64,000 bases of DNA. Source: Bacteroidales bacterium. GTDB lineage: Bacteria > Bacteroidota > Bacteroidia > Bacteroidales > UBA7960. A program made the translations under genes and the position numbers. The notes under the pieces are model-generated. The model was not told where the DNA came from. It saw only the letters and a program-made list of their open reading frames with translations, and made no database searches. Shown in pieces: positions 1-64,000 of the stretch (position 1 is its first letter; the number at the start of each line of letters is the position of its first letter). Location: NCBI GenBank assembly GCA_041687035.1, contig JAWLCS010000008.1, positions 12,605 through 76,604 of the forward strand. The letters run 5' to 3'.

Positions 1-62
1 ACACCAAATTAATACTTGATGGATTGGATGTGGATGCCATCGTAAATCATTACAATTGATTC

Positions 63-1253
63 ATGGAAAACATTATCTGGACATCGGGCCATTCGCTGAA
101 ATTCGGCAATATCATACATTCCGATAATTGCTTTATCCTTGATGAAAATGGCAAGCGGCTGGTCGATCTTGAATCGGGCGTATGGTGCACCTCGGTGGGG
201 CACAACAACAAAAGGATCAACAAGCTGATTACTTCACAAATTAACCGTATCACCCACACCGGATTTTGTTACTGCCATCCGGCCGTTTCTGAAGTTTCAC
301 AAAAGGTACTAGAGATAACCGGATTAACAGGAGGAAAATGCGAGTTTCTTTGTTCAGGAAGCGAAGCCGTTGAGTTTGGGATGCGAATTGCAAGGAGCAT
401 TGTTGAAAATCCCCTGGCCTTTACTTTCAGTGACTCCTATTTTGGAGCTTACGGCGAAGCCGCCAAAAGGCCAAAAGACACCTGGTTTGTTTACAATCGT
501 CTTCAGTGCGGATGTGCCACCGTGGAAACAGGTTGTCAGGGTGAATGTACTGAATTTCAGACTATTCCCTTTGAAGAAATCGGGATCTTCCTTTTCGAGC
601 CGGGCAGTTCTTCGGGTATGGTTAGGTTTCCGTCGGTTGAGTTGATTCAGAAAGTGGCGGCAAGAGTCAGGGCGAACGGCGGTCTGGTAATGGCAAATGA
701 AATAACCACCGGGGCAGGAAGAACCGGGAAATGGTTTGGGTATCAGCATTACTACATTCTGCCCGATATTGTGGCGATGGGTAAGGGAATTGGCAATGGT
801 TACCCGGTGAGCATTACGGCCATATCTGCTGACGTAGCAAAGAAATTGAGTGAAACCAGCTTTCTCTATGCACAGTCACACCAGAACGACCCCCTTGGGG
901 CAATGGTGGCAGGGGAAGTAATCAGCATAATTAATGAAGATCAACTTCTGGAGAAATGCAATGAAATGGGAAGTTTCCTTCTGGAATCGCTGAGAAGAAT
1001 GAAGAAGGAATTTCCGGTTATTAAAGAGGTAAGGGGGCGTGGCTTGATGATGGCCATTGAATTCGAGCAAGATGCACTCTGGATTTATGAAGAGTTACTG
1101 AAAAAGGGATTTGTCGTTTGCTGGCGTCCCAATACCGAAGTGCTCCGACTCGACCCGGCATTAACGGTTAGAATGAAAACCATTGTTGATTTTCTCAACG
1201 CCTTTGGCCAGGTGTTGGAAACCGTTTCAGAAAAAAAGCATAGTGTCTGTTAA
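63..1253 (+). CDS. Class-III PLP-dependent aminotransferase, substrate unassigned
   Basis: 396-aa ORF. The block ANEITTGAGRTGKWF...PDIVAMGKGIGNGYPVS matches the class-III aminotransferase signature (DExxTGxGRTG ... PDI ... K.xGxGxP). The Lys in MGKG is the expected PLP lysine. Confidence 0.8.
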   Translation: MENIIWTSGHSLKFGNIIHSDNCFILDENGKRLVDLESGVWCTSVGHNNKRINKLITSQINRITHTGFCYCHPAVSEVSQKVLEITGLTGGKCEFLCSGSEAVEFGMRIARSIVENPLAFTFSDSYFGAYGEAAKRPKDTWFVYNRLQCGCATVETGCQGECTEFQTIPFEEIGIFLFEPGSSSGMVRFPSVELIQKVAARVRANGGLVMANEITTGAGRTGKWFGYQHYYILPDIVAMGKGIGNGYPVSITAISADVAKKLSETSFLYAQSHQNDPLGAMVAGEVISIINEDQLLEKCNEMGSFLLESLRRMKKEFPVIKEVRGRGLMMAIEFEQDALWIYEELLKKGFVVCWRPNTEVLRLDPALTVRMKTIVDFLNAFGQVLETVSEKKHSVC

Positions 1254-1265
1254 TATCTTTCGGGC

Positions 1266-2261
1266 TTACCTTGCCCTGCCCCTGAGCAGTACCTTTTGCC
1301 CGGGTTGCGGCTGCTGCCATGCCTGCATTCCATTGCGGCTAAGCAGCTGATCGAGCCTGATACCGTGGAGCTGGGCAATGTCGTACAAGGTTTCGCCGGG
1401 TTGTGCAACATGCACGGCCTTTGTGCCTTGCTTGCGCTTGGGCTGAAGGTATACAATCTGTCCGGGTTTGATGGTGCGCCCGTTTTCCAGCTCATTGTAA
1501 CGCTCGATTTGCCAGGCACGCATGCTCATCTCTTCGGCAATGCGTTCGGGGGTGTCGCCCTGGCGGGCTAAAATGTATTTTACGCGGTTGTTGGTCTGCA
1601 CGGTTCTGACGGCCTCGAAGGATACTGGCGCAAAATCCTCAACCGTTTGTGTGCGTGCCGGCCTTGCGGGGCGGCTGCTGGCATTGCGGAGGTTAGGGGA
1701 TGCAGGCAGCTCGGCCAGCATATTCATGGCCATTTTGTCGTATTGGGAAAGGTTGTTTTCTTCAATAACCCTGATCAGCAATTGGGCATAACGCGGATTG
1801 GTGGCATAACCGGCACGGCGCAATCCATGCGCCCAGGCCTTATAATCAGTGGGATCGAGCTCAAAAAGAGGTGCATACCAAGGGCGGGTGCGTAAAAACT
1901 GCGAATGATCACGAAATGATTCGACGGGGTCGTTATAGGCGCGAAAGCATTCATTCTTGGCATCGTCGTCCTGCAAAACCGAACGGCCGGTCCAGCCATT
2001 GCATTTTATACCAAAATGATTGTTGGCCCGGGTGGCCAGTTCGCTGTTGCCAAATCCTGATTCCAAAATACCCTGCGCCAGCTTGATACTGGCAGGGATG
2101 CCGTTGGTGCGCATTTCTTCTATGGCAATGTCGCGGTATGTTTCAATGTATTCTTCGCGGGTAAACCTGCGCTGGCCATTTGCATAGCCTTGCAGTATCA
2201 GGCAAAACAATACGGTAAACACAAAAAGTCTTTTTAGCAAGGCTTTAGTCGAATATCGCAT
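1266..2261 (-). CDS. Exported peptidoglycan hydrolase: N-acetylglucosaminidase domain plus two C-terminal LysM domains
   Basis: Signal peptide (LFVFTVLFCLILQGYA). Glucosaminidase core is IPASIKLAQGILESGFGNSELATRANNHFGIKC. Two LysM-like repeats are YILARQGDTPERIAEEM and VHVAQPGETLYDIAQLHGIRLDQLLSRNG. Confidence 0.8.
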   Translation of the reverse strand: MRYSTKALLKRLFVFTVLFCLILQGYANGQRRFTREEYIETYRDIAIEEMRTNGIPASIKLAQGILESGFGNSELATRANNHFGIKCNGWTGRSVLQDDDAKNECFRAYNDPVESFRDHSQFLRTRPWYAPLFELDPTDYKAWAHGLRRAGYATNPRYAQLLIRVIEENNLSQYDKMAMNMLAELPASPNLRNASSRPARPARTQTVEDFAPVSFEAVRTVQTNNRVKYILARQGDTPERIAEEMSMRAWQIERYNELENGRTIKPGQIVYLQPKRKQGTKAVHVAQPGETLYDIAQLHGIRLDQLLSRNGMQAWQQPQPGQKVLLRGRAR

Positions 2262-2416
2262 GGAGGATTATAGTTTATTGTTTTGTAATGATACGGCATT
2301 CTTCAAGCAAACGTTTCAAAGAAAATATTATTTTTTTGGTGCAGAAGGCTTGACAGCTTTCATTAGCTTTGTGTTCGGGATATTTGCCGGTTGTTGATCC
2401 GCCACATGACCAACCT

Positions 2417-3049
2417 ATGGAAGAAATAAAAAAGTATTTTCCGGAACTGCAAGCCACTCATTACGAGCGTTTTGATGCTTTGCTTCCCTTGTATACGGAG
2501 TGGAATCAACGTATCAATTTGATTTCCCGCAAGGACATGGAGAATTTTTGCGTGCATCATGTGCTGCACTCATTGGGAATTGCCAAGGCCATTCAGTTTC
2601 AGTCCGGCACCAGGGTAATGGATGTGGGTACCGGCGGTGGATTTCCGGGCATTCCACTGGCTATTCTTTTCCCGGAAACGGAATTTCTCTTGGTAGATTC
2701 CATTGGCAAAAAGATAAAAGTTGTGAATGAGGTGGCTGCGGCCCTGGGCTTGAAAAACATGCAAACCCGCCATGCACGTGCCGAAGAGATCGATAATAGT
2801 TTCGATTTTGTGGTGAGCCGCGCTGTAACCGCCCTACCAACATTTGTTGGCTGGGTAAAAGATAAAATTAAACCAGCGGGAAAGAATAACCTGCCCAATG
2901 GTATCCTTTACCTGAAAGGGGGCGATTTTGAGGATGAGTTGAAGCAGGTGAAAATGCCGTTCCATGTTTTTGAGCTTAGTCATTGGTTCGATGAGCCCTT
3001 TTTCGAGACAAAAAAACTGGTTCATCTTAGTCCCTTCCGGTCGAAATAA
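2417..3049 (+). CDS. rsmG: 16S rRNA (guanine527-N7)-methyltransferase RsmG
   Basis: The ORF-track start at 2369 is a TTG. I prefer the ATG at 2417 (MEEIKKYF), which gives about 210 aa. SAM-binding motif VMDVGTGGGFPGIPLAI followed by LVDSIGKK is typical of GidB/RsmG. Confidence 0.85.
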   Translation: MEEIKKYFPELQATHYERFDALLPLYTEWNQRINLISRKDMENFCVHHVLHSLGIAKAIQFQSGTRVMDVGTGGGFPGIPLAILFPETEFLLVDSIGKKIKVVNEVAAALGLKNMQTRHARAEEIDNSFDFVVSRAVTALPTFVGWVKDKIKPAGKNNLPNGILYLKGGDFEDELKQVKMPFHVFELSHWFDEPFFETKKLVHLSPFRSK

Positions 3050-3073
3050 TTTCCCCGTAAGGGAAAATTTTAA

Positions 3074-3081
3074 TATATTTG
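3074..3081 (+). promoter_or_regulatory. Candidate -7 promoter box for recA
   Basis: TATATTTG lies 47 nt upstream of the recA ATG. Confidence 0.35.
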
Positions 3082-3127
3082 AAATTCAGGAAAGTTCGAA
3101 TTAATCCATTGAAATATAATCATTTGT

Positions 3128-4144
3128 ATGAGTAAAGAAAAGGAAAAACCCCAGAATGCCGAAAAACTGAAGGCCCTTCAGCTCACGCTTGACAAGATTG
3201 AAAAATCGTACGGCAAGGGCACTATAATGAAACTTGGCGACTCGGCCGTTGTGCCTGTTGAGGCTATCAGTACGGGCTCACTCACCCTCGACATTGCCCT
3301 TGGCACGGGCGGCCTTCCGCGTGGGCGTGTGGTTGAAATCTACGGACCGGAATCTTCCGGTAAAACCACCCTGGCCATTCATGCCATTGCAGAAGCTCAA
3401 AAAGCCGGTGGCATTGCTGCTTTCATTGATGCAGAAAACGCTTTCGACAGCAACTACGCAAAAAAACTGGGCGTGGACATTGAAAACCTATTGGTTAGCC
3501 AGCCCGATAATGGTGAGCAGGCACTGGAAATTGCCGAGAACCTGATCCGCTCGGGTGCCATCGATATTATTGTGATTGACTCGGTGGCAGCGCTCACACC
3601 CAAAAGCGAGATTGAAGGCGAGATGGGCGACTCAAAAATGGGTCTCCAGGCCAGGCTTATGTCGCAGGCTTTGAGAAAACTTACAGGAACGATTAACAAA
3701 ACCGGTTGCTGCTGCATTTTCATAAATCAGCTGCGCGAAAAGATCGGGGTCATGTTTGGCAACCCCGAAACCACCACTGGCGGTAATGCGCTTAAGTTTT
3801 ATGCTTCAGTGCGCCTCGATATCAGGCGTATTTCGCAAATCAAGGAAGGCGACAGCGCCGTGGGTAACCGTACCCGCGTGAAGGTGGTAAAGAACAAATT
3901 GGCGCCCCCGTTTCGTCAGGCAGAATTTGATATTATTTTCGGTCTTGGCATTTCTAAAGTGGGTGAAATCATCGACCTGGCCGTCGATCACAATATCATT
4001 AAGAAATCCGGATCATGGTTCAGCTATGGCGAAACCAAGCTGGGGCAGGGCCGCGACGCCGTGAAACAACTGCTGCTTGACAATCCCGAACTTTCTGAGG
4101 AAGTGGAAAACAAAATAAAGGATGCGCTGAAAATAGGTGTATAA
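3128..4144 (+). CDS. recA: Recombinase RecA
   Basis: 338 aa. Walker [19 protein letters not shown]-like [10 protein letters not shown]2 region [35 protein letters not shown]. Unmistakable RecA. Confidence 0.97.
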
Positions 4145-4167
4145 ACTTATTTTATTGTCATAAACAG

Positions 4168-4191
4168 AAGGGGCTTTAGGCCCCTTTTTTT
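4168..4191 (+). terminator. Intrinsic terminator after recA
   Basis: AAGGGGC-TTTA-GGCCCCTT hairpin followed by a T-run, about 25 nt after the recA stop. Confidence 0.8.
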
Positions 4192-4233
4192 ATGTTATTT
4201 AAAATTGTTTTAAATAAAAGTGAATTACAGTCG

Positions 4234-4259
4234 ATATTAACCCTTCGCAGGGTTAATAT
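4234..4259. repeat. Perfect 10-bp palindrome hairpin upstream of the CHAT operon promoter
   Basis: ATATTAACCC-TTCGCA-GGGTTAATAT. No T-run follows, so it is not an obvious terminator. Confidence 0.6.
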
Positions 4260-4272
4260 ATCATTTAATTTG

Positions 4273-4280
4273 TATATTTG
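4273..4280 (+). promoter_or_regulatory. Candidate -7 promoter box for the CHAT operon
   Basis: TATATTTG lies 56 nt upstream of the ATG at 4336. Confidence 0.35.
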
Positions 4281-4335
4281 ACGTTCTGGGCATTTATTAT
4301 TGATTTTCAAGGAATTAATATAAATAAGTAGAACC

Positions 4336-5205
4336 ATGAATATTAAACGATTTTTTCGCTCATTGCTCCTTGTTGCCTTTATTGTTCCTTGTGCTGCTTT
4401 TTCTGCAATTCCTTACGAAGTAGTAATGGTTAGGGGAAAAGTGCATTATGATGGCATAGAACTGAAGCGAGGCGACCGGCTGGAATTGCCTGATTTGGAT
4501 GAGGCTGCCAATATGCAGGCCGAAATAAAAAACATTGAATTTGGTTCGCCAGCCGATGTTTTGCACCTGCTCGATGTGGGCCGCCGAAAGATTGTGGTGG
4601 TGCCCGCCCAGGCTGTGCGGCCAGGCAGAGACCTGATGTTGGCCACTCGCGGCATAAAATACATTCGCAGCGATTTTGAGTTTCAGCGGGCTTTTGCTCC
4701 CGGCGAATCGGTTATTGCGCTTCTTTCAGAAGATACCCTCATTTGCCGTGGGCTGCAAGAATACCGGTTTACGGGGGATGAGGTACTGGTTGCGAGTTTT
4801 GTATTTCAGGATGAGGAAATTACTAACCTCATTGGCCGAAATGATACTCTCTTTCTTACCCGGGATCGATTATTCGGCATTGAAACTGATCAAGGGCGGC
4901 ACATAATAAACTCATTTGAGGTGTCGGATATATCATTGTTTCTGGTAAAACGCGATAGCCTCGGAATTGCTGCCCGGCAGCTTGACATTCAGCCTTTCAG
5001 CCTTTATTTTATCGACGACATGATTCATTATTTTGTGGCGGTAAGGTATGATGAGTTGGGTATGGATCAGACGACCATTTACAATTTGCTGGTGCCAAAT
5101 TTTATAACAGAACGACAAATACAGCGCGAATACAGTTTGCTGACCCCTGAAGAGGCCCGTCAATGGTTAATGGAAAAAATTGAATCAGCCCTTTCAGCCC
5201 AATAA
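4336..5205 (+). CDS. Secreted hypothetical protein, first gene of the CHAT operon
   Basis: 289 aa with a signal peptide (LLLVAFIVPCAAFSA). The N-terminal stretch VVMVRGKVHYDGIELKRGDRL is only weakly reminiscent of FecR-type beta-sandwich sensors. It ends 12 nt before the CHAT gene. Confidence 0.6.
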   Translation: MNIKRFFRSLLLVAFIVPCAAFSAIPYEVVMVRGKVHYDGIELKRGDRLELPDLDEAANMQAEIKNIEFGSPADVLHLLDVGRRKIVVVPAQAVRPGRDLMLATRGIKYIRSDFEFQRAFAPGESVIALLSEDTLICRGLQEYRFTGDEVLVASFVFQDEEITNLIGRNDTLFLTRDRLFGIETDQGRHIINSFEVSDISLFLVKRDSLGIAARQLDIQPFSLYFIDDMIHYFVAVRYDELGMDQTTIYNLLVPNFITERQIQREYSLLTPEEARQWLMEKIESALSAQ

Positions 5206-5217
5206 TTCCTTTTTGCT

Positions 5218-8200
5218 ATGAAAAACCTCCTCCTGGTTTTTGTTCCTGTTCTTTTGTTATCGATTTCAACTTCTGGCATTTCGCAGACAAGCGGTGACGG
5301 CATGCGCGTGGGCCGCGATGCCAATGGCAACATTAACAATGCCATGTATTATAAAGGTGGGCAGCCGCTTACCCATTGGGTTCAAACCCAAAATATTACA
5401 CAATTTAATGGGCAGTGGTCGGCACAAAAAATTATTGACTACCTGAACCAAGCCCTGGATATTAATCTCGATATGTCGCTGGCCACCTCCATTTGCCTGG
5501 AGCGCATCGGTGACAATTACCTGGAAACCAGTAAGGATTTTAATAATACCGAGAAATTTTACCTCGCCGCCACCAGCATTCTCGAAGAAATGGGCAATAC
5601 CACACGGGCCGGGTATATGTATTACTATCTGGGTTTATTGTATCACGATTTCAACAGACCACCAAAGGCCGAAACGTATTACGGCAAGGCGCTCGATGTT
5701 TATTCCGTTTTGCCCAATCCTTTCCAAAGCGGCTATTCGACTATTCTTACCCGTATTTATGAAAAATACAAAGAGCAAAATGATTTTAAAAAGGGCACTC
5801 CTTACCTGGAAACCTTTGCCGAACTTGTAAAAAGCGCGCTGGGTGAAGATCATGAGCAAATGGTGGCAGTTTATATTCATTTGGGTGATGCCTACTGGAA
5901 TGAAGGGCGAAAGGAGGAGGCCATTGAAAATTACCTGAAAAGCATACCACTTGTCAGGAATAAATATGGAGCGACTTCAAATGAATATTTTGAAGTTGCG
6001 AAAGCCTATGCAGATCGCTTTTGGAATGAGGGTTACAAAAAGCAGGCAGAACCTCTATATGTTGAACTGATTGAAAATAAACAGGTTGAGAGCTTTTCTG
6101 ATAAAATGAAAATAGACAGTCAGCTCCTTGAATATTACACCGAAACGCTTGAGTGGAACAAAATGATTCCTGCTGCCGAGCGCTTAAAGGATGCCATGCA
6201 GAATATGCCAAGAGGCTACTCTATTCTTTTTTTGGGAAAGCAAAAGGGAGCATACCATGACATGGTCAATGTGTTGGGTACTTTATATTCAATGGTTGGT
6301 GAATATGATACCGCCGAAAGGTATTTTTTGGAATACCTGGATGCCATGAAAAGTTCGCGCTCAAGTAAAACCGAAGAGATCGGATCTACGCTTATAAACC
6401 TGGCTATGGTTTACACAAAAATGTATAACCTTGAAAAGGCCAAGTCGCATGTTTCTGAAGGCATGGCCATGCTTGAGCAGATCGGAAAAACGGACCTTGA
6501 TGTTTATGCCTCAGGCCTGAGTATTCTTGGAGGCATAGCCATGTTTGAGGGCGAATTTGACAGGGCTGAGGAGTTCTTGCTGAAAAGCCAGGCTTCGGCG
6601 CCCCGTGGCGGCATTTACGAGCCTGATTACGCCGTTGGAATGGGTACTTTGGCCACTATTTATTGGTACAAGGGAGAGCTTGATAAGGCTGAGACAACCT
6701 ATCTGGAAGCCATTGAAATATTTGAAGATTCTGGCTACACAAATTTGAGAGAGTATGCAAACGTAATGGGTAACCTTTCAATGGTTTATTCAAAAACACG
6801 AGATTTTGAGAGTGCCCTTAAATGGAATGAGAAAGCAATTATTGCCCAGACCTCTATTGGAGATACAAACCACCCCGATTTCCTACCAAAAAAACTAAAT
6901 CATTCAATGTATCTCGAAGGGCTGGGTAGACTTAGTGTGTCAAAGATAGAAGCTTTGGAAAGCAACCGAAAGGTAATTGAAATGGTTGACCAGAATCTAT
7001 TGGTTTGGTCAGAAAAGGAAATGGAGGCTTATATTGACCATAACATTTATAGGTATTTTGATAGCTATCATTCAATGTATTACCGGATGGCAAGGGATTT
7101 TCCTGATGTTGCCGGTCGTGCCTATGACAACCAGCTCTTTCTTAAAGGCTTGCTACTGCAATCTGCTCAAAAAGTACAGCAGGCGCTTGCCGGTAGCAAC
7201 GACCCGGAGTTGCGCCGCATGGCAGAACGCCAAAGGCAATTAAGGGCTGAAATTGAAGCACTCTATGCAATCCCTTTTGATCAACGCAGCCATGACCTCA
7301 ACCGCCTTGAGCAAGAGTTTGATGCCTTACAGAAACAAATTAAGCAGCGATTGGCATATCTCGGGGAACCTATCAACATGCTTATTGCCGAAGAAAATGC
7401 CTTTATTAAAATAAGAAATGCCTTGAAGCCTGGTGAGGCTGCCATAGAGTTTCTTAGCTTTAACTACCTGGATATTATCCGGGAAACCGACTCGGTGTAT
7501 TATTGCGCCCTGGTGCTGCGCCCTGGTTACGATTTTCCTAAAATGGTTTTTCTCACACTGGGCAGTGAGCTCGAACCGCTTATAGAACAGCATCCCGATC
7601 AGATATACGGCACCGAAAATACCGAGCTCTTTTCAAAGATTATTGAACCTTTAGCTCCTTACCTCGAGGGCGTTGAAACCATATATTATTCTCCTGCCGG
7701 GCTTTTACACCGCTTTTCCTTTTCGGCCATTCCCTTGCCAGGTGGTGGTGTGATGTCAGATAAATACCTGCTTCACAACCTGGCTTCAACCCGTACCATC
7801 ATTGCCGAGCACAGGCCTTTTAACGGGCAAACGGGTATGCTATACGGTGGTATTGACTATAATACTGATGCAACAACCCTGGCGCGCCTTTCTGGGAACT
7901 ACCAATACGAAGTGCTGGCCGATGCGTCTCTTGCGGGGGGTACCCGCCATTTCAGAGGTACTGAGTGGACTTACCTGCCCGGCACCCGCTCCGAAGCAGA
8001 GCAAATTAGTCAATTACTCACCCGGGGGCGTATTTACTCGCTGACTATTACCGGGCAAGAAGCAACCGAAGAGTCGTTTAAATCGCTCAGCGGCAAATCA
8101 CCTTCAATAATCCATATTGCCAGCCATGGCTTTAGCTTCCCGCCCGAAGATAAGGACGATTTCAGGCGCGAAATGATGGATAGCCGCTCACTCCAAACGT

Positions 8201-8631
8201 TTACCATTGCCGAGCACCCCTTAATGCGGAGCGGTCTGGTGTTTTCCGGTGCCAACAATACCTGGGCCAGGGGTAATCCGCCCCCTGGCATTGAAGATGG
8301 CATTCTTACAGCATACGAAATGGCCAACCTCGACTTGAGCAGTACCCGGCTGGTGGTGCTTTCGGCCTGCGAAACGGGCCTGGGCGACATTAAGGGCAGC
8401 GAGGGGGTTTTCGGCTTGCAGCGAGCCCTGTTTATGGCAGGTGTGCAAAGCATGGTGGTGTCGCTTTGGGAAGTGCCCGATTTGGAGACCATGGAGCTCA
8501 TGACCTTGTTTTACGGACATCTGGTAGATGGAAAACCGCTCGACACGGCATTCCATCTTGCCAAAGAAGAAATGAAAAGCCGTTATCCGGAACAACCAAG
8601 CCTTTGGGCGGGCTTTGTGCTGATCAGGTAG
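5218..8631 (+). CDS. Exported TPR-repeat protein with C-terminal CHAT (caspase-like) protease domain
   Basis: 1137 aa. Signal peptide MKNLLLVFVPVLLLSISTSGISQ. Many TPR-like repeats, e.g. YYYLGLLYHDFNRPPKAETYYGKALDVY and LINLAMVYTKMYNLEKAKSHVSEG. The C-terminal CHAT domain has the His/Cys dyad contexts IIHIASHGF and VVLSACETGLG. Confidence 0.85.
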   Translation: MKNLLLVFVPVLLLSISTSGISQTSGDGMRVGRDANGNINNAMYYKGGQPLTHWVQTQNITQFNGQWSAQKIIDYLNQALDINLDMSLATSICLERIGDNYLETSKDFNNTEKFYLAATSILEEMGNTTRAGYMYYYLGLLYHDFNRPPKAETYYGKALDVYSVLPNPFQSGYSTILTRIYEKYKEQNDFKKGTPYLETFAELVKSALGEDHEQMVAVYIHLGDAYWNEGRKEEAIENYLKSIPLVRNKYGATSNEYFEVAKAYADRFWNEGYKKQAEPLYVELIENKQVESFSDKMKIDSQLLEYYTETLEWNKMIPAAERLKDAMQNMPRGYSILFLGKQKGAYHDMVNVLGTLYSMVGEYDTAERYFLEYLDAMKSSRSSKTEEIGSTLINLAMVYTKMYNLEKAKSHVSEGMAMLEQIGKTDLDVYASGLSILGGIAMFEGEFDRAEEFLLKSQASAPRGGIYEPDYAVGMGTLATIYWYKGELDKAETTYLEAIEIFEDSGYTNLREYANVMGNLSMVYSKTRDFESALKWNEKAIIAQTSIGDTNHPDFLPKKLNHSMYLEGLGRLSVSKIEALESNRKVIEMVDQNLLVWSEKEMEAYIDHNIYRYFDSYHSMYYRMARDFPDVAGRAYDNQLFLKGLLLQSAQKVQQALAGSNDPELRRMAERQRQLRAEIEALYAIPFDQRSHDLNRLEQEFDALQKQIKQRLAYLGEPINMLIAEENAFIKIRNALKPGEAAIEFLSFNYLDIIRETDSVYYCALVLRPGYDFPKMVFLTLGSELEPLIEQHPDQIYGTENTELFSKIIEPLAPYLEGVETIYYSPAGLLHRFSFSAIPLPGGGVMSDKYLLHNLASTRTIIAEHRPFNGQTGMLYGGIDYNTDATTLARLSGNYQYEVLADASLAGGTRHFRGTEWTYLPGTRSEAEQISQLLTRGRIYSLTITGQEATEESFKSLSGKSPSIIHIASHGFSFPPEDKDDFRREMMDSRSLQTFTIAEHPLMRSGLVFSGANNTWARGNPPPGIEDGILTAYEMANLDLSSTRLVVLSACETGLGDIKGSEGVFGLQRALFMAGVQSMVVSLWEVPDLETMELMTLFYGHLVDGKPLDTAFHLAKEEMKSRYPEQPSLWAGFVLIR

Positions 8632-8649
8632 TTTAAAAAATCAAATGGT

Positions 8650-9927
8650 ATGACCAAGAAAGCTGGTTCGAAACGCAAGCATTCCTTTATTACATCTTTT
8701 GCCCTCCGGATAAAGGGCTTTCCTGCCAAAGCTGTTTTTTTCTTCTTTCCGGAAATTAACTGGAAAAGGGCAGGCTGGTCGGCCTTGCATGCAGCCTGGT
8801 TGATTGCAGTTACCTTGCTATGGCTGGGCTATGTGAATGTAATGGACGGCTTTGGTTTCATGAACGACCATATGAACATGAAAGCCTTTGTGAATGATGT
8901 GATCCTTCGCAAGCCGCCACCACCCGATGTGGCCGAAGATTACCTGTTACTGAATACTTCCAGGAACAATGCGGTGGTACCGCTCGACAACGACAATACC
9001 ATTAACACGGTAATTACCGACCGACGGCTTCTGGCAGAAAAGCTTATGATTCTTGACCAAAACGCCGATCAAATTTCCTATGTAATTTGTGATGTGTTTT
9101 TTGAATTCCCTTCTGACGACCCCCAGGCCGACAGCCTTTTGCAAGAAGTAATACTTAGCCTTTCGGCGAAAAACAAGTTTACTATGGCTGCCTATTTCAA
9201 CGACAGGGAGGAGGAACTGTTAATGCCTGTCTTTGAAGGAAACAGTGGGCTCTCACAATACAGGTCATCCTATCTGAATGAACAGTTCCTTAAATACACA
9301 TTCATACTTTACGGTGGTAAGCATCAGATGCCTTTGCAGGCTTTCGAAAGCGTTTCCCGCAAGGAAATGAAAAGAAAAAAACTTTGGTTTATTCCCTTTT
9401 ACACCATTGATGGGCGCTGGGCGCTCAATACTGTAATACCCGAATTTCGCTACAAGCAGTCTGATTTGGTTGAAGGATTAAATTATATCCACCTGGGGCT
9501 GTTTGAAGATTATTTCATTCGCGACGGGCAGGTGGTGATTATTGGCGATTTCGAAGGTGTTTATGACCTGCATCAAACCATTACGGCCTTTGCTTCCGGT
9601 CCCATTGTGCTGCTCAACGTTTTTGAAGCATTAATGAATGGCGACAATATTATTTCTTTGTCTTATCTGCTTCTGCTCTTCGTGGTATTCTTTTATGTAA
9701 CCTATCACAGCTTCTTTTACAAACGGGAAATTGTTCCCGGCCAAACGCGTTTTCAGCGGGTGGTGGCCTTCATTAAGGGTAAATGGAATTATTTTGTTTT
9801 GCTCGGATTGGTGTATGTTTCAATGGTTTTCTTTAGTCATTACATCCATATTTTAATTTTGCTGAGTTATTTTGGCCTGATTGAAACAGCCGAGGCCATT
9901 ATTAACAGAAGGCAGCAGAGTCAATAA
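8650..9927 (+). CDS. CHASE2-like membrane protein without a recognisable cytoplasmic output domain
   Basis: 425 aa. One N-terminal TM segment (LHAAWLIAVTLLWLGYVNV) precedes an extracytoplasmic region with a CHASE2-like block (ITDRRLLAEKLMILDQNADQISYVICDVFFEFPSDDPQADSLL). Hydrophobic helices follow near the C-terminus (LSYLLLLFVVFFYVTY; FVLLGLVYVSMVFFSHYIHILILLSYFGLI). The protein ends about 15 aa after the last helix. Confidence 0.5.
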   Translation: MTKKAGSKRKHSFITSFALRIKGFPAKAVFFFFPEINWKRAGWSALHAAWLIAVTLLWLGYVNVMDGFGFMNDHMNMKAFVNDVILRKPPPPDVAEDYLLLNTSRNNAVVPLDNDNTINTVITDRRLLAEKLMILDQNADQISYVICDVFFEFPSDDPQADSLLQEVILSLSAKNKFTMAAYFNDREEELLMPVFEGNSGLSQYRSSYLNEQFLKYTFILYGGKHQMPLQAFESVSRKEMKRKKLWFIPFYTIDGRWALNTVIPEFRYKQSDLVEGLNYIHLGLFEDYFIRDGQVVIIGDFEGVYDLHQTITAFASGPIVLLNVFEALMNGDNIISLSYLLLLFVVFFYVTYHSFFYKREIVPGQTRFQRVVAFIKGKWNYFVLLGLVYVSMVFFSHYIHILILLSYFGLIETAEAIINRRQQSQ

Positions 9928-10040
9928 CAGAATTGGCATTATTTCATTTTTAGCTATGATTTTCTTTTCCCCTGCAGGGGAATATTGCTATTTTTATGGC
10001 CGGAAAATTACAGCAATCAACATAAACAAAAACAACAAAC

Positions 10041-12062
10041 ATGAGAAAGCTTCTTTTCTTTTCAATCTTGTGTTTTGGGGTCCTTTGGGTCGCCCAGGCG
10101 CAAAAACAGATGATGATTCCCGAAACACTTTGGGAGTTTGGCCGTGTGAGCGATGCGCAGGTTTCGCCCGATGGCACCATGGTGCTTTATGGAGTAACTA
10201 CTTACAACGTTGAGGAAAACCGCGGGACCCGTGACCTTTTCTTAGTGCCTGTTGCCGGTGGCCAGCCACGCAACCTGACCAACTCCACCACAAGCGAGTC
10301 GAACGCGGTTTGGCGTCCCGATGGCAAAAAGATCGGTTTTATGCGCGGCGGGCAAATTTGGGAAATAGACCCCGATGGCAGCAACCAGGTGAAAATTACT
10401 GATATTTCGGGCGGCGTCACAGGCTTTGGCTACTCGCCCGATATGAAGCACATCCATTTCACTAAAAGAGTGCGCGTTATTCCAACAGTGAATGACTTGC
10501 ACTCCGACCTTCCCATGGCCAATGCCATGATTTATAACGACCTGATGTATCGCCACTGGGATCAATGGAAAGACGGTACCTTCAGCCATGTGTTCGTGGC
10601 GCCTTATCTCGATGGCTTCATTGGCCGCCATATTGATATCATGGAACGTGAGCCATATGATTCGCCGGTGCCTCCTTTTGGTGGCAACTCTGAAATTACC
10701 TGGAGCCCCGATGGCCGCTTCCTGGTGTATACTTCCAAAAAGAAATTTGGCAAGGAATATGCCGTGAGCACCAACTCCAACCTTTATCTGTACGACCTGC
10801 AGACTGGCGAAACCCTAGACCTGACGCCCTTTAACCATGGGTATGACAAGAACCCGTCCATTTCGCCCAACGGCCGCTGGCTGGCTTGGGAAAGCATGGA
10901 GCGCGACGGATTTGAAGCCGATAAAACGCGCATCATGATTATGGACCTGGAGAATGGAACCCACCGCGATTATTCCGAAGGTTTCGACCAGAGCAGCAGC
11001 GATTTAACTTGGTCGGCCGACAGCCGCAAGTTGTATTTCATAAGCGGACAGCATGCCACCTACCAGATCTATTCACTCGAGCTGGCCAATCGCAGAATCA
11101 GCAAGATCACCGAAGGGATGCACAACTACCAGTCGGTGGCTGTGGCAGGCAGCTACCTGATTGGTCAGCGGGTAAGCATGTCGGTACCCACAGAAATTTA
11201 TCGAATTGAAGAAACCCGCCGTGGCACAGTGCAGCAGCAGCTAACCTTTGCGAATGCGGAGTTGCTGGAGCGCACTGCTCTTGGCCGCGTGGAAGAACGC
11301 TGGATCAAGACCAGTGACAACAAGGATATGCATACCTGGGTGATCTATCCGCCCGACTTTGACCCCAACAAAAAATATCCTGCCCTGCTGTTCTGTGGTG
11401 GTGGACCGCAAAATGCCATCAGCCAAGGATATTCCTTTAGATGGAACTTCCAGCTTATGGCTTCAATGGGTTATATTGTGGTGGCGCCCAACCGCAGGGG
11501 CGTGCCCACTTTCGGGCAGGAATGGAACGACCAGATCAGCCAGGATTATGGCGGGCAGAACAAGCTCGACCTGCTCAGCGCCATCGACGCCATTGCAGCC
11601 GAACCTTATGTGGACGAGAAACGTCTTGGAGCAGTCGGGGCCAGCTATGGCGGGTTCTCTGTGTTCTGGCTGGCAGGCAACCACCAGAAGCGCTTCAGCG
11701 CATTTGTGGCCCATTGCGGCATGTTCAACTTCGAAAGCTGGTATGGCACCACCGAAGAAATGTTCTTTGCCAACTGGGATATGGGTGGCGCCTACTGGGA
11801 AAATCCACGCCCACGCAACTACGACTTCTCACCCCACCTTTTTGTTGGCAACTGGGACGCTCCCATTCTGGTCGTTCACGGACTCAAGGATTTTCGAGTG
11901 CCATACGGACAAGGCATGGAAGCCTTTAATGCAGCCCAACTACAGGGTATTCCAAGCCGTTTCATGGTGTTCCCGGAAGAAAATCACTGGGTGCTCAGCC
12001 CGCAAAACAGCATTCTGTGGCAGCGCGAGTTCTTCAAATGGCTCGATGAGTACCTGAAGTAG
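10041..12062 (+). CDS. Exported S9 family serine peptidase (beta-propeller plus alpha/beta-hydrolase)
   Basis: 673 aa with a signal peptide. Repeated WSPDG/SPDG propeller motifs. Nucleophile elbow GASYGGF. C-terminal HGLKDFRVP and ENHW catalytic-triad contexts. Confidence 0.85.
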   Translation: MRKLLFFSILCFGVLWVAQAQKQMMIPETLWEFGRVSDAQVSPDGTMVLYGVTTYNVEENRGTRDLFLVPVAGGQPRNLTNSTTSESNAVWRPDGKKIGFMRGGQIWEIDPDGSNQVKITDISGGVTGFGYSPDMKHIHFTKRVRVIPTVNDLHSDLPMANAMIYNDLMYRHWDQWKDGTFSHVFVAPYLDGFIGRHIDIMEREPYDSPVPPFGGNSEITWSPDGRFLVYTSKKKFGKEYAVSTNSNLYLYDLQTGETLDLTPFNHGYDKNPSISPNGRWLAWESMERDGFEADKTRIMIMDLENGTHRDYSEGFDQSSSDLTWSADSRKLYFISGQHATYQIYSLELANRRISKITEGMHNYQSVAVAGSYLIGQRVSMSVPTEIYRIEETRRGTVQQQLTFANAELLERTALGRVEERWIKTSDNKDMHTWVIYPPDFDPNKKYPALLFCGGGPQNAISQGYSFRWNFQLMASMGYIVVAPNRRGVPTFGQEWNDQISQDYGGQNKLDLLSAIDAIAAEPYVDEKRLGAVGASYGGFSVFWLAGNHQKRFSAFVAHCGMFNFESWYGTTEEMFFANWDMGGAYWENPRPRNYDFSPHLFVGNWDAPILVVHGLKDFRVPYGQGMEAFNAAQLQGIPSRFMVFPEENHWVLSPQNSILWQREFFKWLDEYLK

Positions 12063-12473
12063 TCAGGGCTTTTTCCGAAACTGCTTTTTTTCAGACTGGA
12101 GGCGTTTTGCTTCCAGTCTTTTTTTTCGGGCAGCAAGGGTGGGGCGCGTAGGAACACGCCTTTTCTCCACAGCCAGGGCTTTTTGAATTAATTCATAGAA
12201 TTTTTTGATGCAATCTTCCTTATTGCGGATTTGCGAACGGGTGCTTTCTGAGGTGATGATCAGCTCGCCATCGGCATTTATGCGCTTTTTCAGCTTCCGC
12301 TGAAGGCGTTCCCTTTCATCGTTGGTAAGAAGTGTTGAAGATTCGATGTTGAAGAAAAGCTCCACCCGGCTCTCGGTCTTGTTTAGATGCTGCCCGCCCG
12401 GCCCGCTGCTGCGCGAGGTCTGAAACCGGAACTCCGGATAAAAATTGCGTTCTGGTATTGGAGGGAGGGGCAT
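12063..12473 (-). CDS. arfB: Alternative ribosome-rescue factor ArfB (peptidyl-tRNA hydrolase, GGQ class)
   Basis: GGQ motif SSGPGGQHLNKTESRVEL and a basic C-terminal tail (RPTLAARKKRLEAKRLQSEKKQFRKKP). The ORF-track start at 12512 is a TTG, so I prefer the ATG at 12473 (MPLPPIPERN), giving about 136 aa. Its stop codon directly abuts the S9 peptidase stop. Confidence 0.85.
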   Translation of the reverse strand: MPLPPIPERNFYPEFRFQTSRSSGPGGQHLNKTESRVELFFNIESSTLLTNDERERLQRKLKKRINADGELIITSESTRSQIRNKEDCIKKFYELIQKALAVEKRRVPTRPTLAARKKRLEAKRLQSEKKQFRKKP

Positions 12474-12626
12474 GTGTAAAACTCTTTTTGTACTTGAGAA
12501 ATTGTAACTCAAATTTAGTTGTTTCTATTTATTTTGGCTTTTTTATGGGTAATTATGTTACACCTCTGTCTATAGATTAGAATAAAATATTGGAAAACAT
12601 TTTTTAAATCAAGGATTTTATTATCT

Positions 12627-12886
12627 GCCCTTTCAGGGCGAAATGAATCACCTGTATTCAAAACCCAAGGCGATGCCATTGGGTTGAATTAATCCGGCCC
12701 TTCAGGCCGCCATGGCCTTTGTTTGAAAAAATACGATTATTTTTTTCTTGGGACGCGATTCCGAGCAAAATTTTTCGTGGTTTTCTGTCTGTCATCGTCC
12801 CGAAGGGACAGCTTATTTCAGCCCATGACAGAGCGAAGCGGCGTCATGGGTTAAATGTACCATTGACAAATTCGGGCTGTAAGCCC
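12627..12886. repeat. Hairpin-cluster repeat, copy A
   Basis: A string of short GC-stem hairpins: GCCCTTTCAGGGC, AACCCAAGGCGATGCCATTGGGTT, CGGCCCTTCAGGCCG, GTCCCGAAGGGAC, CCCATGAC-N13-GTCATGGG and GGGCTGTAAGCCC. A 58-nt block at 12793-12850 is about 84 percent identical to 21201-21258 by hand alignment. Confidence 0.7.
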
Positions 12887-12970
12887 AGATTAATAGTGCC
12901 CGGAGTCTTGATAGAATGTTGTTACAAGCCAATGTTTAATATTTCGGTAAATTTGTTTCTCTTTAAGTGA

Positions 12971-13858
12971 TTGAACTTGAAAAAGAAAAGAAATAACAAT
13001 GCCCCCAAAAGCTGGCTGCTGGCTGCCCTGGCCGTTTTATTGGCTGTGCTGTTCATTTTCTCCAGGGGCGAGCGTGCGGCCCGAAGGGCAAAAATTTTCG
13101 GCCAGCTCCAGGTTGAAACCCAGCAAACTTCGATAATAACCGAAACCCAAGAAGCTATGGAACCCCAATCACAAACACACCCCGAACCCATTGCAATTGA
13201 ACTGCTGATGGGGAAGGTTGACCCCGCATCCGACCTTCAATTTGTGGCAATTGAGGCAAAGTATGCCAACCGGTCGGGCATGTTTATGCACAAGGAGGCT
13301 TATGAAGCTTTTGTAAAAATGCATGAAGCAGCGCGTGCCGATGGGGTGAACCTGGTCATTGTTTCGGCCATGCGTACCTTTAATCACCAGCGCCGCATCT
13401 GGAACGACAAATGGAACGGCCGGCAAATGCTCGAAGGTAACATTTATGCCACCAGCATTACTGATCCTGTTGAGCGCGCCCGCGAAATATTGCGTTTCAG
13501 CGCCATGCCAGGTACCTCGCGCCACCACTGGGGCACCGACATTGATCTGAACAGCCTGGTAAACAGCTACTTTGAGTCAGGACAGGGAAAAAGGGTTTAT
13601 GAATGGCTGCAGGAAAATGCGCACAATTTCGGGTTCTGCCAGCCCTATACTGCCCAAGGTAATAACCGCCAGGGAGGATATGAAGAAGAAAAATGGCATT
13701 GGTCGTACAAACCGGTTTCAGAAAAATACCTTCAGGCCTTTGAGCAATCTTTGGGTTATGAGCAGATCACCGGTTTTGATGGCTGGGAAACCGCCAAACA
13801 AATTGAGGTTATTGAAAGGTATGTGCATGAAATTAATCAGGAATGCAAAAAAGAATAG
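12971..13858 (+). CDS. M15B (VanY-type) D-alanyl-D-alanine carboxypeptidase family protein
   Basis: 295 aa with an N-terminal membrane anchor (WLLAALAVLLAVLFIF). Zinc-site contexts SAMRTFNHQRRIW and PGTSRHHWGTDIDL are typical of VanY/M15B. The start is a TTG and remains uncertain. Confidence 0.75.
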   Translation: MNLKKKRNNNAPKSWLLAALAVLLAVLFIFSRGERAARRAKIFGQLQVETQQTSIITETQEAMEPQSQTHPEPIAIELLMGKVDPASDLQFVAIEAKYANRSGMFMHKEAYEAFVKMHEAARADGVNLVIVSAMRTFNHQRRIWNDKWNGRQMLEGNIYATSITDPVERAREILRFSAMPGTSRHHWGTDIDLNSLVNSYFESGQGKRVYEWLQENAHNFGFCQPYTAQGNNRQGGYEEEKWHWSYKPVSEKYLQAFEQSLGYEQITGFDGWETAKQIEVIERYVHEINQECKKE

Positions 13859-13911
13859 AAAGTTCCCAAATTGAGAACTTTTTGCTAAATTTGTAAATCT
13901 ATTCACTTAGA

Positions 13912-14208
13912 ATGGAAAGGATTTTTTCGAAGAGTACTTTACGAAGTTTTTTGGGGAAACATCCTGAATCAGAACAATATCTGAAAACATGGTATGATAC
14001 CGCAATGAACTCTGATTGGAAAAACCCGACTGACATTAAAAATGCTTATGCAACGGCCAGTATCTTAAAAAATTCACGGGTGGTTTTTAATATCAAGGGA
14101 AATACCTTCAGACTGGTCGTGAAGTTCAATTTTGAGAAGCAATGGGCCTTTGTTCGTTTTATTGGGACCCATGCTGAATATGATAAAATTGATGCAAACC
14201 TAATTTGA
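13912..14208 (+). CDS. higB: Type II toxin HigB (mRNA interferase)
   Basis: 98 aa. The pattern TWYDTAMNSDWKNPTDIKNAY...VVFNIKGNTFRLVVKFNFEKQWAFVRFIGTHAEYDKI is typical of the HigB_toxin family. The toxin-first gene order is as expected for higBA. Confidence 0.8.
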   Translation: MERIFSKSTLRSFLGKHPESEQYLKTWYDTAMNSDWKNPTDIKNAYATASILKNSRVVFNIKGNTFRLVVKFNFEKQWAFVRFIGTHAEYDKIDANLI

Positions 14209-14220
14209 TCAATTAAAACC

Positions 14221-14634
14221 ATGGACATAAAACTTATTAAGAATAAAGCTGACTATGAAAAGGCATTGAAAAGACTGGAGATCCTTTTTGATGCGCCTAT
14301 TGGTACCCCTGGAAGCGATGAGGCAGATGTATTGGCTTTACTTATCGACGAATACGAAAAGAAACATTTCCCGATTGAAGCCCCTGACCCAATTGCAGCA
14401 ATCAAAATCAGAATGGAAGAGTTAAATCTGAAACAGAGCGATCTGATCAATGAGATAGGAGGAAAGAGCAGGGTTTCTGAGATTTTGAACCGCAAAAGAA
14501 AATTGACTGTTGAAATGATCAGAAAACTGACTTCAAGGCTAAATTTATCAGCCAGTATTCTTGTAAAAGATTATGCTCTAAATACTGGCTCGTCTATTGT
14601 TTCCGATCAGGGGGAAGATCATTCAGGTAGTTAA
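14221..14634 (+). CDS. higA: HigA-type antitoxin with XRE-family helix-turn-helix
   Basis: 137 aa, starting 12 nt after higB. The N-terminal part DYEKALKRLEILFDAP...DEADVLALLIDEYE is followed by an HTH (LKQSDLINEIGGKSRVSEILNRKRKLTVEMIRKL). The last 41 nt overlap the convergent mobA 3' end. Confidence 0.75.
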   Translation: MDIKLIKNKADYEKALKRLEILFDAPIGTPGSDEADVLALLIDEYEKKHFPIEAPDPIAAIKIRMEELNLKQSDLINEIGGKSRVSEILNRKRKLTVEMIRKLTSRLNLSASILVKDYALNTGSSIVSDQGEDHSGS

Positions 14635-15187
14635 TGTTGTAAAACATTTCCTTGTGATAGAATGGTTGGGTACTTAGTTCAGGATAGCTTACATTCAGCA
14701 ATTCGAGCATTTCAAGAATCTTGTATTTTTTTTCGGAAATGGCCTGCTCTACAAGGGGCAGGCTATCTTTTTTCAAGGCCATGCAAAGCGTTTCGCGGAA
14801 GCCATTATGCACGGCCACGGCAGCATGTTTTCTGCCGATATTTTCCAGCAAAAACGAAAAGACTTTGCTGTCCACAAAAGGCATATCGCAACCCAGGAAA
14901 AGAACTATCTGGCCACTGGCATTAAAAAGCCCGCTGTGCATGCCGCCAATGGGGCCGCAGCCGGCATGGATGTCTGCGATTGTTTTTTGACCCGTGAAAC
15001 CGTATGCATCGGGATTATTGGTGCTGATCAGTATTTCACTGCAAATGGGCTTCAGGATATCGATGGCATGCTCCACCAAAGCCTTTCCCCGGAAGGGAAA
15101 CAAACCCTTATCCTGCCCGAATCGGCTGCTTTTACCCCCGGCCAGGACAACTCCTGAAATTTGATCTTTGGCCCTGTTGAAAGCCAT
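14594..15187 (-). CDS. mobA: Molybdenum cofactor guanylyltransferase MobA
   Basis: 197 aa. The N-terminal GVVLAGGKSSRFGQDKGL matches the MobA nucleotide-binding signature. It lies 31 nt downstream of the DmsC-like gene on the same strand. Confidence 0.8.
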   Translation of the reverse strand: MAFNRAKDQISGVVLAGGKSSRFGQDKGLFPFRGKALVEHAIDILKPICSEILISTNNPDAYGFTGQKTIADIHAGCGPIGGMHSGLFNASGQIVLFLGCDMPFVDSKVFSFLLENIGRKHAAVAVHNGFRETLCMALKKDSLPLVEQAISEKKYKILEMLELLNVSYPELSTQPFYHKEMFYNINYLNDLPPDRKQ

Positions 15188-15218
15188 TTTTATTTTTTAA
15201 TTTTTCGTTTAACCAATT

Positions 15219-16088
15219 TTAGATCCCAACCCTGTAATACGAAGCATAAAAGATATACCGTCCGCAAACCTCAGAGAGAAAGAGCAGTAAAAAGGCCAGG
15301 TAGGCCCATGAGGGTGCCCCGCGGGAGGTCATGGCAATGAACCCGGGATACCACCATGCCAGCAGCGAAAAGCCCAGCATCAGAAACAGCAGACGGGCAG
15401 CCTTCCAGGCAAAGGGAATGATTGGAGCAGGAAAGGAGGAAGCCAGGCCTTCATTGGCAGCCGTGGGCAGTAGGGCGGTGAGGAGGTGTATGAAAATTCC
15501 AAGGGCCATAAGGTAAAAAAGGAGGGTAATGACCTGCTGTACCCTGGAAATTTCAATGCCTTTTCCGTGAAGGAAAACCACAGCGATCAGTATGGCTCCG
15601 CTCCCCAGCAAAAGCCCGCTGTTGAAAAACTTCAGGATAGTCAGCGGAGTGTTCCAGGCAGGCACAGTGGGTATCATGTAAAGCCTGGCCATGACCCACA
15701 CCAGCAGAATTCCCGTGAAAAGAGCAGCCAGGTAAAGAACATTGAACGAAGCAGGGGAGGGAAGCCCAAAACGAACCGATGTCCAGGCTACGGCAAGCGA
15801 AAAAAGGAACAGCGACACCAGCAGGATCTCGCGACTCAGGAATGAACTGCCCATATTGCCCAAAGCATATACCGAATGCAGCGGTTTTGCCAGGTGCAGA
15901 AACGAAAGCACCAGGGCCGCGCCCATACAGGCCATGGCAATGAAGATAACCAAACGCTTCAATTCTGTATTAGAAGTGAGTTCCTGGTTTCTCAAAAAAA
16001 GAAAAATTACCAGTCCGGACAGAATTATGCCCATGCTAAGCTGCGAGAGCAGGGTGAAAAATACAAGGGGCCATTCGTTGCTGTTCAT
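15219..16088 (-). CDS. DmsC-family membrane anchor subunit of a molybdopterin oxidoreductase
   Basis: 289 aa and almost entirely hydrophobic (about 8 helices). Its start codon directly abuts the stop of the 4Fe-4S subunit gene. Confidence 0.7.
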   Translation of the reverse strand: MNSNEWPLVFFTLLSQLSMGIILSGLVIFLFLRNQELTSNTELKRLVIFIAMACMGAALVLSFLHLAKPLHSVYALGNMGSSFLSREILLVSLFLFSLAVAWTSVRFGLPSPASFNVLYLAALFTGILLVWVMARLYMIPTVPAWNTPLTILKFFNSGLLLGSGAILIAVVFLHGKGIEISRVQQVITLLFYLMALGIFIHLLTALLPTAANEGLASSFPAPIIPFAWKAARLLFLMLGFSLLAWWYPGFIAMTSRGAPSWAYLAFLLLFLSEVCGRYIFYASYYRVGI

Positions 16089-16706
16089 TTATCGTACCTC
16101 CTCAATATTTGCAATGTGTGGTGAATGCTTTTCAGCTTTTATGGTTCCGGGGTGCGGCTTCACGACCAGAGCTGGGTCGGTAAAGGTTTTCTGTGGGAGC
16201 GGGAACACTTCATTTTGGCTTCCGTGGCGCTTGCGGAGTTCTTCCATGTCGCCGAAATCGATCACGCGCATGGGACAGGCGGCCACACAGGCGGGCTGTT
16301 TGCCTTGCTCAAGATAATCGATGCAGAAGTTGCATTTGGTCATTACCTTGCGTTCGTTGTCGAACTGCAGCGCGCCGTAGGGACAGGTCCATTCGCAAAA
16401 TTTGCAGCCCATGCATTTACTGGCATCGATCAGCACCACGCCCATTTCATTTTTGGTGATGGCCTTGTTGGGGCAGGAGTGAAGGCAAATGGGGTCCTGA
16501 CAATGGTTGCAGGCCATCGACACGTGCCACGAGAAGATTTCGGGCACCCAGGCCGGTCCCTGCTGCACCCACTCGCCGCCGCTCACCTCGTACACCCTGC
16601 GCCAGCGAACGCCCATGGGCGAGTCGTTCTTATCCTTGCACGCCACCTGGCAGGTCTTGCAACCCGAACAAGCCGACGCATCAAAAAAGAAACCCAGTTG
16701 TGCCAT
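16089..16706 (-). CDS. DmsB-type four-cluster 4Fe-4S electron-transfer subunit
   Basis: 205 aa with four ferredoxin-type Cys groups: CSGCKTCQVACKD, CNHCQDPICLHSCP, CMGCKFCEWTCPYG and CNFC...CVAACP. Confidence 0.9.
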   Translation of the reverse strand: MAQLGFFFDASACSGCKTCQVACKDKNDSPMGVRWRRVYEVSGGEWVQQGPAWVPEIFSWHVSMACNHCQDPICLHSCPNKAITKNEMGVVLIDASKCMGCKFCEWTCPYGALQFDNERKVMTKCNFCIDYLEQGKQPACVAACPMRVIDFGDMEELRKRHGSQNEVFPLPQKTFTDPALVVKPHPGTIKAEKHSPHIANIEEVR

Positions 16707-16710
16707 GATA

Positions 16711-16734
16711 ATTGTTAATTGTCAATTGTTAATT
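16711..16734. repeat. Three and a half copies of a heptamer ATTGT(T/C)A immediately upstream of the dmsB-like start
   Basis: ATTGTTA ATTGTCA ATTGTTA ATT, ending 4 nt from the dmsB-like start codon (minus strand). Confidence 0.7.
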
Positions 16735-16740
16735 TTTTAC

Positions 16741-16835
16741 CAATCTACTATTTACAAATCCACAAATACACCAATCCACAAATCCACCAATCCACTATTC
16801 CACTAATCCACATATCTACCATTTCACCAATCAAC
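16741..16835. repeat. Tandem octamer array (about 12 units, consensus nAATCCAC on plus, GTGGATTn on the coding strand) in the dmsA-dmsB spacer
   Basis: The units read caatctac, tatttac, aaatccac, aaatacac, caatccac, aaatccac, caatccac, tattccac, taatccac, atatctac, catttcac, caatcaac. The last unit overlaps the dmsA-like stop codon. Confidence 0.8.
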
Positions 16836-19263
16836 CTATTCCTTTCCTTACTTCAACCATTATCGTATGCTGTGCATTGCCAAAGGCCAGCGGGGTCCAC
16901 TTATGGCTGGTGAGCACGTTCACATTGCCGCGGCGGTCAACACCGTCCTTGTCGGGCTCCCACCAGGCGCCCTGCGGTATGTTTACCACCCCTGGCATGA
17001 TCTTGTTAGTAAGGCGGCAGGGAATCATGATCTTTCCGCGCTCGTTGTATACCAGCACTTGGTCGCCGTCCTTGATCCCGCGCGGGCGGGCATCGATCGG
17101 GTTTAAAAATACCCTTTGCGGGAAGGCTTCTTCGAGCCAGTCGATGCCATCGTGCGTGGAGTGCACCCGTGGCATGTAGTGGTGGCCGAGGGCCTGCAGC
17201 GGATATTGTTGTGCTTCTTCCCCGAAAGGGCTTTCCCACTCCTGTATATATTTTGGCACTGCCGGTATGGTATCGGGCTTGCCCATGTCGAACAGGCGCT
17301 TGGAGAAGATCTCTACCTTGCCCGTAGGGGTGTTGAGCGGGTGTCTTTCTGGATCCTTGCGGAATTCAGTAAAGGCCACCTTCGGCTCGGTGATGGGGGT
17401 AGAATATACGCCCCGGTTCATTTCATGCAGCTTGTCGAGACTGGGAATGTCGGGGAAGCGGGTGTTCTGGTAGTATTTCACAGCCCATTCAACCCAGTCG
17501 CGCTCGGTGCGTCCCAGGGTGTACTCGTCGCGCAGGCCCAGCCTTTCGGCCAAGTCGGCACATATCTGGTAGTCGCTCTTTGTTTCGTGGGGCGGTTCGG
17601 CCACCTTGGGCATAAGGATCACTTCATCGCCGTACTTCCAGCCATCTTCCAGACCCCAGGTTTCGAACTGGGTGCAAACGGGCAGCACCAGGTCGGCAAA
17701 GCGGGCCGAAGGTGTCAGAAACTGATCCTGCACCGCAATGAACTCCACCAGGCTCTCATCTTCGAGGATCTTTGCCGAGCGGTTCACATCAGCATGCTGG
17801 TTTATGAGTATGTTCGATGCCACGCACCAAATGAGTTTTATGTTGTTTTCGAGCTTTTCGGCACCCCTGACACCATCTGCTTCCGTCATTTCCTTGCCGC
17901 GGAGCACCCCTTCGGTCCATAGGAATACCGGTATGGTGGCCCTCACGGGGTTACGCCCCACGGGGAAGACGTTCCAGAAGGGTCCGCCATCGTCGGCCTG
18001 CAGGGCAATGCCGCTGGCCCAGCCACCCGAAATGCCCACGTTGCCGGTGATGGCCGCCAGCACGCAGCCGCCAATCACGGGCTGCTCGCCGTAGGCGCGG
18101 CGCTGCATGCCATAGCCCTGGTAGAGCATGGCCGGCTTAGTGCTGCCGTAATCGCGGGCAATGCGCACAATGGTGTCGCGCGGTATGCCGGTTATGGCTT
18201 CGGCCCATTCGGGCGTCTTGGGCTGCCCGTCGCGCGTGCCAAAAATATAATCGTGGTAGCTCTCTTCGTTTTCGCAGCCGGCAGGCATCTGGCTGGCATC
18301 GAAGCCAACGCAGCAGCGGCTGATAAAATCCTTGTCGTGCAGGTCTTCAGAGATGATCACGTATGCCATCGCGCTCATCAGGGCCACGTCAGTACCTGGC
18401 CTGATGGGGATCCACTCGTCGGCCAGGGCGGTGGCGCTCATGCTCATGCGCGGGTCAATGCAAATAACCTTGGCTCCGTTTTCGCGGGCTTTTTTAATGA
18501 AAAACTCGCTGTTGGTGCCGTCGCGCATCTCGGCGGGGTTCCAGCCCCACATAATAATGTATTTCGAGTTGACCCAGTCCTGCCGCTGGTTGCCTGTAAC
18601 GCCTGTGCCGTAAACATAAGGCGTGGCAGCGCTGATGCAGGCCCAGCTGTAGCTGTTGTAAAATCCAAGCGAGCCGCCGAAGAGGTTCATCAGTCGGGCT
18701 GCCGTCTGCCGGCCGTTGGTTTGGTTGTAGCTGCCCGTTCCGTAGGGCACCAGTATGGCGTCGTTGCCGTATTGCTCTTTTACGCGTTGTAGCTGGCCGG
18801 CCATTATGTCGAGGGCTTCTTCCCAGCTTATGCGTTCGAACTTGGCTTCACCGCGTTTGCCCACGCGCTTCATGGGGTATTTGAGGCGGTCGGGATGGTA
18901 TTGGCGGCGGCGGTAGGCGCGGCCGCGAATGCAGGCGCGCAGTTGAGGGTCGCTGATGTCGTCGGTGGGGCGGTCGTCGGTTTCAATGCGCTTGATGATG
19001 CCGTCCTTCACGTGGAGCTTCAGCACGCAGCGCCCGCCGCAGTTGTGTGCGGGGCAGCCCACACGCATTATGGTGGTGCCATCCCTTTCGGGGATGCCTG
19101 TCAGGGCCACGGCGTCCTTGTCGTCGCGGCAGCCCAGCAAGCCGCCAAAGGCTGCCACGCCACCGGCAAACAGGGCGCTAAGTTTCACAAAGCAGCGGCG
19201 GTCCATACCCAGGGTGTCAGGGTCGGGGCCGGGCGCAGAATAATCCAACTGGTGTTCGAGCAT
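16831..19263 (-). CDS. Tat-exported bis-MGD molybdopterin oxidoreductase catalytic subunit (DmsA/DMSO-reductase family), substrate unknown
   Basis: 810 aa. Twin-arginine motif MDRRCFVKLSALFAGGVAAFGG, N-terminal Fe-S motif CPAHNCGGRC, and long similarity to anaerobic S-/N-oxide reductases. The real start could be the internal Met at about 19206, immediately before the RR motif. Confidence 0.9.
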   Translation of the reverse strand: MLEHQLDYSAPGPDPDTLGMDRRCFVKLSALFAGGVAAFGGLLGCRDDKDAVALTGIPERDGTTIMRVGCPAHNCGGRCVLKLHVKDGIIKRIETDDRPTDDISDPQLRACIRGRAYRRRQYHPDRLKYPMKRVGKRGEAKFERISWEEALDIMAGQLQRVKEQYGNDAILVPYGTGSYNQTNGRQTAARLMNLFGGSLGFYNSYSWACISAATPYVYGTGVTGNQRQDWVNSKYIIMWGWNPAEMRDGTNSEFFIKKARENGAKVICIDPRMSMSATALADEWIPIRPGTDVALMSAMAYVIISEDLHDKDFISRCCVGFDASQMPAGCENEESYHDYIFGTRDGQPKTPEWAEAITGIPRDTIVRIARDYGSTKPAMLYQGYGMQRRAYGEQPVIGGCVLAAITGNVGISGGWASGIALQADDGGPFWNVFPVGRNPVRATIPVFLWTEGVLRGKEMTEADGVRGAEKLENNIKLIWCVASNILINQHADVNRSAKILEDESLVEFIAVQDQFLTPSARFADLVLPVCTQFETWGLEDGWKYGDEVILMPKVAEPPHETKSDYQICADLAERLGLRDEYTLGRTERDWVEWAVKYYQNTRFPDIPSLDKLHEMNRGVYSTPITEPKVAFTEFRKDPERHPLNTPTGKVEIFSKRLFDMGKPDTIPAVPKYIQEWESPFGEEAQQYPLQALGHHYMPRVHSTHDGIDWLEEAFPQRVFLNPIDARPRGIKDGDQVLVYNERGKIMIPCRLTNKIMPGVVNIPQGAWWEPDKDGVDRRGNVNVLTSHKWTPLAFGNAQHTIMVEVRKGIG

Positions 19264-19292
19264 TGTTCAGAGAATTATAAAACTCGGTTCAG

Positions 19293-19300
19293 CAAAAATA
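19293..19300 (-). promoter_or_regulatory. Candidate -7 promoter box for the dmsABC-mobA operon
   Basis: The plus strand reads CAAAAATA, which is TATTTTTG on the minus strand and matches TAnnTTTG. It is about 30 nt upstream of the annotated ATG at 19263. Confidence 0.3.
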
Positions 19301-19404
19301 ACAATTCCCGGCGCTTCACGGTATGCGAAAATGCCCAGGCTGCTTATTTATAAACGATTTAAACAAGCCCGCATCCCCAAGGTACCCTAACTCAGATAAG
19401 GTCC

Positions 19405-19424
19405 TTTGAAATTTTAATTTCAAA
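19405..19424. promoter_or_regulatory. Perfect 8-bp inverted repeat upstream of the molybdoenzyme operon
   Basis: TTTGAAAT-TTTA-ATTTCAAA, about 145 nt upstream of the dmsA-like start. This is a possible dimeric regulator site. Confidence 0.3.
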
Positions 19425-19475
19425 CCAGAATAACACTAAGTTAAAACATAGTTCAAACGTATTTTTACGGTTTAT

Positions 19476-19494
19476 CTACGTGTTAACTACGTGT
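19476..19494. promoter_or_regulatory. Direct repeat CTACGTGT x2 with 11-nt period
   Basis: CTACGTGTtaaCTACGTGT is flanked by further CGTA/TACG motifs (CGTATTTTTACG at about 19458, AATACG at about 19497). The helical-turn spacing suggests a tandem regulator site. Confidence 0.3.
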
Positions 19495-19857
19495 AAAATA
19501 CGTTTTAACTTGGAAGATGAATGAGATCAGATCCGGATTTAATAACGTCAGGAAAATTCTATTTAACGGGAAGGTAGCTTTTTGACGATGCAGGCCTGTT
19601 TACCTTTGACGTTTCAGTGGCGAGGATTTTCCACTGTTAATTCCAAGTTGGAAATCAATTCCAGGAAAGATGCCCTGAATCTTTTCCAGCATGAAAACCA
19701 AGTCAATTAGTTTGAATAAACCAGTCAAAAGATGAGTCTTCTTTTTTTAGAATGAATATAAATTAATTCGGTTGGTCGAAAAAATCATGAGAATTAAGAA
19801 ATATTTCATTTCTTTGAATGGATATATTCCTAACTAGTGCTATTAAATTTTTCACCG

Positions 19858-20895
19858 ATGAAGCAAATTATTTTCAGTGCCTTAATAGTTGCATTGTTAG
19901 TTATTATTTTGGGCTGTAACCGGTCTCAAACCGGGGAAGTAACCATTAAGGGTCAATTTGTTGGAAACATTCCCGAACAGTTTGGGTATACCGTGCCTGT
20001 AAATGGGGTAGCATTTGATGGGTTTTTTGAAAAAGACACCCTTGACTCACTGGGCAGGTTTGAGATCCGTCTTGAAGTTGACAGACCTGCATTGCTGTAT
20101 TTCCGGTATCTGGATTCACCGCCTTTAATCATTGAACCAAACCAACATTATGACATAATCCTCAATCTAAGCGAAGATAGAAAATTATCAATTGAAGGGG
20201 ATTTAGGGATTGTGCAAAATTTCTTCAACGAACTTCCCCATGAAAATCCGATAACTTGCTTGTATTCTTTTGGAGAGGATGTTTCAAATTATAATGTAAT
20301 TTCTCATAGGCTAAAAAGTGAATTGGCCAAAGAGGAAAAGGCAATTCAAAGTTTATTTTTAGATGGAAAAATAACTGAAAACCTTAAGGAATTGTTAATT
20401 ACTGAAAGGATGTGTTATTATAAATCTGCCCTTGGAGTTTTGGCAGGAACCAATCGTTTTGCTTTTCTGAGAAACAATGAACCCATTCCGAATGATTTAA
20501 GCCAGATTTGGTATGAAGCACTGGATTTAGATGTTATTGAAAATGATTATTTATTACAATCTTATTATTCGTGGTTCTTGATTGAATTGAAGATTTGGCA
20601 AAATATATACACAAAATTTGATGTTGAGCAATTTACCCAGATTCGGGCAGAAAAAAGAAAAGCTAACCTGACTCACAGTCATAATGTTGAATTGGCCAAA
20701 GAATTCATTTCTGGTGATATTTTGGAATTTTATTTGGCTGGTTTGTTTTATCACCAAAAAATGAGACGTGAGATTGATGTGAACCTTCAAGCAATTTTTG
20801 AGCAATTCAAAACCGACTATCCCCAAAGCGCTTACACGCCTTTCCTGGAGCCATTGATTCAGGAGGTTACTGACTTTGTTGATAAGGGAGATTAA
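19858..20895 (+). CDS. Hypothetical lipoprotein
   Basis: The ORF-track start at 19837 is a GTG. The ATG at 19858 gives MKQIIFSALIVALLVIILGC with a lipobox Cys. I recognise no domain. The gene appears AT-rich by eye compared with its neighbours. Confidence 0.6.
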   Translation: MKQIIFSALIVALLVIILGCNRSQTGEVTIKGQFVGNIPEQFGYTVPVNGVAFDGFFEKDTLDSLGRFEIRLEVDRPALLYFRYLDSPPLIIEPNQHYDIILNLSEDRKLSIEGDLGIVQNFFNELPHENPITCLYSFGEDVSNYNVISHRLKSELAKEEKAIQSLFLDGKITENLKELLITERMCYYKSALGVLAGTNRFAFLRNNEPIPNDLSQIWYEALDLDVIENDYLLQSYYSWFLIELKIWQNIYTKFDVEQFTQIRAEKRKANLTHSHNVELAKEFISGDILEFYLAGLFYHQKMRREIDVNLQAIFEQFKTDYPQSAYTPFLEPLIQEVTDFVDKGD

Positions 20896-20936
20896 TTAGG
20901 TTTTTTTTCGCTTTCTCAATTACCCACTGCTATGGC

Positions 20937-21085
20937 GAGGCTGTCTCAAAAGTCAAATAAATTCAAATTGCCACTAAATCACCAAAACACTAAATAACAC
21001 AAAATATTGAATAACAGCTTTTTATTTTGTGATATTTTTGTGACTTCGTGTTTTTGTGGCTAAAATATACTTTTGAGAGGGCCTC
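20937..21085. repeat. Approximately 150-nt imperfect inverted repeat between convergent genes
   Basis: The termini GAGGCTGTCTCAAAAGT (20937-20953) and ACTTTTGAGAGGGCCTC (21069-21085) pair at 15 of 17 positions. The inner arms are built from A-rich octamers ending in CAC (GCCACTAAATCACCAAAACAC...) facing GTG-starting complements (...GTGACTTCGTGTTTTTGTGGC). Confidence 0.65.
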
Positions 21086-21121
21086 TGGGGGTCAATAAAC
21101 CTTGCCAGAATTGTTTAACTT

Positions 21122-21258
21122 GCCCTGTCAGGGCGAACAAAATCATTCTTTTTCCCGGGGCATTACCCCGGGCTAAATTGAATTGGGCTTTCAGCCCGGC
21201 CATCGTCCCGAAGGGACAACTTATTTAAGGCCATGGCATAGCGAAGCGACACCATGGG
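21122..21258. repeat. Hairpin-cluster repeat, copy B
   Basis: GCCCTGTCAGGGC, CCCGGGGCATTACCCCGGG, GGGCTTTCAGCCC, GTCCCGAAGGGAC and CCATGG-N15-CCATGG. The order and spacing match copy A. Confidence 0.7.
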
Positions 21259-21263
21259 AAAAT

Positions 21264-22781
21264 TCAAAATCCCCCCGTCTCCAGACTTTCCGAATTGCCC
21301 ATTTCAATGATACTCATGGTGAGCACTTTGATCACGTCGCGCATGATCTCCACTTCGATCTGGCGCATATCGTCTTCGGGCACGTGGTAAAGGGTGCGGG
21401 TGGTGGCACCGCGGGCACCAAAATGTATGGCCGGAATTTTCTCGTTCGAAAAAACGGCACCATCGGTACGCGGCCTGAATGAATGGGCCCAGGGGCTTGA
21501 ACGCGTCATCATGGGGCGGTGCACCCATTGCTCGTTGTTGCGCTCGAAATAAGGCAAAAGTTCTTTCCAGGGTTCGGAGGTGGCTGCAAAAAACGAATTG
21601 CCGCGCCCCACCATGTCGAGGTTGATCATGAATTTGATCTGTTCCCTGTTGTAAGGCCAGTTTTCGACGAACCAGGTGGAGCCCACCAATCCCACTTCTT
21701 CGGCGCCAAAAAGCAGTATGATCAGCGTCCTTTTCAGCTCGATGCCGGCTTCGGCCAGCGACTTGGCTACGCTCATGGCAATGACCGTGCCCGAGGCATT
21801 ATCGAGCGCACCGGGAAACAGCACCGGCATCATACCCAGGTGGTCGAGATGCGCACCAACGATCATGTATTCGTTCTTGAGCACGGGGTCGCTGCCTTCG
21901 ATCACGGCCACCACGTTGCTGGTCTTCCCATCAGGGAAAAATTCAGTGTTTACCGCCATGAAGGCTTGCTTGCCTGTGCTGAACGACTGCGGCTTTGTTT
22001 CGGCTTTGATCTGCTCGCGCACGGTTTTGAGTTCCTTGCCGGTTCCTGCCAGAAATTCTTCCACCACATGGTCGGCCACGCTCAGGTAAAGGAAACCAGG
22101 CAACACCGTCGGTCTTGGGTTGGCAGCCATGTATGCCATCAGCATTCCCTTTGCGCCTCGTTTGGCGGCATTTTCAATTTTATAATCGGTTTGGGCATAG
22201 GGGTACCACATGGCAAGGGTGTCGGCTGAAGTGCCGGTATAAGGTGAGCCCAGCTCCACGATCACGATCTTGCCCCGCACATCAATGCCGGCATATTCGT
22301 CATAGCCCATTTCGGAGGCTGAGATGCCATGCCCCACATACACCACTTCCGCTTCCAGCTCACCGCTGCCCGAAAGCCCACTAGGCCAATAGTCGGTGGC
22401 ATACTCAAAGGGTTTTGAGATTTTTCGCCTGCCAGTCCCCGTAACAAGCTGCAGGCTGCCTTTGTCCTTTATCAGTGTATATGGCTGCGGAAACTCCTGG
22501 AAGTAGGTTCCGAAGGGCACAAAAGGCTTCAGCCCCCAGCTTTCGAATTTGCCGGCCGCCCATTGTGCAGCCAGGTCGTATCCAACATCGCCGGCAAGGC
22601 GTCCGCGCATTTCGGGCGCAATAAGGGTGTGCATCCAGTCGGTAATGGTGGCTTCCGATACCCCGTGAAGGGCTTTGATCAGCGCGCCTTTGTCGTTCTG
22701 GCCATAGCCGGCCACCGGCTGGGCGTGAAGGGTGGCTGCAAAAAACAGCGAAATCAGCAGCAGAAAAAAACTTCTTTTCAT
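21264..22781 (-). CDS. Exported M28 family aminopeptidase with PA domain
   Basis: 505 aa with a signal peptide. The PA-like insert is VVYVGHGISASEMGYDEYAGIDVRGKIVIVE. M28 metal-site contexts are IVGAHLDHLG, LFGAEEVGLVGS and NLDMVG. Confidence 0.85.
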   Translation of the reverse strand: MKRSFFLLLISLFFAATLHAQPVAGYGQNDKGALIKALHGVSEATITDWMHTLIAPEMRGRLAGDVGYDLAAQWAAGKFESWGLKPFVPFGTYFQEFPQPYTLIKDKGSLQLVTGTGRRKISKPFEYATDYWPSGLSGSGELEAEVVYVGHGISASEMGYDEYAGIDVRGKIVIVELGSPYTGTSADTLAMWYPYAQTDYKIENAAKRGAKGMLMAYMAANPRPTVLPGFLYLSVADHVVEEFLAGTGKELKTVREQIKAETKPQSFSTGKQAFMAVNTEFFPDGKTSNVVAVIEGSDPVLKNEYMIVGAHLDHLGMMPVLFPGALDNASGTVIAMSVAKSLAEAGIELKRTLIILLFGAEEVGLVGSTWFVENWPYNREQIKFMINLDMVGRGNSFFAATSEPWKELLPYFERNNEQWVHRPMMTRSSPWAHSFRPRTDGAVFSNEKIPAIHFGARGATTRTLYHVPEDDMRQIEVEIMRDVIKVLTMSIIEMGNSESLETGGF

Positions 22782-22979
22782 GGCTTTATATGGTATATAA
22801 ATTTGTTAAATATGGTTTTTGATCATAACTATTCGACTTTCTTCAGTATAATAATATATTCCCGCTACAGCGGAATGCTTGTAAATACTGGTAAAAGGCT
22901 TCAAAACTAATAAATTCCGGCTACCATTCACAATTATTTTTTTTACATTAGCCCGATTATTCACAAAAAAAGTTCAACC

Positions 22980-25900
22980 ATGAAACGAGTAGTTTTTCTT
23001 TTTGCAATTTTGATTGGGATGTTTTCCCAGGCCTTTGCTTCGGGTACGCTTTTATTGCGTCAGCCCACGGTGAGCAACGACCACATTGTTTTTGTTTATG
23101 CCAACGACCTTTGGATCGTTGAGCGCGCTGGGGGCGAAGCGCGCCGCCTTACCAGCAACGAAGGGGCTGAAATGCTGCCCCACTTTTCGCCCGATGGACG
23201 CCATATTGCCTTCACGGCCCAATACGACGGCAACACCGATGTGTACCAGATGCCGGTTGAAGGCGGGCAGCCCAAGCGGCTTACCTGGCACCCCGGCGCC
23301 GACCAGGTGGCCGGATGGACCCCGGATGGGGAGCATATCCTTTTCTTTTCCTCACGGGAAGGGGTTCCCACCCGCGAAGCCAAGTTTTTCAAAATTCACA
23401 AAAATGGCGGCATGCCAGAAGCGCTTCCCATACCACGTGCAGTGGCGGGGCAAATCTCGCAGGATGGCAAATACATCGCCTACCAGGAAGTGGGCTTTGT
23501 GGATCCCGAGTGGCGCAACTACCGAGCCGGACAGGCCAACCCGATATGGATCGTGGACCTGAAAGACTTCTCGCTGATGGCCACTCCGCAAACTGACAAC
23601 GAACGCCACATGAAGCCTGTTTGGCTCAACAATGTGGTGTATTTTATTTCTGAGCGCGACTATGCCGCCAATATCTGGTCGTTCAACCCGGCCACACAAG
23701 TGCTGAAGCAAGAGACCTTCCATGCCGATTTTGATGTGAAAAACATCAACGGCGGGGGCGGTGTGATCGTGTATGAGCAGGCCGCCAGGCTGCATTTACT
23801 CAACCCGGCAACCAGCCAGATTACCACCCCTGAAATTCATGTCAGGGGCGACTTCCATTGGGCAAGGCCCCGCTGGCAGGACGTGAGCGCCACCGCGCTG
23901 CAGAATGCTTCCCTTTCGCCCACCGGTCTGCGCGCCCTTTTCGAATACCGCGGCGAGATATATACCGTGCCCAAAGAAAAAGGCGACTGGCGAAACATCA
24001 CCAACAGCCCCGGTGCCGCCGACCGTTTCCCGGTGTGGTCGCCCGACGGGCAGCAGATCGCCTGGTTTTCTGATGCCAGCGGCGAGTACCAGCTTTTTAT
24101 CGGCGATCAGCTCGGCATGTCCGCCCCCAAAGTGATCAATCTGCCCGAGCCTACCTTCTTTTTCCGTCCTGCCTGGTCGCCCGACGGAAAATTTATTGCC
24201 TATACTGACACCCACTACAATCTCTGGTATGTGGATGTGAATACCGGCAGGGCCATTAAGGTGGATACCGACCGCTTTGCCCATCCAAACCGCAGCCTGA
24301 ACCCGGTGTGGTCGCCCGACAGCAAGTGGCTGGCCTATGCACGACTGCTCGACAACCAGTTTAAAGCTATTTTCCTTCACAACATTGAAACAGGACAGCG
24401 CATTCAGTTGACCGATGGAATGGCCGACGCCATTACCCCGGTTTGGGATGCCGAAGGAAAATACCTTTACTTCCTTGCAAGTACCGATTATGGAATTAAC
24501 ACCGGCTGGCTCGATATGAGTTCATACAACAACCCGGTAACAAGGGCACTTTATGTTGCTGTGCTCAGCAAAGATGGCGCCTCCCCTTTCTTGCCGCTTA
24601 GCGACGAAGAAAAGGCCACAAGCACCGAGGAGAAAAATGACGAAAAGAAAGAAAACGGCGTGGTGGTGCGCATCGATGCCGATGGCATTCAGCAGCGCAT
24701 TGTTGCGGTTGACATCCCCGCGAAGAACTATGGCGGCCTGCTCGAAGGACCGGCAAACTATGTGTTTTATTTCGAGTCGGTTCAGGGACAGCCCGGTGCA
24801 ACCCTTCACCGCTACAACTTCAAGGACCGTAAGACTGAGTCATGGCTAACACCTGTGCAGGCAGCCAGCGTGTCGCACGATCGCAAGCAGTTGCTTTACC
24901 GCAGCGGCTCTGGCTGGGGCATTGTAGGCACGACCGAAGGCCCGAAAAAGCCCGGCGATGGCAAACTGGAGACCCTTTCGGGGATGAAGATGCGCATCGA
25001 GCCCAAGGAAGAATGGCAGCAGATGTTTAAGGAAGGTTGGCGACTGCAGCGCGACTTCCTTTATGTGGATAATATACATGGGGCTCCCTGGAATGATGTG
25101 TACAACTGGTACCACCCATGGGTTGACCACGTGCGCCATCGCACCGACCTGAACTATGTGATCGAGATCATGGGCGGCGAGGTGGCCATTGGCCACTCCT
25201 ACACGTTTGGCGGCGATATGCCTTCTGTTGACCAGGTGCCCGTGGGTTTGCTGGGCGCCGACTTTGTTATTGAAAACGGCCATTACCGTTTCAAAAAGAT
25301 CTACAACGGCGAAAGCTGGAACCCCGGTCTGCAGGCTCCGCTCGCACAGCCAGGAGCTGCAGTTAACGAGGGCGATTACCTGCTGGCTGTCAACGGCGTT
25401 ACGGTTGATGTTTCGCAAAACCTTTACAAGTATTTTGAGAATACATCAGGCAAGCAGGTGAAGCTGCGTGTGAACAGTCGTCCCGGCATGCAGGGCAGCC
25501 GCGAGATTGTCGTGGTTCCGGTTGCCAACGAAAACCAGCTTAGGCTGATGGATTGGGTTGAAGGCAACCGCCGCAAGGTGGATGAGCTTTCGGGCGGGAA
25601 GCTTGCCTATGTGTATGTGCCAAACACCAGCGGCCTGGGTTACACCTTCTTTAACCGCTATTACTTCGCACAGCAGCACAAGCGCGGTGCGGTAATCGAC
25701 GAGCGCAACAATGGCGGGGGCTCTGCTGCCGATTATATGGTCGACATTATGGCCCGCAGGCTCCACGGCTATTTCAACTCGAAGGCCGGCGACCGCAGGC
25801 CCTTTACCACACCCATGGCCGGCCTCTGGGGACCAAAGGTAATGATCATAAACGAGCGCGCCGGCTCGGGCGGCGACCTGCTGCCCTATATGTTCCGCAA

Positions 25901-26225
25901 GATGGAGATCGGCCCAATGGTTGGTACCACCACCTGGGGCGGACTCGTGGGCATCTGGGACACCCCGCCCTTTATTGATGGCGGCGTAATGATGGCGCCC
26001 CGTGGCGGCTTCTACGACACCGATGGCAACTGGGCCGTTGAGGCCGAAGGCGTGGCACCCGACATTAAGGTGCTTCAGACACCTGCTGATGTAATTCGTG
26101 GTCGCGATCCCCAGCTCGAACGCTCGGTGCAGGAAGCACTGAAACTCCTGGAAACAGAAGCCATTGAACTGAAGCCCGAACCTGCCCCGCCCGTAAGGTA
26201 CCGCAGGCCTGATCCACGAAACTAA
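22980..26225 (+). CDS. Exported tricorn protease homologue (beta-propellers, PDZ, S41-like C-terminal peptidase)
   Basis: 1081 aa with a signal peptide. The N-terminus LRQPTVSNDHIVFVYANDLWIV...FSPDGRHIAFTAQYDGNTDVY is typical of tricorn-like proteases. It has repeated WSPDG motifs and a C-terminal S41-like region (INERAGSGGDLLPYMF). Confidence 0.85.
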   Translation: MKRVVFLFAILIGMFSQAFASGTLLLRQPTVSNDHIVFVYANDLWIVERAGGEARRLTSNEGAEMLPHFSPDGRHIAFTAQYDGNTDVYQMPVEGGQPKRLTWHPGADQVAGWTPDGEHILFFSSREGVPTREAKFFKIHKNGGMPEALPIPRAVAGQISQDGKYIAYQEVGFVDPEWRNYRAGQANPIWIVDLKDFSLMATPQTDNERHMKPVWLNNVVYFISERDYAANIWSFNPATQVLKQETFHADFDVKNINGGGGVIVYEQAARLHLLNPATSQITTPEIHVRGDFHWARPRWQDVSATALQNASLSPTGLRALFEYRGEIYTVPKEKGDWRNITNSPGAADRFPVWSPDGQQIAWFSDASGEYQLFIGDQLGMSAPKVINLPEPTFFFRPAWSPDGKFIAYTDTHYNLWYVDVNTGRAIKVDTDRFAHPNRSLNPVWSPDSKWLAYARLLDNQFKAIFLHNIETGQRIQLTDGMADAITPVWDAEGKYLYFLASTDYGINTGWLDMSSYNNPVTRALYVAVLSKDGASPFLPLSDEEKATSTEEKNDEKKENGVVVRIDADGIQQRIVAVDIPAKNYGGLLEGPANYVFYFESVQGQPGATLHRYNFKDRKTESWLTPVQAASVSHDRKQLLYRSGSGWGIVGTTEGPKKPGDGKLETLSGMKMRIEPKEEWQQMFKEGWRLQRDFLYVDNIHGAPWNDVYNWYHPWVDHVRHRTDLNYVIEIMGGEVAIGHSYTFGGDMPSVDQVPVGLLGADFVIENGHYRFKKIYNGESWNPGLQAPLAQPGAAVNEGDYLLAVNGVTVDVSQNLYKYFENTSGKQVKLRVNSRPGMQGSREIVVVPVANENQLRLMDWVEGNRRKVDELSGGKLAYVYVPNTSGLGYTFFNRYYFAQQHKRGAVIDERNNGGGSAADYMVDIMARRLHGYFNSKAGDRRPFTTPMAGLWGPKVMIINERAGSGGDLLPYMFRKMEIGPMVGTTTWGGLVGIWDTPPFIDGGVMMAPRGGFYDTDGNWAVEAEGVAPDIKVLQTPADVIRGRDPQLERSVQEALKLLETEAIELKPEPAPPVRYRRPDPRN

Positions 26226-26237
26226 AAGAGAAATAGT

Positions 26238-27734
26238 ATGCCCGCCGACAGTTCCGTTCAGCAGCGCTTCAGCACCCGGGCAGGCCTCCTGCTCAGCGCC
26301 CTTGGCATAGCCGTGGGTACCGGCAACATTTGGCGTTTCCCGCGCATTGCCGCCCAGAACGGGGGCGATGAAGGCGCCGGTGCACTCATTCTGGCATGGG
26401 TCATCTTCCTGTTCCTGTGGAGCGTGCCCCTGATCATTGCCGAATACGTGATTGGCCGCAAATACCGCTTCGGCGTGGTGGGCTCCTTCGTAAAAGGGAT
26501 GGGCAAACGCTTCGCCTGGATGGGCGCCTTCGTGGTGTTCGTAGCCACGGCCATCAGCTTCTTCTACGCGGTGATCGTAGGCTGGGCGCTTTACTATTTC
26601 TATCAAATGCTTTTCTTCCCCCTTCCAGGGAATACCCAGGAAGCAACCATTGTTTGGGATAGCTTTCAGCACAGCCTTTGGCCATTTGCCCTGCATTTTT
26701 TGGCAGTGGCCGTGGGTGCACTGGTGATCTGGAAGGGAATTAAATCCATTGAAAGGGTCAATAAGATTCTTATACCTGTTTTGATCCTGATCATATTTGC
26801 TGCTGTGATACGCGCCATTACCCTGCCCGGAGCCGGGCAGGGTATCGCGTATCTTTTCCGGGTGGATTGGTCGCAACTGAGCACACCCGGCATATGGCTG
26901 CAGGCCCTTACGCAGAATGCCTGGGATACCGGCGCCGGATGGGGACTGTTCATTGCTTATGCCGCCTATATGCACGCACGTCACGGCACGGTGAAAAATG
27001 CATTCATTACCGGACTGGGCAACAACTTCATCTCGCTGATCATGGCCATAATGATCTTCGGCACCGTGTTTTCGGTGCTGCAGCATGGACTTGGCTACAG
27101 CGATGGCCAGGTGCTCGAGGTGATGCAAACCAGCGGTCCGGCCAGCACAGGGCTCACCTTTATCTGGATGCCCCAGCTCTTTGCCCGAATGGGTGCAGGC
27201 GGAATTCTGTCCATTTTCTTCTTTCTGGGGCTGGCCTTTGCGGGATTTTCTTCGCTGATCTCCATGCTAGAACTGGCCTCCAGGACCCTGGTTGACCGCG
27301 GCATTCGCCGCAATCATGCCGTGCTCATTGTGGCCGCGGTGGTTTACCTGCTGGGTATCCCATCCGCCATGAGCCTGAATATTCTGAGTAACCAGGATTT
27401 TGTCTGGGGTCTCGGCCTGATGGTTTCGGGCGTGTTTATTGCCCTCTTCATGGCGAAGTATGGCCTGTCTAAATTGCGCGAAGAAACCGAACGAGCCCCG
27501 GGCGACTGGCCGCTGGGCAAATGGTGGGAGTACCTTATTCGTTTCTTTGTGCCCTCAGCTGGCGTAATTCTGCTCATCTGGTGGCTGGGGCTTACCATTA
27601 CCGAGTTTGCTCCGGGCGAATGGTTCAACCCTTTAAACCCCTTCAGCCTAATGACTGTGCTGCTGCAATGGGGTGTAGTTTTGACGTTGTTCATAATTTT
27701 CAACAAAAAGATTGGGAAGTTATATTCAGATTAA
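26238..27734 (+). CDS. Sodium-dependent transporter of the NSS (SNF) family
   Basis: 498 aa. It carries the hallmark GTGNIWRFPRIAAQNGG near the N-terminus and about 11-12 hydrophobic helices. It starts 12 nt after the tricorn-like gene. Confidence 0.9.
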   Translation: MPADSSVQQRFSTRAGLLLSALGIAVGTGNIWRFPRIAAQNGGDEGAGALILAWVIFLFLWSVPLIIAEYVIGRKYRFGVVGSFVKGMGKRFAWMGAFVVFVATAISFFYAVIVGWALYYFYQMLFFPLPGNTQEATIVWDSFQHSLWPFALHFLAVAVGALVIWKGIKSIERVNKILIPVLILIIFAAVIRAITLPGAGQGIAYLFRVDWSQLSTPGIWLQALTQNAWDTGAGWGLFIAYAAYMHARHGTVKNAFITGLGNNFISLIMAIMIFGTVFSVLQHGLGYSDGQVLEVMQTSGPASTGLTFIWMPQLFARMGAGGILSIFFFLGLAFAGFSSLISMLELASRTLVDRGIRRNHAVLIVAAVVYLLGIPSAMSLNILSNQDFVWGLGLMVSGVFIALFMAKYGLSKLREETERAPGDWPLGKWWEYLIRFFVPSAGVILLIWWLGLTITEFAPGEWFNPLNPFSLMTVLLQWGVVLTLFIIFNKKIGKLYSD

Positions 27735-27859
27735 TTTCAAAACATCTATCTTTACGGCTCTATTTCATTGAAATACAGCATTTAACGAAATCACTAAAAG
27801 TGACGATACATTCATATATTTTTTCCATTAACATTAACCAATCCAAAACGTAACACACA

Positions 27860-29965
27860 ATGAGAAAGTTTTTTCTGTTATTAATTCCTGCCGTTATGCT
27901 TATGTCAGGTTGTGGTGAACGTGCTGCCAAGGTTGAAAATCCATTCTTTGTTGAATGGGATACTCCGTTTGGCGTGCCACCTTTCGACAAGATCGACAAT
28001 GAAGATTTCTTGCCTGCTTATGAGGAAGCTATTAAGCAGCACAAAGCCGAGATTGAGGCCATCATCACCAACCCAGATGAGCCCACTTTCGAAAACACCA
28101 TCGTGGCCTATGATCAGGCTGGTGAGCTGATGAGTAAGGTAGGAGCAGTGTTTGGTGGCCTGCGTGGTGCCAACACCAACGATCGCCTTCAGGAGATCGC
28201 TCGCGAAACTACTCCGATGCTATCTGCCCACAGCAACGAGATCCGTATGAACCAGGATCTGTTTGGCCGCATCAAGGCTGTTTACGACAAGCGCGAAACA
28301 CTTGGTCTTGATCTGGAGCAGATGCGCCTTGTGGAAAAAATCTACCAGGATTTTGAGCGCGGCGGTGCCGCACTGCCCGAAGAGCAGCGCGAAGAGCTTA
28401 AGAAACTTAATGAGCGCATGAGCATGATTTCGTTGCAACTTAGCGAGAATTCGCTGAAAGAGAACAATGGTTTCAAGCTAATCCTTGAAGACGAAGCCGA
28501 CCTGGTTGGTCTACCACAGGATGTGATCAGCGCCGCTGCTGCCCTGGCCAAAAGAGATGGCCACGAAGGCAAATGGGTGATTGACCTCAGCAAACCCAGC
28601 TGGATTCCTTTCGTTACTTTCTCAGAACGCCGCGACTTGCGCGAGCAGATCTATACCGCCTATTTCATGCGCGGAAACAATGACAACGAAAACGACAACA
28701 AAGAACTTTTCGCTGAACTGATGAAACTGCGTCAGCAGGCATCACAACTTCTGGGTTACAACAATTATGCTGAATATTCCGTGAGCATCAACATGGCCGA
28801 AACCCCTGAGAATGTTTACAACTTCCTTTACCAGGTTTGGGAGCCCGCCCTGAAGCGTGCCAAGGCCGAGCGCGACGACATGCAGAAAATCATCAACCGC
28901 GAAGGCGATAACTTCGAACTCGAATCATGGGACTGGTGGTATTATGCAGAAAAGGTTCGCAAGGAAAAGTATGATCTGGATGAAGAAGAGATTAAGCCTT
29001 ATTTTGCCATTGACAATGTTCGTGATGGAGTTTTTTATGTAGCTAATCAGCTTTATGGTCTGGAATTTATTAAGCGTGATGACATTCCTGTTTACCACGA
29101 AGAAGTGGAAGCTTTTGAAGTGCTCGATTATGATGGCAGCCACCTGTCAGTGCTTTATATCGACCCCCACCCACGTCCGAGCAAGCGTGGCGGCGCATGG
29201 TGCGGCACTTACCGCAGCGGCGGCTACAAGGATGGCGAACGCATTACCCCTGTGGTAACCATGGTTATGAACTTCTCGCGCCCCACCGACGATAAGCCCG
29301 CCCTGCTCAGTTGGGATGAGGTAGAAACTTACTGGCACGAGTTTGGCCATGCCCTGCACAATTTCTTTGCTGATGGTCAGTATCGCCGCACTGCACGCAG
29401 CGTGCCCCGCGATTTTGTGGAGCTGCCATCGCAGGTGATGGAAAACTGGGCCGGCGAACCGGAAGTGCTGAAGGTATATGCCAAGCATTACGAAACCGGC
29501 GAACCCATTTCTGATGAACTGATCGATAAGCTTGGCAAAAGCCAGCACTTCAACCAGGGCTTCATCAACACCGAATACACCGCTTCCGCCATTTTGGATA
29601 TGGACTGGCACACGGCTGACCATAGTGGCGACATTGATGTAAACGCCTTTGAACAGGCTTCGATGAACCGTATTGGTCTGATCGACGAGATCGTGCCGCG
29701 TTATTACACCACCAACTTTGGTCACATTCACGGCACCGGCTACGCTGCTGGCTATTATGTGTACTTGTGGGCTGGCGTGCTCGATGCCGATGCTTTCTAC
29801 GCTTTCAAGGAAACCGGCGACCTGTTCAACCAGGAACTGGCAGCCAAATTCCGCGAGTATGTGCACGCTAAGAACTCCCTATACGAAGGTATGGACGCTT
29901 ATGTTCGCTTCCGCGGACAAGAACCTACCATAGATGGTTTGCTCAAGCAAAGGGGATTGAACTAA
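27860..29965 (+). CDS. dcp: M3 family peptidyl-dipeptidase (Dcp-like) lipoprotein
   Basis: 701 aa. Lipobox LMSGC and zinc motif WHEFGHALH. The overall M3A pattern includes YYAEKVRKEKYDLDEEEIKPYF. Confidence 0.88.
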   Translation: MRKFFLLLIPAVMLMSGCGERAAKVENPFFVEWDTPFGVPPFDKIDNEDFLPAYEEAIKQHKAEIEAIITNPDEPTFENTIVAYDQAGELMSKVGAVFGGLRGANTNDRLQEIARETTPMLSAHSNEIRMNQDLFGRIKAVYDKRETLGLDLEQMRLVEKIYQDFERGGAALPEEQREELKKLNERMSMISLQLSENSLKENNGFKLILEDEADLVGLPQDVISAAAALAKRDGHEGKWVIDLSKPSWIPFVTFSERRDLREQIYTAYFMRGNNDNENDNKELFAELMKLRQQASQLLGYNNYAEYSVSINMAETPENVYNFLYQVWEPALKRAKAERDDMQKIINREGDNFELESWDWWYYAEKVRKEKYDLDEEEIKPYFAIDNVRDGVFYVANQLYGLEFIKRDDIPVYHEEVEAFEVLDYDGSHLSVLYIDPHPRPSKRGGAWCGTYRSGGYKDGERITPVVTMVMNFSRPTDDKPALLSWDEVETYWHEFGHALHNFFADGQYRRTARSVPRDFVELPSQVMENWAGEPEVLKVYAKHYETGEPISDELIDKLGKSQHFNQGFINTEYTASAILDMDWHTADHSGDIDVNAFEQASMNRIGLIDEIVPRYYTTNFGHIHGTGYAAGYYVYLWAGVLDADAFYAFKETGDLFNQELAAKFREYVHAKNSLYEGMDAYVRFRGQEPTIDGLLKQRGLN

Positions 29966-29984
29966 TTCCTTAAAAAGAATTCAA

Positions 29985-30015
29985 AAGGGCATTGCGAGAG
30001 TGGTGCCCTTTTTTT
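29985..30015 (+). terminator. Intrinsic terminator after the dcp-like gene
   Basis: AAGGGCA ... TGCCCTT 7-bp stem with a 12-nt loop, followed by T7. Confidence 0.7.
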
Positions 30016-30089
30016 ATTGAGCTTAACAAAAAAATCTGCTAAGGATTTATTAAATTTAATTGTATTTTTGCTGCAATGACCTGAAAAGC

Positions 30090-30530
30090 ATGACTAAGCG
30101 CCTATCTTCCATACTTTTCGCTTCTCTCGCCAGTCTTATGCTGCTGGCACATGGCATTATTCCGCACCACCACCACGGCGATGCGGTTTGTTTTGAGGTG
30201 ATGCATTGCCATGGCTGCGAAAAACCCGACAATGATGCATGCCCCAAAGATCATGGCATGGATCACCCGGTCAGCAACGACGGGAAATGCTGTATTCTTG
30301 ATCACCTGGTTATGTTTCACCCCGAAAGCTCTAGGCACGATCTTGAAACGGCCAGCCTTCCGGCAGAAAAAGATTTCCCGGTATTTTTACAGCACGGCTT
30401 GCTTTCTCAGAACCCAGGCTATTTGTTCTCATTACAAAACCTTCCATTCAGGCAACACCCACCCGATAATACCTATCAGTTTCAATATACAGGCTATTGC
30501 CCTGGCTTGCGTGCACCTCCTTCTGCTTAA
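30090..30530 (+). CDS. Membrane-anchored His/Cys-rich hypothetical protein upstream of the RND metal-efflux genes
   Basis: The ORF-track start at 30060 is a TTG, so I prefer the ATG at 30090 (MTKRLSSILFASLASLMLLAHG). The hydrophobic anchor is followed by IIPHHHHGDAVCFEVMHCHGCEKPDNDACPKDHGMDH...KCCILDH. Whether it is truly coding is not proven. Confidence 0.45.
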   Translation: MTKRLSSILFASLASLMLLAHGIIPHHHHGDAVCFEVMHCHGCEKPDNDACPKDHGMDHPVSNDGKCCILDHLVMFHPESSRHDLETASLPAEKDFPVFLQHGLLSQNPGYLFSLQNLPFRQHPPDNTYQFQYTGYCPGLRAPPSA

Positions 30531-30619
30531 ATGATTTGTCTGCTTCCTTTGAAGCAAGGATGACCCATCTTGTTGTCCAGGCACCTTATTTTTTTTCAAA
30601 TCAATTTAACAGAAAACCC

Positions 30620-30904
30620 ATGAAAAAGTTGTTTTTCCTTCTTACCATAATTGGCATGCTTTGCGCTGCCTGCGGCGGTTCCACCGCTCAATCCGAAGCC
30701 CATACCCACGCCGAGGGCATAACCCATGTGCACACCGTCGATTGTGATCAGGGTCACGAACATGCAACCCCCGATCAGGAACATTTTGTGGCAGATGACC
30801 ACGATTGCGACCACGATCATGACCAAGACCATGACTGCGACCATGATCATGGCCACGGCAGTAAGGCACACAGCCATGATGGCGGCGAGCCCCATACGCA
30901 CTAA
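30620..30904 (+). CDS. Small His/Asp-rich lipoprotein, putative periplasmic metal-binding protein
   Basis: This is the in-frame ATG inside ORF 30497..30904. It gives MKKLFFLLTIIGMLCAACGG (lipobox). The mature part is dominated by His and Asp (HDCDHDHDQDHDCDHDHGHGSKAHSHD). Confidence 0.55.
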   Translation: MKKLFFLLTIIGMLCAACGGSTAQSEAHTHAEGITHVHTVDCDQGHEHATPDQEHFVADDHDCDHDHDQDHDCDHDHGHGSKAHSHDGGEPHTH

Positions 30905-30993
30905 GTTTTCTTTAAAGAACTGATTTTTCCGTTGGCACACCCTGCCCGGCAATTAGCTTTTTGTATCCTGTTCGGAATTAAAACAAATAAAAA

Positions 30994-32493
30994 ATGCGCA
31001 AAATTTTTATTGCCCTGCTGGCAATGCTTAGCTTGTTTCAGGGCTGCAAAAGTGGCCAGGATGGCCACAACCATTCGCACGACGATGTGTTTCTTTTTTT
31101 GACAGCTTATACCGATGAGCTGGAGGTTTTTGCTGAGGCAGAGCCCTTTGCTGTGGGTCAGACATCGGGCATTTACGCCCATTTTACCTGGCTTTCTGAT
31201 TTCAAGCCGCCCGAAGAAGCTACGGTAACCATGAGCCTGATCGTGGGCCGCGAAGGCATTCGTCAGACTGTTGAAACCCCTGTCAGGAAAGGCATTTACG
31301 CTTTCAGCCTTCAGCCGGTGGTGGCTGGGCAGGGGCAGGTGGTTTTTGATGTAAAAACCCCTTCCGGGGAATACCGTATCAATATTCCTAACGTAATGGT
31401 GTATGACGATGCCCATGATGCCATTCATGCCGCCGAGGATATGATGCTCGACGACCCCAACGCCATTGTATTTACCAAGGAACAGTCGTGGAAAGTTAGC
31501 TTCGCCACCGATTTTCCCCGGAAGGAGGCTTTTGGCCAGGTAATAAAAACTACGGCTCAGATTCTTCCTGCCCAGGGCGACGAGATTCTGGTGACAACGC
31601 GGGCAAGCGGCGTGGTCATGTTTTCTGCAGGCACCCTGCTCCCCGGTATGGAAGTGGCCTCGGGCAGGCCGTTAATGAGCGTTAGCTCAAGGGGAATGGC
31701 CGATAATAATATGGGCCTGCGACTTACCGAAGCCCGAAACAATTACGAGAAGGCCAGTGCCGATTTGAAGCGTGCCGAAGAGCTGGCCGCAGATCGGATC
31801 GTATCGGAAAGAGACCTTTTGCAAGCCCGCAACGATTTTGAAAATGCCCGTGCCGTGTATGAAAACCTCAGCCGCAATTTCAGCCAGTCGGGCCAGACCG
31901 TGTCGAGCCCATTGGCAGGCATTGTCAAAGACCTTATGGTTGAAAACGGGCAATATGTGGAGGCCGGACAGCCCCTTTTCAGTGTAATGCAAAATCGCCG
32001 GCTGCTGCTGCGCGCCGGGGTGCCCCTGCGCTATGCCCGCGACCTCATTGCCCTCGAAACAGCCAATATCAGCATTCCAAACCATGAGCAGACCTTTACG
32101 CTGGAGCAGCTTGGCGGAAAGATACTTTCGGTAGGCAGGGCGGCCAATCCCGATAATTACCTTATTCCGGTGCTGCTGGAGGTAAACCAAACCGGCGACT
32201 TGCTTCCAGGCGGGTTTGCCGAACTTTTCCTGGTTGCCCGCAGCCAGCAGGAGGTTGTCACCATTTCGCGCGAAGCACTAATGGAGGAGCAGGGAACTTA
32301 CTATGTATTTGTTCAGCTCACCCCTGAAATGTTTGCCAAACGCGAGGTGACCATTGGGGTTACCGACGGCCTTCGCATCGAGATAAGGCAAGGCCTTGAA
32401 CCAACCGACCGGGTGGTTACCAAAGGAGCCATTTGGGTAAAACTGGCCGAGTCCTCGGCCGCGCTCGACCCCCATGCAGGTCACGTACACTAA
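30994..32493 (+). CDS. RND efflux periplasmic adaptor (membrane fusion protein, CzcB/HlyD family)
   Basis: 499 aa lipoprotein (LFQGC) with a His-rich N-terminus (GHNHSHDD). It has a coiled-coil hairpin region (LTEARNNYEKASADLKRAEELAADRIVSERDLLQARNDFENAR) and barrel-sandwich motifs (SPLAGIVKDLMVENGQYVEAGQPLF). Confidence 0.85.
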   Translation: MRKIFIALLAMLSLFQGCKSGQDGHNHSHDDVFLFLTAYTDELEVFAEAEPFAVGQTSGIYAHFTWLSDFKPPEEATVTMSLIVGREGIRQTVETPVRKGIYAFSLQPVVAGQGQVVFDVKTPSGEYRINIPNVMVYDDAHDAIHAAEDMMLDDPNAIVFTKEQSWKVSFATDFPRKEAFGQVIKTTAQILPAQGDEILVTTRASGVVMFSAGTLLPGMEVASGRPLMSVSSRGMADNNMGLRLTEARNNYEKASADLKRAEELAADRIVSERDLLQARNDFENARAVYENLSRNFSQSGQTVSSPLAGIVKDLMVENGQYVEAGQPLFSVMQNRRLLLRAGVPLRYARDLIALETANISIPNHEQTFTLEQLGGKILSVGRAANPDNYLIPVLLEVNQTGDLLPGGFAELFLVARSQQEVVTISREALMEEQGTYYVFVQLTPEMFAKREVTIGVTDGLRIEIRQGLEPTDRVVTKGAIWVKLAESSAALDPHAGHVH

Positions 32494-32506
32494 AACCTGA
32501 AGCATT

Positions 32507-35500
32507 ATGTTAGACAGTATCATATTGTTTTCATTAAGGAACCGTTTCTTCATCCTGCTCACGGCGGTGGTGCTGGTGGTCTGGGGGCTTTATACCGGCA
32601 GCCGTATGGATGTTGACGTGTTTCCCGACCTTACGGCGCCCACGGTGGTGGTAATGACCGATGCCCATGGCATGGCTGCCGAGGAGGTGGAACGCCTGGT
32701 GACCTTTCCCATAGAAACGGCCGTGAACGGGGCTACCGGCGTGCGACGAGTGCGCTCGGCCTCCTCGCAGGGTTTTTCATTTGTATGGGTGGAATTCGAC
32801 TGGGGCACCGACATATTTCTTGCCCGCCAGATCGTAAGCGAGAAACTTATTACCGTATCGGCCGAGATGCCTTTCGGCGTAAGCCAACCCATGCTGGCCC
32901 CGCAGTCGAGTGTAATGGGCGAGATCATGTTCATTAGCGTGCAAGCCGACAGCACCTCTATGATGGAGCTGCGCACACTTTCTGACTGGGTTATTAAGCC
33001 AATGCTGCTGGCCACCAGCGGGGTGTCGCAGGTTACTATTGTGGGCGGCGACTACAAGCAATACCAGGTGCTGGCCGACCCATACCTTCTCAAATTTTAT
33101 GAGGTATCACTTTCTGAGCTTGCCGATATTTGCCGCGATTTCAGCAATAACTCTTCAGGCAGCGTACTGCGCCAGCACGGCAACGAATATGTGGTGCGTG
33201 GCATTGCTCGCAGCAACGACCTGGAAGAGTTGGGCAACTCCTTTATCAAATCGGCCAATGGACAGCCTGTAAGGGTGCGCGATGTGGCCGAAGTGATCGT
33301 TGGACCGGCACTCAAAATGGGTCACGGCTCTAAAAATGCCAGCCCGGCGGTGATCATTTCCGTGTCGAAACAACCCAACGTAAACACCTTGGAACTTACC
33401 CGCCGGCTGGAGGAAAACATTGCCAGCGTGCTGCAAACCCTGCCGCCCGATGTAGAGATCGACACCCGCATTTTTCGTCAAGCCGATTTTATTGAACGCT
33501 CGGTGCGCAATGTGCAAAACGCCTTGATAGAAGGGGCCATTTTTGTCGTGGTGATACTTTTCCTGTTCCTGGGAAGTTTCCGTACCACCATCATCTCTTT
33601 GATGGCCATTCCTATTTCATTGCTGGGCGCTGTGCTGGTGCTGAATGCCCTTGGGTTAAACATCAATACCATGAGCCTTGGCGGGATGGCCATCGCCATT
33701 GGTTCGGTAGTTGACGATGCCATTATTGATGTGGAAAATGCCTTTAAGCGCTTGCGCGAAAACTACCGTAAGCCTGCCGCAGAGCAGAAATCAAAATTTG
33801 TGGTGGTGTTTGAAACTTCAAAGGAAATCCGGTCATCAATTCTTAATGCCACCCTCATTATTATTGTGGCTTTTATCCCCTTGTTTTTCCTTTCGGGGAT
33901 GGAAGGCCGAATGCTTCGCCCACTGGGTATTGCATACATTGTGTCCCTGTTTGTGTCGCTTTTGGTAGCTATGACGCTGATTCCACTCATGTGTAAGCTT
34001 TTGCTCACAAACGACCGTTACCTTTCGAAGTATGATAAGGACCGCTGGCTTGCCAGAAACCTGAAGGATTCCTATCAGCAATCTCTGCAATGGGCACTTG
34101 GCCATCGCAAACTGGTCATTCTCTCTGCCTTGGGGCTTTTCCTGATTTCTATGGTCATTTTCACCACACTGGGCCGCTCCTTCTTGCCCGAGTTCAATGA
34201 AGGCTCGCTAACCATTGGTGCAGTCAGCAAGCCCGGCACTTCGCTCGAACAGAGCAACGAGATAGGCTACCTGATAGAGAAAGAACTGCTGTCCATTGCC
34301 GGGGTGACCGGCACTGCCCGCCGCACCGGCAGGGGAGAACTCGACGAACACTCGCAAAGTGTTAACAGCGCCGAGATTGACGTAAACTACCAGCTGAATG
34401 GCCGCAGCAACGAGTCGCTGGTGGCCGAGGTACGCGAAAAACTCTCGGGAATACCCGGAATAGCCTTTATGGTGATGCAGCCACTGGGGCACCGCATAGA
34501 TCATATGCTGTCGGGCACCAGTGCCAACATTGCCATAAAAATATTTGGCACCGACCTGGGACGAATGTACAATGTCGGAAACCAGATTGCTGCAGCCATT
34601 GGCGACATCGAAGGGCTGGTGGATGTGAACGTGGAGCAGCAGGTGGAAGTGCCTCAGCTTCAGATTCGCGCCAATCGCGAAATGCTGGCCCATTATGGTA
34701 TTACCATTGGTGAGTTCAACGAATTTGTGGAGCTGGCTTTTTCGGGAGAGCGAATAGGAGATATTTACGAAGGCCAGCAGCGCTTCGACCTCATTGTAAG
34801 GCTAAATCAGGACTACACCGCTTCCATGGACGGATTCCGGTCAGCCCTGATCGACACCCACGATGGCCGCAAGGTGCCGCTCGAACAGGTCGCAGAAATC
34901 GTTTCTGCCACCGGGCCCAGCTCCATCAGTCGTGAGAACGTGCAACGCAAGGTAGTCGTTTCGGCCAACGTGGCCGGCCGCGACCTGCTGGGAGCAGTTA
35001 GGGATATCCAGGAGGAGGTAAGCCAGCATATTGTTTTGCCCGAAGGGTACCGAATAGAATACGGCGGACAGTTTGAAAGTGAGGCCAGGGCTTCGCAAAC
35101 CTTGCTGCTAACTTCCATTATGGCAATATTTATCATTTTTTTGTTGCTTTACCAGGAATTCCGCAACCTCAGGCTGGCGGGTATTATACTGCTCAACCTG
35201 CCCCTGGCACTTATCGGGGGCGTGTTTTCCATTTATTTTACTTCAGGCATTCTAAGCATTCCGGCCATTATCGGGTTTATCACCCTTTTTGGCATTGCCA
35301 CGCGCAACGGTATTCTGTTGGTATCGCGCTACCAAAACCTGCAGGACGAAGGTGCTGAACTAATGGATACAGTCGTGCTTGGTTCAGTCGATCGCCTGAA
35401 CCCCATTCTTATGACAGCACTCACTGCTGCATTGGCATTGATACCCCTGGCATTGCAGGGCCACCTTTCGGGAAACGAGATTCAGAGCCCAATGGCTAAG

Positions 35501-35608
35501 GTGATTCTGGGCGGGCTGCTCACATCTACATTGTTGAATATTTACGTAGTGCCCGTCGTTTACAGCCTGCTTAGCGCAAAAGGACCCCTAAAAAAGGATG
35601 AGTTATGA
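32507..35608 (+). CDS. CusA/CzcA family heavy-metal efflux RND pump
   Basis: 1033 aa with 12-TM RND architecture. The N-terminus LDSIILFSLRNRFFILLTAVVLVVWG is typical, and the TM4 context is MSLGGMAIAIGSVVDDAIIDVEN. Confidence 0.93.
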   Translation: MLDSIILFSLRNRFFILLTAVVLVVWGLYTGSRMDVDVFPDLTAPTVVVMTDAHGMAAEEVERLVTFPIETAVNGATGVRRVRSASSQGFSFVWVEFDWGTDIFLARQIVSEKLITVSAEMPFGVSQPMLAPQSSVMGEIMFISVQADSTSMMELRTLSDWVIKPMLLATSGVSQVTIVGGDYKQYQVLADPYLLKFYEVSLSELADICRDFSNNSSGSVLRQHGNEYVVRGIARSNDLEELGNSFIKSANGQPVRVRDVAEVIVGPALKMGHGSKNASPAVIISVSKQPNVNTLELTRRLEENIASVLQTLPPDVEIDTRIFRQADFIERSVRNVQNALIEGAIFVVVILFLFLGSFRTTIISLMAIPISLLGAVLVLNALGLNINTMSLGGMAIAIGSVVDDAIIDVENAFKRLRENYRKPAAEQKSKFVVVFETSKEIRSSILNATLIIIVAFIPLFFLSGMEGRMLRPLGIAYIVSLFVSLLVAMTLIPLMCKLLLTNDRYLSKYDKDRWLARNLKDSYQQSLQWALGHRKLVILSALGLFLISMVIFTTLGRSFLPEFNEGSLTIGAVSKPGTSLEQSNEIGYLIEKELLSIAGVTGTARRTGRGELDEHSQSVNSAEIDVNYQLNGRSNESLVAEVREKLSGIPGIAFMVMQPLGHRIDHMLSGTSANIAIKIFGTDLGRMYNVGNQIAAAIGDIEGLVDVNVEQQVEVPQLQIRANREMLAHYGITIGEFNEFVELAFSGERIGDIYEGQQRFDLIVRLNQDYTASMDGFRSALIDTHDGRKVPLEQVAEIVSATGPSSISRENVQRKVVVSANVAGRDLLGAVRDIQEEVSQHIVLPEGYRIEYGGQFESEARASQTLLLTSIMAIFIIFLLLYQEFRNLRLAGIILLNLPLALIGGVFSIYFTSGILSIPAIIGFITLFGIATRNGILLVSRYQNLQDEGAELMDTVVLGSVDRLNPILMTALTAALALIPLALQGHLSGNEIQSPMAKVILGGLLTSTLLNIYVVPVVYSLLSAKGPLKKDEL

Positions 35609-36786
35609 AACAAAAATTGATGTTTTTGATGATAATGCTGGCAGGGTGTTTTCTGCCGCTTTCTGCCCAGGATTATGTTGAAAGGATTTTGCAGGAGGTA
35701 GAGAAGAACAATACCACCCTTGCCGCCATAAGGAGCCAGGTGGAGGCTGAAAAGACAGGAAACCAAACCGGCATTTTTCTGCGCAACCCCGAAATGGATC
35801 TTTACCTCTTAAACAGCAGGGATGAGCAGGTGCGAAGGACCAATTTTCACCTGGTACAGCCCTTCGATTTTCCGACACTTTTAGGCAGGCGCAACCAACT
35901 CTCACGGGCACTCAATCAGCAGCTCGATAACCAGTACCTTCAGCACCGGCAGGAGGTTTTGCTTGAAACCCATCAGCTTGTTGTTGACCTGACCTACCAT
36001 AATGCCATGACCCATGAGTTGGAGATAAGGCTTGAGCATGCTGCAAACATTGCCCGCTCTTACGAGGCCATGCTTAATGCCGGCGAGGTCAACATCCTGG
36101 AGCACAACAAGGCGCAGATCAACCTTTTTAATGCACGCAAGGCTGCCGAACTGAATGCTGTGGAGCGTGCGTCACTGCTTGCCCGTTTGCAGGCCCTCAA
36201 TGGCGGGATCGAACTGGAGGTCACAGAAAGTGAGTTTCCTGCTGCGTTGATTCCGCTTGAATTTGCCGAATGGTTTGAGGAGGCTGCCCCCGGCAATCCA
36301 TTTTTGCTGGGTGCCGCCCAGGAAATCGCCATAAGCCAGCAGGAGGAGCGGCTGGCAAGGGCGGCTTGGCTGCCGTCATTCTCGGCGGGCTATATGATGG
36401 AGGCATTACCCATGGAGCGCTTTTCCGGTTTCGGAATGGGCATCTCAATTCCCTTATGGGAAAACAAGAATACCGTAAAATACGCCCGCTTGCACACCTT
36501 GGCCATGCAGCAGCATCAAACCGATCTTGAAACCAGGTTTTTCAGCCAGTTAAAAGGAATGTACGATCAGGCCCGGGCGTTGCAGGAATTATCGATCAAC
36601 TACCGCAGCATGCTGCAAAGCCTCGATAATTCTGAGTTGCTCCTGAAAGCCCTGGAAGCAGGACAAATCTCGCTGATTGAATACATGCTCGAGCTGGGGT
36701 TTTATTACGAAGCAGTGAATATGATGCTTGAAACCGACCGTCGGCTGCATAAAGGGCTGGCAAACATAAGGCATTTTTCTCTTTAA
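35605..36786 (+). CDS. TolC-family outer-membrane efflux protein (CzcC-like)
   Basis: 393 aa with a signal peptide. It shows a 4-nt ATGA overlap with the pump gene and the two-repeat alpha-helical pattern typical of outer-membrane factors. Confidence 0.8.
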   Translation: MKQKLMFLMIMLAGCFLPLSAQDYVERILQEVEKNNTTLAAIRSQVEAEKTGNQTGIFLRNPEMDLYLLNSRDEQVRRTNFHLVQPFDFPTLLGRRNQLSRALNQQLDNQYLQHRQEVLLETHQLVVDLTYHNAMTHELEIRLEHAANIARSYEAMLNAGEVNILEHNKAQINLFNARKAAELNAVERASLLARLQALNGGIELEVTESEFPAALIPLEFAEWFEEAAPGNPFLLGAAQEIAISQQEERLARAAWLPSFSAGYMMEALPMERFSGFGMGISIPLWENKNTVKYARLHTLAMQQHQTDLETRFFSQLKGMYDQARALQELSINYRSMLQSLDNSELLLKALEAGQISLIEYMLELGFYYEAVNMMLETDRRLHKGLANIRHFSL

Positions 36787-36818
36787 CAACAGGACACCTG
36801 ATACCCGTCCAGAATTGA

Positions 36819-36858
36819 ACATAAACTGTCCGAAAAAGGACAGTTTATGTTTTTTTTT
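36819..36858 (+). terminator. Intrinsic terminator after the RND efflux operon
   Basis: Perfect 13-bp stem ACATAAACTGTCC / GGACAGTTTATGT with a GAAAAA loop, followed by T8. Confidence 0.85.
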
Positions 36859-36961
36859 GGCATTAATACTTGTTATTAAATGCTTGTTCGCAGCCATTTG
36901 TAAACGTTGGTTTAATTTTTGATAATTGCATTGAGTTCATACCAAAACAAGTGCAATCTCC

Positions 36962-39586
36962 ATGAAAATAAGTGTGCTGATTTTTTTCTGCCTTTTTTAT
37001 TCTTTTGCTTTGGCCCAAAATGGCGAGAAAAAGCAATACCAGGCTCAGCGACTGGAAGTCGCTGCTCCGGTCATTGACGGGATACTCGATGATGAAGCCT
37101 GGCAGCAGATCGAATGGGAGGGAGGCTTTACGCAATATGAGCCTTATAATGGTCGTGAGCCCTCCCAGCCAACCTTTTTCAAGATACTGTTTGACGAAAA
37201 CAATCTGTATGTGGCTATCCGGGCATTGGATTCGAGTCCTGACAGTATTGTGAACCGCCTGACCCGGCGCGACAGCGAAGATGGTGATGGGGTTGGCATT
37301 GCCTTCGACAGCTATTTCGACCAGCGTACCGCTTTTGTTTTCGGAGTTAGTTCCTCGGGTGTAAAAAGCGATTGGGTAATATCGAACGATGGCGAAAACG
37401 AAGACAAAACCTGGGACCCAAACTGGTGGGTGAAGACCAGCATTAATGATGAAGGCTGGGTGGCTGAAATGCGCATTCCGCTGAGCCAGCTGCGTTTTGA
37501 AAAGGATGGGAGCGGCATCTGGGGCTTACAGGTTTTCCGTAATATTCACCGCCACCGTGAGCTAAGCTTTTGGAATCATATCCCAAAGGATTTGCCCGGA
37601 TTGGTGCGTCATTGTGGTTTGCTTAAAGGGATTGATAACCTGGAACCACGAAAGATTTTTGATCTCACACCATACTCCGTTGCAGCTGCTTCGAGCTATC
37701 CCGTTGAAGAAGGAAACCCTTTCTCCACCGGAAAAGACAGCCAGTTTAAACTGGGTCTGGATGCTAAGATTGGGTTAAGCAATAACTTCACCATGGACAT
37801 GACTTTGAACCCTGACTTTGGTCAGGTTGAAGCAGATCCATCTGAGGTGAATTTATCGGCCTATGAAACCTATTTTCAGGAAAAAAGGCCCTTTTTTATT
37901 GAGGGAAGGAACATTTCCAGCTTTTCCGTTGGACTGGGCGAAGGGGGTATTGGAAATGACAACTTGTTCTATTCGCGCAGAATTGGTCGTAGACCAATGG
38001 GTAGTTTTTATACTAACGGAGATTCATATGCCGACATGCCGGAATTTACCCGCATTCTGGGTGCTGCAAAAGTGACCGGCAAAACTGAGAATGGTCTTTC
38101 CATTGCCATAATCGAATCGGTGACTGCTGAAGAGAAGGCTGAGATCCACTATTTGGGAGAACGATCCTTTGAAACCGTTGAGCCGCTCACAAACTTTTTT
38201 GTGGGCAGGGTGCAAAAAGACATTAACGAAGGAAACACCATTATTGGGGGTATGTTTACCAGTGTGAACCGACGGCTAAACGACAACCTTTCATCGCAAA
38301 TGCACGGTAATGCCTTTTCGGGGGGCATAGATTTTACCCAGTATTTTAAGGAAAAGACCTGGCAGTTTAATATTAATGCTGCCATGAGTCATGTCACAGG
38401 CGACGAAGCCTCCATTCTGCGCACCCAGCGGTCCTCGGCACGCTATTTTCATCGACCGGATGCCAGCCATGTGGAAGTTGACTCCACGCGGACCTCACTG
38501 ACCGGAACTGGTGGGCGCATGCAGTTTGGCAGGTTTGGAGCAGGGCACTGGAGTTTTATGGCTGCCATGCTCTGGAAATCGCCAGCGTTTGAAATCAACG
38601 ACTTGGGGTATATGCGTGAAGCTGACCAGATTTTTTCAGTGCTTTATACCGGATACCGGCAGTGGGAACCCAAAGGCATTTACCGAAACTATAATATTAA
38701 CTTGAACACCTATACCCTATGGAACTTCGATGGAACGCGCATTGTTAGCGGAGGAAATTTAAATGGAAGCATTGGTTTCAAAAACTACTGGAATGCCAAT
38801 GCAGGTGTTGAAATAAGTCATGGAATCACTTCCACCGTTCATTTACGTGGTGGTCCGGCCATAATAATCCCTGATGCAATCAACGGTTGGGCTGGCTTAA
38901 GGACTGATAGTCGCAAGAAGTTATTTGCTGGACTGTCAGGCAATTTTGGGATCGGAGCTGAAAATTACCAACACTTCTACAGGATTGGACCCAATTTTAC
39001 CTATAAACCCTTTGATAACATAAGTTTCTCATTTGCGCCATCATACAGTGAACGCTTTGAGGAACTTCAATATGTTACACTAAAGAGTTTCAATAATGAA
39101 TCCCGCTATCTCTTTGCCTCCATTGACCAAAAAGTCATTAGCTTTTCGTTCAGGGTGAATTACACCATTCTTCCTGACCTTACCATCCAGTTTTGGGGGC
39201 AGCCTTTTGTGGCCTCTGGTAAGTATTATGACTTCAAATACATAACCAACCCCAAAGCGGAGGACTTCAGTGACCGCTTCCATGTATTTAGCGAAAGCCA
39301 GATCCAGTTCTTCGACGGCGCTTATATTATTGATGAAGATCAAAACGGAACAACAGATTACGGATTTGGTAATCCCAATTTCAGGTTCAAGGAATTTCTT
39401 TCAAATCTGGTTATTCGCTGGGAATATAACCCCGGCTCATCAGTTTACCTTGTATGGAGCCAGAACCGATCGGGTTTTGAACCCAATGGCCGCCTGAACT
39501 TCTTCAACGACCTTGGCGATTTGTTTGCCGAAAAGGGAACCAATATCTTTCTGATTAAATTCAGTTACCGCATCGGCGTCAGATAG
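36962..39586 (+). CDS. Large exported protein with N-terminal CBM9-like module (DUF5916-type, probably a beta-barrel)
   Basis: 874 aa with a signal peptide. The N-terminus APVIDGILDDEAWQQIEW...YVAIRALD resembles carbohydrate-binding family 9-like domains. The C-terminal two thirds are rich in alternating beta-strand patterns and end in an aromatic-rich tail (LIKFSYRIGVR). The family assignment is from memory. Confidence 0.55.
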   Translation: MKISVLIFFCLFYSFALAQNGEKKQYQAQRLEVAAPVIDGILDDEAWQQIEWEGGFTQYEPYNGREPSQPTFFKILFDENNLYVAIRALDSSPDSIVNRLTRRDSEDGDGVGIAFDSYFDQRTAFVFGVSSSGVKSDWVISNDGENEDKTWDPNWWVKTSINDEGWVAEMRIPLSQLRFEKDGSGIWGLQVFRNIHRHRELSFWNHIPKDLPGLVRHCGLLKGIDNLEPRKIFDLTPYSVAAASSYPVEEGNPFSTGKDSQFKLGLDAKIGLSNNFTMDMTLNPDFGQVEADPSEVNLSAYETYFQEKRPFFIEGRNISSFSVGLGEGGIGNDNLFYSRRIGRRPMGSFYTNGDSYADMPEFTRILGAAKVTGKTENGLSIAIIESVTAEEKAEIHYLGERSFETVEPLTNFFVGRVQKDINEGNTIIGGMFTSVNRRLNDNLSSQMHGNAFSGGIDFTQYFKEKTWQFNINAAMSHVTGDEASILRTQRSSARYFHRPDASHVEVDSTRTSLTGTGGRMQFGRFGAGHWSFMAAMLWKSPAFEINDLGYMREADQIFSVLYTGYRQWEPKGIYRNYNINLNTYTLWNFDGTRIVSGGNLNGSIGFKNYWNANAGVEISHGITSTVHLRGGPAIIIPDAINGWAGLRTDSRKKLFAGLSGNFGIGAENYQHFYRIGPNFTYKPFDNISFSFAPSYSERFEELQYVTLKSFNNESRYLFASIDQKVISFSFRVNYTILPDLTIQFWGQPFVASGKYYDFKYITNPKAEDFSDRFHVFSESQIQFFDGAYIIDEDQNGTTDYGFGNPNFRFKEFLSNLVIRWEYNPGSSVYLVWSQNRSGFEPNGRLNFFNDLGDLFAEKGTNIFLIKFSYRIGVR

Positions 39587-39590
39587 TTTT

Positions 39591-42176
39591 TCAAAGCTTT
39601 AAAGGCGAATCTCCAAACCGGATGTTATTGAGGCTCGTGTATGTAATTCTGCCTGGCTCCTGTTCTGCATTTAGGCTGATAATTTTTGGGATGCCTGGCA
39701 GCAGGTCGAAATAATTGTCAGAAAACCTGACCTCCTTGTTCTCGGCTTCAAGATACACACCCTTTATGAGCCCCGTGGAAAAGAGCTCGATTTCAAGTCC
39801 ACTCTCAACTTTTCTCATTTTGTATTCTATTGAAAAGGGCTCAAGGTCATATTCAAGGGGCCGAACAGGATACAAGACGTTTTCATGCTGAATGTCTTCC
39901 CCGGTAAGGGTTGTGTGAAGAATCCAGTTGTTTTGACCGGCAAGGGCGAGCGATTCAAGGCTTTCCGCGAAAGCGACCTTGCTTTTATTTGCTTTTACCA
40001 CGATGTCTGCTTCCGTCTCCCTTATAATAATGCCATTGAGGTTTATAAAGGTAAGTGTCAGCGTGGCTGACAAATCAATGAGCAGGTCCGAAACCACACA
40101 AACCCTCACTTCACCCTCTTCAATGGCAGGGCTGACAATCACCGGCTCATTGGCCTTTTTTACAGCATAATGGCTAGCTTTCCAGTTGCCAAAATAATCG
40201 ACGGTCGACCATGAAGTGGTCGGCCAGCAATCGTTGAGTTGCCAGTATAGCGAGCCCATGCAGTGGGGCATGTTGCGCCGGTGGGCCTCCAGGGCCGTTT
40301 TGTAAGCCTTGGCCTGCACCAGTTGGCTTACAAAGGCCAGTTCTTCAAAAGATTTGGGTTCGGGGTAATATTGCCTGGCATACCATTCGATCATGTAGTT
40401 TCCGTTGAATCCTGGCGAATGCCACTCCATGCGGCTTCGCTGGCGGTGGTCGAGTATGGGCGCGTTTACCCACAAGGAATCGTCGCCGGCAAAGTACCTT
40501 ATGGTTTCCACGTGGGCGAACGACTGCAACCCGTATTCGCTGACAAAGCGCGGCACATTCTTTTCGTAGTTGCTGAAAGGGGCCTGCCCGAAATACACGG
40601 TCCAGTCGTGCTCATCGCCCGAGCGGCGGTCGGCAAGGGTATTACCCACCGAGCTGGGAGAGGAGGAGTGGTAGGCGGTTTTAGGGTCGAATTGCTCAAC
40701 GGCCTGTGGCAGAATTTCGTAAAAGATACGTTCGTAAGTTTCCCACACAAAGGCAGCCTGCTCCGGGGTGAACATATCCTGCCAGTTCCAGTGGTGCCAG
40801 CCGTGCAGGTTTTCGTTGTTACCGCACCAGAGTGCCATGCTGGCATGATTGCGCAGGCGTTTCACGTTGTATTCGGCTTCCTTGCGGATATTATCCAGGT
40901 GGGCTTCATCACCTGGCTGCAGCGCGCAGGCAAACATAAAGTCTTGCCAAACAAGTATTCCATTCTGGTCGCACAGTTCATAAAAAATGTCATCCTTGTA
41001 TATGGCGCCGCCCCATACGCGCAGCATATTCATGTGGGCATCGGCCGCATTGGCAATCAATTGCTCGTATCTTTCGCGGGTAATGCGAGGTGTAAGGGTT
41101 TCTGAGGGGATTACATTGGCACCCTTCATAAATACCGGCACACCGTTGAGTTCGAAGTGAAATGTATGGCCAACTTCATCAGGATCCTGAACCAGTTTCA
41201 GGGTGCGAATACCAAAGTTGAGGGTGTGGGTATCGATTATTTTATCGTCTTTTTCCAATAAAAATTCGGTTTTGTAAAGATAGGGTTCACCCAATCCGTT
41301 CGACCACCATAGCTTTGGATTGGTAACGGGCAGCATTTGCCTGACAGGAAATAAACCTGCCTGCAAGCCGGGAAGAGGTATTCGACTCACTTCCTGATCG
41401 TCCATTTTGGTTACCAGTAAATAATCTCCATCTTGTATCAGATCGAGCACCACATCCATTTTTACTATGGCCATGTCGGTTCCGATAGAGTCGGTTGCAA
41501 GGTATGGATCGGTAATACGGGCGTGGCTCCAGGCATTAATTTTTATGGGGCGCCATATACCACTGGTTACCAGGCGCGGACCCCAGTCCCATCCATAATG
41601 AAAGGGCGCTTTTCGGGTAAATATGTTGGTTTGCTCACCTTTGGGCGCTTGTTCGTTCTCGGCCGGGAGTAGGTAATCGAGCCGCTGCAATTTCTCCATT
41701 CCTTTGTTAAGCGGAGAATGGAAATAAATCAGGAGTTCATTTTTACCACTTTTAAGCACATTTTTCACGTTTACTTCCCACCCCAGGAACATATTATCTG
41801 CTTCCAGGATTTTTTCCCCGTTAAGGAATACGTCGGCGTAGGTGTCGAGGCCCTTGAAATCGAGCACAATGGCATCGTGACGGAGCATTGCTCTGGGCAC
41901 CCTGAAAACGGTGCGATACTCCCAGTCTTCTTTTTCAACCCATTGCACCAGGTCTTCGTTTTTTTCAATAAACGGGTCAGGGATAAGGTTGTGGGCCAGC
42001 AGGTCGTCGTGGATGGTACCCGGAACACTGGCCTCAAGCCAGGTCTCTCTGCCTGCCTGTCGGAAATGCCAGCCAACAGCAAGCGAAATTTCTGAGGGGT
42101 TTTTATCAGAACAGGCTGAAAATGTAATGATGGTTAAAGTGAAAAGAAAAAATCGTCTTATCGGTCCTCTTTTCAT
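39591..42176 (-). CDS. GH2 family beta-mannosidase lipoprotein
   Basis: The ORF-track start at 42206 is a TTG, so I use the ATG at 42176 (MKRGPIRRFF...FSAC lipobox). Motifs WWSNGLGEPYLY, NMLRVWGGAIYKDDIFYELCDQNGILVWQDFMFAC, WCGNNEN (acid/base) and FVSEYGLQS (nucleophile) are typical of beta-mannosidases. Confidence 0.85.
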   Translation of the reverse strand: MKRGPIRRFFLFTLTIITFSACSDKNPSEISLAVGWHFRQAGRETWLEASVPGTIHDDLLAHNLIPDPFIEKNEDLVQWVEKEDWEYRTVFRVPRAMLRHDAIVLDFKGLDTYADVFLNGEKILEADNMFLGWEVNVKNVLKSGKNELLIYFHSPLNKGMEKLQRLDYLLPAENEQAPKGEQTNIFTRKAPFHYGWDWGPRLVTSGIWRPIKINAWSHARITDPYLATDSIGTDMAIVKMDVVLDLIQDGDYLLVTKMDDQEVSRIPLPGLQAGLFPVRQMLPVTNPKLWWSNGLGEPYLYKTEFLLEKDDKIIDTHTLNFGIRTLKLVQDPDEVGHTFHFELNGVPVFMKGANVIPSETLTPRITRERYEQLIANAADAHMNMLRVWGGAIYKDDIFYELCDQNGILVWQDFMFACALQPGDEAHLDNIRKEAEYNVKRLRNHASMALWCGNNENLHGWHHWNWQDMFTPEQAAFVWETYERIFYEILPQAVEQFDPKTAYHSSSPSSVGNTLADRRSGDEHDWTVYFGQAPFSNYEKNVPRFVSEYGLQSFAHVETIRYFAGDDSLWVNAPILDHRQRSRMEWHSPGFNGNYMIEWYARQYYPEPKSFEELAFVSQLVQAKAYKTALEAHRRNMPHCMGSLYWQLNDCWPTTSWSTVDYFGNWKASHYAVKKANEPVIVSPAIEEGEVRVCVVSDLLIDLSATLTLTFINLNGIIIRETEADIVVKANKSKVAFAESLESLALAGQNNWILHTTLTGEDIQHENVLYPVRPLEYDLEPFSIEYKMRKVESGLEIELFSTGLIKGVYLEAENKEVRFSDNYFDLLPGIPKIISLNAEQEPGRITYTSLNNIRFGDSPLKL

Positions 42177-42304
42177 AGCTTGGGTTTTAAAAAGGTAAGT
42201 CAACAAATTTCTTCAAATTTAGGCGAAAAAATAATCCCGATGGCTTGCCCGCAATTATTCGGTCATTATTGACTAAATTAGCCTTTCGATTTAAAGCCAT
42301 TACA

Positions 42305-43966
42305 ATGAAGAAATTTCTTATTCCCTTGCTGCTGTTTGTTGCCTTTTTGGTTGGGTTTGCAGTGGCTCTCACCGACAATGTCATAACCACGGTCATGATT
42401 CAGCATGCTTCGCGGTTGATTGGGCTGGAGTTTTCTGAAAGTCAAAACGAGATGATGGTTCGCAACCTGGACATGAATCGCCAGGCTTATGCTTCCATTC
42501 GCGATTTTGAACTAAAAAATGAGGTTGCCCCAGCCCTGGTTTTCGATCCTTTACCTGCGGGCTACAACCCACCGGTTCCCACCGGAAAGATAATTTGGGA
42601 GATCCCCGCGGATGTGCCTTTGCCGGCCAACAGGGATGAACTGGCTTTTTACTCCATTCCACAGCTGGCCTCTCTTATTCAAAGTCGTCGTATTAGCGCC
42701 GAGGAGCTTACCAGGTTTTTTCTTGAACGCCTCGACAAGTATGGCGACACTTTGCAGGCAGTAGTTACCATTACCCGCGAAACGGCAATGGCGCAGGCTC
42801 GTTATGCCGATCGCGAAATTGCCATGGGTCGTTACCGTGGTCCCCTTCACGGCATTCCCTACGGCGCCAAAGACCTGCTGGCCGTTGAGGGTTTTAAAAC
42901 CACCTGGGGCGCCATGCCCTACAAAGACCAAAGGATTGACCAGACTGCCACCGTCATTCGCAAGCTTGATGAGGCTGGCGCTATACTTGTGGCCAAACTG
43001 ACGCTTGGCGCGCTGGCTATGGGAGATATCTGGTTTGGTGGAGTTACTAAAAATCCGTGGAACCTTGAACAAGGCTCCAGCGGCTCTTCGGCCGGATCGG
43101 CATCCACCGTGTCGGCGGGCCTGTTGCCGTTTGCAATAGGCACCGAAACCTTGGGAAGTATTGTTTCCCCTTCCACACGCTGCGGTGTTACCGGCCTCAG
43201 GCCTACCTTCGGAAGGGTAAGCCGCAGCGGTGCCATGGCCCTGAGCTGGAGCATGGACAAGATTGGTCCCATTGCGCGCAGCGCGAACGACTGCGCCATT
43301 GTATTAGAGGCCATTGCCGGCAGTGATCCTGGCGATGTCACCTCACGCGATGTCGCTTTTGTCGTTCCTTCCTCGCAACAGGTTCGAAACTTCAGGGTAG
43401 GTTATATCAAAAGCTTTTTTGAACAAGATTACCCCGGCAACGAAAACGACCGTCAGGTATTGGCCGACCTGGAAAAAATGGGTTTTGAATTGGATGAGGT
43501 GGAATGGGATTTTGACTTGCCCGTTTCTGCAATGCGTATTATCCTGACAGCTGAAGCTGCTGCTGCCTTTAATGAACTTACCGTTTCAAAACGCGACAGC
43601 CTGCTGGTGGCACAGGGCGCCAATGCCTGGCCAAACACTTTTCGCGCTGCCCGGTTTATCCCGGCCGTGGAATACATTAACGCCAACCGGCTTCGTAGTA
43701 TGCTTATTCAACAAGTGCATGAGCTGATGAAGGAATACGATGTGATTGTTACACCTTCGTATGGAGGAACCCAGTTACTGGTAACAAACCTCACGGGCCA
43801 ACCCTGTCTGGTAGCACCCAATGGTTTTAACGCCAACGGAAGCCCAACAAGTATTTCCTTTATAGGAAACCTTTTTGAAGAAGGAAAGTTGGTGGCATTG
43901 GCTAATGCGTGGCAGGAATATTCGGGCCATCATCTCAAGCAGCCCCCGTTGTTTAAGGTCAACTGA
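42305..43966 (+). CDS. Amidase-signature family amidase, exported or membrane-anchored
   Basis: The start is moved to the ATG at 42305 (MKKFLIPLLLFVAFLVGFAVA). Amidase-signature elements are GIPYGAKDLL (Lys), GSSGSSAGSAS (Gly/Ser-rich loop) and GTETLGSIVSPS. Confidence 0.85.
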   Translation: MKKFLIPLLLFVAFLVGFAVALTDNVITTVMIQHASRLIGLEFSESQNEMMVRNLDMNRQAYASIRDFELKNEVAPALVFDPLPAGYNPPVPTGKIIWEIPADVPLPANRDELAFYSIPQLASLIQSRRISAEELTRFFLERLDKYGDTLQAVVTITRETAMAQARYADREIAMGRYRGPLHGIPYGAKDLLAVEGFKTTWGAMPYKDQRIDQTATVIRKLDEAGAILVAKLTLGALAMGDIWFGGVTKNPWNLEQGSSGSSAGSASTVSAGLLPFAIGTETLGSIVSPSTRCGVTGLRPTFGRVSRSGAMALSWSMDKIGPIARSANDCAIVLEAIAGSDPGDVTSRDVAFVVPSSQQVRNFRVGYIKSFFEQDYPGNENDRQVLADLEKMGFELDEVEWDFDLPVSAMRIILTAEAAAAFNELTVSKRDSLLVAQGANAWPNTFRAARFIPAVEYINANRLRSMLIQQVHELMKEYDVIVTPSYGGTQLLVTNLTGQPCLVAPNGFNANGSPTSISFIGNLFEEGKLVALANAWQEYSGHHLKQPPLFKVN

Positions 43967-43990
43967 TTGTAAACCATTAGTTTAAATGTT

Positions 43991-45109
43991 ATGGAAGTTA
44001 AATTGCCTACGTATGCCAAGTTGGTTATAATCCTGCTGGGAATAGTACTTACGGTTTTTATAATGATAGAGGCCAAGTCGGTACTCGTGCCCCTTTTGAT
44101 CTCGGGTTTGCTGGCGGTGCTTATCAGCCCGCTAACCAGCTGGCTCGAACGGCATAAAATACCCAAAGCCCTTGCCAGTATTTTAAGCCTGGTGGCTTTG
44201 CTTGGGTTTCTGGCCGGCTTAGTATATTTATTGTATAACCAGCTAATCGGCTTTGCTGATGACCTGGGGGCTCTTGAAGCCAAGGTTACAGAACTTTTAA
44301 ACAATTTTAACGATTTCATCAATTCCCATGTTGAGGGGGTGGTGCCGATCTCGGTCGGAAGTTTGAAAGACAATGTTTTTAGTTATCTGAAAGGAAATGT
44401 TGCATCTATTACGCAGGGTGCCATTGCCACGGCATCATCTTTTACCATGCTGTTTATTTTGCCGATTTATATTTTTCTTTTCCTTTATTTCAGGCATTTT
44501 CTTGTTGAGTTTCTGATGATGGCCTTTGCCGACAAGCACAAGGACAAGGTAAAAAATGCTACAGGAAAAATTAAAAAGGTAGTTCAGAACTACATTGTGG
44601 GTATGTTCATGGTTATAATCATCCTGGCGGTACTTAACAGCATTGCCCTGTTCAGTCTGGGAATTAAGCATGCCTTGCTGTTTGCCATTTTTGCTGCCAT
44701 GCTCAATGTTATTCCTTATGTGGGTCCGCTTATCGGTTCCACATTGCCCATTCTTTTTGCTTTGCTAACCAAGGATTCGCTTTGGTATCCCTTTGGCGTT
44801 TTCCTGGCTTTCTATTTCATTCAGTTGGCTGAAAGCAATTTTTTCACTCCCAGGATCGTAGGAGGGAAGGTTTCGATGAACCCTTTCATGACCATTGTGG
44901 CCTTGTTTATGGGTAACTTTATCTGGGGCCTTATGGGAATGATATTGTTTATCCCGGGTATGGCGGTGCTTAAGGTGATCTTCGACGAAATCCCCGGCAT
45001 GGAGCCATATGGATTTCTGCTTGGCGATACTAAGGCCTCGGCTGAGAAAAAAGAAACCCGCACCCTTCGTGATAAGATAACCAGAGTAAGGGGCCGCTTC
45101 AAGGTCTGA
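43991..45109 (+). CDS. AI-2E family transporter (PerM/UPF0118)
   Basis: 372 aa with about 8 hydrophobic helices. The central IKKVVQNYIVGMF and C-terminal IPYVGPLIGS...ESNFFTPRIVG patterns are characteristic of the family. Confidence 0.85.
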   Translation: MEVKLPTYAKLVIILLGIVLTVFIMIEAKSVLVPLLISGLLAVLISPLTSWLERHKIPKALASILSLVALLGFLAGLVYLLYNQLIGFADDLGALEAKVTELLNNFNDFINSHVEGVVPISVGSLKDNVFSYLKGNVASITQGAIATASSFTMLFILPIYIFLFLYFRHFLVEFLMMAFADKHKDKVKNATGKIKKVVQNYIVGMFMVIIILAVLNSIALFSLGIKHALLFAIFAAMLNVIPYVGPLIGSTLPILFALLTKDSLWYPFGVFLAFYFIQLAESNFFTPRIVGGKVSMNPFMTIVALFMGNFIWGLMGMILFIPGMAVLKVIFDEIPGMEPYGFLLGDTKASAEKKETRTLRDKITRVRGRFKV

Positions 45110-45117
45110 GCAAACCC

Positions 45118-45876
45118 TTACTGCTGCCGGTAATTTGCCGGATAAACCACATCAGTAAGAAAAAGGCCGCTGCCGGGCGCTGAAAAACCAGCCTGGCCGC
45201 GGTCTTTGCTTTCAATAATGGAAGCAAAATCATCGGGCGAGATTTTTCCCAGGCCCACATCGACCAGGGTGCCAACAATTGCACGAACCATATTTCTAAG
45301 AAAGCGGTCGGCCGTAATTTCAAATCGCAATATATTTCCTTCCTTTTCCCAACGGGCTTTTGCAATCTTGCAAAGAAAGGTTTTAACCTGGGTATTGCTT
45401 TTTGAGAAGCTTTCAAAATCTTCGTAGGCCAACAGCAGGTCGGCAGCCTGCTGCATGGCCTCCAGGTTAAGCCGCCGCTCTACAAGCCATGAACGGCCGT
45501 ATTGAAAAGGGTCTTTATGCCTGCAGATATTATAATGGTAGGTGCGGCTTGTGGCGCTGAAACGGGCATGAATGTCAGGTTGTACGGCTTCAATCTTGTT
45601 TATGGCAATGTCGGAGGGCAAAATCCGGTTCAACTTATAGGTTAGCTGCGGCAAATTGAGTTCTTCGGCCAGCAAAGCGGTGTCGAAGTGAGCGGCAAAG
45701 GTGCTGGCATGCACCCCCGTGTCGGTACGGCCGCAGCCTGTGGTTTGCACATCTTCTCTCAGCAGCACCGATAGAGCGTTGTTGAGCGTTTGTTGCACGC
45801 TGGGTGAGCCCGGCTGTATCTGCCAGCCGCAGTAAACCGTGCCTTCGTAACTGAGCCAAACAAAATACCTGTTCAT
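45118..45876 (-). CDS. truA: tRNA pseudouridine(38-40) synthase TruA
   Basis: The ORF-track start at 45909 is a TTG, so I prefer the ATG at 45876 (MNRYFVWLSYEGTVYCGWQIQ). The catalytic Asp context is GCGRTDTGVHAS. Confidence 0.9.
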   Translation of the reverse strand: MNRYFVWLSYEGTVYCGWQIQPGSPSVQQTLNNALSVLLREDVQTTGCGRTDTGVHASTFAAHFDTALLAEELNLPQLTYKLNRILPSDIAINKIEAVQPDIHARFSATSRTYHYNICRHKDPFQYGRSWLVERRLNLEAMQQAADLLLAYEDFESFSKSNTQVKTFLCKIAKARWEKEGNILRFEITADRFLRNMVRAIVGTLVDVGLGKISPDDFASIIESKDRGQAGFSAPGSGLFLTDVVYPANYRQQ

Positions 45877-46122
45877 GGATGGAATTTTTTTGTGATCTGT
45901 CTTTTGCAAAGCTAAATCAAATTAATAAAAGAAAGAATCCAGAAGTTTTTGAAAAAAAATAGCGAAAGTAAATTTAGTAATATCATTTTTTACTTATAGA
46001 CAAAAATCTGATAAACAGCAATTTAATGATTTAATAAAGAAAAAATTATTTAGTATCATTCTAAATAAGGGTGCTTTGCTAAAATTATTAGAGAAAAAAT
46101 TATTTAATTAAAAACTAGTTGC

Positions 46123-46130
46123 TATATTTG
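46123..46130 (+). promoter_or_regulatory. Candidate -7 promoter box for hydrogenase locus 1
   Basis: TATATTTG matches TAnnTTTG, 65 nt upstream of the ATG at 46195. An A/C-rich leader follows. Confidence 0.4.
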
Positions 46131-46194
46131 GCCCGGAATACTGAAAATCAACCCTAAATACAAACAAACAACAAACAATCAGAAAGGGATTAAT

Positions 46195-46665
46195 ATGAGT
46201 AGAATTGAAGAATTCGTAAAAGAGCAGGCCGATATTCACGGCCGCGAGCGCAACAGCCTTATGCCCATATTGCAGGCTGTAGTGCAGTCGGAGCGTTTTC
46301 TTTCGGAAGATGCCATGGTAGCCATTGCTACCGAGCTCGATCTGAGCACTGCCGATGTGTTTGGCACTGCTTCTTTTTACACTTTTCTCGACACGGTTCC
46401 GCGGGGAAAGAACATTATTCGGGTTTGCAAAACCATTACCTGCCACATGAAGGGCAAAGACGCCATTATTGCCACGCTTGAGGATATGCTCAAGGTGAAA
46501 CTGGGTGAAACCACCTCTGATGGCAAATTTAGCTTGCTGCAAGCCAACTGCCTAGGCTGGTGCCACAAAGGGCCGGTAATGCTGGTAAATGATGAGGTTT
46601 ATCCCGAAATTACCCCCGAAAAAGCCGTGGAAGTCGTTCGTGAGTACCTGAAAAAAACCAAGTAA
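46195..46665 (+). CDS. hydC: NuoE-like thioredoxin-fold [2Fe-2S] subunit of hydrogenase locus 1
   Basis: 156 aa. The Cys pattern CKTITC ... CLGWC and the flanking ASFYTF, GKFSL and GPVMLVND motifs are typical of the NuoE/HydC 24-kDa family. Confidence 0.85.
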   Translation: MSRIEEFVKEQADIHGRERNSLMPILQAVVQSERFLSEDAMVAIATELDLSTADVFGTASFYTFLDTVPRGKNIIRVCKTITCHMKGKDAIIATLEDMLKVKLGETTSDGKFSLLQANCLGWCHKGPVMLVNDEVYPEITPEKAVEVVREYLKKTK

Positions 46666-46718
46666 GATGGCGGCAAGAAGGTGTATTATTTTCAAACCTA
46701 AAAGAAAAACAACCGATT

Positions 46719-47876
46719 ATGGAAAATAAAATAAAAAAAGTAGACCTCATATTCGAAAAAGTTGACCATTTGGCCATTCTTGACAAGTCGTTCAAGCGCA
46801 CCAGCGACGAGATCATTCTCGATGTGATCGATTCGGGCCTCAGGGGCAGGGGAGGCGCAGGCTTTCCAACCGGTCTGAAGTGGAAATTTGCCAAAAATGA
46901 GGAAGCTGATCAGAAGTATGTGATTTGCAATGCCGACGAAGGTGAGCCTGGTACATTCAAAGACCGCGAGATCCTTACCAACGTGCCCGAAAAGGTGCTG
47001 TCAGGCATGGCGCTTTGCGGCAAGGCCATTGGTGCCACCGAAGGTTATATTTACCTCAGGGCCGAGTATAACTTCCTGCTGCCCATGCTTCACGAAAAGA
47101 TGAAAGAATTTAACAAGCAGATGAAGGAACACAATTTCGAATTTACCGTATTTGTTCGTTCGGGCAGTGGCGCTTACGTTTGCGGCGAAGAAACCGCACT
47201 GATGGAATCGATGGAAGGTCACCGCGGAGAACCCCGCAATAAGCCCCCGTTCCCCACGCAGCATGGCTACCTGGGCAAGCCCACTTCCATAAACAACGTG
47301 GAAACCCTGGTGTTTGCGCTGATGATTGCCAATCACGGTCCAAAGATGTTCAAAGAGCTGGGTACCTTCGACTCAAGGGGCTCAAAAGTATTCTCCATTT
47401 CGGGCGATACTCCCAAGGCTGGAATTTACGAGCTTGAACTTGGTATGAGCCTCGAAGATTTTGTAAATGAGTTTGGCGATGGCGACACCAAAGCCGTTCA
47501 GGTGGGTGGTGCCTCCGGATTCTGCGTAGCCCGCAAACACTTTAAGGAAACCCTCATTGGATTTGAAGGAATTCCCACAGGGGGCTCCATGATGCTGTTT
47601 AACAGCTCGCGCTCCATGTTTAATATCCTGCATGATTATCTGGAGTTTTTTGAAGAAGAGTCTTGCGGCCAGTGTAGCCCTTGCCGGATTGGTTGCCAGC
47701 AGCTCCTTAAAGGAATTGAAGCAGTGAAGAAAGGGACCAAATCACCATTATATCTGAATGAACTGCAGAAACTGTCGGAAACCATGAAGATTGCCTCCAA
47801 ATGCGGTCTCGGACAGTCTGTAGGAAACCCCTTCAACTCAATTATCAATAACTTCCGTGAAGAGATCATTTACTAG
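46719..47876 (+). CDS. hydB: Short NuoF-like flavoprotein subunit of hydrogenase locus 1 (FMN/NADH core and one 4Fe-4S site only)
   Basis: 385 aa. Motifs are GLRGRGGAGFPTGLKWKF, CNADEGEPGTFKDR, YVCGEETALMESMEG and ESCGQCSPCR...KCGLGQS. The protein ends right after this cluster site. It has neither the N-terminal 2Fe-2S domain nor the C-terminal 2x[4Fe-4S] ferredoxin domain seen in the 597-aa paralogue at 55457. Confidence 0.85.
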   Translation: MENKIKKVDLIFEKVDHLAILDKSFKRTSDEIILDVIDSGLRGRGGAGFPTGLKWKFAKNEEADQKYVICNADEGEPGTFKDREILTNVPEKVLSGMALCGKAIGATEGYIYLRAEYNFLLPMLHEKMKEFNKQMKEHNFEFTVFVRSGSGAYVCGEETALMESMEGHRGEPRNKPPFPTQHGYLGKPTSINNVETLVFALMIANHGPKMFKELGTFDSRGSKVFSISGDTPKAGIYELELGMSLEDFVNEFGDGDTKAVQVGGASGFCVARKHFKETLIGFEGIPTGGSMMLFNSSRSMFNILHDYLEFFEEESCGQCSPCRIGCQQLLKGIEAVKKGTKSPLYLNELQKLSETMKIASKCGLGQSVGNPFNSIINNFREEIIY

Positions 47877-47913
47877 ACGGATGCAGTTTTAATTTAAAAC
47901 AGGAGAAAAGACA

Positions 47914-49704
47914 ATGAGTAAATATAAAGTTAATCTGAAGATCAATAATATCCCTGTTTCGGTTGATGAGGGTACCACCATTCTGGAGGCCGCTCGCAAA
48001 CTGAACTTCAACATTCCGACCCTATGTCACCACGACGACCTTTGCGTGGCAGGCAACTGCCGGGTTTGTGTGGTTGAACAAAAGGGAGCCCGCCTGCTGC
48101 CCGCATCTTGTGCCACTCCAGTGAGCGAAGGCATGGAAATTTTAACCAACAGCATGAAGGTGCGCCAAGCCCGCAAGCATATTGTTGAGCTCTTGCTTAC
48201 CGAACACAATGCCGATTGTACCAAGTGCTTTAAAAATGGCCATTGTGAGCTCCAGGAAATTTCAAATGAATACCGTATTGGCGACCATGTGTTTATCGAC
48301 CTGGTGAAAGAAAAGGACAAGGTGCAGGATATCTCCAGTCCGGCCATTGCCAAGGACGACAGCAAGTGTATCCGCTGCCAGCGTTGTGTGCGCACCTGTT
48401 CACAGCTGCAGCATGTGAGCGCACTTGCCGTTACCCACAAGGGCAACGAGATGCGTATTTCTACCTTCCTCGATAAGCCAATGAACGATGTGGTTTGCAC
48501 CAACTGCGGTCAGTGCATCAACCGCTGCCCCACAGCAGCCCTTACCGAGCGCAGCTACATCGACCAGGTGTTTGACGTGATTTACGATCCCAATAAATTC
48601 GTGGTGGTGCAGACAGCCCCAGCTACCCGCGTGGCCATTGGCGAAGAGTTTGGCCTGGAGCCCGGCACCCGCGTGACCGGAAAAATGGTGGCCGCTTTGC
48701 GCAGGCTGGGATTCGACAAGGTGCTCGACACCGACTTTACCGCCGACCTAACCATCGTGGAAGAAGGCAACGAGCTGCTTCGTCGCCTAAAGGAAGCCTT
48801 GGTGGATGGTAAAGATGTGGCCCTGCCTATGATGACCAGTTGCTCACCTGGCTGGATCAAATTCCAGGAGCACCTCTATCCCGAATTCCTAGATAACCTT
48901 TCTACTTGCAAGTCGCCCCAGCAAATGTTTGGCCCCCTGGCAAAGACTTATTATGCTGAAAAGGTGAACAAGAATCCCGCCGATATGGTGGTAGTATCAA
49001 TTATGCCTTGTACCGCCAAGAAGTTTGAGGCCGAGCGCCCCGAAATGCGCGGAAGCGGCTATAAAGATGTAGACTTTGTACTGACTACCCGCGAGCTGGG
49101 TATGATGATCCGTCAGGCTGGTATTGACTTCAATAAGCTCGACAACGAAGGCTATGATAGCATCCTGGGCGAGTCGACCGGTGCGGCTGTGATTTTCGGA
49201 GCCACAGGTGGTGTAATGGAAGCGGCCCTGCGTTCGGCTTACGAGATCGTTACTGGTCGCGAAGTGCCCTTCAGCAACCTCAACATTAAGCCTGTTAGGG
49301 GTATGGAAGGCGTGAAGGAAGCTGCCGTGAAAATCAAGGATGTTTTGCCCGAGTGGAAATTCCTTGAAGGCGTTGAGTTAAGGGTGGCTATAGCCCACGG
49401 CCTTGCCAATGCCAAGATACTGATGGACCGCGTGAAGGACGGCACCGCCAATTTCCACTTCATTGAAGTGATGGCTTGCCCCAGCGGATGTATCGGTGGC
49501 GGCGGTCAGCCCATACCAACCAACATGGAGATCCGCAAAAAGCGTGCTGCAGGTATTTACGACGAGGATGAGCACATGGTCATTCGCAAGTCGCACGAAA
49601 ACCCCGAGGTTACGGAGCTTTACCAAAAGTTCCTGCACGAACCGCTGGGACATCGCTCGCACGATTTATTGCACACGCACTACTATCCGCGTAAGAGGCA
49701 TTAA
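47914..49704 (+). CDS. hydA: [FeFe]-hydrogenase catalytic subunit, locus 1 (multidomain, group A3-like architecture)
   Basis: 596 aa. The N-terminus has a 2Fe-2S domain, a His-ligated cluster (EHNADCTKCFKNGHC) and two ferredoxin motifs (CIRCQRCVRTC, CTNCGQCINRCP). H-cluster motifs are L1 TSCSPGW (atypical), L2 MPCTAKKFE and L3 EVMACPSGCIGGGGQP. It has a small-subunit-like C-terminal tail. Confidence 0.9.
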   Translation: MSKYKVNLKINNIPVSVDEGTTILEAARKLNFNIPTLCHHDDLCVAGNCRVCVVEQKGARLLPASCATPVSEGMEILTNSMKVRQARKHIVELLLTEHNADCTKCFKNGHCELQEISNEYRIGDHVFIDLVKEKDKVQDISSPAIAKDDSKCIRCQRCVRTCSQLQHVSALAVTHKGNEMRISTFLDKPMNDVVCTNCGQCINRCPTAALTERSYIDQVFDVIYDPNKFVVVQTAPATRVAIGEEFGLEPGTRVTGKMVAALRRLGFDKVLDTDFTADLTIVEEGNELLRRLKEALVDGKDVALPMMTSCSPGWIKFQEHLYPEFLDNLSTCKSPQQMFGPLAKTYYAEKVNKNPADMVVVSIMPCTAKKFEAERPEMRGSGYKDVDFVLTTRELGMMIRQAGIDFNKLDNEGYDSILGESTGAAVIFGATGGVMEAALRSAYEIVTGREVPFSNLNIKPVRGMEGVKEAAVKIKDVLPEWKFLEGVELRVAIAHGLANAKILMDRVKDGTANFHFIEVMACPSGCIGGGGQPIPTNMEIRKKRAAGIYDEDEHMVIRKSHENPEVTELYQKFLHEPLGHRSHDLLHTHYYPRKRH

Positions 49705-49725
49705 TGCCCTCAGAAACTGAGTGAG

Positions 49726-49847
49726 GAGGGGTTGTTACAGCGCCCTTACCCGGGATCATTGCCAGGAATTGCTGCTCTTGCTCTGCAACCGGCAGCCATA
49801 ACTGGGAAAAGGCCTGGGAAGGTACCCTGAAACAACCCCTCTTTTTT
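49726..49847 (+). terminator. Terminator-like long hairpin 3' of hydA locus 1
   Basis: A perfect 11-bp outer stem GAGGGGTTGTT (49726-49736) / AACAACCCCTC (49831-49841) is followed by T6. It encloses about 94 nt that can form further nested pairs (CCAGG/CCTGG, GCTGC/GCAGC). Confidence 0.5.
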
Positions 49848-50024
49848 ACCAGAGGGTTCTATTCACGAAAAAAATCAGGTAATAACATACAGGTTTCTGA
49901 AATTTTTATTAAATTTATTCTGTAATACTGTTTTGATTCTTTTTTACTTGAAAACAACAAGTTTCTGGTTCATAGCAAGTTGCAATCGAAAACAAGCAAA
50001 TAAACAGCACTCGAAACAACCAAG

Positions 50025-50042
50025 TTGTTAATTAAATAACAA
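50025..50042. promoter_or_regulatory. Weaker Rex-like palindrome upstream of rex (possible autoregulation)
   Basis: TTGTTAA-TTAA-ATAACAA has three mismatches to TTGTGAA-N4-TTCACAA. A lone TTGTGAA half-site lies at 50068-50074, next to the candidate -7 box. Confidence 0.3.
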
Positions 50043-50080
50043 TTTAATGTTTTTGCTTGTTGTTGAATTGTGAAAAAATA

Positions 50081-50088
50081 TAACTTTG
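50081..50088 (+). promoter_or_regulatory. Candidate -7 promoter box for rex
   Basis: TAACTTTG matches TAnnTTTG, about 115 nt upstream of the rex ATG. Confidence 0.3.
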
Positions 50089-50202
50089 CAATAAAGAAAT
50101 AATTCGGCAATAGCAGCTCTTAAGCCATCGAAGAAAGACGAAAGATGTTTTGTTGATGGCTAACGATCAGTGAATTAAGAAACCAAAAAGGAAACACCCC
50201 AT

Positions 50203-50856
50203 ATGAAGCTCCCGAACAACAACATGCAAAAGGCCGATGGGCAGGCAGTGCCAGAGCCCACACTGAGGCGTTTACCTGGTTATCTCAGTTACTTCAAGTC
50301 GCTCAAGATCAATAATATTGAGTTTGTGTCGAGCAGTCAGATCGCGGCCACTTTTAATATGGATGCCACCCTGGTTACCAAGGACCTCTCTTATACGGGT
50401 GTGAAGGGTCGCACAAAAATTGGCTACAGTGTGGATAAGCTCATTGAAAACATTGTGGTATTCCTTGATTTTAACACCCAGGAAAACGCTTTTCTGTTTG
50501 GAGTAGGTAACCTTGGCAAGGCGCTCATTAACTATGATGGGCTGAAGCAATATGGGTTGAAAATTGTGGCTGGGTTCGATATAAATCCCACCATTATTGG
50601 CTCACAGGTTAAAGAAGTGAAGATATTTGGGGTAGACGATTTCCGTGATCTGTCGCGTAAAACGCCTGCCCGCATTGGCATTATCACTACCCCTGATCAT
50701 CGCGCCCAGGAAACCGCTGACCTTATGGTGGCTTGGGGCATTAAAGCCATATGGAACTTTACCCCCCAGTCTATAAAAGTACCCGAAAATATTATCGTGG
50801 AAAACACAAGTATTTACTCCGATCTGGCGGTCATTTTAAATAAGCTGAACCGATAG
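50203..50856 (+). CDS. rex: Redox-sensing transcriptional repressor Rex
   Basis: 217 aa. It has an N-terminal winged helix (TLRRLPGYLSYFKSL...VSSSQIA) and a Rossmann NAD(H) site (LFGVGNLGKALINY). It lies between the two hydrogenase loci. Confidence 0.9.
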   Translation: MKLPNNNMQKADGQAVPEPTLRRLPGYLSYFKSLKINNIEFVSSSQIAATFNMDATLVTKDLSYTGVKGRTKIGYSVDKLIENIVVFLDFNTQENAFLFGVGNLGKALINYDGLKQYGLKIVAGFDINPTIIGSQVKEVKIFGVDDFRDLSRKTPARIGIITTPDHRAQETADLMVAWGIKAIWNFTPQSIKVPENIIVENTSIYSDLAVILNKLNR

Positions 50857-51026
50857 AAACCAGATTGGCGCGTTCCTTTTTCAATATTGACGCCCCTTTC
50901 CTCATCTAAGCAGTCTGCTACTTAGACTGTTTATAAATTACAGGGTCCGTTTAACCAAAAATTACTTCAGTCGATAAATATCAATGCCTGGCAAAGTTTC
51001 GGGCTTGGTTTGTCTGTTTTTTTATA

Positions 51027-51044
51027 ATGTGAAAAAATTAACAA
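51027..51044. promoter_or_regulatory. Candidate Rex operator upstream of the sensory cassette and hydrogenase locus 2
   Basis: ATGTGAA-AAAA-TTAACAA compared with the Rex operator consensus TTGTGAA-N4-TTCACAA has two mismatches. It sits just upstream of a TTTG (51050-51053) and a TAATTTTG (51074-51081) promoter pair. Confidence 0.45.
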
Positions 51045-51073
51045 CTTTCTTTGGTTTTTGACTATTAAGTAGT

Positions 51074-51081
51074 TAATTTTG
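51074..51081 (+). promoter_or_regulatory. Candidate Bacteroidota -7 promoter box for the cassette/hydrogenase-2 operon
   Basis: TAATTTTG matches TAnnTTTG. A TTTG lies 20 nt upstream. The box is about 100 nt before the first start codon. Confidence 0.4.
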
Positions 51082-51180
51082 CAGTGGTTTTTGATAGTGC
51101 CCTGAAATGCAAAGTTTTGCACGCTAGCTTCGGGCAGGCAGGGCACCTGAAATCTGGCGAGATTTAATCAAGAAAACAGA

Positions 51181-51525
51181 ATGAAGGTAGCGGATATAGT
51201 TAAATTGGTTGACGGTAAGTTGATTTGCGGCGTGGACCGACTCGATTACACCATCGAGGTGGCTTTTGCTTCCGATCTTATGAGCGATGTGCTCACGCTA
51301 AAAAATGATCATGTATTGCTCATTACCGGGCTCAACAATATGCAAATCATCCGTACTGCTGAGATGTCCGATATTAATTGTATTATCCTTGCCCGCAACA
51401 AAAAAGCAAGCGAGGAGATGCTTGAGCTGGCGCGCGAAAATGAGTTGATCATTATTGAGTGCCGTTATTCTGTTTTCAAAACCTGCGGTCTACTTTTCGA
51501 AGCCGGCGTAAAACCGATCTTTTAA
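51181..51525 (+). CDS. DRTGG-domain protein (first copy)
   Basis: 114 aa. The pattern LLITGLNNMQIIRTAEMSDINCIILARNKKASEEMLELARENELIIIE is consistent with the DRTGG fold. The family call is from memory of similar hydrogenase-linked genes. Confidence 0.6.
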   Translation: MKVADIVKLVDGKLICGVDRLDYTIEVAFASDLMSDVLTLKNDHVLLITGLNNMQIIRTAEMSDINCIILARNKKASEEMLELARENELIIIECRYSVFKTCGLLFEAGVKPIF

Positions 51526-51528
51526 ATA

Positions 51529-51963
51529 ATGAGCCACGATTCGCATACCATGCATTTTGAGTTTAATGTAGAGGGTGGAAACTTTACTCGTGCCGGTTAT
51601 GCCTCGAGCGAGATAAAGAAGATCCTGAAGCAACTTAACGTGGATATGGCAATCGTTAAGCGCACCGTGGTGGCCTGTTATGAAGCCGAAGTCAATGTGG
51701 TGGCTCATGCATACAGTGGCACCATTTACGTCGATGTCAGCACCGAATCCATCACCATAAAATTGGTTGACGAAGGCCCTGGCATTGCTGATATTGACCT
51801 GGCCATGCAGGAAGGTTATTCCACGGCCAGCAGCAAGGTGCGCGAAATGGGCTTTGGTGCCGGAATGGGCTTGCCCAATATTAAGAAGAATGCCGACAAA
51901 CTGGAGATATCCAGCCAGGTAAATAAAGGAACAACACTCGAAATAACCATGTTTTTTAATTAG
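51529..51963 (+). CDS. Small HATPase_c protein, RsbW/SpoIIAB-like serine kinase (anti-sigma-factor-like)
   Basis: 144 aa. N-box-like ACYEAEVNVVAHA and G-boxes DEGPGIADID and GFGAGMGLPNI. There is no sensor or DHp domain. Confidence 0.7.
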   Translation: MSHDSHTMHFEFNVEGGNFTRAGYASSEIKKILKQLNVDMAIVKRTVVACYEAEVNVVAHAYSGTIYVDVSTESITIKLVDEGPGIADIDLAMQEGYSTASSKVREMGFGAGMGLPNIKKNADKLEISSQVNKGTTLEITMFFN

Positions 51964-51968
51964 AACCC

Positions 51969-53342
51969 ATGGCAGTAAAGTACTTCCATCACGCACTTAA
52001 ATTCCGCAAGGAGGTCTGCATAGGCTGCTCCCATTGCATGAATGTGTGTCCTACCGAGGCCATTCGCATTCATGGGGGCAAAGCCGAACTGACCGACAAC
52101 CGATGCGTGGATTGCGGGAAGTGCTACATGGCCTGCCCGGTGGGTGCCATAATTGTGGAGCAGGACGACTTCAGCCGTATTTTCGAGTTTGAGCACCGCG
52201 TGGCCCTTATTCCCAATGTGTTGCTGGGCCAGTTTCCTGAAAAGGTTTCAATTAATCAGATTTGCAGCGTTTTGCATGAACTTGGCTTCACCCATATTTT
52301 TGAAGTGGAGCATGGCACCCGTATTCTGCAGGGCGCCATGGAAGAGTATATGCAACAGTACCCCGAAAAAAAGCCGCTTATATCCACTTTCTGCCCGGCA
52401 ATTGTGCGATTGATCCAGGTACAATTTCCGGCCATGACCGAAAACCTCATGCTGCTTAAAGCTCCGCTTGATATCGCAGCAACGTACTTCCGCAAAAAAT
52501 TGATTGACCAGGGTGCCAAAGCCGATGAGATCGGAATTTTTTACATTACGCCCTGCGCCGCCAAAATTGCGGCCGTAAAAAGCCCCGTAGGTGATGAAAC
52601 GTCGGACATTACTGGAGTGATCAACATGGACTTTATTTTTAATAAGGTATATACCAGTGTGAAGCAGGGCCATTTGGGCAAAACCACCTGTCAGGTACCT
52701 TCACTTTCGGCCCTCGAGCCGCAGGAGATGCTATGGAGTCTTACCGAGGGCGAATCCTCACGGATGCCCGGACGGGCGCTGGCCATTGACGAAATCAGCA
52801 ATGTTATTGAGTTTCTGGAGCGCCTCGAAAACGAAGAGAACCGCGACATTGATTTTCTGGAACTCAGGGCTTGCGACCAGAGCTGTGCCGGCGGTATTCT
52901 TACCAGTGGCAACCGGTTCTTTACTGTAGAGCGTTTGAGGAAACGCGCAGAAGAGGCCAGCAGCGAGCAGCCAGGAGAAGGACTGAAGCAGGAAGCTGCC
53001 TCCATGATGCAGTACCGCGATTTCCTTATTGAAAATATTGGCGTGAAAAAGGTGTTGCCCCGGTCAATGGACAAGCTCGATGACGATACCAAACGCGCCT
53101 TGCTCAAGATGCAAATGGTGCGTGAAATCATGAAGTCGTTGCCTTATGTAGACTGCGGCCTTTGTGGTTCGCCCACCTGCAACGCCCTGGCACAGGACAT
53201 TGCGCAGGGGCGCGCCGAGATCACCCATTGCATCTTCGTCCAAAAGAAATACGAACAAAAGGAATGGCTCAGCCACAACGAAAGCATGGAAATCATGAAG
53301 GAGATTTGGGGCGACGATAAGTTTGGCGAACAGAAAAACTAA
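51969..53342 (+). CDS. Sensory-type [FeFe]-hydrogenase-like Fe-S protein (2x[4Fe-4S] ferredoxin, degenerate H-domain, C-terminal Cx2Cx4Cx16C domain)
   Basis: 457 aa. Ferredoxin motifs are CIGCSHCMNVCP and CVDCGKCYMACP. H-domain-like motifs are STFCPAIV (vs TSCCPxW), ITPCAAKIAA (vs MPCxxKxxE) and ELRACDQSCAGG (vs ExMACxxGCxxGGGQP). The C-terminal CGLCGSPTCNALAQDIAQGRAEITHC resembles the RnfB-type 4Fe-4S domain. Confidence 0.75.
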   Translation: MAVKYFHHALKFRKEVCIGCSHCMNVCPTEAIRIHGGKAELTDNRCVDCGKCYMACPVGAIIVEQDDFSRIFEFEHRVALIPNVLLGQFPEKVSINQICSVLHELGFTHIFEVEHGTRILQGAMEEYMQQYPEKKPLISTFCPAIVRLIQVQFPAMTENLMLLKAPLDIAATYFRKKLIDQGAKADEIGIFYITPCAAKIAAVKSPVGDETSDITGVINMDFIFNKVYTSVKQGHLGKTTCQVPSLSALEPQEMLWSLTEGESSRMPGRALAIDEISNVIEFLERLENEENRDIDFLELRACDQSCAGGILTSGNRFFTVERLRKRAEEASSEQPGEGLKQEAASMMQYRDFLIENIGVKKVLPRSMDKLDDDTKRALLKMQMVREIMKSLPYVDCGLCGSPTCNALAQDIAQGRAEITHCIFVQKKYEQKEWLSHNESMEIMKEIWGDDKFGEQKN

Positions 53343-53354
53343 AGATATTACACC

Positions 53355-53690
53355 ATGACGGTAGCAGAAGTAGCAGAAAAGCTTGGATTGAAAGTGTACA
53401 GCGGAAAGAACGGACTGAACCGTAAGGTTACAGGCGGTTATGTGTCCGATCTGCTGAGCGACGTAATGGGCAATGCCGATGCAGGCGAGATTTGGATCAC
53501 CCTGCAAACGCATAAGAATGTGATGGCCATTGCCTCTTTGAAAGATTTAGCAGCCATTATCCTGGTTTCGGACCATAAGCCCGAGCAGGATACGGCCATT
53601 CAGAGCAATGAGGAGGAGATACCGATTCTGGGTACCAGCCTCCCCACCTTTGAAATCAGCGGAAAGCTCTTTGAATTATTGAAAAAATGA
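53355..53690 (+). CDS. DRTGG-domain protein (second copy)
   Basis: 111 aa. Its N-terminal half is clearly paralogous to the first copy (GYVSDLLSDVMGNA vs AFASDLMSDVLTLK). It overlaps the next gene by 4 nt (ATGA). Confidence 0.6.
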   Translation: MTVAEVAEKLGLKVYSGKNGLNRKVTGGYVSDLLSDVMGNADAGEIWITLQTHKNVMAIASLKDLAAIILVSDHKPEQDTAIQSNEEEIPILGTSLPTFEISGKLFELLKK

Positions 53691-54433
53691 ACTCGTTCAG
53701 GGCCGATTTGCATGTGCACACCGTGTTGTCGCCCTGCGGCGACCTGGAGATGAGTCCTGCTGCGATTGTGGATGCGGCTGCCCGCCGTGGGATAGATATC
53801 CTGGGCATTACCGACCACAACAGCACCAAACACGGGCCATTGGTAAGCAAACTGGCTCAGAAAAAGGGAATATTCGTTTTGTGTGGTGCAGAAGTCACCA
53901 CCCGCGAAGAAGCCCACTGCTTAGCGTTCTTTGAAAATTTTGAAATACTGGCTGCCTTTCAGCAATACCTCGACAGCCACTTGCCCAACATCAAGAATGA
54001 CCCACGGTATTTTGGATACCAGGTGGTGCTTGATGAGGAGGAGATGATAGTTGAGGAAGAAGAAAGGCTGCTGATATCGGGTCTTGATCAGACGCTCGAC
54101 CAGATAGAGGAGGAGGTGCACCGCCTGGGCGGGCTGTTCATTCCGGCGCACATCGACCGGCCAAAATACAGCCTCACCAGCCAGCTGGGCTTTGTGCCAC
54201 CGGGCATCAAGGCCGATGCGCTGGAAATTTCGCGCTTCACCACACCGGAGAAAATTGCGGAACAGTTCCCGTGGATCGCCTCCTACACCTTTATCAGAAG
54301 CTCGGATGCACACCACCCCGACGCCATCGGATCTGGCATTACCATTTTTGAAATGGAGCGCCGCAGCTTCGATGAGATTCGCAAGGCTTTGCACCGTACC
54401 GATAACCGTAGCACACGCATTGAAAGGGAATAA
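53687..54433 (+). CDS. PHP-domain metal-dependent phosphoesterase
   Basis: 248 aa. PHP motifs are ADLHVHTVLSPCGD, GITDHNS, AEV, IPAHIDRP and SSDAHH. Confidence 0.8.
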   Translation: MNSFRADLHVHTVLSPCGDLEMSPAAIVDAAARRGIDILGITDHNSTKHGPLVSKLAQKKGIFVLCGAEVTTREEAHCLAFFENFEILAAFQQYLDSHLPNIKNDPRYFGYQVVLDEEEMIVEEEERLLISGLDQTLDQIEEEVHRLGGLFIPAHIDRPKYSLTSQLGFVPPGIKADALEISRFTTPEKIAEQFPWIASYTFIRSSDAHHPDAIGSGITIFEMERRSFDEIRKALHRTDNRSTRIERE

Positions 54434-54436
54434 AGC

Positions 54437-54982
54437 ATGAAAGACCTGTCGTTGCACATACTCGATATCGCCCAGAACAGCATCAGCGCTGCTGCCAGCA
54501 ATATAGGCATAAGCATTGATGAAAACCTGGCCGCCAACACCATGGCGATTGAGGTGACTGACAACGGCTGCGGAATGTCTGCCGAGGTGCTGGAAAGGGT
54601 AACCGATCCTTATTTTACCTCGCGTACCACCCGCAAAGTTGGCCTGGGAATTCCGCTCTTTAAGCAGAATGCGGAGGCCACGGGAGGAAGTTTGCAGATT
54701 GACTCGGAAGAGGGCAGGGGCACCATGCTGAAGGCCACTTTTGTGCACAACCACCTCGATCGCCCGCCTTTGGGCGACATGGCAGGGGTAATGGTGCTGC
54801 TGGCAGGTGCCAACCCGGAGATCAGGTTTGTGTACACACACCGGGTTGATAATGAAGAATACGTGTTCGACACGGAAGAAGTGAAGGAAGCGCTGGATGG
54901 CCTTCCGATAAACGATCCGCAGGTGATGCGGTTTTTGAAGGAAATGATTATTGAAAACCTTGTGGCCATTAAGGCCAAATAG
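54437..54982 (+). CDS. Stand-alone HATPase_c (GHKL ATPase/kinase-like) protein
   Basis: 181 aa. N-box LHILDIAQNSISA and G1/G2 VTDNGCGMSAE and TTRKVGLGIPLFKQ. It has no DHp or receiver domain. Confidence 0.7.
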   Translation: MKDLSLHILDIAQNSISAAASNIGISIDENLAANTMAIEVTDNGCGMSAEVLERVTDPYFTSRTTRKVGLGIPLFKQNAEATGGSLQIDSEEGRGTMLKATFVHNHLDRPPLGDMAGVMVLLAGANPEIRFVYTHRVDNEEYVFDTEEVKEALDGLPINDPQVMRFLKEMIIENLVAIKAK

Positions 54983-55042
54983 TATTGAAACCAAGTTAAA
55001 AACAAAATACTTTTTCAACATTAATTAATGGGAGATTAACAA

Positions 55043-55435
55043 ATGACGAAAATTAAATCACTGGCTGATTTGAGAAATATGAAGGCCGACCTTCAGTCGA
55101 AAATCGCCTTAAGAGAAAAAAGCGACAGCCCTGAAGGCCGCGTGCAGATCAAGGTGGCAATGGCTACCTGTGGCATTGCGTCGGGTGCCAAGGACGTAAT
55201 GGAATTCCTGGTGGAAGAGCTCGATAAGCGCAACATTGACGCTATTGTATCGCAAACCGGCTGCATGGGTTATTGCTATGCCGAACCCACCATTGAGGTG
55301 ACCCTGCCCAACCAGGAACCCGTGGTTTTCGGTTACGTTGACAGCAAGAAAGCCGACGATATTATTGAAAAATACATTAAAACCGGCGAATTGCTCGAGG
55401 GTATCATTCCGGTGAATTACGAAAAAATTGACTAA
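55043..55435 (+). CDS. Thioredoxin-like [2Fe-2S] ferredoxin-domain protein
   Basis: 130 aa. VAMATCGIASGAKDV ... QTGCMGYCYAEPT is the pattern of the small ferredoxin-like proteins found in multimeric [FeFe]-hydrogenase operons. Confidence 0.75.
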   Translation: MTKIKSLADLRNMKADLQSKIALREKSDSPEGRVQIKVAMATCGIASGAKDVMEFLVEELDKRNIDAIVSQTGCMGYCYAEPTIEVTLPNQEPVVFGYVDSKKADDIIEKYIKTGELLEGIIPVNYEKID

Positions 55436-55456
55436 CAAAAAAGGAGGAAAACAGTA

Positions 55457-57250
55457 ATGGCAAAATTCAAAACGCATATGCTGGTTTGTGGTGGCACGGG
55501 TTGCCGTGCTTCGGCCAGTGACGTGCTTTATGAGAATTTGAAGAAGGAAGTCAAGGAGAAGGGCCTTGAAAACGATGTGCAGGTGGTAACCACCGGTTGC
55601 TTTGGTTTCTGCGAGCAGGGTCCCATCGTGAAAATGATTCCCGACAATACCTTCTATGTTGGCGTGCAGCCCAAAGATGCCGCCGATATTGTAGCCGAGC
55701 ATGCCATCAAGGGCCGCAAGGTAGATCGCCTGCTCTACAAAGACCCGGTGAAGAAAGAACATGTTCCCGATTCGAAGCATATGGGCTTTTACAAAAAGCA
55801 GATTCGAATTGCACTGCGTAACTGCGGTCTGATTGACCCCGAAAATATTAATGAGTACCTGGCTGCCGATGGTTATGAGGCCCTTGGCAAGGTACTGCTA
55901 GAGATGACCCCCGAAGAGGCCATCAAAGAAGTAATCGACTCTGGCCTTCGCGGCCGCGGAGGCGGTGGTTTCCCAACGGGTGTGAAGTGGCAGATTGCAC
56001 TTAACGTAAAAGGCGACCAGAAGTATGTGGTATGTAATGCCGACGAGGGTGACCCCGGTGCCTTTATGGACCGCTCCATCCTCGAGGGCGACCCCCACAG
56101 TGTGCTCGAAGCCATGGCCATAAACGGCTATTGCATTGGCGCAACCAAAGGTCTTATTTATATCCGTGCAGAATATCCCCTGGCCATCAGCCGCCTGAAG
56201 ATTGCCATTGCTCAGGCCCGCGAATATGGCCTGCTGGGCGAAGACATTCTGGGCAGCGGATTCAACTTCGACATTGAAATGCGCTATGGCGCAGGAGCTT
56301 TTGTGTGCGGCGAAGAAACCGCCCTGATCCACTCCATGGAAGGCGAAAGGGGAGAACCTACCTTCAAGCCCCCCTTCCCGGCACAAAGCGGTTACCTTGG
56401 CAAGCCCACCAACGTGAACAACGTGGAGACTTATGCCAACATCCCGGTTATTATCAATAAAGGCGCCAAGTGGTTTTCAGCCATCGGTACCGAGAAGTCA
56501 AAAGGTACCAAGGTTTTTGCCCTTGCGGGAAAAATCAACAACGTAGGTCTGATTGAAGTGCCTATGGGTATTACCCTGCGCGAAGTGATCTTTGAGATCG
56601 GTGGCGGCATCAAAGGCGGCAAGAAGTTCAAGGCCGTTCAGACCGGTGGCCCCTCGGGTGGCTGTCTCACCGAGAAGCACCTCGACACCCCCATCGACTA
56701 TGATAACCTGATTGCCTCAGGCTCCATGATGGGCTCAGGGGGTATGATTGTTATGGACGAAGACGACTGCATGGTATCCGTAGCCAAGTTCTACCTCGAA
56801 TTTACCGTGGAAGAAAGTTGTGGAAAGTGCTCGCCCTGCCGTATCGGAAACAAACGCCTGTATGAGATTCTCGAGAAAATCACCAAAGGCAACGGTACCA
56901 TGGAAGACCTTGACAAGCTGCGCAACCTCAGCAATGTGATTAAGGACACTTCCCTTTGCGGGCTGGGACAAACCTCACCCAATCCGGTTCTTTCAACCCT
57001 CGATAACTTCTATGATGAATATCTTGCACACGTAACCGAAGGAAAATGCTTCGCCAGTCAGTGTAAAGACCTCATCAAGTACGAGATCATACCCGAAAAC
57101 TGCGTCGGCTGTACTGCCTGTGCGCGCAACTGCCCCGTAAACTGTATCGCTGGCGAAAGAAAACAGATTCACCTGATCGACCAGTCGCTCTGTATCAAGT
57201 GTGGTGCTTGTATGGAAAAATGTAAGTTTAATGCAGTAACAATCATTTAA
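55457..57250 (+). CDS. hydB: Full-length NuoF-like HydB subunit (N-terminal 2Fe-2S, FMN/NADH core, C-terminal 2x[4Fe-4S])
   Basis: 597 aa. Motifs are VCGGTGCRAS...GCFGFCEQGP, GLRGRGGGGFPTGVKW, CNADEGDPGAFMDR, ESCGKCSPCR, and the C-terminal CVGCTACARNCP and CIKCGACMEKC. Confidence 0.92.
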   Translation: MAKFKTHMLVCGGTGCRASASDVLYENLKKEVKEKGLENDVQVVTTGCFGFCEQGPIVKMIPDNTFYVGVQPKDAADIVAEHAIKGRKVDRLLYKDPVKKEHVPDSKHMGFYKKQIRIALRNCGLIDPENINEYLAADGYEALGKVLLEMTPEEAIKEVIDSGLRGRGGGGFPTGVKWQIALNVKGDQKYVVCNADEGDPGAFMDRSILEGDPHSVLEAMAINGYCIGATKGLIYIRAEYPLAISRLKIAIAQAREYGLLGEDILGSGFNFDIEMRYGAGAFVCGEETALIHSMEGERGEPTFKPPFPAQSGYLGKPTNVNNVETYANIPVIINKGAKWFSAIGTEKSKGTKVFALAGKINNVGLIEVPMGITLREVIFEIGGGIKGGKKFKAVQTGGPSGGCLTEKHLDTPIDYDNLIASGSMMGSGGMIVMDEDDCMVSVAKFYLEFTVEESCGKCSPCRIGNKRLYEILEKITKGNGTMEDLDKLRNLSNVIKDTSLCGLGQTSPNPVLSTLDNFYDEYLAHVTEGKCFASQCKDLIKYEIIPENCVGCTACARNCPVNCIAGERKQIHLIDQSLCIKCGACMEKCKFNAVTII

Positions 57251-57267
57251 AAGAAGGACTCAAAATA

Positions 57268-59040
57268 ATGGAACTTATTAAATTAACCATAGATAACAGA
57301 CCTGTCGAGGTTGAAAAGGGTACCACCGTTTTCCATGCCGCCAAAAAGCTGGGCATCGAGATCCCCACGCTGTGCTACATGAACCTCGCTGATTTGAACA
57401 TCGAGCACAAGCCCGGCGGCTGCCGTGTTTGTGTGGTAGAAGTGGAAGGCCGCCGCAACCTGGCACCTTCCTGCGCTACCGAATGTAATGAAGGTATGGT
57501 GGTGAAGACCAATAGTATGCGCGTGTTAAACTCACGCCGTACCGTGCTGGAACTGATCCTCTCAGACCACCCGTTCGACTGCCTCATTTGCGCCAAGAGT
57601 GGCCATTGCGATTTGCAGAACATGGCCATTAAGATGGGTGTTCGCAGCATTCCTTACCAGGGCGAGAAATCGACTTACAAGCCTGACTTTTCACCTGCCA
57701 TTATCCGCGAAATGGACAAGTGCATCATGTGCCGCCGCTGTGAAACCATGTGCAACGACTTCCAGACCGTGGGTGTGCTCTCGGGCATTAATCGTGGCTT
57801 CGAAGCAGTGGTGGCCCCCGCTTTCGAACGCGACCTCGACCACAGCGAATGTACCTATTGCGGACAGTGCGTGGCGGTTTGCCCCACCGGCGCCCTCACC
57901 GAGGTGGATCACACCCCGCAGGTAATCCGCGCCCTGGCCGATCCGGCAAAGACCGTTGTCGTTCAGACTGCCCCTGCCGTTAGAGCTGCCCTGGGCGAAG
58001 AGTTTGGCCTGGAGCCAGGCACCCTCGTAACCGGAAAACTGGCTGCCGCATTGCGCCGCCTCGGGTTCGACTATGTGTTCGATACCGACTTTGCTGCCGA
58101 CCTTACCATTATGGAAGAAGGCTCAGAGCTGCTCGACCGCCTCGGCCGTTTCCTCAGTGGCGACAAGAACGTGAAGCTGCCTATGCTTACCTCATGCTGC
58201 CCCGGCTGGGTCAACTTCTTCGAGTATAACTTCCCCGACATGCTCGACGTGCCCTCTACCGCACGCTCGCCCCAGCAAATGTTCGGTTCAATAGCAAAAT
58301 CATACTTTGCCGATAAGATCAAGACCGATCGTAAAGACATGGTGGTTGTTTCCATTATGCCTTGCGTGGCCAAGAAGTACGAAGCCACCCGCGAAGAGTT
58401 TAAGGTGGACGGCAACCCAGATGTGGACTTCTCCATCTCGACCCGCGAGCTGGCAGCGCTTATCAAAGGCGCCAACATCGATTTCAACAGCCTGCCCGAC
58501 GAAGACTTCGATAAGCCCCTGGGCGAATCGACCGGTGCAGGTGTTATCTTTGGTGTTACCGGTGGTGTAATTGAAGCCGCCGTGCGTACAGCCTACGAAT
58601 TGCACACCAAGAAAACCCTCGAAAAGGTCGACTTCAAGCAGCTGCGTGGCCTCGAAGGCATTCGCTCAGCAAGTGTCGACTTCGACGGTGTGGAAATTAA
58701 GATTGGTATTGCACACGGACTGGGCAACGCCCGCAAACTGCTCGAAGACATCAAGGCTGGCAAGAGCGAGTTCCATGCCATTGAGATCATGGCTTGCCCC
58801 AGCGGGTGTATCGGTGGTGGCGGTCAGCCCCTGCACCATGGCGACTCGTCCATCCTCAAAGCCCGTCATAAGGCCATTTACACCGAAGACGAGAAGAAGG
58901 TGCTGCGCAAGAGCCACGAAAACCCATACATCATTAAGTTGTATGACGAATTCCTTGGCAAGCCCATGAGCGAAAAAGCGCATCATTTGCTGCATACCCA
59001 CTACTTTGCCAAGAAAACCAGGCATATCGACATTGACTAA
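57268..59040 (+). CDS. hydA: [FeFe]-hydrogenase catalytic subunit HydA, locus 2 (canonical group A3-like)
   Basis: 590 aa. The N-terminal Fe-S domains include DHPFDCLICAKSGHC, CIMCRRCETMC and CTYCGQCVAVCP. The H-cluster motifs are canonical: TSCCPGW, MPCVAKKYE and EIMACPSGCIGGGGQP. Confidence 0.93.
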   Translation: MELIKLTIDNRPVEVEKGTTVFHAAKKLGIEIPTLCYMNLADLNIEHKPGGCRVCVVEVEGRRNLAPSCATECNEGMVVKTNSMRVLNSRRTVLELILSDHPFDCLICAKSGHCDLQNMAIKMGVRSIPYQGEKSTYKPDFSPAIIREMDKCIMCRRCETMCNDFQTVGVLSGINRGFEAVVAPAFERDLDHSECTYCGQCVAVCPTGALTEVDHTPQVIRALADPAKTVVVQTAPAVRAALGEEFGLEPGTLVTGKLAAALRRLGFDYVFDTDFAADLTIMEEGSELLDRLGRFLSGDKNVKLPMLTSCCPGWVNFFEYNFPDMLDVPSTARSPQQMFGSIAKSYFADKIKTDRKDMVVVSIMPCVAKKYEATREEFKVDGNPDVDFSISTRELAALIKGANIDFNSLPDEDFDKPLGESTGAGVIFGVTGGVIEAAVRTAYELHTKKTLEKVDFKQLRGLEGIRSASVDFDGVEIKIGIAHGLGNARKLLEDIKAGKSEFHAIEIMACPSGCIGGGGQPLHHGDSSILKARHKAIYTEDEKKVLRKSHENPYIIKLYDEFLGKPMSEKAHHLLHTHYFAKKTRHIDID

Positions 59041-59090
59041 GCCCCGGGCTTTATATCAGTCTTAATTTGTAACAAAAAAAATCACAGATA

Positions 59091-59579
59091 ATGACTTCCG
59101 TAAAATTAAAACTCAAAGAAAACGATGTGCAAAAGATCCGCGAGATCTGCAAGTCGTTCAACAACGAACCCGGTGAGCTGATCAATGTGTTGCATAAGAC
59201 GCAGGAATTTTTTGGCTACCTTCCAGCCGAAGTGCAGGAAGAAGTGGCTGAAGGCTTAAATGTGTCTGTAGCCAAAGTGTACGGTGTGGTGACCTTTTAC
59301 TCATTCTTCACCATGCTGCCCAAGGGCCGCTACCCCATCAGCGTTTGTACGGGTACTGCCTGCTATGTGCGTGGCGCCGAAAAGGTGCTTGACGAGTTCA
59401 AGCGCATACTGAAAGTTGCCGTGGGCGAAACCACGCCCGATGGCAAATTCTCCATCACCTGCCTGCGCTGCGTTGGCGCCTGTGGTTTGGCCCCCGTGGT
59501 TATGGTGGGCGACAAGACCTATGGCCGCGTTACCACCGACGGGGTGAAGGACATCCTGAAAGAATATGAGAACGAGTAA
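59091..59579 (+). CDS. hydC: NuoE-like [2Fe-2S] HydC subunit, locus 2
   Basis: 162 aa. Motifs are VTFYSFF, VCTGTACYVRGA, GKFSITCLRCVGACGLAPVVMV. The gene is followed by a strong intrinsic terminator. Confidence 0.9.
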   Translation: MTSVKLKLKENDVQKIREICKSFNNEPGELINVLHKTQEFFGYLPAEVQEEVAEGLNVSVAKVYGVVTFYSFFTMLPKGRYPISVCTGTACYVRGAEKVLDEFKRILKVAVGETTPDGKFSITCLRCVGACGLAPVVMVGDKTYGRVTTDGVKDILKEYENE

Positions 59580-59608
59580 TCGAATCATATTGCTCCCATT
59601 TTGACGAG

Positions 59609-59640
59609 AAAGGGGCTGCCATTCCGGCGGCCCCTTTTTT
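59609..59640 (+). terminator. Intrinsic terminator after hydrogenase locus 2
   Basis: GGGGCTGCC-ATTCC-GGCGGCCCC stem (one G-U pair) flanked by AAA and T6. Confidence 0.85.
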
Positions 59641-59682
59641 ATTTGGGGAAGCTTGCAGGCTTATTTGCCTGGTTTCAATTAA

Positions 59683-60882
59683 TTAATTTACAGCCTTTAA
59701 ACCCTGGTAATAGTCGTCAAGGATTTTTGTAACCATGGGCCTGTAAAAAAGACGAAAAAAGCTTCTTCGCTCCTGCATAACCTGCGTATACATCAGGTAA
59801 TCCAACTTTTCAATGTGTTTGAGCTTTGCGTTTTTCAATGAGATCGGATTATCGGCAAAGTCGCCGGCAAAATAAAAGTAAAGGTCGTTGTGCTTGCTTT
59901 TTATTACCGCCGGAAACACGGTGGGAATATTCCAATGATCAAGAATGGAGTCGCCTTCCAGGTTTGGCTCTAACCTGTATTCTGCCAGCACCTCATTAGA
60001 GTCACCGGCAGTGCATATGTCGAACCAATAGGGATACTTAATTTTCTTGATAACCCCATAATGATCAACCAGTTTTCCATCTGAATAAATATATGGCACT
60101 TCAACATCCAGGTGTGTCTCATTTTCAAGAACAACAATCATGTCATCATTTCTCACAAAAGCAATTCCTGATTTTGTAAATGGCCATTCATTGTTGTTTT
60201 GTTTCATGTAATTTCTGACAAGCCATTGGGGGATTTCCGTGCTTAAAAGGGTGTCGAGGGTGCTGAAATAACGGCCGGTCCAGTTTTTCCAGGTAATATC
60301 AAATTCTTCTTCGTATTCTTTTCTTATGCCAAACGAAGTTGGCGACCCAATTATGTTAAACTCATTAATGATCAACTTATTACGACTTTTCATCAACCTC
60401 AGAAATGCCAATTCGTTTTTAGCAAGGCCTCCGTATATCCATTCCGATCTTTCACCCATTCTGCCTGGGTCTTGCTCTGGTTTTACATGCGGGTATTCAT
60501 TGTGCCATTCTATCCAGTAAACACCATACAAGTCGGTATAATAAACCATATCATACGCATCGGCAAGTGCTTCCAGCTCTTCCGGGGTTTTACCTTCAAT
60601 GTCGTTGATGGTGTAATTTCCGTTGCCATCGGGAAAAAAGCCAAAATAATCCCTTTCCGGTAAATAAAATTCTTCGTTCGATTTAACGTACTTCTTGTTT
60701 TTCAGCACCCAGTTAAAGGACAAATGTTCCTGGTAGTTTTTATTCAGCACTGTTTTGTCAAGTATAAAAACTTCCATTGGTTTTTTTTCAGCCATTTGCC
60801 AGGATATGCGCATAAAAACAGGTATGCCAATTAATACCCCCAGCAAAAAAACAATAAAAATGATAAAAACAATTCTTGCCAT
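59683..60882 (-). CDS. Hypothetical membrane-anchored protein
   Basis: 399 aa with an N-terminal TM helix (IVFIIFIVFLLGVLIGIPVF). The rest is soluble and rich in Tyr, Trp, Asn and Glu. I recognise no domain. Confidence 0.55.
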   Translation of the reverse strand: MARIVFIIFIVFLLGVLIGIPVFMRISWQMAEKKPMEVFILDKTVLNKNYQEHLSFNWVLKNKKYVKSNEEFYLPERDYFGFFPDGNGNYTINDIEGKTPEELEALADAYDMVYYTDLYGVYWIEWHNEYPHVKPEQDPGRMGERSEWIYGGLAKNELAFLRLMKSRNKLIINEFNIIGSPTSFGIRKEYEEEFDITWKNWTGRYFSTLDTLLSTEIPQWLVRNYMKQNNNEWPFTKSGIAFVRNDDMIVVLENETHLDVEVPYIYSDGKLVDHYGVIKKIKYPYWFDICTAGDSNEVLAEYRLEPNLEGDSILDHWNIPTVFPAVIKSKHNDLYFYFAGDFADNPISLKNAKLKHIEKLDYLMYTQVMQERRSFFRLFYRPMVTKILDDYYQGLKAVN

Positions 60883-61060
60883 AAAAAATGGTGTTTTAAA
60901 TGTGGTTGAGAACTTATGTCTCTCCTTGAAAATGTTTTAACCAAAATTAATCAATTTTTAATCGGTATTTTAGATAAAGCAGGTTTTTGCAATGCAGCAC
61001 ACCTTTTTAACTGCAAGGTCGGTATTATTTTAGGACATGCTTCCCAAATCAATTTATGGT

Positions 61061-61834
61061 TTAAATGAGTCCGGCTCCTAATGCTAAAGAAATCAGAATG
61101 AGCATAATGGCCACTGTAATTTGCACAAAGTGTAAGGTTATCTTTTTTAATAGCTTATTTCCAATATATGCACCTGCAATGGCGGCAAGGGTTGCAATAA
61201 CAACCAGGTTAATATTGTCAGTAATCCCCACCTTTGTAATCCTGGTTGCGTAAATACTTAGCCTGGTAAAATCGACAAATGTCGAAACCACAACGGCTGT
61301 CCCGATGAAGGCCTCTTTCGACAAACCTGCTTTTATTAAAAAGGCGCTTCTCAATGCTCCCTGGTTTCCCGATAATCCGCCGAAGAAACCACTTAATGCC
61401 CCACCTAATGGGAGTTTATCCTTTCCAAATTGCAATTTCTTGAAGTATGGGATTAAGTCCATGCTGGCAAAAATTATCAGAAGTATAGATATTATGAACT
61501 TAACCGGATAAACATCAAACCCTTTGCCGAACATCTGATAGGAAAAGAGCGGCTTTGCATCGGGAATATGAAGCAATAACCATGCACCTGCAATTGCTGC
61601 TATTACGGCAGGTACTCCAAAGCGAATCAGGGTGCTTTTATCGGCCTTTTTTCCAACCAGGATTAATTTAAAGATATTGTTAAAGAAATGAACCACGCCG
61701 GTTAGCGCAATGGCTAAATCAACGGGAAAGAAAACCATGAAAACAGGTGTGAGAATGGTTCCCAAACCAAATCCGGAAAAGAAGGTTAATATGGCTACCA
61801 GAAAAGCCGCAATTCCAATTATTATAATTTCCAT
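61061..61834 (-). CDS. TauE/SafE family sulfite/anion exporter
   Basis: 257 aa with about 8 helices. Internal duplication with GFFGGLSGNQGALRSAF and FFSGFGLGTILTP motifs is typical of TauE/SafE. Confidence 0.8.
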   Translation of the reverse strand: MEIIIIGIAAFLVAILTFFSGFGLGTILTPVFMVFFPVDLAIALTGVVHFFNNIFKLILVGKKADKSTLIRFGVPAVIAAIAGAWLLLHIPDAKPLFSYQMFGKGFDVYPVKFIISILLIIFASMDLIPYFKKLQFGKDKLPLGGALSGFFGGLSGNQGALRSAFLIKAGLSKEAFIGTAVVVSTFVDFTRLSIYATRITKVGITDNINLVVIATLAAIAGAYIGNKLLKKITLHFVQITVAIMLILISLALGAGLI

Positions 61835-61910
61835 ACTGTATTTTTTTTGTTAGACAAAAATACAGCATGCAGATGCAATCGGGATGGTAAGTAAGGATGG
61901 TTAAATGGTA

Positions 61911-62741
61911 TTATTGAAAATGTTTGTTCCTGAATTGTGTCGGCGTAATGTTTTCGTGCCTTTTAAAAAACTTAACAAAATTGGATGCGTCTGTAAACCA
62001 AAGAATATCAGCAATCTCGTTAATGGTATTGTCAGTATGCAGAATATATCTTTTTGCTTCAAGCAATATTTGATGGGTAATTATCTCGCTGGCACTTTTG
62101 GCAGTATGCTTCCGACAAATAATATTCAGGTTCTGTGGTGTGGTGTTCAACAATTCGGCAAATTCATTCACTTTATGAAGTCGTGGACATTCTTTCACCA
62201 ATAGCTGCATAAAGCGGTTATATAATGCCTGGGGCTGGTTGGGGCTCTTCGGATTTTCTGCTTTTTCTTGCAGCAGCTTTCCAAATAATGCTTTTAGCAG
62301 TCCATGAATAATTTCTTTTGAGTACTGCCTGTCAAGTTGATATTCAGTAAAAATGGCTTCCAATATATGCGTTGGAAATTTGTCTGACTGTATTTCTATC
62401 CTGCTTATATCAGTTAATTTTCTAAGCAGATCAATCAGCAAGTTTTCGTTAACCGCATTAAATTCTTTGTCTTTAAAAATGATTACAAAACCTTTTGGGA
62501 TAGAAGTAAATTGCCAAAAATGGAGTTGCCCCGGTTTTAAAAAATAAAACTCTGTAGCTGAAACCATATATTTTTCCGACTCTATGCTATGAAAACCTTC
62601 GCCCTCACTTAAAAATATGAGTTCGTAATATTCATCATGTTTGTGGGGTTTGGTCTTTTTTATCTGCTCCTTGAATCGTGAGATTTTAAAGGTCAGCCCC
62701 TCATCAAGTTTGTTTTTAATGCCTATGCGGTTATTTTCCAT
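61911..62741 (-). CDS. AraC family transcriptional regulator (cupin-like N-terminus plus AraC HTH)
   Basis: 276 aa. The N-terminal HKHDEYYELIFLSEGEGFH is cupin-like. The C-terminus has a double HTH (VNEFAELLNTTPQNLNIICRKHTAKSASEII...INEIADILWFTDASNFVKFFKRHENITPTQFR). Confidence 0.85.
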   Translation of the reverse strand: MENNRIGIKNKLDEGLTFKISRFKEQIKKTKPHKHDEYYELIFLSEGEGFHSIESEKYMVSATEFYFLKPGQLHFWQFTSIPKGFVIIFKDKEFNAVNENLLIDLLRKLTDISRIEIQSDKFPTHILEAIFTEYQLDRQYSKEIIHGLLKALFGKLLQEKAENPKSPNQPQALYNRFMQLLVKECPRLHKVNEFAELLNTTPQNLNIICRKHTAKSASEIITHQILLEAKRYILHTDNTINEIADILWFTDASNFVKFFKRHENITPTQFRNKHFQ

Positions 62742-62851
62742 TACGCTAATAAAAGATGATCATTCCCTTTGGCTGTGTATTGGCAAAATTTCGCGCAAAG
62801 AATTTACCGAATCAGAAATCCTACCTATAACCAGGTGCCAGCTACCCCTGC

Positions 62852-63190
62852 CTAAATCCTCCTGGCCTTATAGCCCGCTTTTACCAGCAGTTCCACGGCT
62901 TTGTCGCGCACATCGCCCTGCAGTATGATCTCGCCATCTTTGGCCGAGCCGCCCACGCCGCATTTGTTTTTGAGCATTTTGCCCAGGGCTTCCAGGTCGT
63001 TTTCGGTGCCAATGAAGCCGCTGATCAGGGTGGCGGTTTTGCCGGCACGGCCTTTCTTGCTGATCTGGGCCTTCAGGATTTGCTTTTCGGGGGGCAGGGT
63101 GGCGGCTTCTTTCTCCGTAAGGTTGTAATTAAGGCCGGGATTGGTAGAGTAGACGATATTGTGCAGGGTGTTTTTTGCTTTTTTCGACAT
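62852..63190 (-). CDS. yciH: SUI1/YciH translation initiation factor homologue
   Basis: 112 aa. The pattern KKGRAGKTATLISGF...LEALGKMLKNKCGVGGSAKDGEIILQGDVRDK is typical of YciH/eIF1. Confidence 0.88.
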   Translation of the reverse strand: MSKKAKNTLHNIVYSTNPGLNYNLTEKEAATLPPEKQILKAQISKKGRAGKTATLISGFIGTENDLEALGKMLKNKCGVGGSAKDGEIILQGDVRDKAVELLVKAGYKARRI

Positions 63191-63201
63191 GGCAATGAAT
63201 T

Positions 63202-64000
63202 TTAGCGGGGTACAACCACATTCAAAGATAGTGGATTCACTTTTACATGCAAAACCTTTCCGGCTTCGAGGGGCTCCCCATCTACATGGCAGTTCTCATC
63301 AGCCTCCTGCACCACAGTAATCTCGGGGGTTTTGATATATTCCACGTAGTGGGTGCGGTTTATCAGCTTAAACATGAGCAGTTGGCCCAGCAAGGGTGCT
63401 TCAATCAGGGGCACCTTCGACATAATGCAGATATCGAGCAGGCCATCGTCGGCTTTGGCATCAGGGGCAATAATGGCGTTGTTGCCAAACTGGTTGCTGT
63501 TGGCAAAGGTAATGAGCAGGGCCTTGCGGGTAATTTCCCCGCCCTGGTATTTCAGCTTATAGGTGCGGGCTTTGTACCTGGGATATTCTTCGAGCACCAG
63601 TTTAAAATACGACCAGAAGCCGCGGCGTTCAACCTTGCCAAATTCTTTGGCCACCTGTGCATCGAAGCCTGCCCCGGCCACATTGCAGAAGAAATGCCCG
63701 TTAAGGGTGCCGGTGTCTATTTTTTTTGTGTGGAATTGGTTCAGGCACTCCACGGCCCGGTCGAGGTTGGTGGGAATATGCAAGTAGTGCGCCAGCCCGT
63801 TGCCCGATCCGGTGGGGATGATGCCCAATCGGGTGGGAGTATTTACCAGCCCTGCGCCGGCTTCATTCACTGATCCATCGCCACCCACAGCCACCACCAT
63901 ATCGAGCCCTGCGTTTGCCGCCTGCCGGCTGAGCTCCTCCACATGGCCTGCATGCTGCGAAAAGACCATTTCGTGGCTGAAGTGCTTGCGGTCGAGCTTT
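63202..64000 (-). CDS. Diacylglycerol/lipid kinase family protein (YegS/BmrU type), N-terminus beyond the window edge
   Basis: Motifs VVAVGGDGSVNEAG and GIIPTGSGNGLA. The reading frame stays open to the window end, so the gene is partial. Confidence 0.8.
   Translation of the reverse strand, partial: KLDRKHFSHEMVFSQHAGHVEELSRQAANAGLDMVVAVGGDGSVNEAGAGLVNTPTRLGIIPTGSGNGLAHYLHIPTNLDRAVECLNQFHTKKIDTGTLNGHFFCNVAGAGFDAQVAKEFGKVERRGFWSYFKLVLEEYPRYKARTYKLKYQGGEITRKALLITFANSNQFGNNAIIAPDAKADDGLLDICIMSKVPLIEAPLLGQLLMFKLINRTHYVEYIKTPEITVVQEADENCHVDGEPLEAGKVLHVKVNPLSLNVVVPR

Follow-up and report, generated by a model that had tools for sequence, protein, structure and literature searches.

A putative HydS hydrogen-sensor locus ahead of an NADH-linked [FeFe]-hydrogenase operon in a Bacteroidales bacterium

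The window analysed here is a 64,000-nt stretch of the genome of a Bacteroidales bacterium (GCA_041687035.1, contig JAWLCS010000008.1, positions 12,605 to 76,604). Within it, seven genes (g1 to g7) occupy positions 51181-55435 and lead into hydB, hydA and hydC, all on the forward strand. A sequence-only reading of this DNA had described the same arrangement; its open reading frame coordinates match exactly, and the gaps recomputed from g1 to hydB are likewise 3, 5, 12, -4, 3, 60 and 21 nt. The domains it assigned to the seven proteins are backed by Pfam and NCBIfam profiles, and in the case of g4 additionally by BLASTP to g1. The hydrogenase genes comprise hydB (55457-57250), a NuoF-like FMN/NADH subunit that begins with a 2Fe-2S domain and ends in a 2x[4Fe-4S] domain, hydA (57268-59040), the catalytic [FeFe]-hydrogenase subunit, and hydC (59091-59579), a NuoE-like 2Fe-2S subunit (PF01257, 172 bits). 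HydA scores 902.6 bits against the NADH-dependent [FeFe] hydrogenase group A6 model (NCBIfam NF040763, cut-off 765) and carries the motifs TSCCPGW, MPCVAK and EIMACPSGCIGG. Downstream of hydC, a consensus scan picked out a weak terminator-like hairpin on the forward strand (59656-59671), with a 5-bp stem and a T-poor tail, which is not evidence of function.

Transcriptional control is recognisable from sequence as a predicted Rex operator before g1. This palindrome, ATGTGAAAAAATTAACAA (51027-51044), is the best match in the window to TTGTGAA-N4-TTCACAA, with two mismatches, and the only exact match to TGTKAA-N4-TTMACA in the 64 kb. Of 70 regions upstream of the cassette in the genomes compared, 8 contain an exact match to the latter pattern, where 0.29 would be expected. 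Rex itself, the NADH/NAD+-sensing repressor, is encoded just upstream of the cassette, as the earlier reading had proposed (50203-50856, forward strand; Put_DNA-bind_N and CoA_binding domains). The rex gene adjoins the cassette in 8 of 80 other loci, spanning two phyla, and in Thermoanaerobacterales-type loci (L067, L082-L085) the end of rex and the beginning of the DRTGG-kinase gene share 4 nt. A candidate Bacteroidota-type promoter can be read from the forward strand at 51050-51081 (TTTG at 51050-51053, a 20-nt spacer and TAATTTTG at 51074-51081), and fits the Bacteroides promoter consensus, TTTG / TAnnTTTG. Given the operator-like site ahead of g1, transcription is predicted to be NADH-gated; Rex represses the bifurcating hydrogenase in Caldicellulosiruptor (PMC8579813).

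The central gene of the cassette is g3 (51969-53342, 457 aa), whose product contains two Fer4 motifs, Fe_hyd_lg_C (77.6 bits) and FeS (PF04060, 42 bits). It retains the Cys ligands of the H-cluster, has Phe in place of the proton-relay Cys, and shows the motifs STFCPA, TPCAAK, RACDQSC and a C-terminal Cx2Cx4Cx16C; motif and domain inspection found no PAS domain. The protein is colinear with TamHydS, at 35% identity over 260 aa (E 4e-54). Because of these domains, the motif pattern without PAS and the homology to TamHydS, g3 is classed by sequence as a group D (M2e) putative sensory [FeFe]-hydrogenase, HydS. The earlier description of a likely H2- or redox-sensing metalloprotein thus holds and gains a named class, with the sensory role remaining putative.

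Group D enzymes react with H2, turn over slowly and lack a proton pathway, and the gene for TamHydS, the one biochemically characterised member, sits upstream of a trimeric bifurcating hydrogenase (PMC8163306). TamHydS is catalytically active and reversible, with low turnover and higher H2 affinity (PMC8163306). Its signalling partners were still reported as unknown in April 2026 (PMC13104023), which agrees with the sequence-only reading that the mechanism had not been worked out. The literature already lists Parabacteroides goldsteinii among group D enzymes, so the Bacteroidota-like context noted earlier stands as a setting, but not as a novelty.

HydS is flanked by two DRTGG proteins (PF07085) and a kinase-like protein. 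The first DRTGG protein, Da (g1, 51181-51525, 114 aa), scores 38.6 bits against a Pfam gathering cut-off of 25.2 and holds the invariant motifs SDLMSDV and TGL. The second, Db (g4, 53355-53690, 111 aa), falls slightly below the cut-off at 23.7 bits, and is a full-length paralogue of g1 (BLASTP E 8e-13); its last 4 nt are shared with the start of g5. Between g1 and HydS lies Ka (g2, 51529-51963, 144 aa), a predicted SpoIIAB/RsbW-like GHKL Ser/Thr kinase with a HATPase_c_2 domain (42 bits, Pfam) and conserved catalytic motifs E..N, DxGxG and GFGAGMGLPN. Its nearest NCBIfam model, at E 2.8e-17 and under the model cut-off, is anti-sigma F factor SpoIIAB, and it matches the SpoIIAB structure 1tid at E 8e-7. 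The homologous domain of a natural fusion protein superposes on SpoIIAB with a TM score of 0.85 in an AF2 model of the fusion.

A metal-dependent phosphoesterase of the PHP family follows (g5, 53687-54433, 248 aa; PHP 38.8 bits, PHP_C 28.7 bits), with metal-ligand motifs HxH, DHN, E, H, AH and DAH kept in 61 orthologues. Kinase and phosphoesterase may form a write/erase pair. Counting against a phosphatase role, however, the nearest solved and curated relatives of g5 are nucleases and phosphodiesterases (EndoQ, TrlF, Ppl) rather than protein phosphatases, the closest solved ones being EndoQ-type PHP domains (E 3.5e-6).

For the last two genes, membership of the hydrogenase operon itself is the better reading. 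The stand-alone GHKL ATPase Kb (g6, 54437-54982, 181 aa; HATPase_c, 56.4 bits) has an N box and the conserved motifs DNGxGM, RTTRKVGLG and HIDRxPLGD, and is modelled by AF2 as a single domain (pLDDT 91.4, pTM 0.87). Its N-terminal ~105 aa are similar to histidine-kinase CA domains and to BCKDK. At full length it resembles the ATPase domains of MutL, PMS2 and TopoVI-B, and may therefore be an ATP-driven clamp and not a kinase. In Bacillota, its homologue sits between hydC and hydD, and by position and published description it corresponds to the 'HydE'/Tte0891 ATPase of Firmicute hydABCD operons. In Acetobacterium woodii this histidine-kinase-ATPase-like protein lies outside the active enzyme, and a role in 'assembly or signalling' was suggested (PMC3315566). 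The small thioredoxin-like protein g7 (55043-55435, 130 aa) scores 26.6 bits for 2Fe-2S_thioredx (Pfam cut-off 24.8), resembles the N-terminal domains of NuoF-like subunits (9n5u_B, E 7.6e-15) and lies immediately upstream of hydB in every locus compared. It is probably the HydD subunit described in Firmicute hydABCD operons; the active Ca. subterraneus and A. woodii hydrogenases were both obtained as HydABCD (A. woodii: PMC3315566).

Comparison of 10-kb neighbourhoods in 80 genomes from five phyla, with gene counts over 74 anchored loci, shows that the cassette is not a chance assembly, since its order recurs across phyla. The series DRTGG, SpoIIAB-like kinase, HydS is kept in 94-99% of loci, the kinase lying directly upstream of HydS in 70 of 71 and the first DRTGG gene upstream of the kinase in 65 of 69. 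The second DRTGG gene (59/71), the PHP gene (59/68) and the second ATPase gene (52/63) are each present in about 85%, and HydB with HydA in about 72% (38/53). Genes g1 to g6 are closely packed or overlapping across loci. The same order is found in Bacteroidota, Bacillota and Muiribacteriota, and in part in Spirochaetota and Desulfobacterota, so the synteny with hydrogenase genes on which the sequence-only reading depended is conserved. The DRTGG-kinase-HydS core also occurs by itself: loci of Spirochaetota and of some Clostridia have no hydABC genes closer than 10 kb.

Natural fusions run colinear with this gene order. They join HATPase_c_2 to HydS (P0176), Da to the HydS N-terminus (P0210, P0220) and Db to the HydS C-terminus (seven cluster representatives), while DRTGG-HATPase_c_2 fusions form a family of >120 clusters. 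An AF2 model of the latter reaches pTM 0.77 despite a disordered linker, and its domains match SpoIIAB/RsbW and solved DRTGG structures. Because such fusions join them, we argue that HydS, the kinase and both DRTGG proteins form one complex.

Profile searches (Pfam and NCBIfam) detected no DNA-binding, receiver, STAS or sigma domain in the seven cassette proteins, as the sequence-only reading had claimed. Nor does a canonical output partner recur nearby: among 224 flanking genes within 10 kb in the 80 genomes, none belongs to the STAS, sigma, receiver or HTH families, and the commonest families are SpoIIE (5), ThiF (4), TPR (4) and SIR2 (3).

We propose, with a probability of about 45%, that this is a HydS H2-sensor locus co-transcribed with HydABC(D) and exerting post-translational control over HydABCD. 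Through the operator adjoining the promoter, Rex would gate the ten-gene operon according to the NADH/NAD+ ratio. Binding of H2 at the H-cluster of HydS would change its conformation or redox state within a complex with g1, g2 and g4. The DRTGG proteins would serve as adaptor or regulatory modules, one tethering the kinase and the other, translationally coupled to g5, tethering the phosphoesterase. Whether g2 or g5 prevails would then depend on H2, with g2 phosphorylating (or binding a partner) in an ATP-dependent manner and g5 acting by hydrolysis. The hydrogenase is the most likely recipient, since it is the only constant neighbour and no conserved DNA-binding, receiver, STAS or sigma partner lies nearby; g6, a GHKL ATPase that accompanies hydC/hydD, may relay the signal. 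Several observations weigh against this proposal. The isolated cores mean that the hydrogenase cannot be the universal target by adjacency, and a clamp-like g6 would fit it poorly. The sensory role of group D enzymes is itself putative in the literature, and H2 does not reduce the C-terminal cluster of TamHydS, which removes one proposed relay (PMC13104023).

Alternatively, the output could be transcriptional, with g2 (together with g1) binding or phosphorylating Rex as an H2-dependent anti-repressor. SpoIIAB-type proteins classically work by binding a transcription factor, and such a role would suit the adjacency of rex here and elsewhere, its 4-nt overlap with the DRTGG-kinase gene, the enrichment of operators upstream of the cassette, and the sensor cores that do not adjoin hydABC. 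We nevertheless think it unlikely: about 90% of loci have no rex in the neighbourhood, the exact operator is confined to the 8 upstream regions, and plain Rex regulation of the operon, as in Caldicellulosiruptor, explains the co-location equally well. We also know of no report of Rex phosphorylation or sequestration.

Instead of signalling, the cassette might supply HydABCD with accessory or assembly factors, or serve it as an alternative module for low-rate catalysis or electron input, with the GHKL proteins as ATP-driven clamps or chaperones and the PHP protein as a housekeeping phosphoesterase. The place of g6 among structural genes, the published 'assembly or signalling' wording, its MutL/TopoVI-B likeness, the reversible catalysis of TamHydS and the missing output domain would all fit. 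This is nonetheless quite improbable, as g2 belongs specifically to the SpoIIAB/RsbW type of regulatory kinases, cores occur without nearby hydrogenase structural genes, active enzymes were obtained as HydABCD, and group D enzymes are slow and without a proton pathway.

Classical partner switching, in which g2 is a kinase or anti-factor, HydS and the DRTGG proteins are input only, and the STAS antagonist, sigma factor or other target is the product of a gene outside this locus, appears less probable still. It draws on the sequence and fold of g2, and on some Marinilabiliales loci where a PP2C/SpoIIE phosphatase, the type usual for partner switching, and a PAS-bearing group C HydS lie immediately upstream of the cassette. 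However, partner-switching genes are normally clustered, yet neither the seven proteins nor the 224 neighbours include STAS or sigma, and PP2C appears in just 5 of 125 upstream neighbours. Least credible is a small-nucleotide pathway, in which the DRTGG proteins are receptors for a messenger (pAp, Ap4A or a cyclic nucleotide, for example) that the PHP protein degrades: the relatives of g5 and the occurrence of DRTGG domains in nucleotide-regulated inserts of CBS-pyrophosphatases (fold match 3l31) are in its favour, but domain and neighbour searches found no cyclase or synthetase in or near the cassette, and such a pathway would have no use for the two GHKL ATPases, both of them conserved and catalytically intact.

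The locus is a typical copy of a widespread, already known cluster, HydS and its helpers ahead of an NADH-linked hydrogenase. Were Rex the target, this and other Rex-regulated operons would respond to H2 as well as NADH, both signals meeting at the Rex operator. Under the post-translational proposal that we favour, HydS presumably controls HydABC(D), an NADH/ferredoxin-linked hydrogenase. Our comparisons point to the likely partner proteins in the signal route of this cluster.

The seven genes that run into hydB-hydA-hydC are arranged as the sequence-only reading had described them, co-directional on the plus strand and separated by gaps of 3, 5, 12, -4, 3 and 60 nt, with a further 21 nt before hydB. 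Pfam and NCBIfam profile searches back each of the domains that it had assigned. The first gene (g1, 51181-51525) encodes a DRTGG protein (38.6 bits), and g2 (51529-51963) encodes a HATPase_c_2 protein that is, by sequence, a GHKL serine kinase of the SpoIIAB/RsbW type. Its nearest curated model is SpoIIAB (TIGR01925, E 2.8e-17), which it matches at 62.9 bits, under that model's equivalog cut-off of 135, and it matches 1tid at E 8e-7. The hydrogenase-like protein g3 (51969-53342) carries two Fer4 motifs, Fe_hyd_lg_C (77.6 bits) and the 'FeS' domain PF04060. Since g4 (53355-53690) and g1 align over their full lengths (26% identity, E 8e-13), we regard g4 as a DRTGG paralogue, despite a score of 23.7 bits that falls just below the cut-off of 25.2. 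The remaining genes encode a PHP phosphoesterase with PHP and PHP_C domains (g5, 53687-54433; 38.8 and 28.7 bits), a second ATPase with HATPase_c (g6, 54437-54982; 56.4 bits) and a protein that matches the thioredoxin-like 2Fe-2S family (g7, 55043-55435; 26.6 bits).

Downstream, hydB (55457-57250) encodes a full-length subunit with an N-terminal 2Fe-2S domain, an FMN/NADH module and a C-terminal 2x[4Fe-4S] domain. HydA (57268-59040) scores 902.6 bits on the NCBIfam model of NADH-dependent group A6 enzymes and has the complete set of H-cluster motifs, and HydC (59091-59579) is NuoE-like. The gene content is thus that of a predicted electron-bifurcating HydABC (group A3). The window is almost identical to a contig of the metagenome-assembled genome GCA_964489985.1 (locus L001), in which g6 is uncalled because a run of N (L001:12524-12768) spans the gene; a loss of g6 there was rejected in favour of an assembly gap. 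All of the closest homologues of g3 lie in Bacteroidales or Bacteroidota genomes of the same kind. Immediately 3′ of hydC, on the opposite strand, lies a 399-aa ORF (59683-60882), which is also called as a gene in L001 and matched no Pfam family.

Just ahead of rex, the plus strand encodes another trimeric [FeFe]-hydrogenase (46195-49704). It comprises a 156-aa NuoE-like protein, a 385-aa NuoF-like protein and a 596-aa HydA. The NuoF-like protein is short, with neither the N-terminal 2Fe-2S nor the C-terminal ferredoxin domain, and this truncated HydB recalls those of non-bifurcating NADH-dependent enzymes. The same arrangement precedes the cassette in L002, L008, L009, L015, L016, L020 and L022. 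In the upstream HydA (47914-49704), the first H-cluster motif (about 48800-48830) reads TSCSPGW. An odd loss of a cluster ligand was considered and rejected, as this is a common variant, found in 24 of the 55 HydA proteins from loci L002-L080, including all those linked to the cassette in Bacillota and Muiribacteriota. The form TSCCP[GA]W, which is that of cassette-linked Bacteroidota HydA, accounts for 31 of the same 55.

The cassette is widespread. A scan of one genome per GTDB species, with an alignment of 11 HydS sequences (A4) as its query, recovered 80 loci: about 50 in Bacteroidota, about 23 in Bacillota, five in Spirochaetota, two in Muiribacteriota and one in Desulfobacterota (Desulfoluna). 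ORFs were labelled with HMMs built on the window proteins; these cross-labelled the paralogues HydS/HydA, HydB/HydC/ferredoxin and the two DRTGG families, which were then relabelled by length and context. The comparison of neighbourhoods across phyla that the sequence-only reading had proposed found the gene order conserved with hydrogenase genes in most loci. The commonest order is that of the window: DRTGG, kinase, HydS, DRTGG, PHP, ATPase, small ferredoxin, HydB, HydA and HydC. All ten genes occur in this order in 22 of the 80 loci. That similar sets adjoin [FeFe]-hydrogenases in Firmicutes, as that reading had stated, was also borne out, with Bacillota loci sharing the order apart from hydC, which there lies between PHP and the second ATPase, as it does in two Pfam-annotated loci of the Thermoanaerobacterales type.

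Among loci with sufficient flanking sequence, the kinase lies immediately upstream of HydS in 70 of 71 cases. The first DRTGG gene is present in 65 of 69, the second in 59 of 71, PHP in 59 of 68, the second ATPase in 52 of 63, and HydB and HydA follow downstream in 38 of 53. The structure of the cassette is therefore graded into three modules: an almost invariant core of g1-g2-g3, a usual second module of g4-g5, and a hydrogenase-side module of g6-g7-hydBA(C). In Spirochaetota and a few Clostridia, the core occurs alone, with no hydrogenase within 10 kb. Junctions between g1 and g6 are close or overlapping in most loci, and looser before g7 or, in Bacillota, before hydC. In three Rikenellaceae-type loci (L028:3257-3946, L030:12913-13620 and L031:12946-13638), the second ATPase and the HydD-like gene are separated by a gene of the Sir2 NAD-dependent deacylase family (229-235 aa).

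At the centre of this core is g3. Its Fer4 cysteines (C17, C20, C23, C27, C46, C49, C52 and C56) are invariant or nearly so in both A4 and A3, an alignment of 35 diverse HydS representatives, and its four H-cluster ligands (C142, C196, C302 and C306) are invariant in those 35. Phe takes the place of the proton-relay cysteine (CpI C299), the motif reading STFCPA where the window's HydA has TSCCPGW, and none of the 35 representatives has Cys at this position. The Met before the second ligand (Met353) is Thr in g3 (TPCAAK against MPCVAK), and replacement of this residue by Ser or Thr is a criterion of group D (PMC8163306). Besides the PF04060 match there is a C-terminal Cx2Cx4Cx16C motif (CGLCGSPTC-x16-C, residues 396-421), and the protein stops about 36 residues beyond it, with no PAS domain detected by Pfam or NCBIfam. 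These features of M2e/group D enzymes were set out by Land et al. 2020 (PMC8163306), and g3 is, on every sequence criterion, a group D (M2e) putative sensory [FeFe]-hydrogenase.

The sole characterised group D enzyme is TamHydS of Thermoanaerobacter mathranii, the only member for which H-cluster incorporation, raised H2 affinity and low turnover are established (PMC8163306). Against its coding sequence (tblastn), g3 is colinear, with about 35% identity over 260 aa (E 4e-54) and 60% across the C-terminal cluster motif, identities that are approximate because the query came from the OCR-damaged text of a supplement (PMC13104023). Both proteins have a pair of N-terminal [4Fe-4S] motifs, an H-domain without the proton-relay Cys, a hydroxyl residue in place of Met353, the C-terminal Cx2Cx4Cx16C motif and no PAS domain. 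A 2026 paper concludes that the C-terminal cluster of TamHydS is not the redox relay (PMC13104023). The loci are also alike, as the TamHydS gene lies upstream of a trimeric bifurcating hydrogenase and beside a histidine-kinase-like ATPase (PMC8163306), just as g3 has a multimeric group A hydrogenase downstream and such an ATPase adjoining. Beyond the modest identity, the window differs in its host, a Bacteroidales metagenome-assembled genome. A Bacteroidota host is not new, since Parabacteroides goldsteinii is already among 70 listed group D enzymes (PMC13104023). In Thermoanaerobacterales-type loci, the first DRTGG and kinase are fused, rex is translationally coupled and hydC precedes the second ATPase, whereas in the window, the first DRTGG, kinase and rex are all separate genes and hydC comes last.

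Group C (M2f) sensors, such as HydS of T. maritima and R. albus and HfsB of Thermoanaerobacterium, are likewise hydrogenase-like proteins that possess this additional C-terminal cluster, and their genes are associated with those of kinases, phosphatases and fermentative hydrogenases. A regulatory role for hfsB is backed by genetics (PMC5707799). However, group C proteins possess a C-terminal PAS domain, which g3 lacks, and are accompanied by Ser/Thr kinase and PP2C phosphatase genes, whereas the window cassette has DRTGG proteins and a PHP phosphoesterase.

Other sensor-like genes occur around some cassettes. In three Marinilabiliales-type loci (L013:178-3258, L020:5863-8899 and L022:5787-8823), the group D cassette is immediately preceded by genes for a group C HydS with a PAS domain (617-626 aa) and for a phosphatase resembling PP2C/SpoIIE (about 397 aa), placing two different putative H2 sensors ahead of one hydrogenase operon. 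In loci L026, L029 and L038-L041, the opposite strand upstream of the cassette encodes a PP2C protein and, separately, a PAS protein. Directly 3′ of hydA in a Thermoanaerobacteraceae genome (L083:17603-18810 and L084:17750-18810) lies a gene of at least 826-875 aa with Fer4, Fe_hyd_lg_C, FeS, PAS and sigma-54 activator AAA+ domains, in effect a sensory-hydrogenase-like protein fused to a transcription activator.

An indication of how the cassette proteins might work together comes from natural gene fusions, which are present in 10 of the 150 best HydS 50%-identity cluster representatives. Their domains were typed with subfamily HMMs defined by gene context. One representative (P0176) carries a g2-type kinase N-terminal to HydS, two (P0210 and P0220) carry a g1-type DRTGG N-terminal to HydS, and seven carry a g4-type DRTGG C-terminal to it. 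Further, Thermoanaerobacterales and relatives have a large family of proteins in which g1 and g2 are joined in one chain of about 270 aa, named 'anti-sigma regulatory factor / RsbT' in databases. All fusions are colinear with gene order, Rosetta-stone evidence which argues that g1, g2, g3 and g4 would act as one physical complex; none of the fusions found included PHP, g6 or g7. An AlphaFold2 model of the DRTGG-kinase fusion reached a pLDDT of 87.9 and a pTM of 0.77 despite a disordered 17-residue linker. Its kinase half has the SpoIIAB/RsbW fold (TM 0.85), and its DRTGG half matches the solved structures 3l31, 2ioj and the HprK N-domain, although a search of the PDB with the g1 sequence had found no solved structure.

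Alignments of 53-69 orthologues per family show that these proteins retain their characteristic motifs. The kinase g2 keeps the catalytic Glu and the Asn of the N box, DxGxG and GFGAGMGLPN, the PHP protein keeps all metal-ligand motifs, and both DRTGG families have an invariant SDL(M/L)SDV and a Thr at the 'TG' position. DRTGG recurs as an accessory domain of phosphoryl-transfer enzymes, including HprK/P, CBS-pyrophosphatase and Pta. Because of this recurrence, and because it is fused to both ends of HydS, we read it as an adaptor.

The account that we favour, at a probability of roughly 45%, is that the HydS complex senses H2, sets a balance between kinase and PHP, and acts post-translationally on HydABCD. 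The HydS-centred complex of g1-g4 would be the H2 sensor. It would tune the balance of the SpoIIAB-like kinase against the PHP phosphoesterase, each paired with its own DRTGG adaptor. The resulting signal would act post-translationally on the co-encoded HydABCD, possibly via the HydE-like ATPase, and Rex would set transcription alongside. This account fits least well with the stand-alone cores of Spirochaetota and with the nuclease-like affinities of PHP.

The sequence-only reading had placed Rex just upstream, and the gene at 50203-50856 does have the domain architecture of Rex. The window's best match to the Rex-operator consensus lies at 51027-51044 and is the sole exact match to TGTKAA-N4-TTMACA in 64 kb, and a site with one mismatch precedes rex itself. 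The predicted operator lies 6 nt upstream of a TTTG ... TAATTTTG pair, which we take to fit the Bacteroides promoter consensus. The regions upstream of the cassette hold an exact operator in 8 of 70 cases, where 0.29 would be expected, and one with no more than a single mismatch in 13 of 70, where the expectation is 0.77. The rex gene adjoins the cassette in 8 of 80 loci, in both major phyla, and overlaps the start codon of the DRTGG-kinase gene by 4 nt in L067, L082 and L083-L085. In Caldicellulosiruptor, experiments have established that Rex represses the bifurcating hydrogenase operon (PMC8579813), and there, as here, a Rex operator lies at the promoter with a rex gene near; here the operator is predicted from sequence, and an exact one is found in about a tenth of loci. 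Operator, enrichment, adjacency and the Caldicellulosiruptor precedent together make NADH-gated transcription of the whole operon a well-supported prediction for the window. That the cassette's own signal leaves through Rex, the coupled rex genes and the rarity of adjoining ones both considered, seems unlikely.

The presumed 5′ leader (51086-51185) contains a possible 8-bp stem (GTGCCCTG ... CAGGGCAC) around a smaller hairpin; it matches no Rfam family and its folding energy is unremarkable (z -1.58). A sigma-70-like match (TTGACA, 16 nt, TATTAT; 11 of 12 positions) in the 3′ part of g7 (55338-55365, plus strand) is probably due to chance, since the Bacteroidota promoter consensus differs.

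The hydrogenase-side genes have published counterparts. The Acetobacterium woodii operon runs hydC-hydE-hydD-hydB-hydA1 (PMC3315566) and that of Caldanaerobacter subterraneus hydC-tte0891-hydD-hydB-hydA (PMC4694547), each with a kinase-ATPase-like gene and a small HydD gene inside the structural operon. This is the order of the Bacillota loci examined, whereas in the window, hydC is terminal and g6 directly follows PHP. Position and published descriptions therefore make HydE/Tte0891 the best counterpart of g6, and HydD of the tetrameric enzymes that of g7. The protein g7 is similar to the thioredoxin-like domain at the N-terminus of NuoF-type subunits. It has only three conserved cysteines (MATCGIASGA ... 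TGCMGYC), in a pattern shared with the N-terminal domain of NfnB (9n5u_B) and with NuoF-like subunits, and A. woodii HydD was reported to have no cofactor site. The active A. woodii enzyme does not include HydE, which is histidine-kinase-ATPase-like (PMC3315566). The motifs that g6 conserves are the N box, DNGxGM, the RTTRKVGLG lid and a C-terminal HIDRxPLGD. We consider an assembly or accessory role for the cassette, with no signalling, improbable.

The AlphaFold2 model of g6 is one compact domain (pLDDT 91.4, pTM 0.87). Its first 105 or so residues resemble the CA domains of histidine kinases and BCKDK, and over its whole length the best coverage comes from the ATPase domains of MutL, PMS2, MLH1 and TopoVI-B. 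The mitochondrial-type PDK/BCKDK enzymes are GHKL-fold serine kinases that bind to a metabolic oxidoreductase complex and shut it down. By analogy only, g6 is similar, aligning with the ATP-binding core of BCKDK at 34-35% identity over about 83 residues. Unlike them, g6 lacks the N-terminal helical domain, and its kinase activity is putative.

The claim that the cassette has no recognisable output holds across phyla, as no output family recurs among its neighbours. A Pfam scan of 224 flanking genes from the 80 loci (the 125 nearest upstream and 99 nearest downstream) revealed no recurrent family. The commonest upstream were SpoIIE (5 of 125), ThiF (4) and PAS (3), and downstream TPR (4) and SIR2 (3), with no STAS, sigma, receiver or helix-turn-helix families among the commonest on either side. 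No unlabelled gene family occurs in more than 11 of the 80 loci, and those 11 belong to one lineage. An AraC-type gene (61911-62741, minus strand; AraC_binding and HTH_18) lies 2.3 kb downstream of the operon, and an AraC-family gene flanks TamHydS (Land et al., PMC8163306). The window's gene, which is not conserved beside the cassette in other genomes, was rejected as the output because no helix-turn-helix family recurs downstream elsewhere. Nor is this a two-component system: no HisKA/DHp or Response_reg match was found, g2 and g6 consist of the ATPase domain only, and g6 has no phospho-acceptor His domain.

The resemblance to the SpoIIAB-SpoIIAA-SpoIIE and RsbW-RsbV-RsbU systems lies in the sequence, fold and catalytic residues of g2 and in the pairing of a kinase with a phosphoesterase. 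Unlike those systems, no STAS domain was found by Pfam or NCBIfam in the cassette, or among the 224 flanking genes. PHP stands in place of PP2C in the window, no sigma factor was found among the same flanking genes, and the fixed partners of the kinase are a DRTGG protein and HydS. Classical partner switching through distant STAS or sigma genes is thus very improbable. The closest relatives of PHP are nuclease-like, and signalling by a nucleotide messenger is the least probable of the explanations considered.

A bolder reading is that the cassette could be a new phospho-signalling or partner-switching device, with DRTGG for STAS, PHP for PP2C, H2 as the input and direct post-translational switching of the hydrogenase. 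Its DRTGG proteins would be fixed partners, and perhaps phospho-acceptors, of the SpoIIAB-like kinase. By the analogy with PDK/BCKDK, the output would be the electron-bifurcating hydrogenase rather than a transcription factor. We regard this as a doubtful proposition that nonetheless has some chance of being right.

Much of the setting is already described, including the group D HydS locus, the HydE and HydD genes and control by Rex, and the window is a typical example, one of many in Bacteroidales. We found no literature linking DRTGG to hydrogenases, or partner switching to HydS. The searchable literature assigns no role to the DRTGG and PHP genes, and it does not report the fusions that point to a four-protein sensor core, the way in which conservation is graded between modules, or the systematic lack of a classical output.

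Identifying the interaction partners of group D enzymes has been called 'critical' (PMC13104023, a 2026 study). The candidates named here are both DRTGG proteins and the SpoIIAB-like kinase, all of which occur in natural fusions with HydS or with one another, along with the PHP enzyme and the HydE-like ATPase. Together, the fusions, graded conservation and absent output make group D signalling directly testable. H2 partial pressure determines whether the electrons of anaerobic fermenters leave as H2 or as reduced organic products, with a bearing on H2 and methane flux in the gut and rumen and on biofuel yields.
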